A stretch of DNA of 64,000 bases, taken from positions 15,995 through 79,994 of the forward strand of contig CAYZMM010000017.1 of assembly GCA_964479535.1 (NCBI GenBank). Direction: 5' to 3'. The position numbers were made by a program, and so were the translations under genes. A model generated the notes under the pieces. It was not told the origin of the DNA. It saw only the letters and a program-made list of their open reading frames with translations, and did not search any database. The stretch is from an uncultured Thermodesulfobacteriota bacterium. Lineage in GTDB: Bacteria; Desulfobacterota; DSWW01. This document shows positions 1-64,000 of the stretch, piece after piece; position 1 is the first letter of the stretch, and each line of letters opens with the position of its first letter.

Positions 1-1227
1 GAGTCGAAGGCCCTCCTCGCCGCTTACGGTATTCCCGTGAATCGGACGGAAATCGCCTCGACCGCTCAGGAGGCGGTGGAAAAGGCAGGGGAACTCGGAT
101 ATCCCGTGGCCATGAAGATTCATTCCAGAGACATTCTGCACAAGACCGACGCGAACGGGGTCCGCCTGAATCTTCGATGCGAACAGGACGTGCGGGAGGC
201 CTTCGACGAAACCCTGGCCGGGGCGCACGCCTTCCAACCGGAGGCCCGTCTGGAAGGCGTGACGATCCAGCCCATGCTCGAACGCCCCGACTTCGAGTTG
301 ATCCTCGGTGCGAAACAGGACCGGGATTTCGGGCCTGTGATCCTCTTCGGCACGGGCGGGATCATGACCGAGGTCCTCAGGGACCAGGCGATCGCCCTCC
401 CTCCGTTGAACCGCCTTCTTGCCAGAAGATTGATGGAAGAGACGAAGATTCACTGCGTCCTCCGTGGCTACCGCAATCGCCCACCCGCCGACATCGATCT
501 CCTCGAGGAAATCCTGATCCGTCTGGCCCGCCTCGTGACCGACTTCTCGGAGATCGACGAACTGGATATCAACCCCTTCCTCCTCGCCGGGAACAGGGCC
601 TGTGCAGTGGATGCAAGAGTCCTGTTGCGCACTCCACGGACCGCGGCGCCGTTCCACCTCGTGATCAGCTCCTATCCGAACCAGCATGAGACCCATACCG
701 TCTCCGAGGGCGGTCTGCCCTGTTTCCTCAGGCCCATCCGACCCGAGGACGCCCCTCTTCTGAAGGAACTCTTCGATTCACTGTCCCCCCAGAGCGTTTA
801 CTTCCGCTTCTTCGCCCCTCTCAAGGCCCTCCCTCACAAGATGCTGGCCCGTTTCACCCAGATCGACTACGACCGGGAGATCGCCCTCATCGCACTCAAG
901 GAAGACGCGACCGAGGAGAAGATGCTCGGCGTTGCACGCGCCATCCGTGTGCCGGGTGAAGACCGGGCCGAAATGAGCGTTGTCGTCGGGGACCCCTGGC
1001 ACGGCAAAGGCATTGGAGCGGTGCTGCTCAGGCACTGTGTCGAGATCGCCGCCGAACAGGGAATCGAGGAGATGTGGGGGATCGTCCTGCCGGAGAACAC
1101 GCGCATGCTCGCCTTGGGACGGAAGCTCGGCTGCGACATCCGTCGAAGCCCCGATTCCCGGGACTATGAATTGCGGATCGATCTTCGGAAGCTGCGGCAA
1201 GACACCGCCCATGCCGTCGGCGCATGA
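1..1227 (+). CDS. ADP-forming acetyl-CoA synthetase-like / C-terminal GNAT protein acetyltransferase (Pat-type), 5' end outside window
   Basis: Frame 1 is open from nt 1 (ESKALLAAYGIPV..., ATP-grasp-like). The C-terminal GNAT region (RPIRPEDAPLLKELF...WHGKGIGAVLL) is homologous to the GNAT end of 16622..18526. Confidence 0.8.
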   Translation, partial: ESKALLAAYGIPVNRTEIASTAQEAVEKAGELGYPVAMKIHSRDILHKTDANGVRLNLRCEQDVREAFDETLAGAHAFQPEARLEGVTIQPMLERPDFELILGAKQDRDFGPVILFGTGGIMTEVLRDQAIALPPLNRLLARRLMEETKIHCVLRGYRNRPPADIDLLEEILIRLARLVTDFSEIDELDINPFLLAGNRACAVDARVLLRTPRTAAPFHLVISSYPNQHETHTVSEGGLPCFLRPIRPEDAPLLKELFDSLSPQSVYFRFFAPLKALPHKMLARFTQIDYDREIALIALKEDATEEKMLGVARAIRVPGEDRAEMSVVVGDPWHGKGIGAVLLRHCVEIAAEQGIEEMWGIVLPENTRMLALGRKLGCDIRRSPDSRDYELRIDLRKLRQDTAHAVGA

Positions 1228-1236
1228 GTCCCTTTT

Positions 1237-1257
1237 CCTTTACAGCCTGTCAAGAGG
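1237..1257. promoter_or_regulatory. Candidate activator-binding palindrome (site A): ccTTTACAgccTGTCAAgagg
   Basis: Core 1239-1253. Centre lies ~115 bp upstream of the GG of the sigma-54 motif at 1360. Same motif at 2392, 5485 and 8569. Confidence 0.5.
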
Positions 1258-1333
1258 TCCGACACGCGAAGGCTCTGCTACCCCATCGAACCGCCTTGCT
1301 CTCCTTCGATTCCCGAGCGTTTTGCAGCCGTGA

Positions 1334-1516
1334 CGGAGGGACCTGCCTTTTTCCGGGAGTGGCACGGGGATTGCGAACAACGAACAGAACGCGATCCTTC
1401 AGCTTCAGGAGGCAAGCTACCACGTGGTCGTACTGGACTTGAAGAAACCCGGCATGGACGACATCACGAAACTCGGGGAAATCGAGAAGCTTGGTCTGTT
1501 CACCGAAACGCTCATA
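1334..1516 (+). pseudogene. Receiver (REC) domain relic with no start codon
   Basis: Frame 2 reads GIANNEQNAILQLQEASYHVVVLDLKKPGMDDITKLGEIEKL, i.e. alpha2-beta3-alpha3 of a receiver with the LDLxxPGMD phospho-acceptor region. A TGA at 1331 precedes it and beta1 is missing. Confidence 0.3.
1360..1375 (+). promoter_or_regulatory. Sigma-54 (-24/-12) promoter TGGCACGGGGATTGCG
   Basis: Exact GG-N10-GC spacing and 15/16 match to TGGCACG-N4-TTGCW. Lies upstream of the small ORF at 1530. Confidence 0.6.
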
Positions 1517-1529
1517 AGGAGGGAAAGAG

Positions 1530-1733
1530 ATGTCCGTCGAAGAGCTTCTGGCGCTGGAAAGATATTCCCGTTTCTACCACTTCCTGTGTGACGAACTGCG
1601 GGCCTGCAGGACGGAAACCGAGAAGAAGACCGTCCTTTCGGTGCTCCTCACGACCCGGATCCAGATCAACCGGCTCCTGGAGCTTCTGACTCCGGCAAAG
1701 GCCGGGGAGCGTCAGGCAGCTTGCGCCGCCTGA
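1530..1733 (+). CDS. Small (67 aa) predicted helical protein, unknown function
   Basis: Strong RBS (AAGGAGGGAAAGAG-ATG) and host-like GC3-rich codons. Sits downstream of the sigma-54 promoter at 1360. Confidence 0.55.
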   Translation: MSVEELLALERYSRFYHFLCDELRACRTETEKKTVLSVLLTTRIQINRLLELLTPAKAGERQAACAA

Positions 1734-1752
1734 CGCTCCTCCGTACCGCGAC

Positions 1753-2217
1753 TCAGGTCTTCCTCGCTTCCACCGGCATGGACGGCTGTCCGGAATTTCG
1801 CCCTCCTGTCTCGGGCCCGCTTCGTTCCTTTGGGTCGAGACGATCGGCGTGGCCCCTTCCCAGGACCCGATACACGGCTTGCCGCAATCCATCGATGTTT
1901 CCCGTCTTCTCCACCAGGTCCGCCGCCGTCCCGACGAGGCTCGAACAGACGCATTCGGCCGAGAAGCTGTAGATGATAAACGGCACATGCGGAACCCGGT
2001 TCGAGAGATGCTCAACCAGTCTCGATTCGTCCAGGCCGGGCAATTCGTCGTCCAGGATCAGAAGGTCCAGACTTTCTTCGAGGCGTATGCTCCGGACGAG
2101 ATCGGAGCCGTTCTCGGCCACGAGCACGTTAAAGCCGTCGGCCACGAACTCACGCCTCAGAAAACGGCGCACACGTGGATTGCGCTCCGCGATCAGAATG
2201 CTGAAACTTTCTTCCAC
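1753..2217 (-). CDS. Single-domain response regulator (REC)
   Basis: ILIAERNP...LLILDDELPGLD receiver motifs. GTG start with a GGGGAG RBS. Confidence 0.85.
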   Translation of the reverse strand: MEESFSILIAERNPRVRRFLRREFVADGFNVLVAENGSDLVRSIRLEESLDLLILDDELPGLDESRLVEHLSNRVPHVPFIIYSFSAECVCSSLVGTAADLVEKTGNIDGLRQAVYRVLGRGHADRLDPKERSGPETGGRNSGQPSMPVEARKT

Positions 2218-2258
2218 GACCGTCTCCCCTTTCCCCGTTCGGAATGGGAAAGAGGAAG

Positions 2259-2274
2259 TGCAACCCCTATGCCA
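2259..2274 (-). promoter_or_regulatory. Sigma-54 promoter TGGCATAGGGGTTGCA (minus strand)
   Basis: Reverse complement of tgcaacccctatgcca. Lies ~42 nt upstream of the GTG of the response regulator. Confidence 0.6.
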
Positions 2275-2391
2275 GTCGCGGCGCTATGACTTCGGGAGGG
2301 GAGGTCGTACGGTGGATTCTGATTCTTCGGAGTATGGAGCTGTGCGGAAGGAACCGCATGGGGAGTGGACGGGTTGGAGCTGTCAACGTTT

Positions 2392-2406
2392 TTTACAGAC
2401 TGTAAA
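2392..2406. promoter_or_regulatory. Candidate activator-binding palindrome (site B): TTTACAgacTGTAAA
   Basis: Perfect 6-3-6 palindrome ~127 bp upstream of the -24 GG of the 2259-2274 promoter. It sits just 3' of the EBP stop codon. Confidence 0.5.
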
Positions 2407-2412
2407 TTCCCG

Positions 2413-3876
2413 CTAGATCTCTTCCTCGCACTGAACCCGGGTCTTCATCTGAATCCGGTATTTCTCGATCTTGGACAGGAGGGTTGGCCGGGACAGGCCG
2501 ATGAGCTTTGCAGCACGGCTTCGATTCCCCTCCGTGATGTTCAGGGTTTCCGTGATCAGGATCCGGGCGAAGTGGTCCATGAGGTCGTCGAAGAGCCGCG
2601 CTTGGCCGGAAGCCGAACGGATCCTCACGCGAACCCATTCCCTTATGGAGTCCTCTACGGTCTGTTCTCCTCCGGCGGGGGCGAGATCGATCCTCTCGCC
2701 GATCACTCGAGAAACCTCGTCCGGCCCGATCGGCACCGCACGGCTGAAAATGAGCGCCTTCTGAAGGCTGTTGGCCAACTCCCGAACGTTGCCCGGCCAG
2801 GCATTCCCCATCAGGGTCGCCCGGGCTTCCCGGGTCAGCCCGGGGTTCTCCATCTCCATGTCCAAGGCGAAACGGGTGAGGAAGTAGTCGGTCAGCAGGG
2901 GGATGTCTTCGGCCCGCTCACGCAGCGGAGGGAGCTTGAGGGTGACCACTTTCAGGCGATAGTACAGATCCTCCCGGAACCTACCCTCCTCGAGCGCTTT
3001 CTCGAGATCGCGGTTGGTGGCGGCGACGATGCGCACGTCCACCGGTATCGGCTCACGGCCCCCGAGGCGTTCGATGCTCTTTTCCTGCAGCAACCGGAGG
3101 ATCTTCGCCTGGATGCTGAAGGGCATGTCGCCGATCTCGTCCAGAAACACGGTTCCGCCATTCGCCTGTTCGATCTTCCCTACACGGCGGTGGGCCGCGC
3201 CGGTGAATGCACCCCTCTCGTAGCCGAAGAGTTCGCTCTCCAGGAGTGTGTCCGGGATGGCCACACAGTTGATGACCAGAAAGGGCTTGTCCGCCCGGAG
3301 GCTGTGATGGTAGATCGCCCTGGCGACCAGTTCCTTTCCCGTACCGGACTCGCCCCGGATCAGTACGGTCGCATCCGTGGGGGCAACCCGTCCGATCGCC
3401 TTGTACACCTCCTGCATCGCCCTGCTTCGACCGATCAGGACCTCGGAAGCCGTCGACTTCGGAGGGGCATCCATCTCTACGGGGGAACGCATCAGTCTCG
3501 CCGCTTCCAGGGTCTGGTTGATCAGGGCGAGCATGTCCGGAATCTCGAAGGGCTTGGTGACATAATCATAGGCCCCGAGCTTGGTCGCCTCGATGGCCGT
3601 ATCCGTGGTCCCGTGGGCGGTCATGATGACGACCGAAAGCTTCGGCTCCAGCTCGTGAATGACCCGAAAGGCCTCCAAACCGTCCATGCCGGGCAGCCGC
3701 ACGTCCATGATGACCAGATCCGGCACCTCCTGCCTGACCCGGTCGATACCCTCCTCGCCGGTGGCGGCCGTCCGAACGGTGTGCCCCTCCTCGCTCAGGA
3801 TCTTCTCGAAGCTCTGTCGCAATTGGGCATCGTCGTCTACGATCAGGATGGTTCCCAACTCTTGTCCTCCCTGCAC
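2413..3876 (-). CDS. Sigma-54-dependent transcriptional activator, NtrC family (REC-AAA+-HTH)
   Basis: ILIVDDD...MDVRLPGMDG receiver, GESGTGKE Walker A, GAFTGA loop, and a C-terminal Fis-type HTH (AAKLIGLSRPTLLSKI). Confidence 0.95.
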   Translation of the reverse strand: MQGGQELGTILIVDDDAQLRQSFEKILSEEGHTVRTAATGEEGIDRVRQEVPDLVIMDVRLPGMDGLEAFRVIHELEPKLSVVIMTAHGTTDTAIEATKLGAYDYVTKPFEIPDMLALINQTLEAARLMRSPVEMDAPPKSTASEVLIGRSRAMQEVYKAIGRVAPTDATVLIRGESGTGKELVARAIYHHSLRADKPFLVINCVAIPDTLLESELFGYERGAFTGAAHRRVGKIEQANGGTVFLDEIGDMPFSIQAKILRLLQEKSIERLGGREPIPVDVRIVAATNRDLEKALEEGRFREDLYYRLKVVTLKLPPLRERAEDIPLLTDYFLTRFALDMEMENPGLTREARATLMGNAWPGNVRELANSLQKALIFSRAVPIGPDEVSRVIGERIDLAPAGGEQTVEDSIREWVRVRIRSASGQARLFDDLMDHFARILITETLNITEGNRSRAAKLIGLSRPTLLSKIEKYRIQMKTRVQCEEEI

Positions 3877-5333
3877 GGCAACGTGATGGAAAAAGTCGTG
3901 CCCTGCCCCTCTTCGGACAAGAGGCTCAGATGGCCGCCATGCTGCTCAACGATCCTCACAGCGATGCTGAGCCCCAGGCCGGTACCTTCCTCTTTCGTAC
4001 TGAAGAACGGCTCCAGTACCTTCTCCTGAAGACCTGCCGGAATCCCGGGTCCGTCGTCCTTGATCCGAACCACCGCCACGGGCCCCAGGGTCGAGCGCAC
4101 ATCCTCTTCTTCTATCGTGATCGTCCCTCCCTCACCCATCGCTTCGCAGGCGTTGATCAGAAGATTCATGAAGACCTCTTTGAGTTGATCCGGGTCTGCA
4201 AGAACCTCCGGAAGAGCCTCCGATCGCTTGCGGTCCACCGTCACTCCGTAGGATTTGAACCGGTGTCGGAGAAGCTGGAGATTCATGTCGATCAAATGCG
4301 ACGTACTGATCCTTTGCATCTTAAGCTTGGAGGGTCGCGCGTACTCCAGGAAGTTTCGAACGATCGTATCGATGTGGCGGGTCTCTTCGGCGATCACTTC
4401 CATGTCCTCTTTCTGATCGGCGGTGACGTCCAGGGACTTCTCGAGGGAAAAAAGCCGCATCTTGATCGAGGTCAATGGATTTCGAATGCTGTGGGCCACC
4501 CCGGACGCCAGCCTGCCCACCATGGCCATCTTCTCCGCCTCGACGAGCCGGGTCCGACTCCGTTCCAATTCCAAATGGGTCTGATCCGCGTCCTTGATCA
4601 GCCCGCGCACCTCTCGGCTCAGCGCCTTTACCTCGTTCGACGAACCGCCCGGTTCCGCGAAACGTTCCGCCTCGTTGAGGAGCCGACGGATCGGGCCGAA
4701 GACTTGCCGGAGCATCATGAAGAGCAGGAGCAGGGTCAGCACAAGGCCCACAAACACCGCAGAGACCGCTATGCCTCGGATTCGGCCTGCCCGCTTCTGG
4801 CTCAAGGCCTGTGTGGTTCGGACCCTCACGAGCTGCCTGGCTTCGTAGGCGTGGCACAAATCCAGAATCTGATCGAAATGCCTGCGTACCTCTTGGTGCA
4901 GGACAATTCCCTCTTCACGTCTTCCGGACTGATAGAATCCGACGACTCGATCTTTCGACTGGACGTACTGTTCGTATTTCGACTCGATCTGCCGAAGGGT
5001 CGTCCTGGCTTCTTCCCCGGTGGCCAGGCTGTCGGCCCTCTTCAAGCTTTCTACAAACGCCTGTCGCTGCTCATCCAGACGTCGAAGCCATTCAGCATCT
5101 CCATCCATGAAGTAGTACGACACAAACCCCTTCTGCCTGATCAAGGCCTCCAACACATCCGAAACCGCGAAGGCACTCGCCATTTCCCTGTCGATCGACT
5201 GATCGAAGAGCGCCTCCATCTGGTAGGTATACCAGCTCATCACGGATCCCCCGGTCACCGTGAGGAGCATGAGAAGGATCAGGATCGCGAAGATGCGGCC
5301 GCGCAGGCCCAGCCACTTCGTCATGGCCGTCAC
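3843..5333 (-). CDS. Membrane sensor histidine kinase (cognate of the NtrC-type regulator)
   Basis: N-terminal TM, second TM and HAMP-like region. H-box VAHSIRNPL and ATPase G-box GTGLGLSI. Overlaps the regulator start by 34 nt. GTG start at 5333; an ATG at 5324 is an alternative. Confidence 0.9.
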   Translation of the reverse strand: MTAMTKWLGLRGRIFAILILLMLLTVTGGSVMSWYTYQMEALFDQSIDREMASAFAVSDVLEALIRQKGFVSYYFMDGDAEWLRRLDEQRQAFVESLKRADSLATGEEARTTLRQIESKYEQYVQSKDRVVGFYQSGRREEGIVLHQEVRRHFDQILDLCHAYEARQLVRVRTTQALSQKRAGRIRGIAVSAVFVGLVLTLLLLFMMLRQVFGPIRRLLNEAERFAEPGGSSNEVKALSREVRGLIKDADQTHLELERSRTRLVEAEKMAMVGRLASGVAHSIRNPLTSIKMRLFSLEKSLDVTADQKEDMEVIAEETRHIDTIVRNFLEYARPSKLKMQRISTSHLIDMNLQLLRHRFKSYGVTVDRKRSEALPEVLADPDQLKEVFMNLLINACEAMGEGGTITIEEEDVRSTLGPVAVVRIKDDGPGIPAGLQEKVLEPFFSTKEEGTGLGLSIAVRIVEQHGGHLSLLSEEGQGTTFSITLPCREDKSWEPS

Positions 5334-5482
5334 CCGTCATAGGTATGTGATCGACCGGAAAACACCCCGTGTCCGACCGACGGGGCATCGACCGGCTCTG
5401 CCGGCATCATAGTAAAGGGCCGAAACACAGTCAAAGGGTTCCAGGGCTCCAGGCTTGCTTCCCACACGAGGGAGCCTCGCGG

Positions 5483-5503
5483 CCTTTACATCCTGTAAAA
5501 GGG
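5483..5503. promoter_or_regulatory. Candidate activator-binding palindrome (site C): ccTTTACAtccTGTAAAaggg
   Basis: Core 5485-5499, ~115 bp upstream of the -24 GG at 5606. Confidence 0.5.
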
Positions 5504-5604
5504 CCTGACATCTTCCCCCGACTCCAACACGTGGCCTCCCGCTGCCCACGCCCCCGGGACCTCGTTTTCTTTCTATCTTTCAAGATTCATGCCCGGTTTC
5601 TCTG

Positions 5605-5620
5605 TGGCACACCGGTTGCA
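5605..5620 (+). promoter_or_regulatory. Sigma-54 promoter TGGCACACCGGTTGCA
   Basis: 16/16 match to TGGCAC-N5-TTGCA, 52 nt upstream of the ATG at 5672. Confidence 0.65.
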
Positions 5621-5671
5621 GTTCTGCCCGCCAGATCCCTGAGGTCCTTTCCGATAGGAAGGAGGGTAGCC

Positions 5672-6937
5672 ATGGAAGTCCCTGAACCGTACCTTTCCGT
5701 TTCCTATGACCGGTCCCGGATTCAAGCGAGAAATCAAACGATCTCCATCCTCCTGGACATCAGCAATTTCCTCACCTCTTCCCTCCATCTCCGGCACATC
5801 CTGGAGGGGTCCCTGGAGAGGGTCCTTGAACACTTCGGGTTGGATGCGGGAAGGGTCTATCTGATGGACGAAGACGGCGATCACCTGAAGCTCGCGGCTC
5901 ACAAGGGGATCGAGCCCGAGGGGCTGGAGGTGGTAAGACTCGACGAAGGGTTTTCGGGCAAGGCCGCCAGAACACGTTCCTTTCTCGCAGGCAGAGTGCG
6001 CGACCTGGAAGACCGGTCCCGCGTTCGACTTCTCCTCGGTAAAGGCTACGAGACGATCGTCTGCGTGCCTCTCGTCGCCCTCGACGAGGTGGCGGGGGTC
6101 ATGAACCTGGCCACCGCGAGGCTCATCGAACTCGACCAGAGCAAAACCGATCTTCTGATGATCGTGGGCAATCAGATCGCCACGGCGGTCAGAAACGCTC
6201 AGCTTTACGAGGACAACCAGAAGAGGATCGACGAACTGAACGAAAAGAAGGAAACGATCAAGTTCTTCGCCTATTCCGCATCTCACGATCTGAAATGTCC
6301 GGCCGTGGGTCTCCACGGCCTTGCGGAGTTGCTCCACAGGAAATACGCCCAAGGCCTCGATGCGAAGGGAAAGGAACTCTGCTCCCAGATTCTGAAGACA
6401 TCCGGCCACATTGTGCTGCTCACCGACAAGATCAACGCCTATGTGGCTGCCAAAGAGACGCCTCCGAGAATGGAACGCGTGCGTGTAAACGAAATCATCG
6501 AGACGGTCCGGAGTGAATTCCTTCAGGTTCTCGAGGCCCGGGGCATCGAGTGGGTCGAACCTTCGGAAGAGATCGAGATCCTCACCGACCGGTTGGCGAT
6601 GGTGCGGTTCTTCCAGAACTGCGTGGACAACGCCCTCAAGTACGGCGGTGCAGGGTTGACCCGGATTCGATTCGGCTACGACCAGGATCGGGAGTCCCAC
6701 GTCTTTTCCGTAGAGGATGACGGCGTCGGCATCAACCAGGAGGACGCAGCGGGTCTCTTTCAGCTCTTTCGCCGGCACGAGACATCGAACGGAACCGAAG
6801 GGAGCGGTCTCGGCCTGGCCATCGTCAAAGAGCTGGCCGAGAGGCAAGGGGGCAAGGCGTGGGTGCAAACGAAGGAGGGGCATGGCGCCTCCTTCTTCCT
6901 GTCCATCCCGAAGTGTCCGAGGGAGAGGAGATCATGA
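5672..6937 (+). CDS. GAF domain sensor histidine kinase
   Basis: Start chosen at MEVPEPY with RBS GGAAGGAGGG. The first 101 codons of the tracked ORF look non-coding and contain the promoter. H-box SASHDLKCP and G-box GSGLGLAIV. Confidence 0.9.
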   Translation: MEVPEPYLSVSYDRSRIQARNQTISILLDISNFLTSSLHLRHILEGSLERVLEHFGLDAGRVYLMDEDGDHLKLAAHKGIEPEGLEVVRLDEGFSGKAARTRSFLAGRVRDLEDRSRVRLLLGKGYETIVCVPLVALDEVAGVMNLATARLIELDQSKTDLLMIVGNQIATAVRNAQLYEDNQKRIDELNEKKETIKFFAYSASHDLKCPAVGLHGLAELLHRKYAQGLDAKGKELCSQILKTSGHIVLLTDKINAYVAAKETPPRMERVRVNEIIETVRSEFLQVLEARGIEWVEPSEEIEILTDRLAMVRFFQNCVDNALKYGGAGLTRIRFGYDQDRESHVFSVEDDGVGINQEDAAGLFQLFRRHETSNGTEGSGLGLAIVKELAERQGGKAWVQTKEGHGASFFLSIPKCPRERRS

Positions 6938-7076
6938 AAGCCTTCGAAAGAATCCTGTTCCCCACGGCAGAAAGGGAATCGACCGGGTCCTGTTCGGAAG
7001 CGTGGCCGCTTACGTGGTGAAGATGTCGCCCGTACCGGTCATGACGGTGAACCCATACAGAGTCGACGGGAAATAG
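6934..7076 (+). pseudogene. Universal stress protein remnant (internal out-of-frame deletion)
   Basis: The ATG overlaps the kinase stop (ATGA). The N-terminus MKAFERILFP matches MPAFKKILFP of the intact USP at 18600. In another frame, HGRKGIDRVLFGSVAAYVVKMSPVPVMTVNPYR matches that USP's C-terminus. The middle ~115 codons are missing. Confidence 0.6.
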
Positions 7077-7121
7077 ATGGAAGCTCGAAACGGCAGACCC
7101 TTCCAACCTCAGTGGGTAGAC

Positions 7122-7601
7122 ATGAACACAGAGCAGGTAGTTTCCGTTCTTCGGAAATGCGAAATCTTCAGCGGACTCTCAGAGAAGGAACTGCGGTCGA
7201 TCGCTTCACTGGCGAAGATCGAGAAATTCAACGCCGGCGAGGTCATCTACACGCAGGGAAGCATCGGACGGAAGCTCTATGTTCTCGCCCAGGGACAGGT
7301 CGTCCTGGAGAGAACGATGAGCCTGGGAGGGAAACGCCAGGCGACGCTTCCCGTGTTCGTCCAGAGAGAGAATCCCTCCAGGCGGCTCATGGGCGGCTGG
7401 TCTTCCCTTGTGGGTCAGGACCACGTGCAGATGTGCACCGCAACGTGCCGCAAACCGACGACGGTCGTCACCCTTTCGGCTGCAGAATTGAACGCGTGTA
7501 TTTCAAGAGACCCAATGACTCGAGCAACGGTCCTGGAGAGACTCGTTCTTCTGCTTAGGGATCGGATCGCCAGCAGCTACCAGGAAATGGAAGCCCTGTA
7601 G
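7122..7601 (+). CDS. Cyclic-nucleotide-binding domain protein
   Basis: LRKCEIFSGLSEKELRSIASLAKIEKFNAGEVIYTQGSIGRKLYVLAQGQVVL is a cNMP-binding beta-barrel signature. The ORF opens at 7077; the ATG at 7122 is preferred. Confidence 0.8.
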   Translation: MNTEQVVSVLRKCEIFSGLSEKELRSIASLAKIEKFNAGEVIYTQGSIGRKLYVLAQGQVVLERTMSLGGKRQATLPVFVQRENPSRRLMGGWSSLVGQDHVQMCTATCRKPTTVVTLSAAELNACISRDPMTRATVLERLVLLLRDRIASSYQEMEAL

Positions 7602-7607
7602 CGGGCT

Positions 7608-8375
7608 TCAGACAGCTTTCTTTGCGGAGGGCTCGACCAGCCCTTTCGCCTCCATGGCCCCGGCCACGAGATCCACGATGAGATCCATCGAAAGGGTCCC
7701 CTGGTTGAGCACCATGTCGTACAGCTCCGGGTTCTCGATGTCCTCGTTGAAGTACTTTCTGAAAAAGGCTTCCCGCTCCGCATCGTAGAGGCGGATTCTT
7801 CGGATCGCTTCTTCCTGCGAAAGCTGGTGGAAGGAAGCCACTTGGTCGGCCCGCCACGACAGGGGAGCCACGATACGGATATGGAAGCCTGTCGCCAGGT
7901 CCCGGCTGATCTTGCAGGCGCCCCGACCCACGACCACCGCGTGGCCCTTCTCGCAGATGCTCCGGATCACCCGAACCATCCGCTGGAAGACCTCGTCCTC
8001 CACCGGCCATTTCTGGAGAAGCGTGTCCATGTACCTGGCGATCTTCGTCCTGGCCCCGCTCGTGAGCAGATCGGCCAGGCGCTTGTTCATCTTCATGTCG
8101 GTAGCGATGCGGCTCACGATCTCCTTGTCGTAGAGCGTCCACTTGGTATCGGACCGCTCCCACTGATTCAAATGCTCGGAAAAACGGAGCCCCGTTTCCA
8201 GGGCCATGCACCCGTATTGGCGGCTGATCGTCAGGAAGGGTTTCCCCGCCCCTCTCTTCTGCCGCTTCTCCTTCTCCCACTGGGCCACCATGGCCCCGAT
8301 GTACTGGTCCTTCTCCTTTTCCGTGTAGAGTCGGAAGACCCCGAATCCCAGGGGGCTCTTCTTTCGAATGGCCAT
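7608..8375 (-). CDS. Cytidylate kinase-like family protein
   Basis: FLTISRQYGCMALE...VVVGRGA...HIRIVAP pattern typical of this family. Strong RBS AGGAGGAGGG. Confidence 0.75.
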   Translation of the reverse strand: MAIRKKSPLGFGVFRLYTEKEKDQYIGAMVAQWEKEKRQKRGAGKPFLTISRQYGCMALETGLRFSEHLNQWERSDTKWTLYDKEIVSRIATDMKMNKRLADLLTSGARTKIARYMDTLLQKWPVEDEVFQRMVRVIRSICEKGHAVVVGRGACKISRDLATGFHIRIVAPLSWRADQVASFHQLSQEEAIRRIRLYDAEREAFFRKYFNEDIENPELYDMVLNQGTLSMDLIVDLVAGAMEAKGLVEPSAKKAV

Positions 8376-8445
8376 CTCTTCCCTCCTCCTGAAGACCGCG
8401 ATGTTTCGAAAACCGCTCCTTCCCCATACCCTTCCGTCTCATGAC

Positions 8446-8461
8446 AGCAACTACCGTGCCA
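8446..8461 (-). promoter_or_regulatory. Sigma-54 promoter TGGCACGGTAGTTGCT (minus strand)
   Basis: Reverse complement of agcaactaccgtgcca, ~70 nt upstream of the ATG at 8375. Confidence 0.6.
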
Positions 8462-8566
8462 ACGAACGAGCCCGGCGCGAAGGGGGGAAAGGGGCGAGGA
8501 GGGCCTGAGAATCCGGAAAACGAAGCAGGCCGTCGACCCGAACGATCCGGTCATCCCTGTCGTGAT

Positions 8567-8586
8567 CCTTTACACTCTGGCAAAGG
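8567..8586. promoter_or_regulatory. Candidate activator-binding site D: ccTTTACActcTGGCAAagg
   Basis: Left half is perfect; right half matches 4/6. Centre lies ~117 bp upstream of the -24 GG of the 8446-8461 promoter. Confidence 0.4.
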
Positions 8587-8694
8587 AAACAAGGCCGCCT
8601 CGAGGAGAGAGTTTGCCACGCCCTGTCCCTTCATGGCATAACCTTCTGATTCGTGTCTCATGGCCTTTCGTACCGGCTTTTCACGGGAGTGGAG

Positions 8695-9759
8695 ATGGAG
8701 GCTTCGTTCTTACACTGGATCTTGGACGAGCATGCCCTGGCCGAGCTGGTGGCAGGGGTGCCGACCCTGGGGCTGGTCCTGCTGATCGTCGTATCCATTC
8801 TGGTTCTGTCCAGGGGCGCGGACTGGATGATCGAGGGCGCCGTGCACCTCGCCCGCCGGACCGGGCTTCCGAAGATCGTGATCGGCGCCACGATCATCTC
8901 CCTGGGGACGACCACGCCGGAGGCCTTCGTTTCGGTCATGGCCGCCTGGATGGGCAACCCCGGCCTTGCCCTCGGCAACGGTGTGGGGTCCATCATCTGC
9001 GACACGGGCCTGATCTTCGGTCTGACCTGCCTCCTGGCAACGGTCCCGGTGAACCGTTACATCCTGAACCGCACCGGATGGGTCCAGGTAGGATCCGCCA
9101 CACTTCTGGTGGCCGTCTCCCTGGTCGCACTCGCCATGGCACCGGATCGGCCAACGCTCCAACGATGGGTCGGGTTCTTCTTCCTCTTCCTTCTGTGCGT
9201 CTACATGTACATCACCTACTCGTGGGCGCGAAGCGGGGCAGAGGCGGCTTCCGGAGCGGAAATCGCCGAGGAGGAGGGAATCGCCCCCATGTGGAAAGCC
9301 CTGACCCAGGTCCTGGGGGGACTCCTCCTGGTCGTGGCGGCTGCACGGGTCCTGATACCGAGTGCGGCCGAGCTGGCGGGCCGAATGGGCGTGCCGGAAG
9401 ACGTCATCGCGGCCACCATGGTCGCCTTCGGCACCTCCCTGCCCGAGCTGATGACCGCCGTCACCGCGGTCCGGAAGGGGCATCCGGAAATCACGGTGGG
9501 CAACATCGTGGGGGCGGACGTCCTGAACTGCCTCTTCGTCATCGGCGCTTCCGCCGCCGCACGGCCGCTGGAAATCCCGGCCAACTTCTTCCTCTTCCAT
9601 TTCCCGGCCATGCTGATCATTCTCTACTCGTTCCGGGCCTTCATCACCATGAACCGGGACGGCCTCTTCAAGCGCTGGCAGGGCGCCTGGCTCCTCGGCA
9701 TCTACCTGGTCTATCTGGCACTGCAGTACGGGTTCAACATCGGAAGGGAACCTGGATAA
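8695..9759 (+). CDS. Sodium/calcium antiporter (CaCA / YrbG family)
   Basis: Two alpha-repeats (GATIISLGTTTPE and ATMVAFGTSLPE) in a polytopic membrane protein. Confidence 0.9.
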   Translation: MEASFLHWILDEHALAELVAGVPTLGLVLLIVVSILVLSRGADWMIEGAVHLARRTGLPKIVIGATIISLGTTTPEAFVSVMAAWMGNPGLALGNGVGSIICDTGLIFGLTCLLATVPVNRYILNRTGWVQVGSATLLVAVSLVALAMAPDRPTLQRWVGFFFLFLLCVYMYITYSWARSGAEAASGAEIAEEEGIAPMWKALTQVLGGLLLVVAAARVLIPSAAELAGRMGVPEDVIAATMVAFGTSLPELMTAVTAVRKGHPEITVGNIVGADVLNCLFVIGASAAARPLEIPANFFLFHFPAMLIILYSFRAFITMNRDGLFKRWQGAWLLGIYLVYLALQYGFNIGREPG

Positions 9760-9770
9760 GGCGGAAGCCT

Positions 9771-10412
9771 TCAGGCCGGCCCGGGCTTTCTCCCACGAAC
9801 GACAACGAACGATCCCTTCCAATGGCCCGGCTCCACCGGGTCGGCTTTCTTCATCTCGCCGGGATGACCGAAGAGCGTCTGCCGGAAACGGAACTCGCCG
9901 AACCCTGCCTGGGAGAGAAAGAAGACCACCTCGTCGGTGGAGAAAAAGGTCGCCTCCCGATAGAACACGCTGTCGGACTTGAGCTTCTCATAGGCCTGTC
10001 CGAGCGGGCTGACACGGTCGATGAACCCGATCAGGATGTGCCCTCCCGGCCGCAGCACGCGATGGGCCTCCCGAAAGGCGAGATAAACGTCATCCAGAAA
10101 ACAGACCGCCACGACCATCAGAAGGTAGTCGAAGCTTCCGTCCTCGCAGGGAAGCGCCTCGGCGGTGCCGGACAGCACCTCCACGCCCCTTTCCCGGGCC
10201 ACTCGGCCCATGGCCCTTGCGGGCTCGACGCCCACGGGCACCCCCAGGGGTCCGGCAAAGCGTCCCGTGCCTACCCCGACCTCCAGCCCCCTCTCCTCTT
10301 CCGGGAGCAGTGCCCGGACCGCCTCCAGCTCCGACGCATAGGCAAACGGGTAGCGGCTGAACCATTCCTCGTAGCGCTCCACATTCTCTTCGAAAGGTCG
10401 GATCCTGGGCAT
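9771..10412 (-). CDS. Class I SAM-dependent methyltransferase
   Basis: LEVGVGTGRF motif I and a LRPGGHILI post-motif. Confidence 0.85.
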   Translation of the reverse strand: MPRIRPFEENVERYEEWFSRYPFAYASELEAVRALLPEEERGLEVGVGTGRFAGPLGVPVGVEPARAMGRVARERGVEVLSGTAEALPCEDGSFDYLLMVVAVCFLDDVYLAFREAHRVLRPGGHILIGFIDRVSPLGQAYEKLKSDSVFYREATFFSTDEVVFFLSQAGFGEFRFRQTLFGHPGEMKKADPVEPGHWKGSFVVVRGRKPGPA

Positions 10413-10419
10413 GAGATCC

Positions 10420-10695
10420 TCAGTAGAGCCTCAGGAAGGCCTTCAGTTCCTTCGTGGTGATTTCCGAGCCGGGCTTGTCCTTGTGCCGAATCAGGATCTT
10501 CTTCATCTCGGCGTTCGTCCTGGTCCTGTGGGCCTCTTCCACCAGGGTAAGATCATGGCAGTGAGTGCACTTCTTCTCGAAGGGCTCCCCGTTCGGGTCC
10601 GGCTTCGTTTCGCCCTTTTCCGGGGCACCCTTCGCCGGCGAAGAAAGGCACACAAGTGCGGCCACCGCAAGAAGGCCGTGAGGAATGTGTTTCAT
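10420..10695 (-). CDS. Small secreted monoheme cytochrome c-like protein (91 aa)
   Basis: Signal peptide MKHIPHGLLAVAALVCLSSPAKG, a single CTHCH haem motif, and RBS AAGGGGGAG. The rest of the 218-aa tracked ORF is probably not coding. Confidence 0.6.
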   Translation of the reverse strand: MKHIPHGLLAVAALVCLSSPAKGAPEKGETKPDPNGEPFEKKCTHCHDLTLVEEAHRTRTNAEMKKILIRHKDKPGSEITTKELKAFLRLY

Positions 10696-10732
10696 GGCTC
10701 TCCCCCTTTGATCCGTATGACAGCTCTGTCCC

Positions 10733-10748
10733 TGCCAGATCCATGCCA
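10733..10748 (-). promoter_or_regulatory. Sigma-54-like promoter TGGCATGGATCTGGCA (minus strand)
   Basis: GG-N10-GC spacing is kept. The -12 element is TGGCA rather than TTGCA. Lies ~40 nt upstream of the cytochrome ATG. Confidence 0.4.
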
Positions 10749-10828
10749 CCCTGCTCGGGGGCCTCAAAAAATGCATTCTGCAACAAATCATCCTCCATTC
10801 CGATGCAATATGCATGCAGGCACGGGGA

Positions 10829-10844
10829 GTTCCGGTTCCGGAAC
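10829..10844. promoter_or_regulatory. Perfect palindrome GTTCCGG-TT-CCGGAAC in a divergent intergenic region
   Basis: Lies between the two sigma-54-like motifs at 10733 and 10894. Candidate regulator site. Confidence 0.35.
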
Positions 10845-10893
10845 GGCATCCTAACTCACCGGGATGGATGACCTTCTCCAGCACAGCCGGACT

Positions 10894-10909
10894 TGGCACA
10901 AGCCTTGAT
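10894..10909 (+). promoter_or_regulatory. Weak sigma-54-like motif TGGCACAAGCCTTGAT
   Basis: The -24 element is perfect, but -12 reads TTGA (GC replaced by GA). Lies ~100 nt upstream of the DUF169 gene. Confidence 0.25.
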
Positions 10910-11005
10910 AGATACCCGCCCAGAGGCCTGCTCGCCTGCAGAGACCGAAACAGGCGCATATCCCGGTGTCCCGTCCCGGAAGGGGTATTGCAAGGGGAGG
11001 TGAAC

Positions 11006-11608
11006 ATGGATGCAGTGAAAAGGCTCGAAGACTCGGTCGGTGGCGTCTGGCACGGCGTCTCGTTCCATGACCGCATGCCGGAATGCCCGCCCGGGACCTA
11101 CAATGCGAAGGGGGTTCGTTTTTGCGAGGCCATCGTCGTCGCCAGGGTGCACAAGGTGCTGATCGATCCGAACCATCTCACCTGCCCGGGTGCGATGTTC
11201 GCCTTCGGGTACGGGGAGAACGGCAAAGGGGAGATGGTGCGGAAGCTGCGCGAAAAGGGCTACTCCGAAGATCTTGTCGAAAGGATCATGAAGGATACGC
11301 CTCGCCTCGAGCAGCCGCCGGCAGCGATCGGTCTGGACATGGGAACCCCGCCGGACATCGTCATGGCCGCCCTGCTCCCCCAGCAAGCCATGCGCTTGAC
11401 CCAGCTTTGCGAGAAGACCGGCATCCACCCTCTCTCTGTCGTTCTTTCCAGCGTGATGTCGATCTGTGCCAACATAGCGGTCAGGGCGCTGCAAGCGGAC
11501 GGCCTGGCCCTTTCCTTCGGGTGTGACGACGCAAGGACCTTTGGGGGGATTCCCCGGGAGCGCCTTGTTGCAGGGATGCCCTACGACATGGCCCGGGCCC
11601 TGGTCTGA
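11006..11608 (+). CDS. DUF169 family protein
   Basis: The FCEAI...CPGAMFAFGYG and SICANIAV pattern resembles DUF169. RBS AAGGGGAGG before the ATG at 11006. Confidence 0.7.
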   Translation: MDAVKRLEDSVGGVWHGVSFHDRMPECPPGTYNAKGVRFCEAIVVARVHKVLIDPNHLTCPGAMFAFGYGENGKGEMVRKLREKGYSEDLVERIMKDTPRLEQPPAAIGLDMGTPPDIVMAALLPQQAMRLTQLCEKTGIHPLSVVLSSVMSICANIAVRALQADGLALSFGCDDARTFGGIPRERLVAGMPYDMARALV

Positions 11609-11639
11609 AGAAACGGGCCGGGCGACAAAGGAGAGGAAC

Positions 11640-12020
11640 GTGAATCGAATCGGCATCATTCGGTGCGAAAAGAACATGGACCGGTGCCCCCTCACCAACT
11701 GCCTGCGGTGCCTGGACGAGCGAAAGGAGGGCTTTGCCGGCTACGAAACCTGTCAGCTGACGGGCCTGTTCGTGTGCCGTTGTCCCGGCGAGAACGCCCC
11801 CGATCTCGCAAAGATCCTCAAGGCGAAGGGCGCGGAGACGATCCATTTCTGCACCTGCGCCTTCGCAGGCAAGGGGGAGGCGGGATGGTCCCTGCAAAGG
11901 GAAGGCCTCTGCGATCACGTGGACCGCATCATCGAGCAGGTCCACGAGGAGGCAGGCATACGTTGCGTGAAGGGCACCGCACACCTCCCGAAGGACTATG
12001 AACTCAAGATCTGGGCCTGA
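11640..12020 (+). CDS. CGGC domain protein
   Basis: GTG start after AAGGAGAGG. RIGIIRCEKNMDRCPLTNCLRC...CRCPGE...FCTCAF cysteine pattern. Confidence 0.7.
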   Translation: MNRIGIIRCEKNMDRCPLTNCLRCLDERKEGFAGYETCQLTGLFVCRCPGENAPDLAKILKAKGAETIHFCTCAFAGKGEAGWSLQREGLCDHVDRIIEQVHEEAGIRCVKGTAHLPKDYELKIWA

Positions 12021-12124
12021 CCGGGCGGCGCAGGCCGCAGTGCCGGAGTCCGCAAAGGGTGCTGCGCGGTTGCGCCGTCTTTTGACAAGAGGGCCGGGAA
12101 TGAATTATTCTAGAGGATTCCTGA

Positions 12125-12331
12125 ATGACGAGGTGTCCTCCCATGGGTTTGATCATGACAACGAGCAATTACTGCTTCGTGCAGTGCGACGGGCCCCGAT
12201 GCAACAAGAAGATCGAGAATGTGGACAAGAAGGCGTTGCTGCGTCTGGTCAAGCTCTGCGGGTGGGAGGAGAGGGGCGACCTATGGTTCTGCGAGGACTG
12301 TGCGAAAGGTGTGGATCACCCGCCCTCCTGA
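12125..12331 (+). CDS. Small cysteine-rich (zinc-ribbon-like) hypothetical protein
   Basis: CFVQCDGPRC...FCEDC. The 3' end overlaps the convergent AcnX small subunit by 16 nt. Confidence 0.4.
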   Translation: MTRCPPMGLIMTTSNYCFVQCDGPRCNKKIENVDKKALLRLVKLCGWEERGDLWFCEDCAKGVDHPPS

Positions 12332-12753
12332 CCCTCACACCTTTCTCTTCCGCCGCCGCCACGTTCCGTTACCTCCACCCTGCCGTTGTCGGCATCCACC
12401 AGGAGTTCCACACCCTCCGGGATCCGATCGATGTCGATCCGGTCGATGCACGGGATCTCCGCGATGATCGCACCGACGGCAACGATCGTCTCACACTCCC
12501 GGTTCAGAATCGCCACGGGCGCGGTGCCGGTCTTCTTCATCCTGTAAAGAGTGTAACTGCCGACGGTCGAGCCCTTTCCCCGAGGGAAGACCAGGACCGC
12601 TCCGCTCACGCTTCTGCCCTGCAGCGGGTGGCCCTCCTCCTCGACGATGCCCGTGTCCGGATCGACGCCCCCGAAAAAGGAGATGCCCTCGCCGGACACG
12701 AGGGCCCTGCCCCTCGCCCTGCCTCCGAAGATCTTCCTTCCCTGCAGATTCAT
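12316..12753 (-). CDS. Aconitase X swivel-domain subunit (DUF126, AcnX small subunit)
   Basis: GRALVSGEGISFFGGVDPDTG...LVFPRGKGSTVGSYTLY is the DUF126 signature. Starts 1 nt after the large-subunit stop. Confidence 0.85.
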   Translation of the reverse strand: MNLQGRKIFGGRARGRALVSGEGISFFGGVDPDTGIVEEEGHPLQGRSVSGAVLVFPRGKGSTVGSYTLYRMKKTGTAPVAILNRECETIVAVGAIIAEIPCIDRIDIDRIPEGVELLVDADNGRVEVTERGGGGRERCEGQEGG

Positions 12754-12754
12754 T

Positions 12755-13930
12755 TCAGGGCCTCACGGCGATCTCGATGAGCTTCTCCAGGGGCGCAAAG
12801 ACGGTCCTGAACCGGTTCTTCGCCCTCCCGTAGAAGACCGCCTTCGCGGAGTTCGTGGCCATGCAGCGGAACCGCCCCCGGATGGGCGCAACGACGAAGC
12901 ACGTATCTGCAGCCAGTTTCGCGCCGCTCTCCCGAATCGTGGCGACGAGCCCCTCCCCCTCTGCAGCCTCCTTCACCTGCCTTGCCACGGCAATCCAGGT
13001 CTCCTTGCAGACCCGTCTCCCTTCCAGCAGCCTGGCGATCGTTCGCAGCTCTTCCAGGGAGCAGTGGGGGCATCCCACCGCGACGAAGTCCACCTCCTCG
13101 TCGTCGATCATCTCCTCTTTCGCCCGCTCCATCTCTTCGCCGCCGACGGTCGTTCTCTCGGCGGGTTCTTTCGCCTTCCCGGGGGAAACGCCGGGGGCGT
13201 GGAACATGGCGGTTCCGCCGTAGGTCGCAATGGACGCGCAGAGGCTCTTCAACTCGTCCACGTTCGCATGATCCAGGCCGTGGATCGACGGCACCCGGTT
13301 CCCGAGCCTCTCGCCCACGACCTTGCCCAGGGCGCCGTAGTCGGTGGTATCGTGGAGGGGCGCACACACCTCGACAGCTACCGTCGGCTGCCGGTTCGCA
13401 TCCAGATGCAGGCCGTAAGCAGCCGTCTTGCCCGTGAGCGCGGCGGCAAGTGCGCTCGGACCGCCTTCCCTGTTCGTCCTGGCTCCGAGCACGGAGTTCG
13501 CGTAGCAAACGGCCGAGCTCTCGCTCCAGGCGATCGTGTCCCCGGAGGCGGGCTCGTTGCCGACGAAGTAGGGGGTGCAGGTACAGCTCGTCACCACCCC
13601 CATGCGGGCGAAGGCCTCGACCACCCGCTGCTGTTTTTCGGCGAAGGCCTCGCTGATCCCCAGATCCCGCCAGTCGAGCAGATCCATGCCCGCGGGGTTC
13701 AGCGTCGCGGGCACCCTGGCCCGTCCGTCTTCGGCCATCTCCTGGAGAAAGGCAAGCCCGGCTTCTCCCAGGTTGTCGTAGCTCACACCCGCGATCTGGA
13801 CGCTCTTCACCTCGATGAGTCTCGCCGCCTCGTAGATTTCGCCGAGGGCCGCGAGGATCTCCATCGCCTTCTTCGCGGCACGGCCTTCCTGCCCGTTCAG
13901 GATCGCCTCTTCCTCTTCCGTCAGACGCAT
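12755..13930 (-). CDS. Aconitase X catalytic subunit (DUF521, AcnX large subunit)
   Basis: MRLTEEEEAILNGQEG...SCTCTPY...WSESSAVCYANSVLGARTNREG is the DUF521 signature, with the Fe-S ligand region. Confidence 0.9.
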   Translation of the reverse strand: MRLTEEEEAILNGQEGRAAKKAMEILAALGEIYEAARLIEVKSVQIAGVSYDNLGEAGLAFLQEMAEDGRARVPATLNPAGMDLLDWRDLGISEAFAEKQQRVVEAFARMGVVTSCTCTPYFVGNEPASGDTIAWSESSAVCYANSVLGARTNREGGPSALAAALTGKTAAYGLHLDANRQPTVAVEVCAPLHDTTDYGALGKVVGERLGNRVPSIHGLDHANVDELKSLCASIATYGGTAMFHAPGVSPGKAKEPAERTTVGGEEMERAKEEMIDDEEVDFVAVGCPHCSLEELRTIARLLEGRRVCKETWIAVARQVKEAAEGEGLVATIRESGAKLAADTCFVVAPIRGRFRCMATNSAKAVFYGRAKNRFRTVFAPLEKLIEIAVRP

Positions 13931-13957
13931 CCGTTCGCCTTCCCGCGGCCAGCCTGT

Positions 13958-15274
13958 CTATCCATCGAGCAGCTTCTTCAGATCGATGTCCGGGAACTTC
14001 GCCCGCTCGAAATGCCTCGCCCTTTCACCGAGCGGTTTGGTGCAGTCGAAGCCGCACTTCGCCGTGAAATTCGTTTCCGGATCGGCGCTCGGGTCCAAGC
14101 TGCTCCCCTTCTCCCGGTCCTTGACCACCAGGCCGACATCCCCCTGGAATCGGGTGGCCATGGCCCACTCCACCTGGTAGGGGTCGTAGATGTCCACGTC
14201 GCGGTCCACGACGAAGACGTGCTTGCAGCTCCCATGCCCGCGGAACCCGGCCTCGATCGCCTTCTTCCCGTCCTCTTCCCCCTTCTTGTCGATCTTGATG
14301 ACGGCGTGCAGCCAGCTGCACCCGCCCGGATTCACGTTCACGTCCAGGCAGGTCACGCCCGCGCCGTTCACCTCACGATAGATCGTCGGCTCGCGGGGCA
14401 TGCCCATCAGCATCTGGTGCTCGCGCCTTCCGGGAAGCAGTGCCTGCCAGAGGGCGTCTCTTCTATGGGTGATGCAGGTAACATGGAAGACCGGCTCTTG
14501 CCTCACGATGTCGTAGGTGTCGGTCAGATCGACGAAGGGGCCCTCCGCTGCCCTTTCCGCGAGCGTCATCACACCCTCCAGGACGAATTCGCAGTCGGCC
14601 GGGATCATGCCCTCGAAGGTCTTCGGCTTCGTCACCTTGAGAGGCTCGAGGGCATTCGCAATCGTAAGCTCGTTGACGCCCAGGGGCACCGAGGTGGCTG
14701 CAGCCAGGAGAACGTTCGGAGCATTTCCGACGCAGACGGCGACGGGAAGCGTCTTGTCCCGGTTCAGGAGCGCATCGAAATCCCTCTGCTTCACGACGCG
14801 CACGCTGAACCGGTCCCTGCCGACCTGCATGGCCCGGTGAAAATCCACGTTCTGAAGGCCCGTCACGCTCTTCGTGACGAAGACCCCGCTGGTGATGTAC
14901 CTTCCACCATCCTCCTCACAATGAAAGAGAATCGGAAGCCGGTCCAGGTCCACCTCCGATTCCACCACCTCCTGGCAGGAGGCCTGCTCGACCTCTTCCG
15001 GTTCCGTCGGGTGCTCGATGGCGTGGACGATCTTCGGGATCAGCTCGTGCGGCTCGATACCGAAGTAGTCTGCGAACTGCTGTTTCGCGCCGAAGAGGTT
15101 ACCCACCACCCGGAATGCAGACCCTTCCACCTCCTCGAACAGGACCGGCCTCCCCTCCAGCGCATTCAGGACCGCCGCGGCCTCCAGATGCCGGCTGACC
15201 GTCTTTCGCACGGAAACAAGCCGCCCCGCAATTCGCAGTGCCTCGATGAAACGTCTGAGTCCCATTGCCTTCAC
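13958..15274 (-). CDS. UbiD family (prenyl-FMN dependent) decarboxylase
   Basis: UbiD-like over its full length (NLFGAKQ..., GRYITSGVFVTK, GPFVDLTDTYD, VFVVDRDVDIYDPYQVEWAMATR). An ATG at 15265 is an alternative to the GTG at 15274. Confidence 0.9.
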   Translation of the reverse strand: MKAMGLRRFIEALRIAGRLVSVRKTVSRHLEAAAVLNALEGRPVLFEEVEGSAFRVVGNLFGAKQQFADYFGIEPHELIPKIVHAIEHPTEPEEVEQASCQEVVESEVDLDRLPILFHCEEDGGRYITSGVFVTKSVTGLQNVDFHRAMQVGRDRFSVRVVKQRDFDALLNRDKTLPVAVCVGNAPNVLLAAATSVPLGVNELTIANALEPLKVTKPKTFEGMIPADCEFVLEGVMTLAERAAEGPFVDLTDTYDIVRQEPVFHVTCITHRRDALWQALLPGRREHQMLMGMPREPTIYREVNGAGVTCLDVNVNPGGCSWLHAVIKIDKKGEEDGKKAIEAGFRGHGSCKHVFVVDRDVDIYDPYQVEWAMATRFQGDVGLVVKDREKGSSLDPSADPETNFTAKCGFDCTKPLGERARHFERAKFPDIDLKKLLDG

Positions 15275-15384
15275 CCGTCCGATGACATACCATTGAAAGG
15301 CCCAGCCAGAGTATAAGAGCGCTTCCGAGGGGTCAAGCAGACGCAGAAGCTTCCATGATCGAGCGGACGGAGAGGAAGTAGAGG

Positions 15385-16608
15385 ATGATCGACGTAGGTG
15401 TGAGCGACATCGCCGTCTACATTCCCCAGTTCTATCTTCCCCACGATGAACTGGCCCTGGCGCGAGGGGTCCCTCCGGAGAAATTCCGCGAAGGTCTCGG
15501 CAACCACAAGATGTCCATCCTCCCGAACTGGGAGGACGCGGTGACCATGGCGGCGAATGCCGCTGCGCAGCTTCTCGAGAAGACGGGGACGAACCCCCAG
15601 GAGATTCATCAACTCGTGGTCAGCACGGAAAGCGGTGTGGACCATTCGAAACCGGTGGCCAGCTTCGTCCAGGGGCTGCTCAACATCGGCTCCCGGTGCC
15701 GTATCTACGAGATCAAGCACGCCTGCTACGGCGGCACGGCCGGCATCGTGACCTCCATCGACTGGATCGCCAGAAACTACGGAAACTCCAAGAAGGCCCT
15801 GGTGATCATGACCGACATGGCGCGGTACGGTTTCGGCTCGGCGGGCGAGCCCACGCAGGGGGCCGGGGCCGTCGCCCTTCTCATGGAGCAGAACCCCCGG
15901 CTCCTCTCGGTCGACACCCGGATGAACGGCATCTTCTCCAAAGACGTGTTCGACTTCTGGCGCCCCACCGGACACCGGGTTCCGGTGGTGGACGGAAAGT
16001 ACTCGGTCGCCTGCTATCTGGAGGCGATGGAGGAAGCGGTCTCCCACTTCCGTTCCAATCTGGGCATCCCCAGGGGAAAGCTCTTCGAGCATCTCGACTA
16101 CATCCTCTACCACATGCCCTTCACCGGCATGGCGAGAAAGGCACACCGTCATCTCGTCGATACGGAACACGTGGACCTCGACAAGGAATCCCGAGAGGGC
16201 CTCTACACGGAGAGCTTCCGGGCAAAAGTGGAGCCCGGGCTGCTGGGCGCCAGAGAGGTGGGCAACATCTACACCGGGTCGGTTTACATGGGCCTGGCCA
16301 GTCTGCTCGAGACGGAGCGGAATCGTGTGGAAGGCAAACGGGTAGGCGTCTTCAGCTACGGGAGCGGCTGCGGGGCGGAGTTCTTCGTCTGCGAGATGAA
16401 GACCGGCATCGGCAAGATCGTCCGGGGCATGCGTTTCCGTGAGCAGCTGGACCGGAGAAAGGCGATCACCTTCGAACAGTATGTCCAGTGGTATTCAAGA
16501 ACCGGCGCGGAGACCCTCTACCATCGGGCGGAGGTGGAAGCCCACAAGGACCCCTTCACCCGGTTCACCTTCATCGGGTTCAAGGACCACAAGCGCCAGT
16601 ACGTTTAG
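15385..16608 (+). CDS. mvaS: Hydroxymethylglutaryl-CoA synthase
   Basis: STESGVDHSKP, EIKHACYGGTAG (catalytic Cys), GEPTQGAGAVALL and DFWRPTGH..PVVDG are colinear with bacterial MvaS. Confidence 0.95.
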   Translation: MIDVGVSDIAVYIPQFYLPHDELALARGVPPEKFREGLGNHKMSILPNWEDAVTMAANAAAQLLEKTGTNPQEIHQLVVSTESGVDHSKPVASFVQGLLNIGSRCRIYEIKHACYGGTAGIVTSIDWIARNYGNSKKALVIMTDMARYGFGSAGEPTQGAGAVALLMEQNPRLLSVDTRMNGIFSKDVFDFWRPTGHRVPVVDGKYSVACYLEAMEEAVSHFRSNLGIPRGKLFEHLDYILYHMPFTGMARKAHRHLVDTEHVDLDKESREGLYTESFRAKVEPGLLGAREVGNIYTGSVYMGLASLLETERNRVEGKRVGVFSYGSGCGAEFFVCEMKTGIGKIVRGMRFREQLDRRKAITFEQYVQWYSRTGAETLYHRAEVEAHKDPFTRFTFIGFKDHKRQYV

Positions 16609-16621
16609 GAGAGGCGATTCC

Positions 16622-18526
16622 ATGCACCATGAAGAGGACAGACAGTGGGAGAAGCTCACGGTGGAACCGGAGCGGGTCCTCGACAAGATCGAAGCGGGCA
16701 TGAGCATTTTTCTGAGCACGGGTGTGGCGGAACCGAGGACCCTGGTGAAGCTCATGATGGAAACCGAGGCATCGAACCTGGAAGACCTCGAGTTGATCCA
16801 GGTGATCAGCCTGAGCGACGCCATCTCCCTGGACGGCCTCTCCGCCCAGAAGTACCGTTTGAAGACCTTCTTCTCCGGCTGGGTGGCCAGCGAAGCGATC
16901 ACAGAAGGCCGGGTGGATCTCATCCCGAGCCGTTTCTCCGAGATTCCCCGGTTGATCGATTCCGGGTACATTCCGATCGACGTTGCCATCGTACAGATTA
17001 CACCCCCGAACGAAGCGGGCTACTGCAGCCTGGGGGTGGCCGTCGACGTGGCGCGCTATGCCATGGAGAAGGCCTCTCTTCTCGTGGGAGAGATCAACCC
17101 GCAGGTGCCCATCACCTTCGGGGACACCTTTGTACCGATCGCGGATTTCGACCTGCTCGTGAGCGCGACGGAACAGCCCATCTATTTCAACCGCTGGCCC
17201 ATGCACGATGTCTTCGACCGCATCGCCGCGAACGTGGCCGCCGAGATCGAGGACGGCAGCTGCATCGCCTTCTCCATCGGCCCCCTCTTCGAGGCGCTGA
17301 GCACCCACCTGGTCCACAAGCGAAACCTGGGCGTTCACTCGCCCTTCTTCACGGACGCCCTGATGGACCTCGTCAAGAGCGGTGCCGTCACGAACCGGAA
17401 CAAGGAGGTCTTCCGGGGAAAGTCCGTCACCTCCTACAGCCTCGGCACCCCGGACCTGATGTGCTGGCTGAACCGCAACCCCCTCATCGAGTTCCAGAGC
17501 ATCGACAAGGTCTTCAGCCCGCAGCAGATCGGCCGCAACTCGCGTTTCGTCTGCGTGCTTCCGGCTCGCAAGGTGGATCTGTCCGGCCGGGTTTCCCTGC
17601 ACGTGGGAAAAGGCAACGTGGCCGCAGGACCGGAAAACGCCGTTGACTTCGTGAACGGTGCGGAACTCTCCCGCGGCGGGCGCGCCGTGTTCGCTCTGCC
17701 CAGCCGGAACCTCAGGGGGGAGCCGAACGTCCGGATCTCGGTGGAGGAGTTTCCGAACGAATTCGCGCTTCGGGAAGCCATCGACATGGTGGTCACCGAA
17801 TTCGGCGCGGCCTACCTGAAGGGGCGCACCGTCCGGGAACGGGCACAGGCCCTGATCGATGTGGCCCACCCGGACGATCGTCCGGGGCTCGTCGAGAAGG
17901 CGAAGGAGAAGAGGATTCTCTACCCGGACCAGATCTACCTGGTCGAGTCGGCGCACCTCTACCCCGAAGGGATCGCCACCAAGCACACCTTCCGGGGGGG
18001 TGTGGAGGTCCGGTTCCGGGCGATCAAACCCTCGGACGAGGAGGAAATGCGGCGCCTCTTCTACCGGTTCTCCGACGAGTCGGTCTACTATCGCTACTTC
18101 AGCCCGATCAAGGCGATGCCCCACGCCAAGATGCAGGAGTACGTGAACGTCGATTTCAGCCAGACCATGCCCATCGTCGGCCTCGTGAGCAACTCCGGGG
18201 AAGGGCACATCATCGCCGAGGCGAGATTCGTCCGGGAGCGGCATCGCCCTTATGCGGAAGTGGCCTTTGTCGTGGACGAGGAATACCAGGGGCTGGGCAT
18301 CGCAACGTACCTGTTCAAGCGGCTTGTCCAGCTGGCCAAGCAACAGGGCATCAAGGGCTTCACGGCCGACGTCCTGGCCACCAACAAGGGAATGATGAAG
18401 GTCTTCGAGAAGTCCGGCCTGCCCATCAAGGCGCAGATGGAGTACGGGATCTACAACCTGACCATCCTGCTCGATTCCGAAGGACCCCGCTCCGGGGAAG
18501 ACGCCCCGCTTCCGGAGGAAGAATAG
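16622..18526 (+). CDS. Acetyl-CoA hydrolase/transferase family domain fused to a Pat-type GNAT acetyltransferase domain
   Basis: N-terminal ~430 aa are 4-hydroxybutyrate CoA-transferase-like (IFLSTGVAEP..., SLGVAVDV). The C-terminal GNAT (FRAIKPSDEEEMRRLFYRFSDESVYYRYF...YQGLGIATYLF) is homologous to the end of gene 1..1227. Confidence 0.85.
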   Translation: MHHEEDRQWEKLTVEPERVLDKIEAGMSIFLSTGVAEPRTLVKLMMETEASNLEDLELIQVISLSDAISLDGLSAQKYRLKTFFSGWVASEAITEGRVDLIPSRFSEIPRLIDSGYIPIDVAIVQITPPNEAGYCSLGVAVDVARYAMEKASLLVGEINPQVPITFGDTFVPIADFDLLVSATEQPIYFNRWPMHDVFDRIAANVAAEIEDGSCIAFSIGPLFEALSTHLVHKRNLGVHSPFFTDALMDLVKSGAVTNRNKEVFRGKSVTSYSLGTPDLMCWLNRNPLIEFQSIDKVFSPQQIGRNSRFVCVLPARKVDLSGRVSLHVGKGNVAAGPENAVDFVNGAELSRGGRAVFALPSRNLRGEPNVRISVEEFPNEFALREAIDMVVTEFGAAYLKGRTVRERAQALIDVAHPDDRPGLVEKAKEKRILYPDQIYLVESAHLYPEGIATKHTFRGGVEVRFRAIKPSDEEEMRRLFYRFSDESVYYRYFSPIKAMPHAKMQEYVNVDFSQTMPIVGLVSNSGEGHIIAEARFVRERHRPYAEVAFVVDEEYQGLGIATYLFKRLVQLAKQQGIKGFTADVLATNKGMMKVFEKSGLPIKAQMEYGIYNLTILLDSEGPRSGEDAPLPEEE

Positions 18527-18599
18527 GGCCTCCCCCGGCTCACAGGGCGGCCGGCGTCTCTTGCACCGTCCGATCGGGGCGGCAAAGGGAGGGAGCGTC

Positions 18600-19076
18600 A
18601 TGCCCGCATTCAAGAAGATCCTGTTTCCGGTGGATCTGTCCGAGGTTTCTTCAGCGATCATCCCTTTCGTGACCACCATGGCCGAAACCTTCCGGGCGGA
18701 ATTGCACGTTCTCTTCGTGGCGCGCATCTTCAAGTACTACGACACCATCTATGTACCGCCCATGTCCATCCTGGAATTCGAGGAGAAGATTCTCGCCGGC
18801 GGCAAACAGCGCCTGGATGAATTCGTCGAGGAGCACCTGAAGGAGTGTGATGTCGCTGTCGCAAGAGTCACGGCCGGGGACCCGGCCGAGGAGATCATCG
18901 GATACATCGAGTCGGAAGGGATCGATCTGGTAGTCATGGGCACCCACGGCCGCAAAGGGCTGGACCGGGTCCTCTTCGGCAGCGTGGCCAATCACGTGGT
19001 CACCACCTCCCCCGTCCCGGTCATGACCGTGAACCCCTATAGACAGAAGAAGCAAAATACCTTTACGGAAGTTTAA
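18600..19076 (+). CDS. Universal stress protein
   Basis: FKKILFPVDLSE...VMGTHGRKGLDRVLFGSVANHVV. RBS AAAGGGAGGGAG. Confidence 0.9.
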   Translation: MPAFKKILFPVDLSEVSSAIIPFVTTMAETFRAELHVLFVARIFKYYDTIYVPPMSILEFEEKILAGGKQRLDEFVEEHLKECDVAVARVTAGDPAEEIIGYIESEGIDLVVMGTHGRKGLDRVLFGSVANHVVTTSPVPVMTVNPYRQKKQNTFTEV

Positions 19077-19163
19077 CGTCTTCATGATCCTGGTCTGCTA
19101 GGAATCGAGGGCTGGAGCAGATACCCGAACGGACCTGAGATGAGAACGGAGGGAGTCGGAGAA

Positions 19164-20384
19164 ATGGAGAAGACCTTGCTCGACCGGCTGATCGTCCTGG
19201 CCCTGGCCACACTGTTGACCGGAGGATGCCTCGAGATCGCGGCAACACCCCCGGAAGGGGAATGGTACAAGGGAGATCTCCACTGCCACTCCCTGCACAG
19301 CGACGGGGACAGCCCCGTGCAGGACGTCGTCGCCGTTGCCGAATCGAGGGGCCTGGATTTCTTCGTCATCACCGACCATGACGGAAACATGGACGGATCG
19401 CCCACGCAGTGGTACGACCCGGACTATGGTTCCGACGGGATGGTCATGCTCTACGGGGTGGAGTGGACGACCGGCGCGGGGCATGCCAACGTATGGGCGG
19501 CCGATCCCTTCGACTATACGGACCTCTGGCTCGCCAACCGCGCACAGGATGCTCAGGCGGCGGTCGACGCCGCGCACGACCAGGGCGCTCTCTTCTCCAT
19601 CAACCACCCGAGTGCCTTTCTCTGCTGCCCCTGGGAATGCGAGGAATACGAGGGCGTGGACAGCATCGAAATCTGGAACGCCATGTATCTTCTGCCGAAT
19701 TTCAATTTCGTTTCCGTGAAGAGCTTCTGGGACAACCACCTCCTGGCCGGCAGGCGAATCCCCGGCGTGGGGGGAAGCGATACCCATCAGCTCGTCGGCT
19801 TCGAATCCAACTTCCTCCGCCTTGCGGAACCCACCACCTGGGTCTTTGCAGAGGAGCGGACAGCCGATGCAGTCATCGCCGGAATTCAGGCCGGCCGTGT
19901 ATCCGTGACCGACGAGCCCGGAAGCCCTCGCATCGATTTCACGGCGGACACGGACGGAGACGGGGTTTTCGAGACGATCATGGGGGACAACGTGGTCCTG
20001 GCCGGAGAAGCGCTCGTCGACCTGCGTATCCGGGTCGTGTCGCACGACCTCCTTGACACCACGGCGACTACGGAGGATCTCACAAACCGGCTCGCTTCGG
20101 CGGATGAGGAGGGAGAAGCCGGGGCCGCAGAGGAACTCGTCTCCGCCTTCCTGAACGGTGGAGAGTACCTGGTCGTCCTGAGGAGAAACGGAGACCTGCA
20201 CGGCCTCTGGAGGGCCCATGGGGATGCGGCCCGGATCGACCTGGCCGAGAGAATCGACCCGTCCGACCGGGTCTACTACCGGGTCGAGCTTCTCGGAGCG
20301 TCTACGTTCGACTTCGTGAACACGCTGCTCAGGGGATACACCAAGGCCCTGTCGAACCCCATCTATTTCAACTATCCGGACTGA
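19164..20384 (+). CDS. PHP-domain metallohydrolase (CehA/McbA-like), probable lipoprotein
   Basis: Lipobox LLTGGC. GDLHCHSLHSDGD and FFVITDHD PHP motifs. Confidence 0.8.
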   Translation: MEKTLLDRLIVLALATLLTGGCLEIAATPPEGEWYKGDLHCHSLHSDGDSPVQDVVAVAESRGLDFFVITDHDGNMDGSPTQWYDPDYGSDGMVMLYGVEWTTGAGHANVWAADPFDYTDLWLANRAQDAQAAVDAAHDQGALFSINHPSAFLCCPWECEEYEGVDSIEIWNAMYLLPNFNFVSVKSFWDNHLLAGRRIPGVGGSDTHQLVGFESNFLRLAEPTTWVFAEERTADAVIAGIQAGRVSVTDEPGSPRIDFTADTDGDGVFETIMGDNVVLAGEALVDLRIRVVSHDLLDTTATTEDLTNRLASADEEGEAGAAEELVSAFLNGGEYLVVLRRNGDLHGLWRAHGDAARIDLAERIDPSDRVYYRVELLGASTFDFVNTLLRGYTKALSNPIYFNYPD

Positions 20385-20539
20385 GGTGCCGCGAACCTCC
20401 CGCATCTCCGCTCCGAAGGCCACCCCTGTGCCGAGGGGCTATCGCGGAATTCCATAGACAGGCCGTGTCGCCGGGTCTATAGTGGGGCAGACCCGCATGC
20501 AGCGGTCGAAGTTCGACGTTCAAACGGAGGGAACAGGAA

Positions 20540-21751
20540 ATGCTGTGGGAATTACAGAAGGCATCCTACAGAGCCTTCCAGGTCGTGATGAAAGGCGTCC
20601 TGATGATTCTTCCCTATCCCGTGCCGGAGTTGTTCACCGGTGCCGGATCGCTGGGCAGGCTGCCGGGAAGCATCCGGGCCAACGGCCTGCGTCACATCCT
20701 GGTGGTGACGGACAGGGGTCTGGTGGCCGCCGGTCTCGTACAGCGGCTGTCGGACATGCTCGAACAGGACGGCGTCTCCTTCACCCTCTTCGACGATGTA
20801 CAGCCGAATCCGACCCTTCAGAACGTCGAGGACGGTCTGCGACTCTACGTGGAGAACAGGTGTGACGGGATCGTCGCCTTCGGCGGGGGTTCGCCCATGG
20901 ATTGCGCCAAACTGATCGGGGCGCGGGCCGCGAACCCGAAGCGCTCCGTACAGGCCATGAGAGGATTGTTCAAGGTACGAAAGAAGCTTCCGCCCCTCTT
21001 CGCCGTGCCGACCACGGCCGGCACGGGATCGGAGACGACGGTCGCAGCGGTGATCAGCGACCCGCAGACGCACGAGAAGTTCGCCGCGGTGGATCTCAAG
21101 CTGGTTCCCCCTTTCGCCGTGCTCGACCCGGAGCTGATGCTCGGGCTGCCTCCTCACATCACGGCGGCAACCGGCATGGACGCGCTCACCCATGCTGTCG
21201 AGGCCTATATCGGAGGTTACAAGACGAGGTTCACGGACGAAAACGCGGAGAAGGCGACCCGGATCATCTTCGACGACCTGGAGGCGGTCTACAGAGACGG
21301 TTCCGATCTGGAGAAACGGAACAACATGGCTCTTGCATCGTTCTACGCAGGCTCCGCTTTTACCCGCGCCTACGTGGGCTACGTGCACGCGATCGCCCAC
21401 AACATGGGCGGACTCTACGGGGTCCCCCACGGCCTGGCGAACGCGATCATCCTTCCCCACGTGCTCCGTTTCTCCAGGAGAGAAGCAGAAGAGAAGCTGG
21501 CCCGTCTCGCACGCACCGTCGGACTTGGCACGGTTGCGGATTCGGACGAAGAACTCTCTTATCGGCTCATCGAAAGAATCGAGGAGATGAACCGGAACAT
21601 GGACATCCCGACCTTCATCAAGGAGCTTCGGGAAGAGGACATTCCTCTGATCGCGGAACGGGCCCTGAAGGAGGGAAACCCCGAATACCCCGTGCCCCGC
21701 CTCATGAACCGACGGGAATGTGAAACCCTGGTTCGGCAGCTGCTCCCGTAG
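20540..21751 (+). CDS. Iron-containing alcohol dehydrogenase
   Basis: AFGGGSPMDCAK, VPTTAGTGSE and HAIAHNMGG motifs. Confidence 0.9.
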   Translation: MLWELQKASYRAFQVVMKGVLMILPYPVPELFTGAGSLGRLPGSIRANGLRHILVVTDRGLVAAGLVQRLSDMLEQDGVSFTLFDDVQPNPTLQNVEDGLRLYVENRCDGIVAFGGGSPMDCAKLIGARAANPKRSVQAMRGLFKVRKKLPPLFAVPTTAGTGSETTVAAVISDPQTHEKFAAVDLKLVPPFAVLDPELMLGLPPHITAATGMDALTHAVEAYIGGYKTRFTDENAEKATRIIFDDLEAVYRDGSDLEKRNNMALASFYAGSAFTRAYVGYVHAIAHNMGGLYGVPHGLANAIILPHVLRFSRREAEEKLARLARTVGLGTVADSDEELSYRLIERIEEMNRNMDIPTFIKELREEDIPLIAERALKEGNPEYPVPRLMNRRECETLVRQLLP

Positions 21752-21755
21752 GCTC

Positions 21756-21923
21756 CTTAGTACTCCATCTCATAAATACGGTGACGCACCGAGGATGCCG
21801 AGGCGCCCGGCAGGCAAGGCGCGAGGAGGGCGAATACCGGGAGTATTTAACCGACGAGCAACGCAGCCTGCCGGGATGGATCGGCATCCGAATGCCACCG
21901 TATTGTTGAGATGGAGTACTTAG
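21756..21923. repeat. 168-nt nested inverted-repeat (MITE-like / structured RNA) element
   Basis: 28-nt terminal arms pair 25/28 (21756-21783 with 21896-21923). Inner stems are GGATGCCGA/TCGGCATCC and CCCGGCAGGC/GCCTGCCGGG, plus an apical AATAC-CGGGA-GTATT hairpin. Confidence 0.55.
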
Positions 21924-22177
21924 CCGCCAAAGAGGACGAACAACAATCCGGCGAGGATCAGCAGGCCGAAGGCGATCCAGATGATGTAGCGTCGGCGATG
22001 CTTTCGATCTTGTACAACCCTCTCCTCTCCGTTGAGACCCGCCTCCTTCAGCCGACGCTCGATTTCCTTCCAGGGCAGGTAATCCCAATCCCAGTGGGCC
22101 GTGTGCCGAGTCTTGACATTTTCCTCGTACACGCGAGGTTTCTTCTTCTCACGGGACATGCTCGAACCACCCATCAA
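21920..22177 (-). CDS. Small C-terminally membrane-anchored hypothetical protein
   Basis: C-terminal TM IIWIAFGLLILAGLLFVLF. ATGA overlap with the upstream small ORF. The stop codon lies inside the right arm of the hairpin element. Confidence 0.5.
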   Translation of the reverse strand: MMGGSSMSREKKKPRVYEENVKTRHTAHWDWDYLPWKEIERRLKEAGLNGEERVVQDRKHRRRYIIWIAFGLLILAGLLFVLFGG

Positions 22178-22377
22178 ATGCGAAGGTCTTCCTCTTCTGT
22201 CCGATCCAGCCGTGCACAGGATCCTTCGTTCTGTGCTTCACTGCCATGACACACGCAGTGGCCGCAGGTGGGCCTTGCCGCCTCCCCGTCGTCGGACCTG
22301 CTCTTGCTGAAGAAGACGAGCAAGAACACTGCAAATACACATATTGTGGCTGCCAGCACAAAAAGGAGCTCCGTCAT
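22174..22377 (-). CDS. Small membrane protein with Cys-rich tail (FeoB-associated Cys-rich-like)
   Basis: MTELLFVLAATICVFAVFLLVFF TM, then CGHCVCHG. RBS GGGGGAG before the ATG at 22377. Confidence 0.4.
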   Translation of the reverse strand: MTELLFVLAATICVFAVFLLVFFSKSRSDDGEAARPTCGHCVCHGSEAQNEGSCARLDRTEEEDLRI

Positions 22378-22475
22378 TGACTCCCCCATATGAACCCATT
22401 ACTATCCTTCATGGATGCAATGCATCGTCCCATCATGGTACCGGAAAAGGAAGGGACGTATCAAGGAGGAAGGGC

Positions 22476-22961
22476 ATGAAGACCGCAGAAGACATCGTCA
22501 AGGACAAGGACCCCCACATCGTGTCGATGGCCCATGACGAGACCATTCACAGGGCCTGCCAGATCATGGTGGAGAACGGAATCGGAGCGACACTGGTTAC
22601 GAAGGATGAGGAAATCGTCGGGATATGGACGGAGCGCGATCTGCTGCGCAGTACGGCGGAAGAGGGTTTCGACCCGAAGACGGCCAGAGTCGGTGATTAC
22701 ATGAGCGCTCCCATTCGTACCGCACCCCACACCACCCACATTTACAGACTTGCGGAGATGTTCCTCGGCTTGTTTCTCCGTCATCTGGTCATCGAAAAGG
22801 AGGACCAGTACATCGGGTTCATTTCGATCGGGGATGTGCTGAGAGCCACCCTCCTCGAGAAGGATCGCCAACTGAGAGAGATCAACGCCCTGGCAAGCTG
22901 GGACTATTATGAAAACTGGAAATGGGGCCGGAAGAAGAAGGAGAAGGAGAAGACGAAATGA
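22476..22961 (+). CDS. CBS domain pair protein
   Basis: Two CBS-like repeats (IVSMAHDETIHRACQIM...GATLV and IRTAPHTTHIYRLAEMF...HLVI). RBS AAGGAGGAAGGG. Confidence 0.85.
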   Translation: MKTAEDIVKDKDPHIVSMAHDETIHRACQIMVENGIGATLVTKDEEIVGIWTERDLLRSTAEEGFDPKTARVGDYMSAPIRTAPHTTHIYRLAEMFLGLFLRHLVIEKEDQYIGFISIGDVLRATLLEKDRQLREINALASWDYYENWKWGRKKKEKEKTK

Positions 22962-22973
22962 CGCTTCTTCAGC

Positions 22974-24203
22974 TCATCCCCCGAAGTCGTCGAAGGCGAT
23001 CATCTCCGGTTCGACGCCCAGGCTGTCCAGCATCTGCTGGACGGCTTCGAGCATGAGGGGCGGCCCGCAGATGTAGTATTCGATCTCGGCGGGGTCCGGG
23101 TGATCTTTCAGGTACTCGTCATGTGCGACCTGGTGGATGAAGCCGACCAACCCGTCCCATTCGTCTTCCGGCTGGGGGTCGGAGAGGGCCACGTGGTAGG
23201 AGAAGTTCTCGAAATTGCGGTCCAGATCCTTGAATTCCTCGTCATAAAACATCTCACTCCTGGAGCGGGCGCCGTACCAGAAGGTCATCTTACGGTCGGT
23301 TCCTTCCGTCAACAGGTTGTGAAAGATATGTGCCCGCAAGGGGGCCATGCCGGCACCGCCGCCGATGAAGCACATCTCCCGCCCCGTCTTCTTGACGAAG
23401 AAATCGCCGTAAGGACCGCTTAGCGTCACGCGATCTCCCGGCTTCAGCGTGAAGAGGTAAGACGATGCCACGCCGGGTGGGATGTCGGTCGCACCGGGCG
23501 GCGGCGTGGCGACCCGGATCGTAAACCGCAGTTCTTCTTCGGCCGGGGTGTTGGCCATGGAATAGGCCCGGTAAACCGGTTCCTCGCTGCGCGCCTTCAG
23601 GCCCCAGAAATCGAAGCGGTCCCAGACCTTCTTGTAGGTTTCGCCTACGTGGATCTCGCGGTAGGAGCGCTCGTATTCCGGAATGTCGATCTGAACGTAC
23701 GAGCCGGTCTCGAAGCCCATCTTCTGTCCCGGATCGAGCCGAAGCCTCAATTCCTTGATGAAGGAGGCCACGTTCTCATTGGACACCACCGTGGCATCGT
23801 ACTTCTTTATGTTGAAGATCTCGTCCGGAATGCGAATCTTCAGGTCCTCCTTGACCTTAAGCTGGCAGGACAGGCGGATGTTGTCGAGTTTCTCGCTCCG
23901 GCTCAGGTGAGCCAGTTCGGTCGGCAGGATGTCCCGTCCGCCCTCGGTGACCTTGCACTTACACACGCCGCAGCTGCCTTTTCCGCCGCAGGCCGAGGGC
24001 AACAGGATATCGTTCTGTGCCAACGCCGCCAGGAGCGTCGTCCCGGTGGGGGCACGGATCGTCCTGTCGGGGTCGTCGTTGATGACGATCCTGCGGTCGC
24101 CCTTCAAAACGACTCTGGATTCGACAAGCAGGAGGACACCGACCAGCGCAATCACGACGCCCAGGAAAACCGCCATCGCGATGAGATAGGTGTCGAGCAT
24201 CAT
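22974..24203 (-). CDS. nqrF: Na+-translocating NADH:quinone oxidoreductase subunit F
   Basis: N-terminal TM, 2Fe-2S motif [15 protein letters not shown] motif RAYSMAN, and an NADH-binding GGGAGMAP. The MMLDTY start overlaps the nqrE stop (ATGA). Confidence 0.95.
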
Positions 24204-24808
24204 AAAGATATCCCGGCAAACAGCATGAACCCTATGGCGATCAAGCCGGTGGTGATCATATTGATGGCGAACCCCTGGAGTCCCCGGGGAATATCCGCAT
24301 ATCGCAGCTTTCTCAAGATGGCCGCCATGGAGATGATGGCCAGCGCCCACCCGACACCGGAGCCGAACCCGTAGACCACCGTCTCGCTGAACGTGTACGT
24401 ACGCTCGACCATGAACAGAGAGACGCCCAGGATGGCACAGTTGACGGTGATCAGCGGCAAAAAGACGCCCAGGGCCGTGTAGAGGCCGGGCGAAAACCGG
24501 TCGATGACCATTTCGAGGGCCTGGACGATGGCGGCAATGGTCGCGATGAAGAGCACGAGTTTCAGAAAGCTCAGATCGACGGCGGGCATTCCGGCCCATT
24601 TCAGCGCGCCGGGACCCAGCAGAAAGTTGTAGATCACCCAGTTGGCCGGCGTGGTGATGGTCAACACGAAGACCACGGCGATCCCGAGGCCGACGGCGGT
24701 CTGCATGTTCTTGGAAACCGCCAGAAAGGAGCACATCCCCAGGAAGTACGCCAACAGGATGTTACCCACGAAGATCGACTCGAGCAGGATGCTGATCAGG
24801 TTTTCCAT
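24200..24808 (-). CDS. nqrE: Na+-NQR subunit E
   Basis: RnfA/NqrE-type polytopic protein ([22 protein letters not shown]). Confidence 0.95.
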
Positions 24809-24847
24809 CTTCCCTCGCCCTGTAAGCCGGTCGGCCCGCAACCCGAG

Positions 24848-25507
24848 CTATTCTTTATCCAGCAGCGTATTCTCCAGCCATACGAACAGCCCGATGATGA
24901 TGAAGGCGCCCGGCGCCAGTACCATCAAGCCGTTGTTCACATAGCCGAGTTCGTAAAATGCATCGGGCACCACCTGGAATCCGAGCAGCTTGCCCGAGCC
25001 GAGCAATTCCCTGAAGAAAGCAACGCCGATCAGGATCGAACTGTATCCGATGCCGTTCGCAATGCCGTCCATGAAGGAACGAAAAGGGGGATTGCTCAGT
25101 GCGTACCCCTCGGCCCGTCCCAGGACGATGCAGTTGGTGATGATCAACCCGACGAAAACAGAAAGCTGTTTGCTGATGTCGTACATGAACGCCTTGAGCA
25201 CCTCGTCGGCCATGATCACCAGGGTGGCAATCACGGCCACCTCGACGATGATGCGGATGTTTCGAGGGATCACGCTGCGCATGCTCGAAATGGCCAGATT
25301 GGAGAAGGCGACCACGAAGGTCAGGGCCATACTCATGACGATGGCGGTGTTAAGCTGTACGGTGACCGCCAGGGCGGAGCAGATTCCGAGGATCTGTTTG
25401 GAGATCGGGTTTGCTTCCCACAGGGCGCGCACGACGTCCTTGAAGGCCTTGGTCTTCCGGATCGCAATCCAGGGACGCATAAGGGTTCCGTTCATCCTCC
25501 TCTCCAT
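24848..25507 (-). CDS. nqrD: Na+-NQR subunit D
   Basis: [17 protein letters not shown] and [14 protein letters not shown] motifs. An ATG at 25495 is an alternative start. Confidence 0.95.
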
Positions 25508-25687
25508 CCGGGAGGCTGCCCCAAAAGTCCCATCTGCGGCGTTCGGCTTCTCCCCTCGTCATTCAACGTACAGAAAGTACGCTTCATTCCTCGGGCTTTC
25601 GCCTGCCTTGCATCTGGAAGATTTCGAACAGCCTCCTTCAGGTTACTCTTACGAAGGACCGCCAGGCACCGGGACAGCGTGAAAGGA

Positions 25688-26416
25688 TCATTCGGTGTTC
25701 CCGTCCTCGATCGGTGGTTCGTTGATCTGGTTCTTTCGGAACCGGATCGAGACCGGTTCATAGTTCTCCAGAATCTCCTTCAGACCCGCCGTCAGGTATT
25801 TGCCCGTCATGGTGGCACCGCTGATGCCGTCCACGTAGTGGGGCCGCTTTGCGGGCGGCACCGTATCCTGCACGGCACCCTTGGCAATGGCGACCGATAC
25901 GAAGTCGCCGCTGCGGTCCACGATCTTCTTGCCGACCCAGTTCTTCTGGAACCACGCCTTCTCGATTTCACCTCCCAGCCCGGGGGTTTCCGAGTGTTTG
26001 TAAACCGTGAAGCCGGTAATGGTGCTGCCGTCGTCGTCGATGGCCAGGTACCCGTGAATCTTCCCCCACAGCCCCCTGGAGTTGAAGGGCACGATGTAGG
26101 CTTCGATCTCGTCTTCTTTCAGGTACACGTAGAGCGGAAAATCGCTTTCCCCCCGCTCGGATTCGTCGATCAACCGGCCCGACGGATCTACCCAGAGCGG
26201 TTCGATGTATTCATCATACATGGACTCGATGGTCTCGGCCGGAACCTTTTCGCCCTCTTCGACCAGCCCCACCGACCTGAGAATGTTCCGGTGCTTGTCG
26301 ATGCGCATGTTCTTCTGCTGAAACCGGTGGAGACCGGTGGAAGCGGTGGTCAGGATGATGCTGCAAACGAGACAGAGGGCTGCCGCAAACAGGATCGACT
26401 TCAACCGGTCAGACAT
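25688..26416 (-). CDS. nqrC: Na+-NQR subunit C
   Basis: N-terminal TM. ETPGLGG and the covalent-FMN site DGISGATMTG. Confidence 0.9.
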   Translation of the reverse strand: MSDRLKSILFAAALCLVCSIILTTASTGLHRFQQKNMRIDKHRNILRSVGLVEEGEKVPAETIESMYDEYIEPLWVDPSGRLIDESERGESDFPLYVYLKEDEIEAYIVPFNSRGLWGKIHGYLAIDDDGSTITGFTVYKHSETPGLGGEIEKAWFQKNWVGKKIVDRSGDFVSVAIAKGAVQDTVPPAKRPHYVDGISGATMTGKYLTAGLKEILENYEPVSIRFRKNQINEPPIEDGNTE

Positions 26417-27590
26417 TGGGGATCCTTTTCCTCAGCCTCATCCCTATCTCGATATGATCCAGAAGGGGAGCGAAAAGGTTCATGAACAGAACCGCCAGTC
26501 CGACCCCCTCGGGAAACGCCGGGTTGAAGACCCGTATCAGAACGGTCAGGGCGCCGATCCCGAAGCCGAAGACCCACCTGGCTCCCTGCATGTGTGCGGC
26601 CGAAACCGGATCGGTGGCCATGTAGGCAAAGGCAAACATGCTCCCGCCGATGATCAGGTGATGGAACGGGTTCAGGGCGAGATAAGGCGACCCTCCCGCC
26701 GCCACCAGGTTCAGCAGCCCTCCGGTCAAGACCATACCGAGAATGCAACCGAAGATGATCCGGTAGCTGGCAATACCCAGCAGAATCAGAAAAGCGGCGC
26801 CCACAAAACTCAGAATGGCCGTCGTGCCCCCTATGCTGCCGGGGTAGAGACCGAACAGCAGATTTGCCGTGCTGTAGCCGGCATCGGAAAAGGCGGACAG
26901 GACGTCCCCGGAGGGCTGGGTCGCGGCGGCGATCGAAAGGGGCGTGGCGCCACTGACCGCATCCACCGAACCGGCTCCGCCGTCGCTCAGCACCGTCCAG
27001 ATCGCGTCACCGGAATTCTGAGCCGGATAGGCGAAGTAGAGAAAGGCCCTGGCGGTCAGGGCCGGATTCAGGAAATTCCTGCCCGTCCCGCCGAAGATCT
27101 CCTTCCCGATCACGATGCCGAAGGAGATGCCCATGGCCGCCTGCCAAAGGGGAATGGTGGGCGGCAGGGTGAGGGGCAGCAGGGCGCACGTCACCAGCAC
27201 GCCTTCGCTCATCTCGTGCTTTCGCACGGAAGCGAACAAGGTTTCCCAGGCAAAGCCGAAGACATAGACCACCACGACGATCGGAACCACCGCCTTCAAC
27301 CCGGTCCAGATCACCGGCCAGAACTCGGTTCCGAGGCCGGAAGCCAGATGGGACTGCAGGCCGACGTTGTATACGCCGAACGCGTAGTGGGGCATCAAGG
27401 CGACGATGACCAGCATCATGTATCTCTTCACATCGAGCTGGTCTCTCACGTTGGGGGCGACACGGCTGGCCCGCGCCGGCGAGAAGAAGACCGATTCGAT
27501 GGACTCGTAAAAGGGCCACAGCCTTTCGAGTCTACCGCCTTTTTCGAAATGTCTTCGCGTGGATTCGAAGAATTTCTCAATCGGATTCAT
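26409..27590 (-). CDS. nqrB: Na+-NQR subunit B
   Basis: RnfD/NqrB-type protein with the FMN attachment site DAVSGATPLS. Confidence 0.95.
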   Translation of the reverse strand: MNPIEKFFESTRRHFEKGGRLERLWPFYESIESVFFSPARASRVAPNVRDQLDVKRYMMLVIVALMPHYAFGVYNVGLQSHLASGLGTEFWPVIWTGLKAVVPIVVVVYVFGFAWETLFASVRKHEMSEGVLVTCALLPLTLPPTIPLWQAAMGISFGIVIGKEIFGGTGRNFLNPALTARAFLYFAYPAQNSGDAIWTVLSDGGAGSVDAVSGATPLSIAAATQPSGDVLSAFSDAGYSTANLLFGLYPGSIGGTTAILSFVGAAFLILLGIASYRIIFGCILGMVLTGGLLNLVAAGGSPYLALNPFHHLIIGGSMFAFAYMATDPVSAAHMQGARWVFGFGIGALTVLIRVFNPAFPEGVGLAVLFMNLFAPLLDHIEIGMRLRKRIPNV

Positions 27591-28944
27591 CGGCGTGCCT
27601 GCTCTTTTCGTTGTAGAAGTCCGCTTTCGCCTGCTTCAATGTTTCGAAGAGTTCGATCTTGGATGGACAAACGTAGGAGCACAGAGCGCATTCGACACAG
27701 TCCAGCAAGCCGTGTTCGAGGGATTCCTCGACTTCTCCCGCCAGGACGGCCTTGTAGGTGAACTGGGGGAGAATGTCGACCGGACAAACCAGGGCACAGT
27801 AACCGCAGGCGATGCAGGCTCGTTCACCTCCGTTCATGCTGCAGTTCATTTCGAGTTCTTCGGGGTTGAGCGCCGACAGAAACGCCCTGGAATAGGTTGG
27901 TTTGCGATAGCCGGGATGGAACAGCCCCAGCAACTCGCCCTTCCGGTCACCCTCGGGCAGCAGATTGAGGGCTGTCTCCGCGAATCCGAGATGCGACGGC
28001 TCCCCGGTACCGGAACCGGTCAAGATGCCGCCCTGGATGTACCGCCAGCTTTCGTTCCCGTCCCGTTCGGCCGCCATGACGGAAAGGGGCGCTCCCATTC
28101 GGGTGGCCCTGTGCGCGGGTTGACGCACTCCGGACCCTCCCACGGACACGATGCGTTCGGTGGGATAGAGGCCCCTTTGCAGGAGACGGGCCATCATCAC
28201 CACGTCCTGCCCGTCCACATACCACGAACGGTTCTCCTCGGGTGACGACTTCATTCGGTACAGAAGAGCGCCCGGGTCGTGAGCCGGGTAGTTGCCCGTG
28301 TAGGTCAGATTGATCAGGCTCTCGAGCGATGACGCCCATTCCGTATCGGCGCTGTGTCTGCAGACATACACGCGGCCTTCGGCCAGTTTGCTCAAAACCC
28401 TCAAGCCGAACTGGAAGAGCCCCTCGTTGTCGTGAAGATAGACCTGCGGCGCCGGGTGAAAGGGCTCGAGGCTTCCGAGGGAGACGAACAAGGCCGGCGG
28501 AACGAAGTCCTCTCGGGGGTAATCCCTGAAGGGCAACTCCCTGATCAATGGCCAGAGGCCCCCGGCGACAAGGGCTTGAACGACTTGCTCCCGACTCATT
28601 CCGTCGACGTCTGCCTGGCTGTACCGCTCGAACTCCACCGATTCTTCGGTCTCATCCAGGTCGACGACGATTTCTTGAATCACCCGCCGCGGTCCGTATC
28701 GGATTTCCGCCACCCGCCCGCCGCCCGGCGACAGGAATCGAATGTCCGTGTTGCGCTTGTCTTCGAACAGAGGGGACCCGAGTGCGACACGATCACCCTT
28801 TGCGACCTTCAACCGGGGCTTCACAAAGGGGATACGCTCCGGCAGCACCGCCAACCGGCTCGGTGGCTCGGCCTCCTGCAGTGCAGCGGACGGCGATCCG
28901 ACAACCTTTAGATGGTAGCCTTTCTTGACGCGGACCGTCTTCAT
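27577..28944 (-). CDS. nqrA: Na+-NQR subunit A carrying two intact 4Fe-4S ferredoxin-type motifs
   Basis: The MKTVRVKKGYHLKVVGSPS start resembles the NqrA N-terminus, and the body is NqrA-like. The C-terminus has CIACGYCALVCP and CVECALCSYVCP. The tracked ORF extends to a GTG at 29061. Confidence 0.9.
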   Translation of the reverse strand: MKTVRVKKGYHLKVVGSPSAALQEAEPPSRLAVLPERIPFVKPRLKVAKGDRVALGSPLFEDKRNTDIRFLSPGGGRVAEIRYGPRRVIQEIVVDLDETEESVEFERYSQADVDGMSREQVVQALVAGGLWPLIRELPFRDYPREDFVPPALFVSLGSLEPFHPAPQVYLHDNEGLFQFGLRVLSKLAEGRVYVCRHSADTEWASSLESLINLTYTGNYPAHDPGALLYRMKSSPEENRSWYVDGQDVVMMARLLQRGLYPTERIVSVGGSGVRQPAHRATRMGAPLSVMAAERDGNESWRYIQGGILTGSGTGEPSHLGFAETALNLLPEGDRKGELLGLFHPGYRKPTYSRAFLSALNPEELEMNCSMNGGERACIACGYCALVCPVDILPQFTYKAVLAGEVEESLEHGLLDCVECALCSYVCPSKIELFETLKQAKADFYNEKSRHADESD

Positions 28945-29057
28945 CCAGGTCTTTCTAGAAGGGGAATTCCCGCCATGTTCTGGTCGGTTTGAGAACTCTG
29001 TTTCCGGTGGCTTCAGGTTAGGTGATGAAGGAAATCGTGTCAACCGGACCTCGTCGC

Positions 29058-30446
<1,389 letters not shown>

Positions 30447-30450
30447 GGGG

Positions 30451-30732
30451 TCAATCCTTTCGCTTGAACATTCCCAGCATTCGGTGGGTGACGAGGAAGC
30501 CCCCGACCACGTTGATCGTCGCGAACAGCACGGCAAGAAAACCGAGAATCGTCGTGAGTGTGGTCTGCTGGCTGCCGGCGGACAGGATCGCTCCGATCAG
30601 GGTGATGCCGGAGATCGCATTCGATCCGGACATCAGAGGTGTGTGAAGGGTGGGCGGCACCTTGGTGATCACCTCGACGCCCACGAAGAGGGCCAGCACG
30701 AAGATCGTGAGTACGCCCGTGAAGACTTCCAT
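30451..30732 (-). CDS. pntAB: NAD(P) transhydrogenase subunit alpha part 2
   Basis: 93-aa, three-TM protein (HTPLMSGSNAISGI). Confidence 0.9.
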   Translation of the reverse strand: MEVFTGVLTIFVLALFVGVEVITKVPPTLHTPLMSGSNAISGITLIGAILSAGSQQTTLTTILGFLAVLFATINVVGGFLVTHRMLGMFKRKD

Positions 30733-30771
30733 AGAAAAACTCCATTCCCGTATGCCACGTCAGGATAAGAG

Positions 30772-30791
30772 ATTCCCGCCTGTGCGGGAAT
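30772..30791. repeat. REP-like palindrome ATTCCCGC-CTGT-GCGGGAAT
   Basis: Perfect 8-bp stem in the pntAA-pntAB spacer. A related copy is at 37072-37089. Confidence 0.4.
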
Positions 30792-30801
30792 GACAAGACG
30801 A

Positions 30802-31953
30802 TCAAAGAGAGAGGATTTCCCGGATGCGGTCGTTCGCCACATCGCCGTCCCGGGTGAAGAGGGTCTCCCGCACCACCTCATCCTCCATGTTCAGATTCAG
30901 CTCGCCCTCTTTCACGAGCAGGAGCAGGAGGTTCGCCACGTTCTTCGCGTACATCTGACTCGCGTGATACGGAATCGTGGCAGGCAGATTGACCGGACCG
31001 AGGATCGTCACACCCTCTTCCACCACGGTCTCCCCCGGCTTCGTGACCTCGCAGTTCCCTCCACGCTCCGCCGCCAGATCCACGATCACCGATCCGCGCG
31101 GCATGGCCTGCACCATCTCCCGGCTGATCAGTGTGGGGGCCTTCTTGCCCGGCACGGCCGCCGTGGTGACCACCACATCGGTCTCGGAGAGTACGCGGGT
31201 CATCATCTCCCGCTGCTTCTTGTAGAACTCCTCCCCCATCTCCCTTGCATAGCCCCCGCTGCCTTCGGACTCCCCCGTCTCCAGCTCCAACTCGACGAAC
31301 TTGGCGCCCAGGCTCTCCACCTGCTCTTTGACCACGGGCCGCACATCGTAGCCCGAGACCACGGCCCCCAGCCGCCGGGCCGTGGCGATCGCCTGGAGAC
31401 CCGCAACGCCGGCACCGACCACGAACACCTTGGCCGGCACGATCGTCCCGGCTGCGGTCATCATCATGGGGAACATCTTCGGGAGCGTGCGTGCGGCCAT
31501 CAGGACCGCCTGGTAGCCGGCCACGGTGGCCATGGAGGAGAGGGCGTCCATGCTCTGGGCCCGGGTGATCCGCGGGACCAGCTCCATGGCAAAGGAGGTC
31601 ACCCGTCGGTCCTGCAGCTCCCGGACCGCGTCGGGCGCGGAATAGGGTTCCAGAAACCCGATCAGGGCCTGTCCGGCCCGCATGCGCTTCAAGTCATCGA
31701 TTCCGGCGTCCGGATTGGCGCCTCCTGCCCTGACCTGGAGTACGACGTCCGCCTTCTCGAAGACCTCTTCGCGGGTCGATGCGAGGCGGGCCCGCTTCTC
31801 CTGGTAAGCGGCATCCGGAAAGCCTGCCGCGGCGCCCGCCCCCGCCTCCACCAGCACCTCGATGCCGGCCTTTTCCAGGGCAGGAAGGCCGGCTGGGATC
31901 TGGGCCACCCTCGTCTCGCCGGGGAAGGTCTCCTTCGGAACGCCAGCGATCAT
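30802..31953 (-). CDS. pntAA: NAD(P) transhydrogenase subunit alpha part 1
   Basis: MIAGVPKETFPGETRVA, the alanine-dehydrogenase/PNT fold, and VFVVGAGVAGLQA. RBS AAGGAGA. Confidence 0.95.
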   Translation of the reverse strand: MIAGVPKETFPGETRVAQIPAGLPALEKAGIEVLVEAGAGAAAGFPDAAYQEKRARLASTREEVFEKADVVLQVRAGGANPDAGIDDLKRMRAGQALIGFLEPYSAPDAVRELQDRRVTSFAMELVPRITRAQSMDALSSMATVAGYQAVLMAARTLPKMFPMMMTAAGTIVPAKVFVVGAGVAGLQAIATARRLGAVVSGYDVRPVVKEQVESLGAKFVELELETGESEGSGGYAREMGEEFYKKQREMMTRVLSETDVVVTTAAVPGKKAPTLISREMVQAMPRGSVIVDLAAERGGNCEVTKPGETVVEEGVTILGPVNLPATIPYHASQMYAKNVANLLLLLVKEGELNLNMEDEVVRETLFTRDGDVANDRIREILSL

Positions 31954-32061
31954 CGTCGGATCTCCTTGGTGATCCTTTCCATAGCATTTTCCCCGGGTTT
32001 TGCAAAACGTTCTTTTCGTGGATAGATGCACACGCCGGCTGAAAAGAGTCCCGAGAACCAG

Positions 32062-32101
32062 GGGGGTGCCCCCGGAGCAACCTCCGACCGCCCTTCGGGC
32101 G
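32062..32101 (-). terminator. Possible terminator hairpins after carB
   Basis: CGCCC-TTCG-GGCG (32089-32101) and GGGGG-TG-CCCCC (32062-32073) lie just 3' of the carB stop. The T-tract is weak. Confidence 0.3.
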
Positions 32102-32103
32102 TC

Positions 32104-35100
32104 TCAGCGAATCTCGCCGTGATAGGCCTGCAGGGACTTCACCTCGCCCTGCCCCTTCCGGTAGGCCGCGATCCCGCGGGCGGTGGCCAGGGCCGCGGCC
32201 ACGGTCGTAATGTATGGAACCTTGTACTTGATGGCCGCCTTGCGGATGTAGGAATCGTCTTCCTTGCTCAACTTGCCGCTGGGCGTGTTGACGACCAGAT
32301 GGATCTCCTTGTTCATGATTCCGTCGACGATGTTGGGCCTGCCCTCGCTCAACTTCTTGATCGGTTCCGACTCGATACCGTTCTCCGCCAGGAACGCGTG
32401 GGTGCCCTCGGTGGCCTTGATCAGGAACCCGAGTTCCGCGAACTCCCGGGCCACCGGCATCAAGCCGGACCTCTCGTTCGCCGCAACACTGATCAGGACC
32501 GTCCCCTCGGTGGGAAGTTGCTGCAGGGTGGCCTTCTGTGCCTTGAAGAAGGCGAGGCCGAAGGAGTCCGCCATGCCCAGGACCTCTCCGGTGGACCGCA
32601 TCTCCGGGCCGAGCAGGGGATCCACCTCGGGAAGCATGTTGAAGGGGAAGACCGCCTCCTTGACCCCGAAGTAGGGGATGTCCCGCTGTTGCAGATCATG
32701 GTCCGAGAGCTTCCCGCCCAGCATGAGCTCTGTGGCGATACGGGCCATGGACACGTTGCAGACCTTGGACACAAGCGGAACGGTCCGGGAGGCACGGGGG
32801 TTCGCCTCCAGGATGTGGACCACATCGTTCGCGATGGCGTACTGGATGTTCATCAGGCCGACCACATTCAGCTCCAGGGCGATCTTCTTCGTGTATTCGA
32901 CGATCGTGTCGAGGTGCTTCTGGTGGATGTTGACCGTAGGGATCACGCAGGCGGAGTCGCCGGAGTGGACCCCGGCCAGCTCGATGTGTTCCATCACGGC
33001 GGGCACGAAAGCATCCTTTCCATCGGAGATGGCGTCCGCCTCCGCCTCGATGGCATTCTCCAGGAACTTGTCGATGAGGATCGGGCGCTCCGGAGACACA
33101 TCGACGGCAGCAGCCACATAACGCTCCAGCATCTCCTCGTCGTGGACCACCTCCATGCCTCGCCCTCCCAGCACGTAGGAGGGGCGGACCATCAGCGGAT
33201 AGCCGATACGTCCCGCAATCTCGAGCGCCTCTTCCAGGGTGCTCGCCATCCCGGAATCGGCCTGGGGAATGCCGAGCTTCTGCATGACCCGGCGGAACCG
33301 GTCACGATCCTCGGCCAGGTCGATCGTCTCCGGAGACGTCCCGAGGATCTTCACCCCGGCCTCCTCCAGCTGCCGGGCGATGTTGAGGGGCGTCTGCCCG
33401 CCGAACTGCACGATGGCGCCCAGGGGCTTCTCCTTCTCGTAGATGCTGAGCACATCCTCCACGGTGAGGGGCTCGAAGTAGAGCTTGTCCGAGGTGTCGT
33501 AATCGGTGGACACTGTTTCCGGATTGCAGTTCACCATGATCGACTCGTATCCGAGGTCACGGATCGCAAAGGCGACGTGTACGCAACAATAGTCGAACTC
33601 GATTCCCTGCCCGATCCGGTTCGGCCCGCCTCCCAGGATCATGATCTTCTCCCGGTCGCTCACCTCCACCTTGTCCGGGGCGTTGTAGGTGGAGTAGTAG
33701 TAGGCCGCGTTCTCCACACCGCTCACCGGCACGGGCTCCCACGCCTCGACCACGTTGAGGGACGTGCGCTGCGCCCGGACCTCCCGCTCCTCCACACCGA
33801 GGAGTTGCGAAAGATAACGGTCCGAAAACCCGTCCTTCTTTGCAGCCGTCAACAGCTTGTCCGGAAGGCCCTTGCCCTTGTACCGGAGGATCTCTTCCTC
33901 GATCGTCACGAGATCCTTCATCTGCTCGATGAACCACGGCTTGATGTACGTCTTCGCATACAGGTCGTCCACCCGCGCGCCTTTCCGCAGGGCCTCGTAG
34001 AGGATGAACTGCCGCTCGCTCGTGGGCTCGTTCAGCATGCCCATCAGCTCTTCCAGCGATCTCTCGTTGAAATCCTTTGCAAAGCCGAGGCCGTAGCGCC
34101 CCTTCTCCAGAGAGCGAATCGACTTCTGGAAGGCCTCCTTGTAGTTCTTGCCGATGCTCATCACCTCGCCCACGGCGCGCATCTGGGTTCCGAGCTGGTC
34201 CACTGCGTTCGGGAACTTCTCGAAGGCCCACCGGGCGAACTTCACCACCACGTACTCCCCCCAGGGGGTGTACTTCTCCAGGGTGCCCTCCCGCCAGTAG
34301 GGGATCTCGTCCATGGTCAGCCCGCCCGCAAGCAGGGAAGAGACGAAGGCGATGGGAAACCCGGTCGCCTTGGATGCAAGGGCCGAGGATCGGGATGTCC
34401 GGGGGTTGATCTCGATCACCACGACCCTGCCGGTTTTCGGGTCGTGGGCGAACTGGATGTTCGTGCCCCCGATCACCTGGATCGCCTCGACGATGTCGTA
34501 CGAGTACTTCTGGAGCCGGGCCTGCAGCTCCGGATCGATGGTCAGCATGGGCGCGGTGCAGTAGGAGTCGCCCGTGTGCACGCCCATGGCATCCACGTTC
34601 TCGATGAAGCAGACGGTGATCATCTGGTTCTTGGCGTCACGGACCACTTCGAGCTCGAGTTCCTCCCACCCGAGGACCGATTCCTCGACCAGGACCTGAC
34701 CCACCAGGCTGATGGACAGGCCGCGGCCGGCCACCACCTTCAGCTCCTCCTCGTTGTAGACCAGGCCTCCACCGGTACCGCCCATGGTGTAGGCCGGCCG
34801 CAGCACCACCGGATAGCCGAGATCGGAGGCGATCTTCAGGGCCTCCTCCACGCTCCGGGAGATCCTGCTCTTCGGCATCTCGATGCCGAGGCGATTCATC
34901 GTGTCCTTGAAGGCCTGCCGGTCCTCGCCCCGCTCGATCGCGTCCGCCTGGACCCCGATGATCTGTACGCCGTACTTCTCGAGCACCCCCCTCCGGCAGA
35001 GCTCGGAAGAGAGGTTCAGTCCGGACTGCCCGCCCAGGTTCGGCAGAAGCGCGTCCGGCCTCTCCTTGGCGACGATCTCTTCCATGGCGTCCACGGTCAG

Positions 35101-35304
35101 GGGCTCGATGTAGGTCGCGTCCGCCATGCCCGGGTCGGTCATGATCGTGGCCGGGTTGGAGTTGACCAGGACGATCTCGTAGCCCAGCTTTCGAAGGGCC
35201 TTGCACGCCTGTGTGCCGGAGTAGTCGAACTCGCACGCCTGGCCGATCACGATCGGACCGGAACTGATGATCATCACCTTCTTGATGTCGTCACGTCGTG
35301 GCAT
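32104..35304 (-). CDS. carB: Carbamoyl-phosphate synthase large subunit
   Basis: 1066 aa with duplicated ATP-grasp halves. Canonical N-terminus (IISSGPIVIGQACEFDYSGTQA). Confidence 0.97.
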   Translation of the reverse strand: MPRRDDIKKVMIISSGPIVIGQACEFDYSGTQACKALRKLGYEIVLVNSNPATIMTDPGMADATYIEPLTVDAMEEIVAKERPDALLPNLGGQSGLNLSSELCRRGVLEKYGVQIIGVQADAIERGEDRQAFKDTMNRLGIEMPKSRISRSVEEALKIASDLGYPVVLRPAYTMGGTGGGLVYNEEELKVVAGRGLSISLVGQVLVEESVLGWEELELEVVRDAKNQMITVCFIENVDAMGVHTGDSYCTAPMLTIDPELQARLQKYSYDIVEAIQVIGGTNIQFAHDPKTGRVVVIEINPRTSRSSALASKATGFPIAFVSSLLAGGLTMDEIPYWREGTLEKYTPWGEYVVVKFARWAFEKFPNAVDQLGTQMRAVGEVMSIGKNYKEAFQKSIRSLEKGRYGLGFAKDFNERSLEELMGMLNEPTSERQFILYEALRKGARVDDLYAKTYIKPWFIEQMKDLVTIEEEILRYKGKGLPDKLLTAAKKDGFSDRYLSQLLGVEEREVRAQRTSLNVVEAWEPVPVSGVENAAYYYSTYNAPDKVEVSDREKIMILGGGPNRIGQGIEFDYCCVHVAFAIRDLGYESIMVNCNPETVSTDYDTSDKLYFEPLTVEDVLSIYEKEKPLGAIVQFGGQTPLNIARQLEEAGVKILGTSPETIDLAEDRDRFRRVMQKLGIPQADSGMASTLEEALEIAGRIGYPLMVRPSYVLGGRGMEVVHDEEMLERYVAAAVDVSPERPILIDKFLENAIEAEADAISDGKDAFVPAVMEHIELAGVHSGDSACVIPTVNIHQKHLDTIVEYTKKIALELNVVGLMNIQYAIANDVVHILEANPRASRTVPLVSKVCNVSMARIATELMLGGKLSDHDLQQRDIPYFGVKEAVFPFNMLPEVDPLLGPEMRSTGEVLGMADSFGLAFFKAQKATLQQLPTEGTVLISVAANERSGLMPVAREFAELGFLIKATEGTHAFLAENGIESEPIKKLSEGRPNIVDGIMNKEIHLVVNTPSGKLSKEDDSYIRKAAIKYKVPYITTVAAALATARGIAAYRKGQGEVKSLQAYHGEIR

Positions 35305-35369
35305 ACAACCTTCTCCTTCCGTCTGGGCTGGGCGGCTCGGTCTCGGGCAGAAGACCGCTCCCGTGCTTC

Positions 35370-36305
35370 CTAAATGTACTCAATCGTCGCGGGGGGTTTC
35401 GGAGTCAGGTCGTACAGCACGCGGGAGACCTCCTCGATTTCGCCTGCGATTCGCTTCTGGAGCTTCCGAAGCACGTCCCACTGCAGGTGGACCGGCTCCG
35501 CCGTCATCGCATCTTCGCTCTCCACGCACCGGACCACGATGATGTGCCCGAACTCACGAGAGCCGTCCGCCTTCATTCCCGTAGCCCGATCCTTCAGCAG
35601 AACGGCGAAGCACTGGAAGGCGGTGATCCCCTCGGTCTCCTCCTCCACGATCCGGACCGCCTTCCGGACGATCTCGATCCTCTCCGGGTTCGCCTCGCCC
35701 AGGCACCGCGTCGCCAGCCCGGGTCCGGGAAAGGGCATCCGCTGCGCAACCGAATCCGGCAGGCCGAGTTCGGCCGCCACCTGCCTCACACCCGGCTTGA
35801 ACAGGTCGATCAAGGGCTCGATCACCCGGAAGCCGAAGCCGGATTGCGGGTCGATGCCGATCTGCTCCAGGATGTTGTGCTGGGTCTTCACCCCCTTCGT
35901 CGTCTCGATGATGTCCGGCTTGATGGTCCCCTGAAGCAGAAAGGACGCGCCGCTCTCCTTCACGATCTCACCGAAACAGGTGTAGAAGGTGTCCCGAAAG
36001 GCCTTCCGCTTCTCCTCCGGGTCCTCGATCCCTTTCAGGGCGGAGAAGAACCGGTCCTTCAGGTCGATGACCTTCACCCGGATTCCCAGGGGCTCGAAGG
36101 TGGCCGCCACGGTCTCCGGCTCCTCTTCCCGCATCAGACCGTCATCCAGAAACACCGTCTCCAGCTGATCGCCGATCGCCTTGTGCCCCAGGGCGGTCAC
36201 CACGGAGCTGTCCACGCCTCCCGAAAGCGCATTGATCGCCTTGCCGGAGCCCACGGTTTCCCGAATCATGGCCACCTTGTCGTAAACGAACTGTTTCACG
36301 TCCAT
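35370..36305 (-). CDS. Stand-alone GMP synthase-type ATP pyrophosphatase (GuaA C-terminal / subunit B-like)
   Basis: PP-loop ALSGGVDSSV and the dimerisation end KPPATIEYI. No glutamine amidotransferase domain. Start at MDVKQF with RBS AGGAAAGGA. Confidence 0.8.
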   Translation of the reverse strand: MDVKQFVYDKVAMIRETVGSGKAINALSGGVDSSVVTALGHKAIGDQLETVFLDDGLMREEEPETVAATFEPLGIRVKVIDLKDRFFSALKGIEDPEEKRKAFRDTFYTCFGEIVKESGASFLLQGTIKPDIIETTKGVKTQHNILEQIGIDPQSGFGFRVIEPLIDLFKPGVRQVAAELGLPDSVAQRMPFPGPGLATRCLGEANPERIEIVRKAVRIVEEETEGITAFQCFAVLLKDRATGMKADGSREFGHIIVVRCVESEDAMTAEPVHLQWDVLRKLQKRIAGEIEEVSRVLYDLTPKPPATIEYI

Positions 36306-36410
36306 TTCTCTGTCCTTTCCTGAGGTCGGGAATTGACTGGGGAAGGGCCTGGATCGGATTGCCGGGGACTTTAGCAAACCTGCATCCCCTCTTCAATATG
36401 TTTCGACATG

Positions 36411-36905
36411 CTAAATCGTTCCGCAGGCAGGATGAATCGGCCTTTGCTGCATGGAATCGAGATGTTGATCCTCGAACCCTGATTTCTCATAACATGGTTT
36501 ATAATTTAGACATTCGACGGCCATGTGAATATCCATGACCTCCCCGTCCCAGAGGCTGTCGACCGCCGGGGGGCTGATCTCGAGCCCCGCTCTTCGGTTC
36601 GCCTGTTTCAAGGTTTCGCCCGCCGTGCCGTTGATCGGCACGCGGGGAGGCGAAACCGGCAGCACGCTGCCGTCCGGACGGTGGAAGACGAGACCCTGCG
36701 GAACACGCCCGCTTACCCGGAAGCCGCCTTCGTGCACGGCCCAGTGGTGCCTCCTGCAGACCAGGACGAGGTTCTCGGGATTCGTTTCGCCCCCCCGGGC
36801 CCAGTGTTCGATGTGGTGGGCCCGTAGGTGCCGCGTCTTCGAGCAACCCGGGAACCGGCAGGTCCGGTCCCGGCTCACGAGTGCGCGCCAGAGAGGGGTG
36901 GAAAC
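36411..36905 (-). pseudogene. N-terminally truncated HNH endonuclease (DUF222-type) relic
   Basis: PLWRALVSRDRTCRFPGC...HHIEHWARGGETNPENLVLVCRRHHWAVHEGG is the HNH core. An in-frame stop lies just upstream, and the usual ~250-aa N-terminal region is absent. Confidence 0.65.
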
Positions 36906-37071
36906 CTACCTGGCGTTGCGGAGTAGCCCCCCACCCACAATCCCGCGGAATCGAGGAAGCGGGCACCCGCAGCGGAGGTTTGGGGAGTTCCTGCCTCTGC
37001 GGCAAAGACGGAGGTCCGAGACCATTCTGCGGGATTGCCGGACCGGCACACGCAACGCCTGCGCTGAGGGA

Positions 37072-37089
37072 TTCCCGCGTCCGCGGGAA
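37072..37089. repeat. REP-like palindrome TTCCCGCG-TC-CGCGGGAA
   Basis: Same GGGAAT/ATTCCCGC family as 30772-30791. Embedded in a GC-rich non-coding stretch (36906-37110) with further short palindromes. Confidence 0.35.
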
Positions 37090-37230
37090 GGACGGAAGGG
37101 CTGAGGGCATCCATGGCTGCGTCGAGGGAAACTTGTAAAGAAGATACTAGTAATATCCCCGGCTGCTCTTGGGCAGAGCCGTTCGCACTCGTATACTCGC
37201 CTGAACAGGAAGTCAAACAACAAATTCTTC

Positions 37231-37259
37231 TTGACAGACACGCACGACCGGTCTTAAAT
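37231..37259 (+). promoter_or_regulatory. Sigma-70-like promoter TTGACA-N17-TTAAAT
   Basis: Perfect -35 element, 17-nt spacer, 4/6 match at -10. Lies in an AT-rich patch ~60 nt upstream of the ATG at 37319. Confidence 0.45.
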
Positions 37260-37318
37260 TCTGCCTTGAAGAACACATTAATACCAATTTTAACTCATTC
37301 CAACAGGAGGGAACCCAC

Positions 37319-39259
37319 ATGGGCAAGAAGAATCCGGCTTCAGTGGTCTTCTGGGCGTTGGTGCTCGTTTTTACCCTTTCGGCGGTCCATGCGGATGCCG
37401 GGAACCACCCCGGCTACACCAGCTACCCGAGCTACGAATGTGCTGGCGAGAAGATGGACGCCGCCGCGGACCGCTGTGACAAAGTCCTGAAGGCCTGGAG
37501 CATCTGGGCCCTTACCCAGTACTACCCGGAGTGGCTGGTCGACCGAGCCGATCGGTCCTTCGATGCGAGGTGGGCCGACGCCGAGTACGAGGCGGGTATG
37601 CAGGGCGTCGACTGCGCCGAAATGACGCTCTCCGCAGAGGAGATGAGGGCGCTGATGGATGGGGCCACCGACGAGATCGTCTCCCAGGTGACGGACGGCC
37701 TCGACCTGGGTTTCACCTGGGACGGTATTTGCGGCATGCGGGTTCTCAATTCCGCCGCAACCCTGTGCCGCAAGCTGCTTCGTGCGGAGAGCAAGTATAT
37801 CGAGGATCTCGCCAGGGATCCGGAGGGCGAGAAACTCGACCGGGAACAGGAAAGGGCCGGCAGGATCTTCGACCGTCAATGGGACCAGGCGACGCGAAGG
37901 CACTGCTCGATCCCGGCGACCCGGGAGGAAATCGAAGGAAAGCTCAATGCGCTGAACGACGACGTGGTGACCAACATCATTGTCTCCCCCCATGTTCCCG
38001 ACGACGCTTTCATGGCGATCACCCACCCGGCCGGCGGCGAGCTCGGCAATGAGGTCGTCTACGAAGGCAACACGCTGGTCCCGCAATGCCAGGACGGCTC
38101 GTCCTTCACCTTCTTCGCGAAGCGGGGCACCGTGAACAAGCTGCTGATGTACTACTACGGAGGGGGCGCGTGCTGGGACACTGCAACCTGCGTGTATGAG
38201 ACCTGCACCCAGACCGCGAACCCGACCCCGCCCGGCCTTGGCGGAAGCGGGTTCGGAGATCTTACCGACCCGGACAACCCGTTCAAAGACTGGCACGTTG
38301 TCCGCGTTCCGTACTGCAGCTGCGATATACACTTGGGGGACAACGCGGTCGACTACCCCGCGATTCCGGGGCTACTCCCGGGCAAGCATGTGCAGCATCG
38401 CGGCCACGACAACTCCAAGCTGGCGGAGAAATGGGCACGGGAGCACTTCCTGAACCCCACCGACATGTTCGTCACCGGTTCCAGCGCGGGATCTTACGGT
38501 GCGATGGTAAACGGACTGCACCTGAGCGAGGTCTTTGTGGCCACGAGCGTCAACGTGATGGGCGACGGGGGGAACGGCGTGGTCACCCAGGAATTCATGG
38601 ACAACAGTTTCACGAACTGGGGCGCATTGGTGAACCTGCCGCAGATACCCGGGCTCATCGGCGTGCCCGCATCGGAGATGTCGATCCCGCTCATTCTGAA
38701 ATCCGCAGCCAGCTACTATCCCGGCACAAACTGGTCCAACTACACCACCGCCTTTGACGGCGGGGGGGGAGGCCAGACCGGCTTCTTCAACGTGATGCTC
38801 AATCCTCTGGATCCGATCGGTGCCCGGGCGACCTGGTGGGAAGCCTCCTGCCTCTGGAACGAGATCATGCGCGAACAGGCCTATGACACCGCCGACACAA
38901 CGGCAATGGAGAACGACAACTACTGCTACTACATTTCCAGCGGCTCCAGGCACACAGGTTTCGGCACCCCCCGCGTCTACTACGACACCACGGGAGATGT
39001 GCCGACCCTGGTCGACTGGGCGAACTGGATGATCGATGACGACCCGAGATGGACCAACGTCGAGGCCGACCCGTTCAACGTTCTCTTCCCGGGTGAGTGC
39101 AGTTCGGACAGCTCCAATCCGGGCGAGACGTGCAATGTGAATGCCGATTGCCCGGGCGGTTCCTGCCTGGGCGACGATGTGAAGCCGGACCCCCTCCAGG
39201 ATCCCTTCGAAATGGTCGGATCCGGGCCGGACGCCCAAGTGGTGGTGAATTGCCCTTAA
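37319..39259 (+). CDS. Secreted pectin-acetylesterase/Notum-family (PAE-like) hydrolase with unknown N-terminal domain
   Basis: Signal peptide ending VHA-DA. LLMYYYGGGACWDTATC and the nucleophile motif VTGSSAGSYGA. Cys-rich C-terminal tail. Confidence 0.75.
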   Translation: MGKKNPASVVFWALVLVFTLSAVHADAGNHPGYTSYPSYECAGEKMDAAADRCDKVLKAWSIWALTQYYPEWLVDRADRSFDARWADAEYEAGMQGVDCAEMTLSAEEMRALMDGATDEIVSQVTDGLDLGFTWDGICGMRVLNSAATLCRKLLRAESKYIEDLARDPEGEKLDREQERAGRIFDRQWDQATRRHCSIPATREEIEGKLNALNDDVVTNIIVSPHVPDDAFMAITHPAGGELGNEVVYEGNTLVPQCQDGSSFTFFAKRGTVNKLLMYYYGGGACWDTATCVYETCTQTANPTPPGLGGSGFGDLTDPDNPFKDWHVVRVPYCSCDIHLGDNAVDYPAIPGLLPGKHVQHRGHDNSKLAEKWAREHFLNPTDMFVTGSSAGSYGAMVNGLHLSEVFVATSVNVMGDGGNGVVTQEFMDNSFTNWGALVNLPQIPGLIGVPASEMSIPLILKSAASYYPGTNWSNYTTAFDGGGGGQTGFFNVMLNPLDPIGARATWWEASCLWNEIMREQAYDTADTTAMENDNYCYYISSGSRHTGFGTPRVYYDTTGDVPTLVDWANWMIDDDPRWTNVEADPFNVLFPGECSSDSSNPGETCNVNADCPGGSCLGDDVKPDPLQDPFEMVGSGPDAQVVVNCP

Positions 39260-39284
39260 CCGCAGTCCCGTTTTCCCGTCAAGG

Positions 39285-39324
39285 GGCGTGGGCTCGCGTC
39301 CGCTCGGTACAGCGGGCTCACGCC
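39285..39324. terminator. Long GC hairpin between convergent genes (possible bidirectional terminator)
   Basis: GGCGTGGGCTCGC / GCGGGCTCACGCC (11/13 paired, 14-nt loop), followed by TCCTCTGTTTCG on the plus strand. Confidence 0.4.
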
Positions 39325-39364
39325 TCCTCTGTTTCGTGTAGTGAGGCCCGATGAAGGTAGAAGC

Positions 39365-41038
39365 TCAGCCCAGGACGGCCCCCCTGGCGGCGCTGCTGAC
39401 GAGCTTCCGGTACCGGTTCATGTAGCCCGGGGGCACCGGCTTCTGAATCGGCTGCCAGACCTTGCGGCGCTTCTCGAGTTCGTCGTCGGAGAGGTCCACC
39501 GAGATGGACCGGTTCGGGATGTCGATGGTGATCTCGTCCCCGTCTTCCAGCAGCCCGATCGGTCCGCCCACGTACGCCTCCGGGGAGACGTGTCCCACGC
39601 AGGGCCCGGAAGTGGCGCCCGAGAAACGTCCGTCCGTGATGAGCGCCACCCGGTCCAGGCCCGACATGACGAGCTGCAGGGTCACGGCGAGGATCTCGGG
39701 CATGCCCGGCCCGCCTTTCGGCCCTTCGTACCGGATCACGATCACGGTTCCCTCTTCGATCCTGCCTCCCTGGAGGGCATCGAGGGCCTCCTGCTCCCCG
39801 TTCATGACCAGCGCACGGCCCGTGAAGCTCATCATGGACGGGTCCACGGCGGATTGCTTGACCACGGCCCCCTCCGGGGCGAGGTTGCCGTACAGAATCA
39901 CGGTCGCCCCTTCGGGCAGGCGGGGCTTGTCGAGGGGCGGAATCACGCCCTCGTCCTCGACGCGGGCCTGGGAAACGATTTCCCCCAGTGTCTGTCCCGA
40001 GACGTTCAGGCAGTCCAGATCCAGCATGCCGCTGATCCGGCTCATCACGGCCGGCACCCCGCCGGCGCGGTACAGGTCCACGATCCCGTGCGGCCCGTTC
40101 GGGGCAATACCGAGGAGGGTGGGAATCTTCCGGTTCATCTCGTTGAACCGCTCCAGGGGCAGCTCGAACCCGATTTCGTTGGCCAGGGCGGGCAGGTGCA
40201 GCGTGGCGTTCGTGCTTCCGCCCACGGCCACGTCCACCATGACCGCGTTTTCGATCGCCCTCGGAGTCAGGATCTTTCCGGCGGTAAGCCCCTCCCGGAT
40301 CATCTGCACGACACGCCTGCCCGCGTCCCTGGCTCTCCGCAGGACCTCCTCGTGAAAGGCCGGGATCGCCGAGGTGCGCGGCAGGGCCATGCCGAGGGCC
40401 TCCATCAGGATCTGCCCCGTGTTCGCGGTCCCCATGATCTCACAGGCCCCGCACGTGGCCGGGGTGGCGGTCTGGATCTTCAAGTCGAGGGACGCGTAGT
40501 CCTTGGTGTTGATGCTGTCCTGCCCGCCGCTGCAGAACCGGATGTTCCAGGCGCAGGCCCCGCCCGGAATGCAGACCGTGGGGAGGTCCAGCCGCGCGGC
40601 CGCCATGAGCATGGCCGGGTTGATCTTGTCGCAGGAGCTCAGGGTGACCAGGCCGTCGAAGAGCTGGGACCGAACATACGTCTCGACCGCGTCCGCGATG
40701 ATCTCCCGCTGTGCCAGGATGAAGCGCATGCCGTCGTTTCCGTTCGCCGGCCCGTCGCAGGGCGCAGGCACGCCGAACTCGAAAGGGATGCCCCCGGCGG
40801 ACCAGATTCCTTCCTTCACGCGCTCGGCCACGGCCCGAAGATGCGTGTGTCCCGGGTTGAACTCGGTGTGGGAATTCGCAACGGCGATGATCGGCTTGCC
40901 CCGCATCTCTTCCGGGTCGATCCCCAGCCCCTGGAGGATCGATCTTCTCGCGATCCCCACGAACAACCCGTGATCCTCGAAAACATCCCGGCTCTTGTGC
41001 TTCATCACGGCCACATTCTCTTTGTCCTGGTCGGTCAT
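39365..41038 (-). CDS. ilvD: Dihydroxy-acid dehydratase
   Basis: Colinear IlvD motifs (PIIAVANSHTEFNPGH, CDKINPAM, GGSTNA). Confidence 0.97.
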   Translation of the reverse strand: MTDQDKENVAVMKHKSRDVFEDHGLFVGIARRSILQGLGIDPEEMRGKPIIAVANSHTEFNPGHTHLRAVAERVKEGIWSAGGIPFEFGVPAPCDGPANGNDGMRFILAQREIIADAVETYVRSQLFDGLVTLSSCDKINPAMLMAAARLDLPTVCIPGGACAWNIRFCSGGQDSINTKDYASLDLKIQTATPATCGACEIMGTANTGQILMEALGMALPRTSAIPAFHEEVLRRARDAGRRVVQMIREGLTAGKILTPRAIENAVMVDVAVGGSTNATLHLPALANEIGFELPLERFNEMNRKIPTLLGIAPNGPHGIVDLYRAGGVPAVMSRISGMLDLDCLNVSGQTLGEIVSQARVEDEGVIPPLDKPRLPEGATVILYGNLAPEGAVVKQSAVDPSMMSFTGRALVMNGEQEALDALQGGRIEEGTVIVIRYEGPKGGPGMPEILAVTLQLVMSGLDRVALITDGRFSGATSGPCVGHVSPEAYVGGPIGLLEDGDEITIDIPNRSISVDLSDDELEKRRKVWQPIQKPVPPGYMNRYRKLVSSAARGAVLG

Positions 41039-41075
41039 GACTCTCCCCCTCGTGGTTTCTTCACTAGGAATCGTC

Positions 41076-41822
41076 TTACACTTTGCCCTTCAGGTAGCGC
41101 TGCCGCTTCGGCTCGGGGAAGCGCTCGATGGCGTAGCGAAGCATGGTCCGGGGCATCTTTGCGTAGTGCTTCTTCAAGAACTCCTCTTCCACGGCCATGT
41201 CCCGCTTTCCCACCTCCCGAAGCATCCATCCGACCGCCTTCTGAATCAGGTCCTCCTCGTCCGAGAGCAGCACCCACGCGATCTTCAGGGTCTCGGCGAA
41301 TTCGTTTCGCTTGATGTCGTGAAAGGTCGCCATGACGGCGACGCGCCGTTCCCAGAGAACCCTCGACCGGGCCAGTCTGTAGAGCGGCTTCTTGTCTCTC
41401 TCCTTCAGATAGGCCCCGACCACGTGCTCGGCCGAAGCGTCCACGAGATCCCAGTTGTCGATGTAGCGGAGATGGGCCATGTAGAGATCGTAGATGCGTT
41501 TCTGGACCTTCGGATCCGCCTTCGGCAAGTTGCCGACCAGGATCAGGAGCGCCAGGAGCCGCTCTTCGTGGATCTCGGACCGGATCAGCTTCCGGACCTC
41601 TGTCAGGGAAAGCGCCTGGAACTCCCTTGCGAGCTTACGGAGCTCGGGGACCCGCACGCCGATGAACACGTCCCCCTCCCCGTACTCCCCGGGACCGGTC
41701 TTGAAGAAGCGCCGGGCAGTTTCCGCCTTCTCCCTGCTGGCGAGCTTCCTCAGCCGTTTCTGAGCGTCCCCGGCCTTCACGGAACCCTCTCTCCCCGTCG
41801 CTGTTCCGAAGGCAGGATACAC
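41076..41822 (-). CDS. DNA alkylation repair protein (AlkD-like HEAT repeat)
   Basis: FFKTGPGEYGEGDVFIGVRVPELR, NWDLVD and AVGWMLRE motifs. The exact start is uncertain. Confidence 0.8.
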   Translation of the reverse strand: MYPAFGTATGREGSVKAGDAQKRLRKLASREKAETARRFFKTGPGEYGEGDVFIGVRVPELRKLAREFQALSLTEVRKLIRSEIHEERLLALLILVGNLPKADPKVQKRIYDLYMAHLRYIDNWDLVDASAEHVVGAYLKERDKKPLYRLARSRVLWERRVAVMATFHDIKRNEFAETLKIAWVLLSDEEDLIQKAVGWMLREVGKRDMAVEEEFLKKHYAKMPRTMLRYAIERFPEPKRQRYLKGKV

Positions 41823-42109
41823 AGGTGGCCCGATGGGTGTCCAGCCTGCGGCTTTCTTGACATCACCTTCCGACCCCGATAACGTTGACTTCTACCCCTG
41901 TCGCTGTCGTTCATCCACCCTTCAGATGCGAGCGGATTTCTCGCTGCCAGAAGCACAAGAACCATAAACGGACGGACCGGGTTTACTCGAAAGAATCCAT
42001 GTGACTCAATGAAGAGTCCATAGCGGCCTGTGCTGCCACCGGTTCCTGGCTTTCATGAAACAGGACGATCCCTGGAGAAAGAACGAGTGGCCCAGAAAGG
42101 AGAAATCAC

Positions 42110-43915
42110 GTGGCAGACAAATACGTGAGCATGCGAAATCTTCGGTTCCTGCTCTACGAGGTCCTGGACGTGGAGGCCATTACGCAATACCCGTATTTCG
42201 CGGACCACAGCAAGGAGATCTTCGAGATGGTCCTGGACACGGGCGAGAAGATGGGCCGGGACCTGCTCCACCCCTGTTTCGTGGAAATGGACCGTAACCC
42301 GCCGGAATACGTGGACGGCAAGGTGAAGGTCCTGCCCATCGTCAGGACCCTGATGAGGGAGTGCGGCGAGGGCGGCTGGATCGGAGCCTTCTCCTCCTAC
42401 GAACGGGGCGGGCAGCAGATGCCCATGCAGGTCATGAACGCCTTCCGGTTCATCTTCTGTGCCGCCAACTATTCCGGCAGCGTGTTCCCCTTCCTGACCG
42501 GCGGCGCGGCCCACCTGATCGAGAGCTTCGGTTCCGAGGAACTGATCGAAACCTACGTGCCCAGGATGTTCGCGGGCGAGTGGCAGGGCACCATGGCCCT
42601 TACCGAGCCCCAGGCGGGCAGCTCCCTCACGGATCTGACGACCACGGCCGAACCGACGGACGAGGGATACTACAAGATCAAGGGACAGAAGATCTTCATC
42701 TCGGCGGCGGATCACGACGGCGTGGACAACGTGGTCAACCTGCTCCTGGCGAGGATTCCCGGGGCGCCTCCGGGGGTGAAGGGGATCTCCATGTTCGTGG
42801 TGCCCCAGAAGCGGATCGGTGCGAACGGAGAGCTCGAGGACAACGACCTCGCCACCACCGGCATCTACCACAAGATGGGCTACCGGGGCTCACCCATCAC
42901 CCAGCTCAGCATGGGCGAGAGCGACGACTGCCGCGGCTGGCTCGTGGGGGAACCCCACCAGGGGCTCCGCTACATGTTCCAGCTCATGAACGAGGCGAGA
43001 ATCGACGTGGGCATGAGCGCTGCGGCCATCGCCTCGGCCGCCTACTACGCCTCCCTCCAGTACACCCAGGAACGGCCCCAGGGTCGCCCCGTCACGTCCA
43101 AGGACCCGACCACCCCCCAGGTGCCGATCATCGAGCACGCGGACGTGAAGCGCATGCTCCTGTTCCAGCGAGCCGTCGTCGAGGGATCCATGGGTCTCAT
43201 CTTCCAGTGCGCCAAGTACGTGGACCTGGCCCGCGTGCTCGACGGAGAGGAAAAGGAACGCTGCGAGCTGCTCCTCGACCTGCTCACCCCCATCGCGAAG
43301 AGCTACCCCTCCGAGATGGGGAGCCTCTCCGTGAGTGCCGGCCTCCAGTGCCTGGGCGGCTACGGTTACTGCGACGAGTTCCCGATCGAGCAGCACTATC
43401 GCGACATGCGCATTCACCCGATCCACGAGGGCACCACCGGGATCCAGGGCATGGACCTGCTCGGCCGGAAGGTCGTCATGAAGGGCGGCAAGGCCTTCAT
43501 GCTCTACCTTCAGGAACTGGAGCAGACGATCGAGGAGGCCCGGGCCATCGAACCCCTGGCAAAACACGCGGACGCCCTGGAAAGAGCCGTCGGAACGCTC
43601 AAGGAAGTGACCACCCACCTCACCGGCATCGCCGGACAGGGCAAGATCGATCTCTTCCTGGCGGATGCAACTCTCTATCTCGAATTCTTCGGGATCATCG
43701 CCATTGCCTGGCAGTGGCTCGTGCAGGCGATCAAGGCCCAGCGTGCGCTCGAGAAAGGCCCGATCGAGTCGGAGAAGGATTTCTACACGGGAAAGCTCTA
43801 CACGTGCCGCTTCTTCTTCGCCTACGAGCTGCCGAAGATCGAGGGCCTTGCAACACGGCTCAAGGACAGCGACGGCCTGACATTGGAGATGAAGGAGACG
43901 TACTTCTCGGATTAG
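42110..43915 (+). CDS. Long-form acyl-CoA dehydrogenase
   Basis: GTG start after AAGGAG. MALTEPQAGSSL and IHEGTTGIQ motifs, with a C-terminal extension domain. Confidence 0.9.
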   Translation: MADKYVSMRNLRFLLYEVLDVEAITQYPYFADHSKEIFEMVLDTGEKMGRDLLHPCFVEMDRNPPEYVDGKVKVLPIVRTLMRECGEGGWIGAFSSYERGGQQMPMQVMNAFRFIFCAANYSGSVFPFLTGGAAHLIESFGSEELIETYVPRMFAGEWQGTMALTEPQAGSSLTDLTTTAEPTDEGYYKIKGQKIFISAADHDGVDNVVNLLLARIPGAPPGVKGISMFVVPQKRIGANGELEDNDLATTGIYHKMGYRGSPITQLSMGESDDCRGWLVGEPHQGLRYMFQLMNEARIDVGMSAAAIASAAYYASLQYTQERPQGRPVTSKDPTTPQVPIIEHADVKRMLLFQRAVVEGSMGLIFQCAKYVDLARVLDGEEKERCELLLDLLTPIAKSYPSEMGSLSVSAGLQCLGGYGYCDEFPIEQHYRDMRIHPIHEGTTGIQGMDLLGRKVVMKGGKAFMLYLQELEQTIEEARAIEPLAKHADALERAVGTLKEVTTHLTGIAGQGKIDLFLADATLYLEFFGIIAIAWQWLVQAIKAQRALEKGPIESEKDFYTGKLYTCRFFFAYELPKIEGLATRLKDSDGLTLEMKETYFSD

Positions 43916-43952
43916 GAGTGAAGCCATTGCATCAGCAGCCTCTGACCGGACC

Positions 43953-44918
43953 ATGAGAGCGGCTTTCCCGACGGTGGCCGTTCTGATGCTCGTCCTCACG
44001 GCCGGATGCGCAGCACGGCAGGCTCGGCCGAACACGGAATCGCCGTATCGGGATCCGGCGACCCTGGAGAAGGGGCAGATCCTACATCTGCCGACCGGGA
44101 CCATCGTCTCGGAGCAGGAACTCCTCGCGTACCTGCATCCCCTCCGGGTCATCTATGTGGGCGAAACCCACGACAGCCTGGACGACCATGCCGTACAACT
44201 CACCCTGATCAAAGGCCTTCACGAGAGAGCACCCGGGCGCCTGGCCCTGGGACTCGAAATGCTGCCCCGGAGCACCCAGGCCGACCTGGACGCATACATC
44301 CGTGGAGAAATGGACGAAGCTTCGTTCCGGAAGGTGTGGACCCTGTACTGGGGGCACACCTTTCCGTACTACGAGCAGATCCTCGGCTATGCCCGCAGAC
44401 ACCGCATCACGACGCTGGCTCTGAACACGGACGAAGACCTGAAGAAGGCGGTCCGGGAAGCCCCGGTCGACCGGATCGAGGACGGGGTTGCGGATCGCCT
44501 GCCCGAGATGGACCTCGACGATCCCTACCACCGGGCTGCAACCGAAGCGATCTTCGAGGCCCACCAAATGGGACCGAAGAACACGGAAGCGTTCTATCGC
44601 GTCCAGGTTCTCTGGGACGAATTCATGGCCGAGACGGCAGCGAATTACCTCGCGAGCCCGGAAGGCCGCGGGAAGCAGCTCGTCATCCTCGCCGGAGGGA
44701 ACCACGTCCGCTACGGCTACGGGATCCCCAGGAGGCTCTTCCGAAGGATCTCCCTTCCCTATGCCATCGTGCTGCCCACGGCCCTTGAAATACCGGAGAA
44801 CAAGCAGGACCGGTTGATGGATGTGGAGGCCCCGGCTCTGCCCATGCCGCCGGCCGACTTCATCTGGGCGGTGGGCTACACATCCCTCGAGGATCTGAAC
44901 CACACCCCGAATCCGTGA
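43953..44918 (+). CDS. ChaN-family lipoprotein
   Basis: Lipobox LTAGC. IYVGETHDS and a WDEFMAE-like ChaN pattern. Confidence 0.8.
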   Translation: MRAAFPTVAVLMLVLTAGCAARQARPNTESPYRDPATLEKGQILHLPTGTIVSEQELLAYLHPLRVIYVGETHDSLDDHAVQLTLIKGLHERAPGRLALGLEMLPRSTQADLDAYIRGEMDEASFRKVWTLYWGHTFPYYEQILGYARRHRITTLALNTDEDLKKAVREAPVDRIEDGVADRLPEMDLDDPYHRAATEAIFEAHQMGPKNTEAFYRVQVLWDEFMAETAANYLASPEGRGKQLVILAGGNHVRYGYGIPRRLFRRISLPYAIVLPTALEIPENKQDRLMDVEAPALPMPPADFIWAVGYTSLEDLNHTPNP

Positions 44919-45039
44919 TGGTTCCGGCGCAAAATGCAACAAAAGCAAGCCATTCCTGTACGTCTTCTATTGACAATCGGGCCCCTTTCGTCCCTAAATC
45001 ATGAGGAAGACCGGACGAACCCAGGAAAAGGAGACGGAC

Positions 45040-45300
45040 ATGCCGGACAAGGTTGCGAGGCTAGCCTTCACCGAGAAGACCCTGCAGCGATGGAGGATGA
45101 TTCAGATCATCTCCCTTCTCCCCCTGTCTGTATCGGTGGTCCTCATGCTTTACTTCAAGGGGTCCATGCTGGGGACCATCGTGTTCTTCCTGGTCCTGAT
45201 CGTGGGGGTCGTCCTGCCGCAGATCTGCCGGAACGTGATCGAGTCCCACCTCATTCTTCTGGAAGAGATCGAGAAGCTTCGCGGCGAGCTGTCCAAATAG
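45040..45300 (+). CDS. Small two-TM hypothetical protein
   Basis: RBS AAGGAGA before the ATG at 45040. Two hydrophobic helices and a coiled C-terminus. Confidence 0.45.
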   Translation: MPDKVARLAFTEKTLQRWRMIQIISLLPLSVSVVLMLYFKGSMLGTIVFFLVLIVGVVLPQICRNVIESHLILLEEIEKLRGELSK

Positions 45301-45305
45301 CGCAT

Positions 45306-46001
45306 TCAGACGGCGTAGGTCTTCAGAAGGTACGCCTTGATGTCCGCGGACTCGAACATCTCCGTCCCGGTGTTCGGGTCCACGAGATAGGGCACCATCA
45401 TCTTCCCGGACCGCTCGACAAAGGCGGCTCGGCTCTGGCTTTCCTTGCCCACATTGTGGAGGAGGTAGGGGATCTCGAGGCTGGAGAGGGTCTCCCGGGC
45501 GATCCGGCAGTAGGGTGACGCCTCGAAGCTGTAGAGCTCGAGCGGCTCGTCCGGCTTACGGGAGGGGATGTATCGCAAACCCCTGGTTCCCCGCAGAGGA
45601 AAGCCCAGCGAAGAAGTCAACATGTACAACGGTCCGCCCCCATAGAGGAAGGGGACCGGGCCCGCGCCATACTGGTCGAAGAGATACCGCACGATATCAT
45701 CCGATTCGTACATGCTCTGTCCTGTGTTCGGGTCTTTCAGATAGGGGAACTGGGTCTTCCCCCCTTCTTCTCCGACCTTCGGCCGGTAGGTGGGCCCGCC
45801 TTTCGGGCACGGGTAGACCATGGCCTCCAGATCCAGACAGGTGAGCGCCTCCCTGACCTTTCGGCAGAAGGGGCAGGCCTCGAACTCATAGAGCTCGAGC
45901 GGTTTCCGGGGGCGGTCGCCCAGGGCGCCGACCTTCATTCCGGCACCCAGCCTGACCACAGAAAGTGCATAGGATCCGGCCAAGTCGATCGCTCTCTGCA
46001 T
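45306..46001 (-). CDS. Tandem glutaredoxin/GST-N-like domain protein
   Basis: Two repeats: LELYEFEACPFCRKVRE...FPYLKDPNTG and LELYSFEASPYCRIARE...VPYLVDPNTG. Confidence 0.75.
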   Translation of the reverse strand: MQRAIDLAGSYALSVVRLGAGMKVGALGDRPRKPLELYEFEACPFCRKVREALTCLDLEAMVYPCPKGGPTYRPKVGEEGGKTQFPYLKDPNTGQSMYESDDIVRYLFDQYGAGPVPFLYGGGPLYMLTSSLGFPLRGTRGLRYIPSRKPDEPLELYSFEASPYCRIARETLSSLEIPYLLHNVGKESQSRAAFVERSGKMMVPYLVDPNTGTEMFESADIKAYLLKTYAV

Positions 46002-46093
46002 AACGGTCCTCCCTCTTCTCCAAAAGGCGCCATCAGAAGCTCACTGAACAAGATGCACGCATGGGAAAAGGAGGTTCTCAAAAAAGGCGGGTT

Positions 46094-46804
46094 CTATTCG
46101 AGCGTCCGTTCCAGCCGCCTCAGGTTGGCCTTCAGGCGTCCATCGTACGGCCGGATCTCCAGGGCCTTCAACCACTCCGCGCGGGCTCCCCTCAGGTCTT
46201 TTTCGCCGAGACGTGTGAAGCCCTCGTCCACATGGTGGTGGAACGCATCCGAAGCTGCTTCGGGAGATTGCATCTCCGCTTCGGCTCCGGCGGCCTCCCC
46301 GGATGGCCCTTCAACAGGCGGGGCACCCTCGGGCTCCTTGTAGGCCTCGCCAGGCGTGAGGGGCAAGGAGAGCTTCTCTTCCGAAGGCGGCTCCGAAGGT
46401 TCCCGCCCTTCGGGAACCTCCCTGCTCTCGGCGACTTCGAGCAGAAAAGAAGGGAAGTCCTTCGGGTTGAAGGGCTTCTCCAGAAACAAGGCGGAAGGGG
46501 AGAGCCTGCCTGCAGGCAGGCTCTCCAGGGGCAGGGACTCCCCGACGACGATCCACTTCCAGGTCCCACCTTCGAAGGCCTCGTCTCCGGCCAGATGGCG
46601 GGCCGCATTCCACGCAAGCTCCCACCCGTCCACCACGATCACGTGGACCGATTCCCGGTCGCAGATCTCCTTGGCGGCAGCCGGATCGTTCACACAGTCG
46701 ATGGTGATCCGATCTTCCAGATGGGCGAGCGTCCGGGTCAACTGCCAGAGCAGTCGATGGTCGAGCCCCAGAAAGAGGATGTGTATCTTTTCCCGCTCTT
46801 CCAC
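46094..46804 (-). CDS. Atypical receiver-like domain protein with acidic/Pro-rich linker and TPR-like C-terminus
   Basis: REC-like strands ILFLGLD, VIVVDGWE and LEKPF, but the acidic pocket is degenerate. The C-terminus (GEKDLRGARAEWLKALEIRP) is TPR-like. Confidence 0.6.
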   Translation of the reverse strand: MEEREKIHILFLGLDHRLLWQLTRTLAHLEDRITIDCVNDPAAAKEICDRESVHVIVVDGWELAWNAARHLAGDEAFEGGTWKWIVVGESLPLESLPAGRLSPSALFLEKPFNPKDFPSFLLEVAESREVPEGREPSEPPSEEKLSLPLTPGEAYKEPEGAPPVEGPSGEAAGAEAEMQSPEAASDAFHHHVDEGFTRLGEKDLRGARAEWLKALEIRPYDGRLKANLRRLERTLE

Positions 46805-46813
46805 GGAAAACCC

Positions 46814-47578
46814 CTAGGCGCCTCCACCACGAGCCGGCTGCCTGCTCTGGCGGTAGAGGATCCAGATGAAAAGTGAACTGAGGACGACAACCGGCAACGT
46901 GAGGCGGACGAACCCCTTTCGCTTCACCTCCAGAAGGTTTTCCTGAGCCTCCTCCAGGATCCCCCCGGACAGCCGGATCCTTTCCTCCGGCACCGGAAGC
47001 ACGCACACCAGGTCCCGCCCCACCGGCTCCACCGAAAGGAACCAGGTTCGCTTGCGCGGCGGATGCGCAGAATCCCCGGTGTCGATGGAAAAATAACCGC
47101 TTCTCAGGCCGTCCTCGTCCATTCGCTTCAGCGTTCGCAGGAAGGCCTCTCTGCCGACCGGTTCGCCCAGGAACTCGGCCGACTCGAAGGGCGGCTCGGA
47201 GGGGTACAGGATGACGGGTCCGGCCCGCTCCACCAGAATCGGGAGTTCTTCCGGCCCGAAATAAAGATCCAAGGCCTCCCGGGCCTCGTCGGAAAGCCCG
47301 CCGGCACTGCCCTCTTCGGCTTCCCGGACCCGCGGGTCCTCCAGCAGGGTCATGAACCGGGCGGCCCCCTCGAGTCTGGATCGAATCGAGTCCTTGTAAA
47401 GGTGCATTCCGTAGAACCGCGGCAGAGCCTCCAACTCGTTCTGGAGGCTCTGCAAGGTCGCATAAGAGTAGAACCACAGCGCCCACAAAGGAAGTATCGT
47501 CACAAGGAGCGCGGCTGTTGAGAAAAACCTCGGGCTGAACCCTCCCATGCGTTCCAAGATCTTCAACGCCACCCCCAT
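46814..47578 (-). CDS. Membrane protein with two TMs flanking a periplasmic domain (hypothetical sensor-like)
   Basis: TMs TAALLVTILPLWALWFY and LTLPVVVLSSLFIWILY. Start chosen at MGVALK, 36 nt after the kinase stop. Confidence 0.55.
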   Translation of the reverse strand: MGVALKILERMGGFSPRFFSTAALLVTILPLWALWFYSYATLQSLQNELEALPRFYGMHLYKDSIRSRLEGAARFMTLLEDPRVREAEEGSAGGLSDEAREALDLYFGPEELPILVERAGPVILYPSEPPFESAEFLGEPVGREAFLRTLKRMDEDGLRSGYFSIDTGDSAHPPRKRTWFLSVEPVGRDLVCVLPVPEERIRLSGGILEEAQENLLEVKRKGFVRLTLPVVVLSSLFIWILYRQSRQPARGGGA

Positions 47579-47613
47579 GCTCCAGCCGGCAGGGCCGTGC
47601 GGTTCGATACCTC

Positions 47614-48771
47614 TCATCCGGAGCCGACAGGGCCGGCCGGCCCTCTCAGACCGGCGTCCGTAAACACCGACTCCCACCTGCGGAATTCCTTTTCGTCCGG
47701 GAATTCCGCCCCACCGGACGAGCCGGCCTCCATCACTGCCTCGACGAAGAGTCCCAGGTTCAGCAGCATCAACAGGAGCAGACACGCTGCACGAAACCTG
47801 TCGGAGAGGACCAGGGCGAGGGGCTCCCCTTTGTCCGGGCGCACCTCGCGAGGCCCTTCCCCGGCTCCGGGCCTCATGGTCCATCCCTCCGTGCAGAGGC
47901 GGTCGGCAGCCGTCTCCAGTTCGCTTCGATGGGTCCCGAGGATCCACAGGCCCTCCAGGGCGCCCGCAAGGGCCGCGGGGCTCTCGTACCGCTCGTCCGG
48001 ATCCTCGTCGAGGGCGCGGAGGAGGATTTGATCGAGCGCCCTCGGAAGGCCCGGGCGAACTCGGGTCGGCCTGACGAAGCAGCCCGTCGGCGCTCGAAGG
48101 GTCAACAGGCCGTAGAGGACGGCGCCGACTCCATACACATCGACCTGTTTCTGAAGGGGACCGTATGCTTCGAACTCCGGGGAGGCGTAGCAGGCCGCCT
48201 CCTCCTCCAGGCCCTCGAGCGGGTAGCGTACCGCCCGCAGCATGGTGCGAACCCCGATGTGGCCAATCCTCGGGTAGAAGGCGATCGGCCCCTCGGGCCA
48301 TGGCTCCAGATAGATATCCAGCGGGTGCAGGAATCCGTGCACCGTGGATTGATGGACACCCTCCAGGGTTCGACAGAGGAGCCAGCAGAGGCCCAGCGCC
48401 TCACGGTCGGAGAAGGGCTGATTCCGTCTCCTCCTCTCCCGAAGGACGCAAGCGAGGGAATTCCCGCCGGGGGGCTCCTCGACGAAAAAGAACAGATCCT
48501 CTTCCTCACCGACGGAGAGAAGGTTCACCAGGAAGGGGCTGGAGACCCGGCGGAGCTGCTCTGCCAGGAAGGCGAGCTGTGCGCGGGCCTGCGGAAAGTT
48601 CCGGAACAGGGCCCTGGGAAACGTGGAGAGAAGGACCCCCCTGTCTTCCTCCAGATCGTACGCCTTCGTCAGACAGAAGACCCTCTCGTGGCGCACGCTG
48701 TTGAAGACGTGGTAACGCCCCGCAACACAGCGGCCGAAGCGCAGGTGGGGATCGAAGGGGACCGAATCCAA
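47614..48771 (-). CDS. Membrane-anchored Ser/Thr kinase-like protein, predicted pseudokinase
   Basis: The kinase C-lobe is kept (YASPEF, DVYGVGAVLYGLLT, RALDEDPDERY). HRDLKPxN is replaced by HGFLHPLDI, DFG by IGHIG, and there is no glycine loop. C-terminal TM. Confidence 0.7.
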   Translation of the reverse strand: MDSVPFDPHLRFGRCVAGRYHVFNSVRHERVFCLTKAYDLEEDRGVLLSTFPRALFRNFPQARAQLAFLAEQLRRVSSPFLVNLLSVGEEEDLFFFVEEPPGGNSLACVLRERRRRNQPFSDREALGLCWLLCRTLEGVHQSTVHGFLHPLDIYLEPWPEGPIAFYPRIGHIGVRTMLRAVRYPLEGLEEEAACYASPEFEAYGPLQKQVDVYGVGAVLYGLLTLRAPTGCFVRPTRVRPGLPRALDQILLRALDEDPDERYESPAALAGALEGLWILGTHRSELETAADRLCTEGWTMRPGAGEGPREVRPDKGEPLALVLSDRFRAACLLLLMLLNLGLFVEAVMEAGSSGGAEFPDEKEFRRWESVFTDAGLRGPAGPVGSG

Positions 48772-48945
48772 CGCCCATGCCCTCCCATGATGAGATGAGC
48801 AACAGATCTATTTTATATTATAGAATATATTGTGTGAAAGGTTCAACCGCGCAGCCCCCCCTTGAGTCCCCTACCCCGGATGAGGTAGGCATGGGGGCAG
48901 CCTTCTGCGACCGGAAGGCATCTTACAAACATCGGGGACTGCCGG

Positions 48946-49545
48946 ATGCGTGCACTTACATGGCCACTGTTTCTCCTTGTCGCGCTTTCCCTGCTTTCTC
49001 TTCCGGGCTGGAAAGCAGGCGGACGGCCCAAGCGGGAGCCCTCTTCCGAAGGCCTGCCCTCGAGGGGCTATCGAGTCGACAAGATCGAGCAGCGAAAGAC
49101 AGAAGCGATCTCGTGGCTGCGCGTGGAGGTGGTCGCGGACACGGGTCCCGAGGAGGCCTGGGAAGCCCTGTCGGACATCGAAGGGTGGGCCCGTCATCTC
49201 CGTATCTTCACCCGCATCACCCCCGTGGCGAAGACGGAGACGATGACCCGCTACAGCATGTCCGTCTCCCCCCCCTGGCCCATCCGTGACTTCGAATCGG
49301 TCATCTGGTTGGCCGTTCTGCCGAATCAGCGCCTGATGATCTGGAGGTCGGACAAGGACGACCTGTTGAAAAGCCACGGAAGGATCGAGGTGAAAGAGAT
49401 CAGGGGCGGAACCCGGGTGAGCTATGAAATGCACTCCCCTGCGAAGTCGTTCTATCCCCCGTGGATGATACGAATCGGCCTCTATCTGATCCTGCCGGGC
49501 ATCGCGCAGGATTTCTACACCCTGATCGACGGTCAGGACGGCTGA
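48946..49545 (+). CDS. SRPBCC (START-like) family protein with signal peptide
   Basis: Signal peptide, then EAWEALSDIEGWARH... typical of the polyketide-cyclase/SRPBCC fold. Confidence 0.7.
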   Translation: MRALTWPLFLLVALSLLSLPGWKAGGRPKREPSSEGLPSRGYRVDKIEQRKTEAISWLRVEVVADTGPEEAWEALSDIEGWARHLRIFTRITPVAKTETMTRYSMSVSPPWPIRDFESVIWLAVLPNQRLMIWRSDKDDLLKSHGRIEVKEIRGGTRVSYEMHSPAKSFYPPWMIRIGLYLILPGIAQDFYTLIDGQDG

Positions 49546-49566
49546 GCGGGCGGCACCCGGAAGCCC

Positions 49567-50214
49567 TCAGGGCTTCAGGATCTCGGCCGACAGGATCAGG
49601 ACATCCTCCTTCGGTACATCACGGTAAGGGCCGTTCGTTCCGGTAGGCGTCTTTTCGATCTTCCGCACGACATCCATTCCCTCGACCACCTTGCCGAAAA
49701 CGGCGTATCCGTAGCCCCGGGCCGACGAATCACGGTGATCCAGGAAGGCATTGTCCGCGCAGTTGATGAAGAACTGGGCCGTTGCACTGTCCACAGCGGA
49801 GGTCCTGGCCATGGCAACCGTGCCCGTCTCGTTCTTCAGCCCGTTGGTCGCCTCGTTCTTGATAGGGCCTCGGGTCGGCTTCTTCTTCATGCCGGGCTCC
49901 ATGCCGCCGCCCTGAATCATGAAACCGGGAATCACGCGATGGAACAGGGTACCGTTGTAGAACCCGTCCTTCGCATACTGGAGGAAGTTCTCCACCGTGA
50001 CCGGGGCGCGCTTCCGGTCCAGCTCCAGCACGATCCTGCCCATGGAGGTCTTCAGGGCAACCCGGGGCTTGTCGCTCTTCGTGGCCGGTTTCGCTTCGGA
50101 GGCTTTCTCCGGTTCCTGACCCGTCACGCCTTGTTCGCCCACACAGCAGAAGACCAGCGCAGCCGCCAGGGTGACGGCGAAGAGGCCGGCCATCCTCTTT
50201 CCTGTCGAAACCAT
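49567..50214 (-). CDS. Cyclophilin-type peptidyl-prolyl isomerase, exported
   Basis: [14 protein letters not shown] and TVAMARTS motifs, with an N-terminal signal sequence. Confidence 0.95.
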
Positions 50215-50399
50215 AGGTTGTCCTCCACGCTTTCCAGATCCTTTAAGGCCGCAACAGAGACCCTATGGTGGAGGGTCATGGGCCGTTTGTCAACCTGCGG
50301 ATTCGGCCGAGGCGCACCATTTCGTTGATTTCTTCCCCGCCTTCCGATAGGGTCCTTTTCCATGTCGCCCAAACGAACGGAGACGGGACAGGGGATTGC

Positions 50400-50687
50400 A
50401 TGATGAAGAAGGACCGCGACCATGTGGTGGTGACGGTCGTCGGCACAGACAAGGTGGGCATCGTTGCCAAGATCAGCGGGCTCTTCGCCAGGCACGACGT
50501 GAACATCATCGACATCTCCCAGACCCTCATGGGAGACCTGTTCACCATGATCATGCTCGTCGACCTGGCAAAGGCGGACATCGGGCTGGATGATCTGACA
50601 AAGAAGCTGGACCGGTTGAGCAAACGGATCGGCGTACGGATCATCGTTCAGCACGAACGCATCTTCCGCTTCATGCACAGGATCTGA
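50400..50687 (+). CDS. ACT domain protein (UPF0237)
   Basis: VVTVVGTDKVGIVAKISGLFARHDVNIIDISQT. Immediately precedes its usual UPF0210 partner. Confidence 0.85.
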   Translation: MMKKDRDHVVVTVVGTDKVGIVAKISGLFARHDVNIIDISQTLMGDLFTMIMLVDLAKADIGLDDLTKKLDRLSKRIGVRIIVQHERIFRFMHRI

Positions 50688-50690
50688 GCC

Positions 50691-52052
50691 ATGGGCTTCG
50701 AAACCGAAGAGATCATTGAAACCATACAGATGATCGAGTCCGAAAACCTGGACATCCGCACGGTAACGCTGGCCGTGGACGTGCAGGATTGTGCCCACAG
50801 CGACCCGGGAGTGGTCGGCGGAAGACTGCGCAAGAAGCTGCTCCGCATCGGAAGTGGGCTCGTCGAGGCAACGAAGAAGGTCGAGTCCCGGTTCGGAATT
50901 CCGGTGATCAACAAGCGCGTTTCCGTGACCCCTGTCTCCCGGGTTCTCCTGTCGAACAGAAGACAGGATTTCGTGCGCGTGGCCGGCGCCCTGGACGAGA
51001 TCGCCGAGGCGCTGGAAGTGGACTTTCTCGGAGGCTTTTCCGCCATGGTTCACAAGGAGGCCACGCCCCTCGACCTTGCCCTGATCGAGTCGATCCCCGC
51101 TGCGATCGGCAGCACCCGCGGCCTTTGCTCCTCCATCAACGTGGCCACCACCAAGGCGGGCATCAACATGGACGCCGTACTCCTCATGGGCAGGGTCATC
51201 CGTGATCTCGCGTACCGGACCCGGAAGGACGGGTCGGTCGGTGCCGCCAAGCTCGTCACCTTTGCCAACATCCCGGAGGACAACCCCTTCATGGCCGGTG
51301 CCACCGTGGGGTGGGGCGAAGGGGAGGCGACGATCAACGTGGGGGTTTCCGGACCGGGAGTCGTTCGGTCGGTGGTTGCCAAGATGAAGGATGCGGACCT
51401 GGGGGCCATGGCGGAAGAGATCAAGAAGACCGCCTTCAAGATCACCCGGATGGGAGAGTTGATCGGCCAGGAGGTTTCCAGGACCCTGGGCATTCGCTTC
51501 GGAATCGTGGATCTGTCCCTGGCCCCTACTCCCCTCGTGGGGGACAGCATCGCGAACATCCTGGAGGAAATGGGCCTGGAGTCCTGTGGTGCCCCCGGAT
51601 CGACGGCCGCACTCGCCATGCTCAACGATGCTGTGAAGAGAGGAGGCTCCTTCGCCTCCTCGCGGGTGGGCGGCCTGTCGGGTGCCTTCATCCCGTATTC
51701 GGAGGACGCGGGCATGGTGGCGGCCGTCGAGCGCGGGTCCCTGACCCTCGACAAGCTCGAGGCGATGACCGCGGTCTGCTCCGTGGGCCTGGACATGGTG
51801 CTCCTGCCCGGGGACACGCCGGTGGAAACCCTGGCCGGCATCATCGCGGACGAGTGCGCCATAGGCATCAGCAACAACAAGACGACGGGCTGCCGGCTGA
51901 TCCCGGTCCACGGGGCCTCCCCGGGTGCCCGTGTCGACTTCGGCGGTCTTCTCGGCTCCGGCAGGGTCATGGAGGTGAGCCGATTCTCTTCCGCCGGTTT
52001 CGTCCGCCGCGGAGGGCTCATCCCCGCCCCGCTCTCGGCTCTCACGAACTGA
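50691..52052 (+). CDS. UPF0210 / DUF711 (PFL-like) family protein
   Basis: [20 protein letters not shown]... and a C-terminal GGLIPAPL...LTN are typical of UPF0210. Confidence 0.9.
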
Positions 52053-52160
52053 TGCGCGAACCGGATCGAGGACAGCATGCCTGCGCGGTTTCGCGCCTTC
52101 GTCCATTCCGTCCGGGGAGCGGAGGGGCCTGATCCCGGATCCCTGACCCCTGCAATCCGG

Positions 52161-52190
52161 TTGACGGGGCTTCATCCCCAGACCTATACT
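52161..52190 (+). promoter_or_regulatory. Sigma-70-like promoter TTGACG-N18-TATACT
   Basis: 5/6 match at both hexamers. Lies ~65 nt upstream of the GTG at 52256. Confidence 0.4.
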
Positions 52191-52255
52191 GACTTGGCTC
52201 TGTCCAATGATTGTCAACTCGGCACAACGCCTTCTCTTTTCCCGGGAGGAAGACC

Positions 52256-53425
52256 GTGCGATTCACCGGATGGTTCGTCTTCTGGCTGTGCATGCTTCTC
52301 ACGCACCTGGTCGGCTGCGGGGATTACTGCCTCTTCTGCGAGGGCCAGGGCAGCGGGGGTGGCAACGGCGATGAGGCGGAAGAGGTCTGTGACAATGCGT
52401 TTTCCGGGCTGGCAGAGTACCAGGCCGCTCTCAACGTGAATACGATCCACACGTTCACTGCAGATAGGGACGGCAACGACCGTCTGTCCATCGCGGTCGT
52501 TCCCCGGGGGATGTCCTTCGAATACGGGTCGAACCGGACCGCGAATCCCGGCGATGTGGTGGCGGCGGACCAGCTCGAGAGCGAAATCTACGTCTTCGAT
52601 GAGCCGGATCAGGATCAGACCGTACTGCTCACCGGGTTCGAAGGCGTCTCCGGCCTCGCCCTTCTCCGGCAGCAGAAGGAAGACGAGACCTTCGTCGATC
52701 TCCTGTTCTTCACGGTAGAGACGGACGACGCGCTCTACGTCCACGACCTCGGGACGTCCGGTGATCCCTCCTCCATCACGAGTCAGGACGTTGACAGCGT
52801 CTTTTCCGGCCGGGGGGACTTCTTCGAGTCGCCCACAGCGATCTCCGTGAGCGGCGGCCCGGAAGAAGTGATCGTCTTCGTCCTGAACGACAACGTTACC
52901 GACAGCAGCGTGCGAAGGCTCCACCTGGATCTCGACTCCAGGGATCCGACCGCCGCGAGGACCATCGCCACGAAGACGGTCACCTCCCGCCCCTTGATGG
53001 ATATCGCCTACTTCGGAGAGACGGACGCGCTCTTCGTGAGCAAGAGGACGGTGGACGAGGTTCCTCTGAGTGGATGGGTCTATCGGATCAGCGACGCTTC
53101 CGATCGCACGAGCGAGGTGGATCTCGACCTCGACGCTGACTTCATAGACGAGCTGAGGCCGTTCACGGGACTCGCCACGGCTTTTACGAACGCCGAGGGC
53201 ACGACGGCGGATCTGCTCGTGTTGCGGGAAGAGGAAGGCTCGGTCGAGCAGTACGACACGGTCGGACAGGGATCGTTCGAGACCTCTTTCTTCCTCGGGG
53301 CGGCTGCTCCCTATCCCCAGGCCGTCGCATACGACTGCACGAACGAGAGACTCCTGGTGACGAACATCCCGTTCGATCCCTTCGACAACCGAAGGACACT
53401 GCTCGAGGCCCTCCCCTCTCCGTAA
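52256..53425 (+). CDS. Acidic lipoprotein, unknown function (possibly beta-propeller-like)
   Basis: GTG start after GGGAGGAAG. Signal plus lipobox (VRFTGWFVFWLCMLLTHLVGC). Asp/Thr-rich repetitive body. Confidence 0.6.
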   Translation: MRFTGWFVFWLCMLLTHLVGCGDYCLFCEGQGSGGGNGDEAEEVCDNAFSGLAEYQAALNVNTIHTFTADRDGNDRLSIAVVPRGMSFEYGSNRTANPGDVVAADQLESEIYVFDEPDQDQTVLLTGFEGVSGLALLRQQKEDETFVDLLFFTVETDDALYVHDLGTSGDPSSITSQDVDSVFSGRGDFFESPTAISVSGGPEEVIVFVLNDNVTDSSVRRLHLDLDSRDPTAARTIATKTVTSRPLMDIAYFGETDALFVSKRTVDEVPLSGWVYRISDASDRTSEVDLDLDADFIDELRPFTGLATAFTNAEGTTADLLVLREEEGSVEQYDTVGQGSFETSFFLGAAAPYPQAVAYDCTNERLLVTNIPFDPFDNRRTLLEALPSP

Positions 53426-53448
53426 CTGCGCCCCAACCGTCCTGCCGC

Positions 53449-55836
53449 TCAGCCGGGTGCGACCGGACCTGACCCCTGATCCCTGCCCCCCGGCCCCTGC
53501 TTCTCCCCCTTCCGAATCGGCTTCGTCACCATGAGGAGAACGGGCAGCAGGACCAGATCCCCCAGCAGGGCACTGACCATGGTAACGGCCATGAGCAGAC
53601 CGAAATAGATGATCGGCCGGAAATGGGAGAGGACGAGCACGGAAAACCCGATGGTGAGAACGAAGGAGGTCAGGAAGAGCGCGCGGCCCGTGGAGGTCAG
53701 GCTGCGGTGGGCGGCTACCGTTTCGTCCGGCTCGTTCCGGTACTCCTTTCGAAATCGGACCATGTAGTGAATCGTATCATCCACCGCAATCCCGATGGCG
53801 ACACAGGAGATCACAGCGGTGGCGGTGTTGATGGGAATGCCCAGCCACCCCATCAGCCCGAGGGTCATCAGGATGGGGATTGCCGTCGGGATCATCGAAA
53901 GAAGGCCGAGGGGGACCGACCAGAGCAGTGCCGTCATGATCATGGAGATGAGCACGAGGGCGAGGGCCAGGCTCTGGGTCTGCCCCCTCACGATTGCGTC
54001 GATCGACTCGGTGACGAGTACCGAGATACCGGTCACGCGAACCTCTAGCTCCGGGAATCCCGTTCGGACGTGTTCCCTGACCTTCTCGATGAACCGGTCC
54101 ATCTTCGCCGAACTGACCGTCTTCAGCCGGGAGACCAGGACGGCCCTCTCGTAGTCGTCATCCACGTAGCGGGCCAGATTCTCCGGCTCCCCGCTCATGG
54201 AATAGAGAAGCAGATACTGGGCGATCTCCTCCCGGCTTTCCGGCAGGCGATGGTGCTCCGGGCCGCCGCCCCGAAAGACCTGATTCATCCTCTTCAGCAC
54301 ATCCACGAGCGAGAAGCTGTCCGTCACGACCGGCATCGCCTCGAGGTAGGTCTGCAGGGCCTCGACCCGGGCCAGGTTCTCCGGCTCCTTCGCCTGGCCG
54401 TGGTGTCCGAAAGAGAAGACCACGTCCAGCGTGGACGTCCCCGTGAGGTGTTCCTCGATGTGGCGAACGGCCCTGACGAGGGGGTTGTTCTCCTTGAGAT
54501 ACTCGATCAGTGTGGTCTCCACCCTGAGCCGGAACACGCCGATCAGAGACAGGACGACCAACACGGAGGTGGCTACGAGGACGTGAGCTTTGTGGGACTG
54601 ATTGAACCGCGCGAGGGCGGCAAGCCCCCGGTCGAGGACGGCCGAGCCCTTTCGGTCTTCCCGGAGGAAGGCCCCTGTGGGCACCACGGACAGCAGGACG
54701 GGCACCAGGGTGATGGAAATCACGAAGGCCGCCAGTGCACCGAAGGAGGCGAGAAGCCCGAGGCTCCGGATGCCCTCGACACGACTCACCATCAGGGACC
54801 CGAACCCGATGGCGGTGGTCACGCTGGTGAGGAGACAGGGCGAAATGATATACGCGGTCGCCTCCCGAATCGCCTCTTCCCGGTTCGGATTCCTTTGGAG
54901 CTCTTCCCGGTAGTGAGCCAGGATGTGAACCGAGTCGGCCATGGCGATGACCAGGATGAGGGGGGGAAGGACGTTGGTGATGATCTCGACGGTCCGCCCG
55001 CAGAGAACGAGGAAGCCGAGAACCCAGATCAGACTCGCGAGGACGGTCAGCATCGGAAGAAGGATGCACCAGCGCGAACGAAACGAGACAAACAGCGTCG
55101 CTACGATCAGCAAGGCGATCATGGGAACGAAGACCCACTGGTCCTGCACCAGCATCGTGACCAGGGTGGTCGACACCACGGGGAATCCGGCCACGTAGAG
55201 TTCGATTCCCTCCTCCTCTTCCTCGCCGACCCACTCCAGGATCTTTCTCACGACGCGCTTCCTCTGTTCGGGGAACTCGTCACCCCAGAGATAGAGCTCT
55301 ACGAGGATGAGGGTGCACCGATCATCCGGTGACACGAGGTTACCGAGCACAAGGGGGTTCGCATGCACCCGCTCACGGAGCCCCTCCAGTCCGGAGGCGG
55401 TCGACGGCACCTCGGAGAAGAAGGGCTCGATCTCGATTCCTCCCGCGCTTTCGTGCACGTCGTTCACGCTCGAAAGGCTCAGCACCCTGCCCACGTTCGG
55501 GTCTCTACGGATCCGTTCGGTCAGCCGGACGATCGAATCGAGCGCCTCCCGTGTGAACACATCGTCCGCAAACAGGGCGATCAGGACGATCTCATCCGTA
55601 CCGAACTCCTCCACGTACTCGACGTAGTAAAGGGTGTCCGGGTGGCCCGCGACCACCATGCCCTCCGGCGAGATCTGGAAGACGATCCGGGGAATCTGAG
55701 ACGCAAAGAAGAGGGTCATCCCGATCAGTACGACCAGGATCAGCCAACGATGACGCAGGATCTTCCGGGCGAACCAACGGCTCGCGGGATGCACCTCCAG
55801 CACCTGCACCCTCCTTTCACCTGCATCCCTTTGCAC
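53449..55836 (-). CDS. MMPL/RND-superfamily transporter (HpnN-like, sterol-sensing-domain type)
   Basis: 795 aa with two 6-TM bundles, each preceded by a large loop. Conserved AMADSVHIL and GIAVDDTIHY motifs. Confidence 0.9.
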   Translation of the reverse strand: MQRDAGERRVQVLEVHPASRWFARKILRHRWLILVVLIGMTLFFASQIPRIVFQISPEGMVVAGHPDTLYYVEYVEEFGTDEIVLIALFADDVFTREALDSIVRLTERIRRDPNVGRVLSLSSVNDVHESAGGIEIEPFFSEVPSTASGLEGLRERVHANPLVLGNLVSPDDRCTLILVELYLWGDEFPEQRKRVVRKILEWVGEEEEEGIELYVAGFPVVSTTLVTMLVQDQWVFVPMIALLIVATLFVSFRSRWCILLPMLTVLASLIWVLGFLVLCGRTVEIITNVLPPLILVIAMADSVHILAHYREELQRNPNREEAIREATAYIISPCLLTSVTTAIGFGSLMVSRVEGIRSLGLLASFGALAAFVISITLVPVLLSVVPTGAFLREDRKGSAVLDRGLAALARFNQSHKAHVLVATSVLVVLSLIGVFRLRVETTLIEYLKENNPLVRAVRHIEEHLTGTSTLDVVFSFGHHGQAKEPENLARVEALQTYLEAMPVVTDSFSLVDVLKRMNQVFRGGGPEHHRLPESREEIAQYLLLYSMSGEPENLARYVDDDYERAVLVSRLKTVSSAKMDRFIEKVREHVRTGFPELEVRVTGISVLVTESIDAIVRGQTQSLALALVLISMIMTALLWSVPLGLLSMIPTAIPILMTLGLMGWLGIPINTATAVISCVAIGIAVDDTIHYMVRFRKEYRNEPDETVAAHRSLTSTGRALFLTSFVLTIGFSVLVLSHFRPIIYFGLLMAVTMVSALLGDLVLLPVLLMVTKPIRKGEKQGPGGRDQGSGPVAPG

Positions 55837-55970
55837 AAGAGGAAGCTCCCACGGCCGTCACGAAGGCTGTGAAGAAGTATCGGGTGACATGGCTCACCTG
55901 TCAATGGAAGAGACGAAGCCCGAACGAGCCGAGGCGGGAACAGGCGAGCGCCCTTAAAACCGGGGGCGTA

Positions 55971-56684
55971 ATGTGCTACTCTGCACCCATGGGAGCGTTC
56001 GTAAAGCATATCTACTGGCTCGACCCGATGGCTCACGGCGATGCCCTCGCCGAATTCCGCAAAGACAGGAAGCGTGTATACAGGGCCAGGCACACCCCTT
56101 GCCAGGCCCTTTACCCGCGAAGGGAAATCGCCCTGGTGGAGCCCGCCGTCTGGGATCTTCAGTGCCGTCGCCAGGGCGCCTGGTATCGTTCCTCCCGAAG
56201 GGAGGGACAGTCGCTGATCGTGACGAACCAGGCACTGGCCGGGCTCGTTCCCTGGGGAGAGGTGACCCTGGAGGGGTTTCAGCCTCCCAGGCTGGCAACG
56301 GACGAAGATGTCGTCGACATGCTGAACGACACCCGTGTTCCCGAGGTCCTGCCCGAGGGCTGGGGGGACTTCTCCCCCTGGGAGGTTCAGGCGGTCCGCG
56401 CCTATCTCTCTGCAGAGGAAATCGACCGATCCCTCCAGGAGGTCTTCTGCTACTACACGGCCAACCATTTGAATTTCCTCTTCCCCCGGTTCTTCGTGCA
56501 GCGGGGACAGGGCCCGGTCACCCCCTACTCGATCCAGAAGACGGCCCTCGTGTGCTCGGCATGTGTCGAGGCCTTCGGCATCCTGGGAGAGCCGTACCCG
56601 GTCAAGTATCTCGCCCCCTGCCCCGGTCTGAAGTACGTGAAACCAGCCCCGACCGAGTATCTGCGTGTAACACGGTCCTCTTAG
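55971..56684 (+). CDS. Hypothetical protein
   Basis: GC3-rich, protein-like composition on the plus strand. The overlapping minus-strand ORF 55740..56693 is Arg/Gly-rich shadow. Start is uncertain (GTG 55869, ATG 55971 or ATG 55989). Confidence 0.5.
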   Translation: MCYSAPMGAFVKHIYWLDPMAHGDALAEFRKDRKRVYRARHTPCQALYPRREIALVEPAVWDLQCRRQGAWYRSSRREGQSLIVTNQALAGLVPWGEVTLEGFQPPRLATDEDVVDMLNDTRVPEVLPEGWGDFSPWEVQAVRAYLSAEEIDRSLQEVFCYYTANHLNFLFPRFFVQRGQGPVTPYSIQKTALVCSACVEAFGILGEPYPVKYLAPCPGLKYVKPAPTEYLRVTRSS

Positions 56685-56714
56685 CCGCGGCACGGCCCCT
56701 TACACGGATCCTGC

Positions 56715-57410
56715 ATGCACAACGAACCAGACGAATACGAAAAGGCGGGGAAAACAGGACAGGGCACCCGGAGGAGTTCGGGGGCCCTGGTGGATGAAGA
56801 TCGGCTCAGCCGCTTTCTCTGGAACACCAACCGCCTCTACTGCAGAACACGGCATCGTTTCGTCTGGAAGGCGAAAGACCCCATCCCCCAGAGGGGGCCT
56901 GCCATCCTGGTCTGCAACCACCGCAGCAGCGTGGACCCCTTCATCCTCGCGGCGACCACCCGACGGGTGATCTCCTATCTCGTGGCTCAGGAATACTGCC
57001 GGATTCCGGGGTTTCGCTGGTTTCTGGATTGGATGCGATGCGTTCCGGTCCGCCGGGACCGCCGGGACGTGGGGGCGGTTCGAAGATCCCTCGCCGAGTT
57101 GAAGAACGGGAGGCTGCTCTGCATCTTTCCGGAGGGGGGAATCAGCCGAGGGTTCGACACCCCGCATCTCGGAATGGGCTATCTTTCCCTGCGGTCCGGG
57201 GCGCCTGTGATCCCGGCTTTCGTCTCCGGGACCCCCACGTCCGACTCCGTTTGGAAAGCCCTGTGCATGCGCTCCCGTTCCCGGGTGGCCTTCGGGGACG
57301 TCCTCCAACCTCCTCCGACGGGCACCCAAGGGATCGACCGGGGGCAACTGGTCAGCTGGACCCAACATCTAATGAAGGCGGTTGCTGATCTGCGTTCTTC
57401 GGAGAGCTAG
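56715..57410 (+). CDS. Lysophospholipid (1-acyl-glycerol-3-phosphate-type) acyltransferase
   Basis: NHRSSVDP (HX4D) and FPEGGIS motifs. Confidence 0.8.
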   Translation: MHNEPDEYEKAGKTGQGTRRSSGALVDEDRLSRFLWNTNRLYCRTRHRFVWKAKDPIPQRGPAILVCNHRSSVDPFILAATTRRVISYLVAQEYCRIPGFRWFLDWMRCVPVRRDRRDVGAVRRSLAELKNGRLLCIFPEGGISRGFDTPHLGMGYLSLRSGAPVIPAFVSGTPTSDSVWKALCMRSRSRVAFGDVLQPPPTGTQGIDRGQLVSWTQHLMKAVADLRSSES

Positions 57411-57672
57411 ACCGCTCGTAGCGCGAAGTTTCGTTGCCAGAGGGGGGCTTCGATTTGACCCACCGCACATTCTTCGATATTTTTCTTGAAGTCTGCCCGT
57501 CTGGCCTTTGTCGGCGCGAAGCGCAAAACGGAGATCCGCCCTTGATTCGAGGCCCCTGCGGAGTCCGTCCAGCCTTTCCCCCCTCTACCGTGCAGGAACG
57601 CCCGATCCGCGTCGCTTCCTCGAAGCCCCGAACCACCTGTGCCAACACACCCTTTCCAAGCCGGGAGTCACG

Positions 57673-59565
57673 ATGAACGAGAAATACGCAGATCTGCTCC
57701 AGAACAAGATGACCGAGAGAGGCCTGCAGCGGCTCGTCGCCCTCGAGAACCCGAAGCTGTTCGATTTCATAGGCGAATTCGTGGAGCTCTGTGACCCGGA
57801 CACGGTCTACATGTGCAACGACAGCGACGAGGACGCAGAGTACATCCGCGAGATGGCCCTGAAGCTGGGGGAGGAGAAGAAGCTGGCCAGGGAGGGCCAG
57901 ACCGTTCACTACGACGGCTACCGGGACCAGGGCCGGGACAAGGAACACACCAAGTTCATGGTGAAGAAAGAGAACCTGGCCCGGATGGGCAACCTGAACT
58001 GCATCGAGTACGAGGAGGGGCTCGCCGAGGTGAAGCGGATCGCCAGGGGAATCATGAAGGGGAAGCCGGCGATCGTGAAGCTTTACTGCGAGTGCCCGAC
58101 CATGAGCCCCTTCTCGATCGGCTGCGCCCAGCTGACCGACTCCTTCTACGTGGCCCACTCCGAAGACATCCTGTACCGGCGAGGCTACGAGCACTTCGCG
58201 CACATGGAGGACAAGGACGATTTCTTCTTCTTCGTTCACAGTGCCGGAGAGCTCGACGATCGGGGCTGCGTCGTGAATGTGAAGGATCGGCGGATCTACC
58301 AGGACATCGAGCACATGGACGTCTACTCGCTCAACAATCAGTACGCTGGCAACTCGGTGGGGCTGAAGAAGCTGGCCATGCGGCTGGCCATCAAGAAAGC
58401 CTCCTGGGAAGGGTGGCTCTGCGAGCACATGTTCATCATGGGTTGCCAGAACCGGAAGAAGAAAAGGACGACCTATTTCTGCGGGGCCTATCCGTCTGCG
58501 TGCGGGAAGACCGCAACCGCCATGCTGCCTGGGGAAACGCTGGTGGGGGACGACATCGCCTATTTCAGGAACCTGGGCGGCGAGTTCCGCGCCGCGAACG
58601 TGGAGCGGGGCATCTTCGGAATCATCAAGGACGTGAACGAAAAGGACGATCCGGTCATCTTCCACACGCTCATGCAGGAAAGGGAGATGATCTTCTCGAA
58701 CGTGCTGACCGGTCCGGACAATCTTCCCTACTGGCAGGGCATGGGGATCGAGACCCCCAAGGAAGGCACCAACCATTCGGGACCCGGGTGGTTCGAAGGG
58801 AAGAAGGATGGGAACGGCAAGGAGATTCCCCTTTCCCACGGGAACGCCCGTTACACGATCCGGATGGAATATCTCGACAACCTGGACCCGGCCTGGGACG
58901 ACAAGAAGGGCGTCCTCGTGGGCGGTGTCATCTACGGTGGACGGGACAGCGACACCTCCGTGCCCGTGGAGGAGTCCTTCGACTGGCAGAACGGCATCAT
59001 CATGAAGGCCTGCACCCTCGAATCGGAGACCACGGCGGCCACGCTCGGCAAGGAAGGCGTGCGCGTTCCCCAGCCCATGGCGAACCTCGACTTCGTCAGT
59101 TACCCCCTCGGCGAGTACACCCGGAACAACCTCGACTTCGTCAAAGGCATGAAGAGGGTTCCGCCCATCTTCGCCGTGAACTACTTCCTCAGGGACGAGA
59201 ACGGCGATTTCTGCACCCACAAGCTCGCGAAGAAGGTGTGGCTCCACTGGGCCGAGGAACGGGTGCACGGTGAGGTGGACGCCCTTCGCACGCCCACCGG
59301 CCTGATCCCGAAACACGAGGACCTGAAACGTTTGTTCAGGGAGATCTTCGACGAGGACTATCCGGAAGAGGACTACCGGTACCAGTTCGCCTTCCGCTGC
59401 AACGCGTGGCTGGCCAAGCTGGAACGTTCAACCGCCTACTACCGGACCGACGTGCCCGACTGTCCCAAGATCGTCTACGAAACCTGGGAAGCCGCCGCGG
59501 AAGAGATCAAGGCCGCAAAAGCCAAATACGGCCCCCTGATCCCGCCGGGAGAGTACAACGAGTAG
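57673..59565 (+). CDS. pckG: Phosphoenolpyruvate carboxykinase (GTP)
   Basis: FCGAYPSACGKTATAM kinase-1a P-loop and the GDDIAYF and YGGRDSD motifs. The upstream 55 codons of the tracked ORF are probably 5' UTR. Confidence 0.95.
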   Translation: MNEKYADLLQNKMTERGLQRLVALENPKLFDFIGEFVELCDPDTVYMCNDSDEDAEYIREMALKLGEEKKLAREGQTVHYDGYRDQGRDKEHTKFMVKKENLARMGNLNCIEYEEGLAEVKRIARGIMKGKPAIVKLYCECPTMSPFSIGCAQLTDSFYVAHSEDILYRRGYEHFAHMEDKDDFFFFVHSAGELDDRGCVVNVKDRRIYQDIEHMDVYSLNNQYAGNSVGLKKLAMRLAIKKASWEGWLCEHMFIMGCQNRKKKRTTYFCGAYPSACGKTATAMLPGETLVGDDIAYFRNLGGEFRAANVERGIFGIIKDVNEKDDPVIFHTLMQEREMIFSNVLTGPDNLPYWQGMGIETPKEGTNHSGPGWFEGKKDGNGKEIPLSHGNARYTIRMEYLDNLDPAWDDKKGVLVGGVIYGGRDSDTSVPVEESFDWQNGIIMKACTLESETTAATLGKEGVRVPQPMANLDFVSYPLGEYTRNNLDFVKGMKRVPPIFAVNYFLRDENGDFCTHKLAKKVWLHWAEERVHGEVDALRTPTGLIPKHEDLKRLFREIFDEDYPEEDYRYQFAFRCNAWLAKLERSTAYYRTDVPDCPKIVYETWEAAAEEIKAAKAKYGPLIPPGEYNE

Positions 59566-59659
59566 GCACAACCTGTCACCATCCTGATCTTCTGGGATCG
59601 ACAGGCCGTTGGAAAACGTCCACATGCGCAGCAGATGAACGTCTTCGGACGGCCTGTGG

Positions 59660-59833
59660 TCACTGCCCCCGGATCGCATCCTCCGGGCATATATCCGCAC
59701 AGTATCCGCACTCCGTACAGATCTCCGGGTCGATGACGACTTCGTCCCCGTTCCTGGAGATCGCCTGCAGAGGACACTCCTCGACACAGGTTCCGCAAAG
59801 GCTGCACCTTTCCGCATAGATTACGTACGCCAT
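59660..59833 (-). CDS. 2x[4Fe-4S] ferredoxin (57 aa)
   Basis: CSLCGTCVEECP and CTECGYCADICP. The start lies 1 nt after the deacetylase stop. Confidence 0.85.
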   Translation of the reverse strand: MAYVIYAERCSLCGTCVEECPLQAISRNGDEVVIDPEICTECGYCADICPEDAIRGQ

Positions 59834-59834
59834 T

Positions 59835-60599
59835 TCATTCGAACCCTTCGAGGAAAGCCAGGACGTGCTTCCCAAGTACCTGATGATTGTACCCGCCCTC
59901 GAGCAGGGCGTATCGTCTTCCTTCACAGTGCTCGATCGCATACTCCCGTGTCATCTCCCCCAGCTTCCTGTAGTCTCCCTCGCTGAGAAGATTGCCCCAG
60001 TCGCTCTTTCCCCGGTCGAAACCGGCCGAGACGGCGAGGATGTCGCGATCGCCGACCGACTTCAACTCTCTTTCCGCACGCTTCAGGAAGGCGTCGGCGT
60101 CGTTGTCCGAGGGGTGGATGTACGGGACGTCCGGGTCCCTGCAGAAGATGTTGTCCGTCCCGTCGCCGAAGTGAAGGTCGAAGTCCAGGATCGCAGCCGT
60201 CCTGGCCGCGCCCGAAGCGAACAGGGACTTCAGCGAGACGGCCAGGTTGTTGAAGAAGCAGAACCCCCAGCAATCGGAGGGGCTCGCGTGATGCCCGGGC
60301 GGGCGGATCAGACCGAAGCAGGGCTCCCCTGCAAAGGCGGTCCGAGCGGCCAGCAGGGCACCGCCCGCCGCCAGGGAAGCGAGCTCGTAGAGGTGACGGT
60401 CCCGCCGGATCGACTCGACATGGGCCCTGGAGTGCACGAGGAGCAGATCCGCTTCCGGCGCCGGTTGCGGCTCCAGAAAGGGGAAGCGCCCCTCCAGACG
60501 CTCACAGATCGCCTCGATTCGACCCGGCGCCGAAGCAGGGTCGCTCGCGTAGACCTCACAGTAACGAGGGCTGTAAACGACTTTCATCCTCTCCAACAT
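59835..60599 (-). CDS. Short histone deacetylase-family (Zn-dependent deacetylase/amidohydrolase) protein
   Basis: RPPGHHA, DFDLHFGDGT, SAGFD and EGGY catalytic/zinc motifs. Only 254 aa. Confidence 0.9.
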   Translation of the reverse strand: MLERMKVVYSPRYCEVYASDPASAPGRIEAICERLEGRFPFLEPQPAPEADLLLVHSRAHVESIRRDRHLYELASLAAGGALLAARTAFAGEPCFGLIRPPGHHASPSDCWGFCFFNNLAVSLKSLFASGAARTAAILDFDLHFGDGTDNIFCRDPDVPYIHPSDNDADAFLKRAERELKSVGDRDILAVSAGFDRGKSDWGNLLSEGDYRKLGEMTREYAIEHCEGRRYALLEGGYNHQVLGKHVLAFLEGFE

Positions 60600-60856
60600 T
60601 CTGGTGCTGAAAAGAGTTCGTACATGTCGTCCGAGCGTTTGCCATCTACGATATTAACAGATACATTATAGAGTTTGTAGGTTTTCGCCTCAACAGCAGG
60701 GCGTGACGGGCAAGTCACCGCGCCCGTGACACACTCTGTGCCATCATCTCCCTGCTCCCGGGGGGAATCGTCGCAGGAGGGGGGCCATCGGAGATTTGTG
60801 CGGGGCGAGTTTGTAGACAGGGAATGTCGCGGCACTTGCGCGCCGGGCGGCAGGCC

Positions 60857-61594
60857 ATGCGTTACGCCATCCTATCGGATATTCACGCGAACCTGGAGGC
60901 CCTCGAGGTCGTTCTCCGGGAGATCGATCGTGTCGGGGTCGACCGGGTCGTTTCGCTCGGAGACCTTGTCGGATACAACGCGAACCCGAACGAATGCGTC
61001 CGAATCCTCAACGAGAGGGGCGTGTATTCGCTGATGGGGAACCATGACGCTGCGGTCTGCGGAATGGAGGATCCGCTGGATTTCAACCCGGTCGCGCGGG
61101 CGGCGGTCCTCTGGACGAGGAAGACCCTCCAGCCTCCCCATCTGGAGTTCCTGGAGGCTCTTCCCGCGGAAGGAAGCTTGAACGTGCAGTTCCGGCTGGC
61201 CCACGGGTCCCTGCTCCACCGGGACCACTACCTGGCCTCCCCTTACGACATCATGGCGAATGTTCGCCGGATGCAGGAGGCCGAGCCCGGGGTCCACGTT
61301 CTGTTCTTTGGGCACACCCATAGGCAGATCGCCTATGCCTGCGACGGAGAAACCGTAGCCGTGGTATCGTCTCCCTCCTTCTCGATTCGGGAAGACAGGC
61401 TCTACCTGATCAACCCGGGCAGCGTGGGACAGCCGAGAGACAGGGACCCCAGAGCCGGCTTCCTCTTCTATGAAGGGGAAACCCGGACCGTCGAGTTCGT
61501 TCGTTTGCCTTACGACGTCCAAGCATGCAGCGAAAAAATCATGACCGCCGGCCTCCCGAGCGTGCTGGCGGATCGGCTTCACACAGGATGGTAG
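60857..61594 (+). CDS. Metallophosphoesterase family protein
   Basis: SDIHAN, GDLVGYN, GNHD and GHTH motifs. Confidence 0.85.
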   Translation: MRYAILSDIHANLEALEVVLREIDRVGVDRVVSLGDLVGYNANPNECVRILNERGVYSLMGNHDAAVCGMEDPLDFNPVARAAVLWTRKTLQPPHLEFLEALPAEGSLNVQFRLAHGSLLHRDHYLASPYDIMANVRRMQEAEPGVHVLFFGHTHRQIAYACDGETVAVVSSPSFSIREDRLYLINPGSVGQPRDRDPRAGFLFYEGETRTVEFVRLPYDVQACSEKIMTAGLPSVLADRLHTGW

Positions 61595-64000
61595 ATCCGT
61601 TCCAAGCCCTTGTTTCACGCCTGGAAAGCCCCGCACAGGGTCCTGACAGCACCCGGATTCATGGGGCCTGTCCCCCGGCGAAGTCCCTGGTGGCGTCATT
61701 CCTTGCAGCGCGGACGTCCCGGCCGATGCTCTGTGTCGCATCGGACTGGAAGGAGGCCGAGCGTTTTGCAGAGGAACTCGGCTTCTTCTCCTCTCTCTTT
61801 CGCGACGGCGACCCGGGGGGAGGGGACCGGCTCCGTATCCTGCTCTTCCCGCCGGGACTGCCGAGACCGGTCGGCGTAACCCGGCCTTCGGTCGCCTCCA
61901 TGCACGAAAGAATCGGCGTGCTCCTCGCCCTTCTGCAGACGGAGCCCTCCACCGTGATCGTCACCGCCATCGAGGCCCTGCGGGAACGGGTTCCGCCGAG
62001 GGAGGTGCTGAAGAAGAACGTGAAGACGATCCGGGAGGGACAACCCCTGGACCGTGACGGCCTGGCCGGTTTTCTTCATCAGGTCGGCTACCGAAGGGTG
62101 CCTGTCGTCGAGGACCCCGGCGAATATGCGGTCCGGGGCAGCCTCATCGACTTCTATCCCCTCATCGAACCCCTGCCCTTCCGCGTCGATTTCTTCGGGG
62201 ACGTGATCGAGGGCATCCGCACGTTCCACACGGAGAACCAGAGGACCGCGGGACACGCTCCCTCCGCTGTCATCCAGCCGGCGGGCCTGTTCATCTCCGG
62301 GGCGGTCCAAACGGATGGGATTCGGGAACGGATCAAGCATAGAGCGGATGCCCTGAATCTGCCGACCCGCAACCGGCTGGAGCTCCTGGAACGGATCGAA
62401 ACCGGGCTGCCGGTCTACGATCTGCCCCTCTACCTGCCCTTCTTCTACGACCGCCTGCGCAGCCTGTTCGACTACATGGGCGACGACGATCTTCTGGTTC
62501 TCATCGATCCCGAGCGGTTCCGAAAGGTGGAGGAGACGCTCGAAGAGGAATGCGTCGAATCGCTGGACAAGCTCACCGCCAAGGGCTTGATCCTCCCCTC
62601 CTGCGAGGATCTCTTCGTATCCGTCTCCCGTCTGTGGGAGCTCGAAGCCCGGAGGCCCCGGGTCGCCTTTTCCGACCTTCCGCTCACCCCCGGCGGCCTC
62701 GAAGAGGGGAAAAGGTCGGAAAACCCGCCGGGCCGGGGGCCGGACCCGATCCGGCTGAGTTCGCAGGGTCCGGCTTCCTATGCCGCGCCCGAGACGAAGG
62801 CCGGCCCCCCCAAGGGGCTCAGTGCCTATGCCGACCGGATTCGCAAATGGGTGGATCAACGGCAACGGGTCTTCCTCGTCTGCCGCAGCGAACCGGAAAA
62901 GGCAAGGATGTCTCGCCTCCTCATGGAATACGACCTGGACTTCGTGCAGCCGGACACCCGGCTTTCCTTCTGGAACGATGCCCCAGGCCTGTACCTGCTG
63001 ACGGGGGCCCTCTCCCAGGGTTTCACCCTGCCGGCCAACGGCATGGTCTTCTTGCACGAAGAGGACATCTTCGGCCGTAAGGTGCGAAAGCACAGACTTC
63101 GCGATGTGGAGCCTTCGGAGGGCATCGATCCTCACGAGCTGAAGCCGGACGAATACGTGGTGCACATCGATTTCGGGATCGGGCTCTACCGGGGCCTGGA
63201 GACGCTCGACATCCGGGGGCACGTGAACGACTACCTGCACCTGGAATATGCGAACGGGGACAAGCTCTACCTGCCCGTAGACCGGGCCAGCCGCATCCAG
63301 AAGTACGTGAGCACCGAAGACCTCCCCCCCGCCCTGGACAGGCTCGGCGGAGCATCCTGGGCCCGGACGAAACAGCGTGTAAAGGAATCGGTGCTCGCCA
63401 TGGCGGAAGAGCTGGTTTCCCTGTATGCGAAGCGGCTCGTTCAAAAAGGGCTGACCTTCTCCAAGACCGATTCCTCCTATCACGAATTCGAGGCCTCCTT
63501 TCCGTACGAGGAAACCCAGGACCAGGTGCGGGCCATTGAAGCGGTTCTCCGGGACATGGAGGGAGAGAGGCCCATGGACCGGCTCATATGCGGGGATGTG
63601 GGGTTCGGCAAGACCGAGGTAGCGATCCGGGCGGCCTACAAGGCGGTCATGGACGGCAAGCAGGCGGCCGTTCTGGTCCCCACCACCGTTCTGGCGCAAC
63701 AGCACTACACGAACTTCCGGAAGCGTTTCGAGGACTACCCGGTGGAGATCGAAATGCTCAGCCGCTTCCGCTCTCAGAAAGAGCAGAGAACGATCCTGGC
63801 CGGCATGATGGAAGGCAAGGTGGACATCGTGGTGGCAACCCATCGGCTTCTGCAGAAAGACGTGAAATTCAAGGACCTGGGCCTGCTGATCCTGGACGAG
63901 GAACACCGGTTCGGGGTCCGGCAGAAGGAAGCCCTGAAGAAGATCCGATCTGCGGTCGACGTACTGACCCTCTCTGCCACACCCATTCCACGCACTCTCC
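61588..64000 (+). CDS. mfd: Transcription-repair coupling factor, 3' end outside window
   Basis: Own translation of frame 1, which is open to nt 64000. GEYAVRGSLIDFYP...RVDFFGDVIEGIRTF, CGDVGFGKTEVAIRAA, LILDEEHRFGVRQKE and LTLSATPIPRTL. The ATG at 61588 overlaps the upstream stop (ATGGTAG). Confidence 0.9.
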   Translation, partial: MVDPFQALVSRLESPAQGPDSTRIHGACPPAKSLVASFLAARTSRPMLCVASDWKEAERFAEELGFFSSLFRDGDPGGGDRLRILLFPPGLPRPVGVTRPSVASMHERIGVLLALLQTEPSTVIVTAIEALRERVPPREVLKKNVKTIREGQPLDRDGLAGFLHQVGYRRVPVVEDPGEYAVRGSLIDFYPLIEPLPFRVDFFGDVIEGIRTFHTENQRTAGHAPSAVIQPAGLFISGAVQTDGIRERIKHRADALNLPTRNRLELLERIETGLPVYDLPLYLPFFYDRLRSLFDYMGDDDLLVLIDPERFRKVEETLEEECVESLDKLTAKGLILPSCEDLFVSVSRLWELEARRPRVAFSDLPLTPGGLEEGKRSENPPGRGPDPIRLSSQGPASYAAPETKAGPPKGLSAYADRIRKWVDQRQRVFLVCRSEPEKARMSRLLMEYDLDFVQPDTRLSFWNDAPGLYLLTGALSQGFTLPANGMVFLHEEDIFGRKVRKHRLRDVEPSEGIDPHELKPDEYVVHIDFGIGLYRGLETLDIRGHVNDYLHLEYANGDKLYLPVDRASRIQKYVSTEDLPPALDRLGGASWARTKQRVKESVLAMAEELVSLYAKRLVQKGLTFSKTDSSYHEFEASFPYEETQDQVRAIEAVLRDMEGERPMDRLICGDVGFGKTEVAIRAAYKAVMDGKQAAVLVPTTVLAQQHYTNFRKRFEDYPVEIEMLSRFRSQKEQRTILAGMMEGKVDIVVATHRLLQKDVKFKDLGLLILDEEHRFGVRQKEALKKIRSAVDVLTLSATPIPRTL

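Follow-up and report, generated by a model that had tools for sequence, protein, structure and literature searches.

The locus examined here raises the question of whether four sigma-54 promoters, each preceded by the palindrome TTTACA-N3-TGTAAA, form a regulon of the one enhancer-binding protein encoded among them, and of what such a regulon controls. The window (the whole 64-kb stretch of DNA analysed) had been given a sequence-only reading which proposed the palindrome as the UAS of this activator. All four -24/-12 sites and all four palindromes were recovered where that reading had placed them:

1360-1375, + strand: sigma-54 promoter P1, TGGCACGGGGATTGCG, GG-N10-GC intact, with one mismatch to TGGCAY-N5-TTGCW, outside GG/GC
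2259-2274, - strand: sigma-54 promoter P2, TGGCATAGGGGTTGCA, matching the consensus exactly
5605-5620, + strand: sigma-54 promoter P3, TGGCACACCGGTTGCA, matching the consensus exactly
8446-8461, - strand: sigma-54 promoter P4, TGGCACGGTAGTTGCT, matching the consensus exactly
1238-1265, + strand: UAS1, cTTTACAgccTGTCAAgaggtccGACAc, 23.7 bits, centre 115 bp from the GG of P1
2380-2407, - strand: UAS2, aTTTACAgtcTGTAAAaaacgttGACAg, 36.6 bits (the top site of the window), 126 bp to the GG of P2
5484-5511, + strand: UAS3, cTTTACAtccTGTAAAagggcctGACAt, 29.4 bits, 114 bp to the GG of P3
8557-8584, - strand: UAS4, tTTGCCAgagTGTAAAggatcacGACAg, 22.3 bits, 116 bp to the GG of P4
1239-1253, 2392-2406, 5485-5499 and 8569-8583: the palindromes within UAS1-UAS4

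These spacings, counted from the palindrome centre to the first G of the GG, compare with the 115, 127, 115 and 117 bp reported earlier, and that between UAS2 and P2 exceeds the other three by one helical turn. UAS2 starts 5 nt past the stop codon of the activator gene. All four promoters are intergenic and point at a gene, with start codons 42-155 nt downstream (~40-155 nt in the earlier reading): P2 faces a GTG start at 2217 (42 nt downstream, with a GGGGAG ribosome-binding site), P3 an ATG at 5672 (52 nt), and P4 an ATG at 8375 (71 nt).

The promoters and upstream sites were confirmed as real, far beyond chance. With at most one mismatch allowed, TGGCAY-N5-TTGCW is matched 7 times in the window, compared with 2.12 +/- 1.26 times in shuffled sequences (0 of 100 shuffles reached 7), and TTTACA-N3-TGTAAA, with at most two mismatches, is matched 5 times, compared with 0.13 +/- 0.34. 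The bit scores listed above come from a 28-bp weight matrix built solely from sites of other genomes. The other matches of this matrix in the 64 kb are reverse-strand readings of two of the UASs (12.9 and 12.4 bits), followed by a match at 5.6 bits; the highest score across 40 shuffles was 12.1 bits. The fifth palindrome-like match, at 12534, scored 4.6-4.8 bits and has no promoter.

As a UAS the element stands, but as a simple 15-bp palindrome it does not, since it is a polar element with three half-sites. The full site, tTTTACA-N3-TGTAAA-AAAw-N3-GACA, spans 27 bp and extends 11 bp beyond the 15-bp palindrome, towards the promoter. Its three half-sites are of the TGTMAA type; the outer two share one orientation at a distance of two helical turns, and the one between them is inverted (in UAS1, half-site A is 1239-1244, B is 1248-1253 and C, the GACA, is 1261-1264). 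Among 30 sites, 24-29 have A at positions 16-18 and G, A, C and A at positions 23-26, a strong conservation at positions that played no part in selecting the sites, and GACA occupies exactly positions 23-26 in all four window UASs; the distal half-site A of UAS4 is degenerate. Of 39 modules, 35 have the third half-site on the promoter side, all four of the window among them, and the other 4 have it on the far side. IHF-like sites, enriched in the spacers of relatives, were found in none of the four window UAS-promoter spacers.

The two-component system of the locus is encoded by the following features:

2413-3876, - strand: sigma-54 enhancer-binding response regulator, 487 aa, with REC, AAA+ and Fis-type HTH domains (Pfam and sequence)
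3843-5333, - strand: cognate sensor histidine kinase, 496 aa (Pfam and hydropathy)
5406-5434, - strand: sigma-70-like promoter TTGACT-17-TATGAT, a well-placed candidate for the kinase-activator operon, matching 10 of 12 consensus positions

A tblastn search found the 2413-3876 activator as the only enhancer-binding protein in the window, in line with the earlier reading. It has the hallmarks of an NtrC-family two-component enhancer-binding protein, namely a receiver with an Asp (Response_reg, E = 1e-32; predicted phospho-acceptor D57, which together with DD at 14-15 aligns with CheY D12, D13 and D57), an AAA+ domain with GAFTGA at residue 222 (Sigma54_activat, E = 1e-73), and a C-terminal Fis-type HTH at residues 438-473 (HTH_8, E = 1e-8). 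Its assignment as NtrC proper (496 bits; TIGR01818 cut-off 558.6), as AtoC (450 bits against an NCBIfam equivalog cut-off of 714), or as the PEP-CTERM regulator PrsR (440 bits against 502.6) was rejected. The kinase has two transmembrane segments around a ~150-aa periplasmic domain that looks like a four-helix bundle, with HisKA and HATPase_c after them, and its gene overlaps that of the activator by 34 nt. The operon probably uses a sigma-70 promoter; one match like that at 5406-5434 is expected by chance in the region.

The kinase-activator pair is present in about 50 Desulfobacterota genomes; most of these have the site immediately downstream of the activator gene, where it starts within a few hundred bases of the stop codon. 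The window activator is 60-79% identical to 43 Desulfobacterota orthologs, with an identity gap between at least 60% inside the ortholog group and at most 48% outside, and the kinase (~40-57% identity) is encoded directly upstream in nearly all orthologous loci. The 43 orthologous loci (510 kb) contain 19 exact and 18 one-mismatch palindromes, compared with 0 exact and 1 one-mismatch palindrome in 37 loci with ~40%-identical activators (486 kb). The matrix scan found 62 sites, 43 with a promoter, in the ortholog loci (0.56 Mb), and 5 sites, just one with a loose promoter-like match (2 mismatches), in control loci (1.34 Mb). Site-promoter spacing in the relatives is 113-116 bp in 24 of 43 cases, with smaller groups near 104-108 and 127-129 bp and the others scattered, and the main groups fit the helical repeat. 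The recognition helix, GGNRSxAAxLLGLSRPTLxxKIxKY, is kept throughout the ortholog group, including S. magneticus, and differs in non-orthologs.

Experimental data come from Desulfovibrio vulgaris, in which EMSA shows DVU0110 binding to the region upstream of DVU0132, also its top DAP-chip peak (Rajeev et al. 2011, PMC3333781). The sites of the DVU0110 regulog, whose members include DMR_16180 in Solidesulfovibrio magneticus and DESPIG_02519 in D. piger, were published in 2015 as the 17-bp motif TGTAAAAAAAGCTGACA (Kazakov et al., PMC4641369, supplementary file 4). This motif covers the promoter-proximal 17 bp of the composite site (TGTAAA-N7-GACA, positions 10-26); with a motif overlapping the palindrome already published for the DVU0110/DMR_16180 group, the earlier description of the regulon as uncharacterised holds only in part. 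The window activator is 63% identical over 485 aa to that of the S. magneticus locus (L245), where the 17-mer sits exactly 528 nt before a TSUP gene, as published for DMR_16160, and because of this exact -528 position the L245 activator is taken to be DMR_16180. Through this link and the assignment of Kazakov et al., the window activator would belong to the DVU0110/DMR_16180 ortholog group. TGTMAA-N7-GACA is in register in all four window sites, which show 2, 4, 6 and 6 mismatches to the published 17-mer, mainly in the spacer, where UAS1 and UAS4 match poorly; UAS1 has C at position 4 of TGTAAA, as does the published DMR_16200 site.

Like the window, the DVU0110 regulog pairs a REC-AAA+-HTH activator gene with a kinase gene immediately before it and has sites upstream of sigma-54 promoters. 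The Solidesulfovibrio module drives a receiver-like gene and a TSUP permease, and the window shares the receiver-like gene as a target downstream of the activator. By contrast, the local targets of the window include no TSUP permease, and comprise GAF kinase, cNMP-binding and cytidylate-kinase-like proteins instead, while the spacers of its sites are G+C-rich rather than A-tract. The published motif also lacks the distal TTTACA half-site, which is degenerate in D. piger but near-invariant in the palindrome-selected Syntrophobacterales-/Desulfobacterales-type set.

The identification of the palindrome as the UAS of the 2413-3876 activator is therefore well supported, because site, promoter and spacing are conserved beside its orthologs in about 50 genomes, the site is absent beside ~40%-identical activators, the recognition helix is conserved in the ortholog group, and the probable D. 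vulgaris ortholog has published binding data. It is very likely that the locus forms a local sigma-54 regulon of four units, governed by one two-component system acting through the composite UAS. Points that speak against this are the poor spacer match of UAS1 and UAS4 to the 17-mer, the degenerate distal half-site of UAS4, the absence of IHF-like sites from the four window spacers, and the P1 unit, in which no credible gene was found.

It is unlikely, if conceivable, that these real enhancers serve, mainly or in addition, a paralogous activator whose gene lies elsewhere in the genome, such as a PrsR/DVUA0057-like PEP-CTERM regulator, with the local activator as one input. Kazakov et al. found the DVU0110 motif not separable from that of its paralog DVUA0057 and predicted a common motif (PMC4641369), and both proteins bind upstream of DVU0132; this inseparability leaves room for a second activator, encoded beyond the window, to use the sites as well, and the present view spans 64 kb of the genome. 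The 440-bit score makes the window activator a fairly close relative of the PEP-CTERM regulators, but lies below the cut-off of their model, and with 85 bits, where the cut-off stands at 300, the kinase is not of the PrsK type. The site is, moreover, physically linked to the kinase-activator pair in about 50 genomes, and tblastn found no second activator in the 64-kb window. Considerably less probable still is an operator for another, non-sigma-54 factor such as a repressor, with only an indirect promoter association: the 6-N3-6 palindrome has the generic form of a dimer operator and the locus encodes a cNMP-binding protein, but Pfam finds no DNA-binding domain in the latter, the fixed ~115 bp to -24/-12 promoters in helical-repeat steps is what enhancers rather than operators typically show, and the occurrence of the element follows that of one activator ortholog group, a presumed member of which binds such DNA in vitro. 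A functionless chance co-occurrence of sigma-54-like and palindrome-like strings, for which only the general frequency of short motifs speaks, is refuted by the shuffle controls, the cross-genome conservation and the negative-control loci, and its probability is negligible.

The four units of the local regulon are as follows:

1376-1733, + strand: P1 transcript region, made up of a leader of 155 nt, in which a weak receiver-domain remnant lies (HVVVLDLKKPGMDD), and a 67-aa ORF at 1530-1733
1753-2217, - strand: single-domain receiver-like protein, 154 aa (Pfam Response_reg, E = 1e-10)
5672-7601, + strand: P3 operon, with a GAF histidine kinase (5672-6937), a Usp remnant (6934-7076) and a cNMP-binding protein (7077-7601), all by Pfam
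7608-8375, - strand: P4 target, a Cytidylate_kin2-family protein, 255 aa (PF13189, E = 1e-30)

Pfam confirmed the earlier annotations of the single REC, GAF kinase, decayed Usp, cNMP-binding and cytidylate-kinase-like proteins. The "67-aa helical protein" named as a further target is doubtful as a gene: a search of 5.8 billion protein clusters gave no homolog of this ORF, which also has no Pfam or NCBIfam match. The P1 transcript region has no Rfam match, and the receiver remnant in its leader is a weak alignment (E = 4e-4 in a 500-nt database); P1 is a decayed unit with an orphan ORF and no credible gene. The receiver-like gene is the most conserved target of the activator family; in 16 orthologous modules it is the first gene to follow the UAS and promoter. 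Its product has Arg (IAERN) at the position equivalent to CheY D13, and without an acidic residue there it may serve as a partner or feedback element that needs no phosphorylation, rather than as a phosphate sink. Of the universal stress protein, ~10 N-terminal and ~37 C-terminal codons are left in the remnant, fused in different frames. The P4-driven protein scores under the NCBIfam (d)CMP kinase cut-off, and a 26%-identical relative is encoded by the third gene of a regulated CBS-Usp operon (L006).

Targets in the relatives are the receiver-like protein, universal stress proteins, CBS-domain proteins, and TSUP or DASS transporters, with a TSUP gene present in the loci L001, L002, L009, L018, L032, L233, L245 and L261; in the 64-kb window, no TauE/TSUP gene stands under any of the four local promoters (Pfam). 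Compared with these relatives, the window has kept the receiver-like gene, has the stress protein reduced to a deleted remnant, and has added the GAF kinase, the cNMP-binding protein and the cytidylate-kinase-like protein. The earlier view that the outputs are nearly all signalling proteins thus holds for the local 64-kb locus and fails for the relatives, with their stress proteins, CBS proteins and TSUP/DASS transporters.

In the proposed mechanism, the membrane kinase would sense an extracytoplasmic signal through its periplasmic helical domain and would phosphorylate the activator at Asp57. The phosphorylated activator would then assemble on the 27-bp composite site, each half-site having a presumed role. 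At ~115 or 126 bp upstream, some 11 or 12 turns of the helix, the site would lie on the same DNA face as the promoter, and putative DNA looping would bring the GAFTGA loops to the sigma-54 holoenzyme in the closed complex, with ATP hydrolysis opening the promoter. The responding units would be the receiver-like gene, the GAF-kinase/Usp-remnant/cNMP operon, the cytidylate-kinase-like gene and the decayed orphan-ORF unit.

This arrangement recalls NtrC (GlnG) at glnAp2, a phosphorylated REC-AAA+-Fis-HTH activator that acts by DNA looping from dyad sites ~100-140 bp upstream of a -24/-12 promoter. The NtrC site TGCACC-N5-GGTGCA spans 17 bp, as does the promoter-proximal dyad TGT-N11-ACA of the window. 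However, NtrC has two separate dimer sites and the window a single composite element with three half-sites, the recognition sequences are unlike, and the window regulon contains no nitrogen-metabolism genes. The sites of D. vulgaris DVU3334 (Kdp regulator) and DVU3305, GTTACATTTTGTAAC and GTTGCGATATGCAAC, have the same 6-N3-6 inverted-repeat layout as TTTACA-N3-TGTAAA, and the DVU3305 regulon also includes a TSUP transporter and a universal stress protein; these sites differ in their outer bases and lack the third half-site, and both regulators are assigned to other ortholog groups, DVU3305 having GAFSGA.

More tentatively, and with some doubt on our part, the enhancer, instead of being free in position and orientation, might be a rigid polar three-half-site module placed ~11 helical turns from the promoter, its conserved first product being a pseudo-receiver that provides feedback to the kinase-activator pair without phosphorylation, in a self-contained signalling cassette that has spread through the Desulfobacterota with its cargo swapped between lineages. 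This pseudo-receiver would naturally have Arg or Lys at the CheY-D13 position.

No new mechanism is revealed by the locus, which represents a well-supported and fairly ordinary regulon of a little-studied activator family. A poorly understood sigma-54 regulon, known from two Desulfovibrio studies, is now extended to about 50 Desulfobacterota genomes, with a fuller binding-site model (27 bp, polar, fixed phasing) that can be used for annotating such regulons. Its conserved targets (receiver-like, universal stress and CBS proteins, and TSUP/DASS transporters) suggest that sulfate reducers and syntrophs use the regulon in a response concerned with stress or anion transport.

The central proposal of the sequence-only reading agrees with site conservation, with the negative-control loci and with binding data published for a probable ortholog, and by sequence it is well supported that one activator, a REC-AAA+-HTH enhancer-binding protein (2413..3876, -), would act through a common upstream activator site (UAS) at four sigma-54 promoters. 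By direct reading and motif scans, the four -24/-12 strings and four palindromes lie exactly where that reading had placed them, every gene call in the region was confirmed by Pfam, and tblastn identified 2413..3876 as the sole enhancer-binding protein of the window. The paired sites and promoters are as follows.

Near 1238: UAS1, with promoter P1 of a 67-aa ORF
Near 2380: UAS2, with promoter P2 of a receiver-like gene
Near 5484: UAS3, with promoter P3 of a GAF-kinase/Usp-remnant/cNMP operon
Near 8557: UAS4, with promoter P4 of a cytidylate-kinase-like gene

Allowing one mismatch, the 64 kb contain seven copies of the motif TGGCAY-N5-TTGCW, compared with 2.1 +/- 1.3 in dinucleotide-preserving shuffles (n=100), none of which reached seven, while the palindrome, with at most two mismatches, occurs five times against 0.13 expected. 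The palindrome-paired sigma-54 sites comprise the three exact matches and the best one-mismatch match, with a spacing from palindrome centre to the GG of the -24 element of 114-116 bp (126 bp at the second site). Scored with a matrix of foreign sites, the window UASs reach 36.6 (UAS2), 29.4 (UAS3), 23.7 (UAS1) and 22.3 (UAS4) bits when each is oriented to its own promoter, and no more than 12.9 bits in the opposite orientation. No remaining position of the window exceeds 5.6 bits (best shuffle 12.1). A fifth palindrome-like match at 12534 was rejected (2 mismatches, 4.6-4.8 bits, promoter absent). Three further sigma-54-like strings lack a UAS, and the first two could be promoters under the control of another activator or chance matches.

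10733-10748, (-): one mismatch, GG/GC intact
39131-39146, (-): one mismatch, GG/GC intact
10894, (+): GC missing

Orthologs of the activator (60-79% identical) are present in 43 genomes, including Syntrophobacterales, Desulfobacterales, Desulfomonile, Solidesulfovibrio and others, and beyond this set identity falls to 45% or less. The kinase gene directly upstream of the activator (the cognate histidine kinase, 3843..5333 (-) in the window) is shared by nearly all of these loci. The sequence-only reading had proposed a search for the sites in related genomes, and palindrome and promoter indeed recur in the ortholog loci and are nearly absent from controls. The 43 ortholog loci (510 kb) contain 19 exact palindromes and 18 with one mismatch, whereas 37 loci of ~40%-identical activators (486 kb) contain none and one, respectively. 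Likewise, the matrix finds 62 sites in the ortholog loci (0.56 Mb), 43 of them with a promoter, compared with five in control loci (1.34 Mb), just one of which has even a loose promoter-like match. Like the window copy at 2392-2406, most ortholog palindromes are located just past the activator stop codon, followed by a consensus -24/-12 promoter. Their spacing is 113-116 bp in 24 of 43 modules, with minor groups at ~104-108 and 127-129 bp and some scattered values, and the main groups fit one-helical-turn steps. The recognition helix region (GGNRSxAAxLLGLSRPTLxxKIxKY) is kept throughout the ortholog group, including Solidesulfovibrio, and differs in non-orthologs. In NCBIfam, the activator, kinase, receiver-like and cytidylate-kinase-like proteins all fall below every equivalog cut-off.

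Two observations concern the surroundings of these loci. The gene adjoining UAS1 (37-1227) covers the 3' part of the coding sequence for a 926-aa Pat-like protein (CoA-ligase/ATP-grasp and GNAT), also found at L281:310-3090. Two other loci (L008:12708-13862, L048:11712-12866) have a relative with 59-61% identity at a distance of a few kb from their activator, which makes the neighbourhood syntenic. Two Acinetobacter loci with 41%-identical activators (L053:582-596, L063:594-608) carry GTTACAyTTTGTAAT, which resembles the published site GTTACATTTTGTAAC of the D. vulgaris Kdp regulator DVU3334.

The palindrome noted earlier is real and promoter-paired, but it is not the whole site, since a conserved A-tract and a GACA element extend it towards the promoter and make it polar. 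In an alignment of 30 non-window modules with the promoter set to the right, several positions that had played no part in site selection are strongly conserved: a T precedes the palindrome, A occupies positions 16-18 in 21-29 of the 30 sites, with A or T at position 19, and positions 23-26 are G, A, C and A in 24, 27, 29 and 27 sites, giving the consensus tTTTACA-nnc-TGTAAA-AAAw-nyy-GACA. This composite site comprises three TGTMAA-type half-sites, with A (TTTACA) and C (yTGACA) as direct repeats ~20 bp apart and B (TGTAAA) inverted between them, an arrangement that amounts to two overlapping dyads, A-B of 15 bp and B-C of 17 bp, with centres one helical turn apart. Of 47 strong sites (at least 25 bits or the window's own; 43 from ortholog loci and four from the window), 35 have the GACA half-site on the promoter side and 4 on the far side; 2 are flanked by promoters on both sides and 6 have no promoter. 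The four opposite-polarity modules (L251, L254, L259) have a spacing of 101-106 bp from the A-B centre, equivalent to 111-116 bp from the B-C centre.

The promoter-proximal 17 bp of the composite site match TGTAAAAAAAGCTGACA, the site listed for the DVU0110 regulog, which spans D. vulgaris, D. piger and D. magneticus (Kazakov et al. 2015, PMC4641369, supplementary file 4). A search of reference genomes for exact matches yielded a Solidesulfovibrio magneticus locus (L245) in which this 17-mer, flanked by TTGACAgcc before and TGGCACGGCGCTTGCC after, lies exactly 528 nt ahead of a TSUP permease ORF, as published for DMR_16160. A kinase-activator pair immediately precedes the 17-mer, its activator sharing 63% identity with that of the window. 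The 528-nt position and the adjoining pair identify the L245 activator as DMR_16180, the published DVU0110 ortholog. The upstream region of DVU0132 is shifted by DVU0110 in EMSA and ranks first among its DAP-chip peaks (Rajeev et al. 2011, PMC3333781), and DVU0110 and the plasmid-borne DVUA0057 share a common motif, their sites being indistinguishable (Kazakov et al. 2015, PMC4641369). Our literature search found no mention of DVU0110 or its targets beyond these two studies, and a peptide-word-limited genome scan from the Solidesulfovibrio activator toward D. vulgaris returned only distant relatives. The exact 17-mer also occurs in >100 genomes (L161-L280), many of them Gammaproteobacteria (Colwellia, Halioglobus, Paraglaciecola, Methylomonas); the gammaproteobacterial copies have neither a TTTACA half-site nor a sigma-54 promoter within 160 nt, and may be PEP-CTERM-type regulator sites or unrelated.

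A set of target genes recurs across the orthologous modules, with common operons being Usp-CBS, CBS-Usp-cytidylate-kinase-like and receiver-like-TSUP.

First gene after the promoter in orthologous modules
Divergent single-domain receiver-like protein: 16 modules
Universal stress protein (Usp): 9 modules
CBS-pair protein: 4 modules
TauE/TSUP permease: 2 modules
DASS/CitMHS transporter: 2 modules

The window retains the receiver-like gene (1753-2217) and the cytidylate-kinase-like gene, whose family also occurs in the L006 operon, and adds the GAF kinase and cNMP-binding protein relative to its relatives. In the Usp remnant (6934-7076), the first ~10 codons (MKAFERILFP) are out of frame with the last ~37 (HGRKGIDRVLFGSVAAYVVKMSPVPVMTV...), indicating an internal deletion; an intact Usp paralog (18600-19031) lacks a UAS. 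The P1 unit looks decayed, though its UAS and promoter are intact. A weak receiver-domain remnant (HVVVLDLKKPGMDDITKLGEIEKL) can be read from the translated 155-nt leader after P1 (within 1376-1733), and a search of 5.8 billion clusters for homologs of the 67-aa ORF found only the ORF itself, with an exact-match look-up returning one 3.8-kb metagenome contig (SRR7048227). Rfam gave no match in 1-9000 at E <= 0.1, and thus no support for a known small RNA from P1, and a terminator scan of the P1 transcript found nothing convincing.

The receiver-like family (e.g. L001:8659-9060) retains the equivalents of CheY D57 and K109, and has Arg, Lys or Ser at the D13 position (motif IA[DE]RN). CheY D13K/R is active though unphosphorylated; if this behaviour is applicable, these proteins may, by analogy, be pseudo-receivers without a phosphate-sink role. 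With TSUP/DASS, Usp and CBS proteins among the targets, the family may, speculatively, serve an anion-transport or stress response (PMC5840216).

In the kinase, two transmembrane segments flank a ~150-aa periplasmic domain resembling a four-helix bundle. A candidate promoter lies between its start and UAS3.

5406-5434, (-): sigma-70-like promoter TTGACT-17-TATGAT, ~70 nt ahead of the kinase start

It could plausibly serve the kinase-activator operon, one such match being expected by chance, from which it is not statistically distinguishable. Spacers of the ortholog modules contain IHF-like sites in 16 of 41 cases, compared with 4.2 +/- 1.9 in shuffles, and are A+T-rich in the stretch 30-60 bp before the GG. 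The four window spacers (1266-1359, 2275-2379, 5512-5604, 8462-8556) are G+C-rich, lack the A+T-rich zone of their relatives, and contain no WATCAANNNNTTR IHF site within 2 mismatches.

The regulon had earlier seemed uncharacterised, a view that needs correction, as the motif and binding by a probable ortholog are already published: judged by sequence, the locus probably belongs to the DVU0110-type regulon family, neither a new kind of system nor an entirely uncharacterised one. What is new is the extended, polar three-half-site model with its fixed phasing, the spread of the system across many Desulfobacterota and the conserved target set, together with the partly eroded, rewired state of the window locus.

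Follow-up and report, generated by a model that had tools for sequence, protein, structure and literature searches.

A candidate archaeal-type mevalonate cassette beside a bacterial HMG-CoA synthase operon in Thermodesulfobacteriota

The 64-kb stretch of DNA analysed here (the window) contains a UbiD/AcnX gene cassette of archaeal origin that, with a probability of roughly 0.7, specifies the enzymes for the two steps that mark out the archaeal mevalonate pathway and is joined to a bacterial HMG-CoA synthase (HMGS) operon as a chimeric route. The identity of the genes, their conserved active sites and archaeal descent, the conservation of their linkage and the purifying selection acting on them were observed; from these, we infer the catalytic activities of the cassette. 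A [4Fe-4S] two-subunit AcnX would dehydrate (R)-mevalonate 5-phosphate to trans-anhydromevalonate 5-phosphate, and a prenyl-FMN UbiD-type enzyme would decarboxylate the latter to isopentenyl phosphate. The upper part of the route would be bacterial and the lower part archaeal, while thiolase, HMG-CoA reductase (HMGR), mevalonate kinase (MVK), isopentenyl phosphate kinase (IPK), UbiX and IDI are presumably encoded elsewhere in the genome. The features of the locus are as follows.

12316..12753, minus strand: AcnX type IIb small subunit (swivel, domain 4), PMDh-S candidate, 145 aa
12755..13930, minus strand: AcnX type IIb large subunit, PMDh-L candidate, 391 aa
13958..15265, minus strand: UbiD-family prFMN-type decarboxylase, AMPD candidate, 435 aa
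15266..15384, no strand: divergent control region, six-spacer alignment
15385..16608, plus strand: bacterial (MvaS-type) HMG-CoA synthase, 407 aa
16622..18526, plus strand: fusion of a degenerate 4-hydroxybutyrate-CoA-transferase-like domain and a Pat-like GNAT domain, 634 aa
18561..19076, plus strand: universal stress protein (PF00582, 2e-26)

The UbiD, AcnX-large and AcnX-small genes form one operon that diverges from the bacterial-type HMGS. This arrangement, already proposed in the preliminary description, was borne out by an ORF check, which found all four reading frames at the coordinates given there, and by Pfam and NCBIfam matches. UbiD and AcnX-large are separated by 27 bp, and the AcnX-large stop and AcnX-small start by 1 bp. 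The more likely UbiD start is the ATG at 15265 (435 aa), because orthologous loci keep the GGTGAAGGCA-ATG motif and gene callers predict a protein of 435 aa. The UbiD/HMGS spacer would therefore measure 119 bp, replacing the 110 bp and the UbiD end at 15274 given earlier. For the fusion gene downstream of HMGS, the most likely start is 16622, which gives the 634 aa also called in orthologues and lies 13 bp past the HMGS stop, without overlap; its longest ORF starts at 16439 and would overlap HMGS. Conservation of the HMGS-side operon ends with the universal stress protein gene, which also follows the fusion gene in L002, L003/L054, L060, L062 and L110.

The control region contains conserved promoter-like elements facing UbiD, TTGACC (15336-15331) and TATACT (15315-15310), as well as a conserved ribosome-binding site. 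When six orthologous spacers were aligned, TATACT proved invariant, as did most of TTGAC, which suggests a conserved, sigma-70-like promoter on the UbiD side. A generic promoter scan missed the two elements because the spacer between them is 15 nt.

The AcnX subunits, a small one of domain 4 and a large one of domains 1-3, are encoded separately, side by side. AcnX-small matched the AcnX swivel domain (PF01989, 8e-34) and NF003046 (168.6 bits; cut-off 163), with TK1248 of T. kodakarensis (7cnr_B, 1e-42) as its top PDB match; it contains the catalytic Ser-Thr-Val motif GKGSTVGSY, and its last ~22 aa are unconserved. AcnX-large matched PF04412 (3e-147) and kept 69 of the 70 columns that are invariant in 34 archaeal homologues. 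We compared the pair with TkAcnX (PDB 7cnr/7cns), the type IIb AcnX of Thermococcus kodakarensis in a structure with bound mevalonate 5-phosphate (PMC8184944). All 14 large-subunit landmark residues listed in that study are present in the window. The Fe-S cluster cysteines C110, C283 and C342 of TkAcnX-L correspond to C118, C287 and C344, invariant in 61 of 61 aligned sequences. The residues binding the carboxylate and C3-OH (E129, S130, S131, K361 and Y365, with S62 and T63 of the small subunit) and those binding the 5-phosphate (G48, V49, S50, N53 and N79) are all identical. The whole bacterial clade, without exception, keeps the Fe-S, carboxylate/C3-OH and 5-phosphate residues of the large subunit and the catalytic Ser62 of the small one. 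The window differs from TkAcnX in a Leu27 to Phe change in the small subunit, where Phe or Tyr occurs throughout the DPANN-related clade, and in ~9 extra residues that follow position 84 in the large subunit. That TkAcnX was itself inactive in vitro (PMC8184944) speaks against the assignment. Four lines of evidence make the pair a well-supported candidate for an archaeal-type mevalonate 5-phosphate dehydratase: its landmark residues, the phylogeny, the MVK, HMGR and IPK genes linked to it in relatives, and the purifying selection acting on it.

The UbiD protein has three UbiD domains (PF20695, PF01977 and PF20696) and matched TIGR00148 at 352.8 bits (cut-off 244.85). It is 60-69% identical to UbiD proteins of DPANN, Bathyarchaeia and Asgard archaea whose genes lie in MVK-UbiD-AcnXL-AcnXS-IPK clusters, and it kept all 57 columns that are invariant among the archaeal homologues of such clusters. 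Sequence identity, operon order, these invariant columns and the agreement of its tree with that of AcnXL identify it as an orthologue of the UbiD of the archaeal MVK-UbiD-PMDh-IPK clusters. The prFMN/active-site Asn and Arg (N150 and R155 of AnInD) are present, and the NVDFHR motif could be aligned. Of the E(D)-R-E network, the window protein retains the first Glu and also the Arg; the position of the catalytic Glu (AnInD E266) carries Asp, both here and throughout the 49 members of the clade. The replacement forms part of a clade signature, EGPFxDLT. At the level of enzyme identity, UbiD is a well-supported candidate for the trans-anhydromevalonate 5-phosphate decarboxylase (AMPD).

The junction between cassette and HMGS operon recurs in at least ten independent assemblies (L001, L002, L003/L055, L054, L008, L059, L060, L062, L091 and L110), and the linkage persists down to ~70-79% protein identity, at a dS of ~0.9-1.0. 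Archaeal loci have the order HMGR-HMGS-...-MVK-UbiD-AcnXL-AcnXS-IPK, and the gene order of the window cassette is the same as in the DPANN and Bathyarchaeia clusters. The bacterial sister loci L004 (a Thermodesulfobacteriota MAG) and L113/L114 read MVK-UbiD-AcnXL-AcnXS, the MVK matching TIGR00549 at 230 bits (cut-off 163), and L066 and L115 read class II HMGR-MVK-UbiD-AcnXL-AcnXS-HAD. In Acidobacteriota and KSB1 loci, IPK immediately follows AcnXS. No locus of the bacterial clade has IPK in the position that the gene always holds in archaea; L114 carries, 10 kb from its cassette, the 3'-terminal part of an AA_kinase gene that is 58% identical to the C-terminus of archaeal IPK. The host of the window is a sulfate-reducer-type bacterium of the Thermodesulfobacteriota, and the contig of L066 also carries dsrMKJOP.

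Neighbour-joining trees of AcnXL and UbiD, calculated without support values, were congruent. In these trees, the bacterial clade of Thermodesulfobacteriota MAGs nests within a DPANN-dominated archaeal radiation, and the only Chloroflexi sequence (L038) branches with Bathyarchaeia, away from that clade. This points to a DPANN-like archaeal origin of the cassette and to an acquisition separate from that of the Chloroflexi copy. The cassette is fully adapted to the host composition, with a GC3 of 0.80-0.85 that equals that of the host genes; GC is 44-45% in the nearest archaeal loci. Across the genes, dN/dS was 0.06-0.26 (0.09-0.22 for AcnX-small and 0.06-0.14 for HMGS), and the genes are under strong purifying selection. 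In the proposed history, the cassette would have passed from a DPANN-like archaeon to an ancestor of the Thermodesulfobacteriota clade. In the sub-lineage of the window, it lies head-to-head with a native operon of MvaS-type HMGS, pseudo-CoA-transferase/GNAT fusion and universal stress protein, and both operons share the 119-bp control region.

HMGS matched the bacterial family TIGR01835 at 374.5 bits (cut-off 360.35) and shares no more than 23-26% identity with the archaeal HMGS encoded in the DPANN clusters. The motifs TES, HACYGGTAG and YHMPF, which contain the catalytic Glu, Cys and His, respectively, aligned to 5hwq. The top PDB match was 5hwo-5hwr (2.8e-95), which we take to be MvaS of Myxococcus xanthus; these structures reportedly stem from Bock et al. 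2016. Homologues of 64-72% identity occur in other bacteria without mevalonate genes, for example beside acyl-CoA dehydrogenase/ETF. M. xanthus also draws on HMG-CoA to make isovaleryl-CoA, through the MvaS/AIB (alternative isovaleryl-CoA) pathway (PMC5389471). HMG-CoA is likewise a branch point there, whereas the window module lacks homologues of AibA/B, AibC and LiuC. Because of these relatives and of the isovaleryl-CoA use in M. xanthus, the HMGS linkage is not specific to isoprenoid synthesis. The earlier proposal of an archaeal route in a bacterium is well supported at the level of enzyme identity (residues, phylogeny, synteny and selection), and the conserved linkage to HMGS counts in its favour as well.

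The fusion protein contains the domains PF02550, PF13336 and PF00583. Residues 11-433 matched the PDB entries 9vag and 3gk7, and residues 443-620 matched Pat/PatZ structures (4nxy, 9it0, 4oll and 4ava). Compared with 3GK7, Glu238 is replaced by Pro, GGQ337 by ENA, and the G215-I219 loop GIGAI by SIGPL, changes that are conserved in nine fusion orthologues; other members of the family retain HTEM and GGQ. Lacking the catalytic Glu and GGQ, the N-terminal domain does not fit a working family I (Cat1/4-hydroxybutyrate) CoA-transferase. The GNAT domain matched PF00583 and PF13302, its YQGLGIAT fits the acetyl-CoA-binding pattern Q/R-x-x-G-x-G/A, and it matched NF058543 (Pat) with 2e-25 and 89.3 bits, under the 460-bit cut-off. 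The fusion is probably an acyl-CoA-sensing protein acetyltransferase. It resembles the Pat/PatZ protein lysine acetyltransferases, which combine a large acyl-CoA-binding regulatory domain with a C-terminal GNAT, in having a matching C-terminal GNAT and an apparently non-catalytic N-terminal domain descended from a CoA-ester enzyme. In contrast to Pat/PatZ, that domain has a 4-hydroxybutyrate CoA-transferase fold rather than an NDP-forming acyl-CoA synthetase or cNMP-binding domain.

These observations bear on other readings of the enzymes. In the preliminary description, the CoA-transferase was alternatively thought to free 3-hydroxy-3-methylglutarate, which AcnX would convert to 3-methylglutaconate and UbiD to a C5 branched acid. 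The conserved adjacency of HMGS and the CoA-transferase-like gene fits this route, and a CoA-ester version of the chemistry exists in the AIB pathway of M. xanthus (PMC5389471). Nevertheless, we consider it very unlikely: the required domain is altered at Glu238, GGQ and the loop in 9/9 orthologues while relatives that look active retain their motifs, all five 5-phosphate binders of AcnX are intact, and the sister bacterial cassettes are linked to MVK/HMGR without such a fusion gene nearby. It is scarcely conceivable that the AcnX pair is a hydroxyproline (C3LHyp) dehydratase. The Pfam family is shared and NF051439 matched weakly, but its scores of 293.9 and 79.8 bits are far under the 700-bit cut-off, and the pair is nearer to TkAcnX (7cnr) than to such a dehydratase. 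Furthermore, the C3LHyp-specific Asp203, Ile206, Thr72 and Trp35 of AtAcnX are Ala, Ser, Val and Phe in the window, as in TkAcnX, the nearest AcnX homologues are archaeal, and proline/hydroxyproline catabolic genes are absent nearby.

Since the nearest homologues outside the clade are from DPANN archaea, archaeal DNA might have been mis-joined onto a bacterial contig. We give this practically no credence, in view of the identical bacterial flanks in at least ten independent assemblies, the match of cassette GC and GC3 to host genes, the conserved sigma-70-like promoter, and the genes for a sigma-54 activator, two-component systems and Rnf/Nqr on the same contig. Less improbable, though still unlikely, is a partial or repurposed pathway. 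The cassette would be active in a genome without IPK, or also without HMGR and MVK; isopentenyl phosphate would go to a non-homologous kinase or another use, or the enzymes would run in reverse (carboxylating/hydrating) on an imported substrate, and HMGS would mainly supply a branch of the isovaleryl-CoA type. As in the preliminary description, no HMGR, MVK, IPK or UbiX was found in the 64-kb window, by Pfam/NCBIfam scans of ~50 ORFs, by tblastn with related-locus queries for IPK, MVK and HMGR, or by an HMGR motif scan; nor were IDI, thiolase or MEP-pathway genes seen in it. The absence of IPK beside the cassette throughout the bacterial clade, the loss of MVK adjacency in the window sub-lineage, the HMGS relatives beside acyl-CoA dehydrogenase/ETF and the general reversibility of UbiD enzymes would all suit a partial pathway. 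Against it stand the strong purifying selection on all genes, the IPK-like fragment on the same contig in L114, the presence of HMGR and MVK in sisters, and the fact that scattered pathway genes are normal in bacteria.

The archaeal mevalonate pathway, with PMDh, AMPD and IPK, was reportedly described in Aeropyrum pernix and Methanosarcina mazei by Hayakawa et al. 2018. The window shares with it a UbiD partner in the operon and an AcnX of two subunits in which every substrate and Fe-S landmark is retained. It differs in its bacterial host, its MvaS-type HMGS and a cluster without IPK, MVK and HMGR. The pathway in bacteria is already published for Ca. Promineifilum breve of the Chloroflexota (Kanno et al. 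2024, AEM, as cited in PMC13001223 and PMC12547664), so that the earlier statement limiting the characterised bacterial two-subunit AcnX proteins to hydroxyproline dehydratases is outdated. Ca. Promineifilum breve is reported to be a bacterium whose lower mevalonate pathway is of archaeal type, the trait proposed here for the window host. The window comes from another phylum, and the position of the Chloroflexi sequence L038 suggests an independent acquisition. The archaeal mevalonate pathway has so far been shown in one bacterial group only, and the candidate cassette described here would widen this range.

The coordinates of the four open reading frames named in the preliminary description were confirmed, and Pfam and NCBIfam models confirmed their families. 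Together with the two genes downstream of the HMG-CoA synthase gene (HMGS), they are:

12316-12753, minus strand: AcnX swivel-domain protein (AcnX-small, AcnXS); PF01989 8e-34, NF003046 168.6 bits against a cut-off of 163
12755-13930, minus strand: AcnX catalytic subunit (AcnX-large, AcnXL); PF04412 3e-147
13958-15274 as longest open reading frame, minus strand: UbiD; three UbiD domains, TIGR00148 passed
15385-16608, plus strand: bacterial HMG-CoA synthase; TIGR01835 374.5 bits against a cut-off of 360.35
16622-18526, plus strand: fusion gene
18561-19076, plus strand: universal stress protein gene (Usp)

UbiD and HMGS are divergent, as had been described, but the UbiD start and the 110-bp spacer proposed with it probably need correction. 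An ATG at 15265 is the more likely start: the motif GGTGAAGGCA-ATG is kept among orthologous loci and gene callers predict a protein of 435 aa. The spacer then measures 119 bp. For the gene that follows HMGS, 16622 is the most likely start; its orthologues are called at 633-634 aa. Gaps of only 27 bp between UbiD and AcnXL and 1 bp between AcnXL and AcnXS bear out the proposal that these three genes (the cassette) form one operon. Alignment of orthologous spacers revealed a conserved TTGAC...TATACT promoter-like element directed towards UbiD, which had been overlooked by a generic promoter scan. At its 3' end the operon is convergent with a DUF169-CGGC gene pair and a small Cys-rich open reading frame. 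The latter (62 aa, CxxC...CxxC; 12145-12333, plus strand) overlaps the non-conserved 3' end of AcnXS, is preceded by a promoter-like site at 12082-12111, and is also called as a gene on L001, a 6.2-kb Logan contig with the window's AcnXL. A PHP-family metallohydrolase and an Fe-alcohol dehydrogenase further downstream (19140-21751) were rejected as parts of the module, as they lack clade-wide conservation.

The window is bacterial, with a sigma-54 activator carrying a Fis-type HTH, histidine kinases, Rnf/Nqr-type genes, PntAB and CarB. A species-genome scan found the closest relatives of the cassette, at 79-85% identity, on MAG contigs deposited as Thermodesulfobacteriota, Syntrophobacteria or "bacterium". 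The six-gene module, Usp-fusion gene-HMGS divergent from UbiD-AcnXL-AcnXS, has the same arrangement in at least 10 independent assemblies and persists down to 70-79% protein identity (locus L110). The cassette genes have a GC3 of 0.80-0.85 and the window's host genes one of 0.77-0.89; GC content is 44-45% in the nearest archaeal loci. Pairwise dN/dS against four orthologous loci ranged from 0.06 to 0.26 across all six genes. The recurrence in assemblies, the host-like GC3, the low dN/dS and the conserved promoter-like element together exclude misassembly, contamination and pseudogenisation. Elsewhere in the window, a gene set for an Rnf/Nqr-type membrane complex (24848-32031, minus strand) encodes an NqrA-like protein that carries a 4Fe-4S domain, subunits of RnfD/E type and an FMN-binding subunit; the PntAB transhydrogenase genes and a gene for a 2Fe-2S/FAD/NAD oxidoreductase adjoin it. 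At 53449-55836 (minus strand), an RND transporter of the HAE3/MMPL family with a sterol-sensing-type domain is flanked by an acyltransferase and two unannotated genes; its similarity to the hopanoid transporter HpnN is weak (171 bits, far under the cut-off).

The best solved relative of both AcnX subunits is TkAcnX of Thermococcus kodakarensis (7cnr; large subunit 1.6e-96, small subunit 1e-42). In TkAcnX, C110, C283 and C342 hold the Fe-S cluster, T63(S), E129, S130, S131, K361 and Y365 bind the carboxylate and C3-OH of mevalonate 5-phosphate, G48, V49, S50, N53 and N79 bind the 5-phosphate, and S62(S) is the catalytic base (PMC8184944). All these residues are identical in the window's AcnX and in every member of its bacterial clade. 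In contrast, Trp35, Thr72, Asp203 and Ile206, which confer hydroxyproline specificity on AtAcnX, are replaced by Phe, Val, Ala and Ser, identical or similar to TkAcnX, and the NF051439 score is far under the model cut-off. [quoted passage not shown] The mevalonate role that the preliminary description had favoured for AcnX thus holds at the sequence level.

Outside its own clade, the nearest homologues of UbiD (60-69% identical) include sequences from Diapherotrites/Iainarchaeum, Micrarchaeota, Aigarchaeota, Bathyarchaeia and Asgard archaea. The window's UbiD keeps all 57 columns that are invariant among 27 such archaeal sequences, and the active-site Asn and Arg are retained. The usual catalytic Glu of UbiD enzymes corresponds to E266 of AnInD (PMC8988006). 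At this position 49 of 49 clade members have Asp within the motif EGPFxDLT (EGPFVDLTDTY in the window), a clade signature that may serve to recognise anhydromevalonate phosphate decarboxylases (AMPD) by sequence. In the compared archaeal loci UbiD always lies 5' of AcnXL and AcnXS, mevalonate kinase (MVK) usually precedes it and isopentenyl phosphate kinase (IPK) usually follows, with HMG-CoA reductase (HMGR) and archaeal HMGS a few kb upstream. We therefore read the cassette as archaeal-type PMDh and AMPD genes, with a probability of about 0.9.

The adjoining HMGS is of the bacterial MvaS type, in agreement with its earlier assignment as bacterial. In the PDB it best matches 5hwo-5hwr (2.8e-95), and the motifs of the catalytic Glu, Cys and His align. 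Identity to the archaeal HMGS of donor-like clusters reaches only 23-26%. Given this bacterial type of HMGS, the module is chimeric.

The fusion gene, which always adjoins HMGS in its clade, bears on the alternative route put forward in the preliminary description, in which a CoA-transferase would convert HMG-CoA to free 3-hydroxy-3-methylglutarate for subsequent conversion by AcnX and UbiD. The N-terminal 430 residues of the fusion protein indeed have the fold of 4-hydroxybutyrate CoA-transferase (9vag, 1e-73; 3gk7), of which the active-site residue is Glu238 in 3GK7 (PMC11659651). However, Pro is aligned at Glu238, ENA replaces GGQ337 and the G215-I219 loop reads SIGPL, and these three changes are kept in nine orthologues at 78-93% identity. 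With the transferase site lost and the phosphate-binding site of AcnX intact, the free-acid route is very unlikely. An exhaustive search found the CoA-transferase/GNAT architecture to be widespread: of the best 150 representatives, about half cover both domains. Because many of these retain HTEM and GGQ, the active-site loss is specific to the window's subfamily. The C-terminal domain matches the Pat and PatZ protein acetyltransferases. Most economically, the fusion protein is read as a Pat-like lysine acetyltransferase with a sensor domain that would bind a CoA ester and transfer no CoA; it is a candidate acyl-CoA-sensing protein acetyltransferase. A further protein with ATP-grasp_5 and GNAT domains, cut by the window edge (37-1227, plus strand), resembles the C-terminal region of a protein acetyltransferase of Pat/PatZ type (NDP-forming acyl-CoA synthetase-like), and would be a second GNAT regulator in the region.

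Other lineages of the same bacterial clade have further mevalonate genes linked to the cassette. In L004, deposited as Thermodesulfobacteriota, and in L113/L114 the order is PFOR-MVK-UbiD-AcnXL, with MVK at 230 bits in TIGR00549 (cut-off 163); AcnXS follows in L113/L114, and L004 terminates inside AcnXL. In L066/L067 and L115 the order is class II HMGR (TIGR00532, 364 bits), MVK, UbiD, AcnXL, AcnXS and HAD. The L066/L067 host is a sulfate-reducing bacterium, as its contig also carries dsrMKJOP with the triheme DsrJ. The HMGR of these loci, directly upstream of MVK-UbiD-AcnX, is fused in one reading frame (L066 4714-7512, L115 6108-8906; 930-956 aa) to a squalene-hopene-cyclase-like alpha/alpha-toroid domain of about 500 aa. 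A HAD-family phosphatase gene directly follows AcnXS in some archaeal and bacterial clusters (L007 11629-12225, L066 11456-12238, L115 12985-13659 and L068); in the archaeal locus L007 it lies between AcnXS and IPK. In the window's sub-lineage, HMGS occupies the slot held by MVK in sister lineages.

No locus of the bacterial clade has IPK where archaea place it. At a distance of 10 kb from its cassette, L114 carries the 3' end of a 273-aa AA_kinase gene; the last 64 residues, encoded there, show the DVTGG motif and 58% identity to the IPK C-terminus of L007. IPK immediately follows AcnXS in L041 (Acidobacteriota) and L044 (KSB1), with NF040647 scores of 170 and 175 bits (cut-off 120). One candidate for a non-homologous isopentenyl phosphate kinase, a Cytidylate_kin2 protein (7608-8375), was dropped because its proximity to the cassette is limited to the window and the L003/L054 lineage (L003, L054, L055, L057 and L058). 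Within the 64-kb window we found no HMGR, MVK, IPK, UbiX, IDI, thiolase or MEP genes, so that the absence of the first three and of UbiX noted earlier holds. Other bacteria have HMGS homologues at 64-72% identity that no mevalonate genes accompany. Lone homologues at 68-72% identity occur in L112 (8556-11221) and L111; one of them adjoins acyl-CoA dehydrogenase and ETF genes, a hint that HMG-CoA may serve a purpose other than isoprenoid synthesis in those organisms. In Myxococcus xanthus the paths to isoprenoids and to isovaleryl-CoA part at HMG-CoA (PMC5389471). Given the steps missing from the window, the lack of IPK at its archaeal position and the lone HMGS homologues, a complete working pathway in this genome is more likely than not, but less probable than the identity of the cassette.

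Phylogeny was addressed with neighbour-joining trees, without support values, of 61 AcnXL and 49 UbiD sequences. The two trees were congruent and nested the bacterial clade (window, L002, L003, L008, L059/L091, L060, L062, L110, L010, L070, L073/L076, L004, L066 and L064/L065/L068) inside a DPANN-dominated archaeal radiation, with the Iainarchaeum-type loci L005 and L007 as its sister in the AcnX tree. Chloroflexi locus L038 grouped with Bathyarchaeia, apart from this clade, and the Acidobacteriota and KSB1 copies were distant. This topology fits a single transfer from archaea into the clade, separate from the Chloroflexota case.

The archaeal mevalonate pathway costs 2 ATP per IPP, compared with 3 for other mevalonate routes. 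To our knowledge it is regarded as an archaeal hallmark, with a single bacterial exception shown so far. That exception, Ca. Promineifilum breve, belongs to the Chloroflexota (Kanno et al. 2024, as cited in PMC13001223 and PMC12547664), and a passage in a 2026 review states that some Chloroflexota encode the pathway; the Thermodesulfobacteriota clade is separate from Chloroflexi L038 in our trees, which carry no support values. The literature searched contained no report of a mevalonate pathway in Thermodesulfobacteriota, Desulfobacterota or Syntrophobacteria. Hence, the clade apparently represents a second, fairly widespread bacterial acquisition, independent of that in Chloroflexota. The archaeal route in a bacterium was already known from the latter; here it comes with a bacterial HMGS and a new type of linked acetyltransferase.

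A joint reading, tentative and rather unlikely to hold in all its parts, is that one transfer brought the lower pathway from a DPANN-type donor to the whole Thermodesulfobacteriota clade, independently of Chloroflexota, and that these anaerobes use it as an ATP-saving isoprenoid route. The window's sub-lineage would have rewired it beside a bacterial HMGS, with a previously undescribed fusion protein that senses acyl-CoA and tunes entry into the pathway by lysine acetylation, while IPK left the cluster and may be replaced.

The acquisition sits in relatives of sulfate reducers and syntrophs, its donor is identifiable as DPANN-like, and the route is chimeric because its upper pathway is of bacterial type. 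As a candidate regulator of HMG-CoA synthesis, the pseudo-CoA-transferase/GNAT protein lends itself to testing. These findings bear on the movement of isoprenoid pathways across the domain boundary, on debates about the lipid divide, and on the range of oxygen-sensitive variants of PMDh and AMPD that can be drawn on to engineer anaerobic or bacterial hosts.
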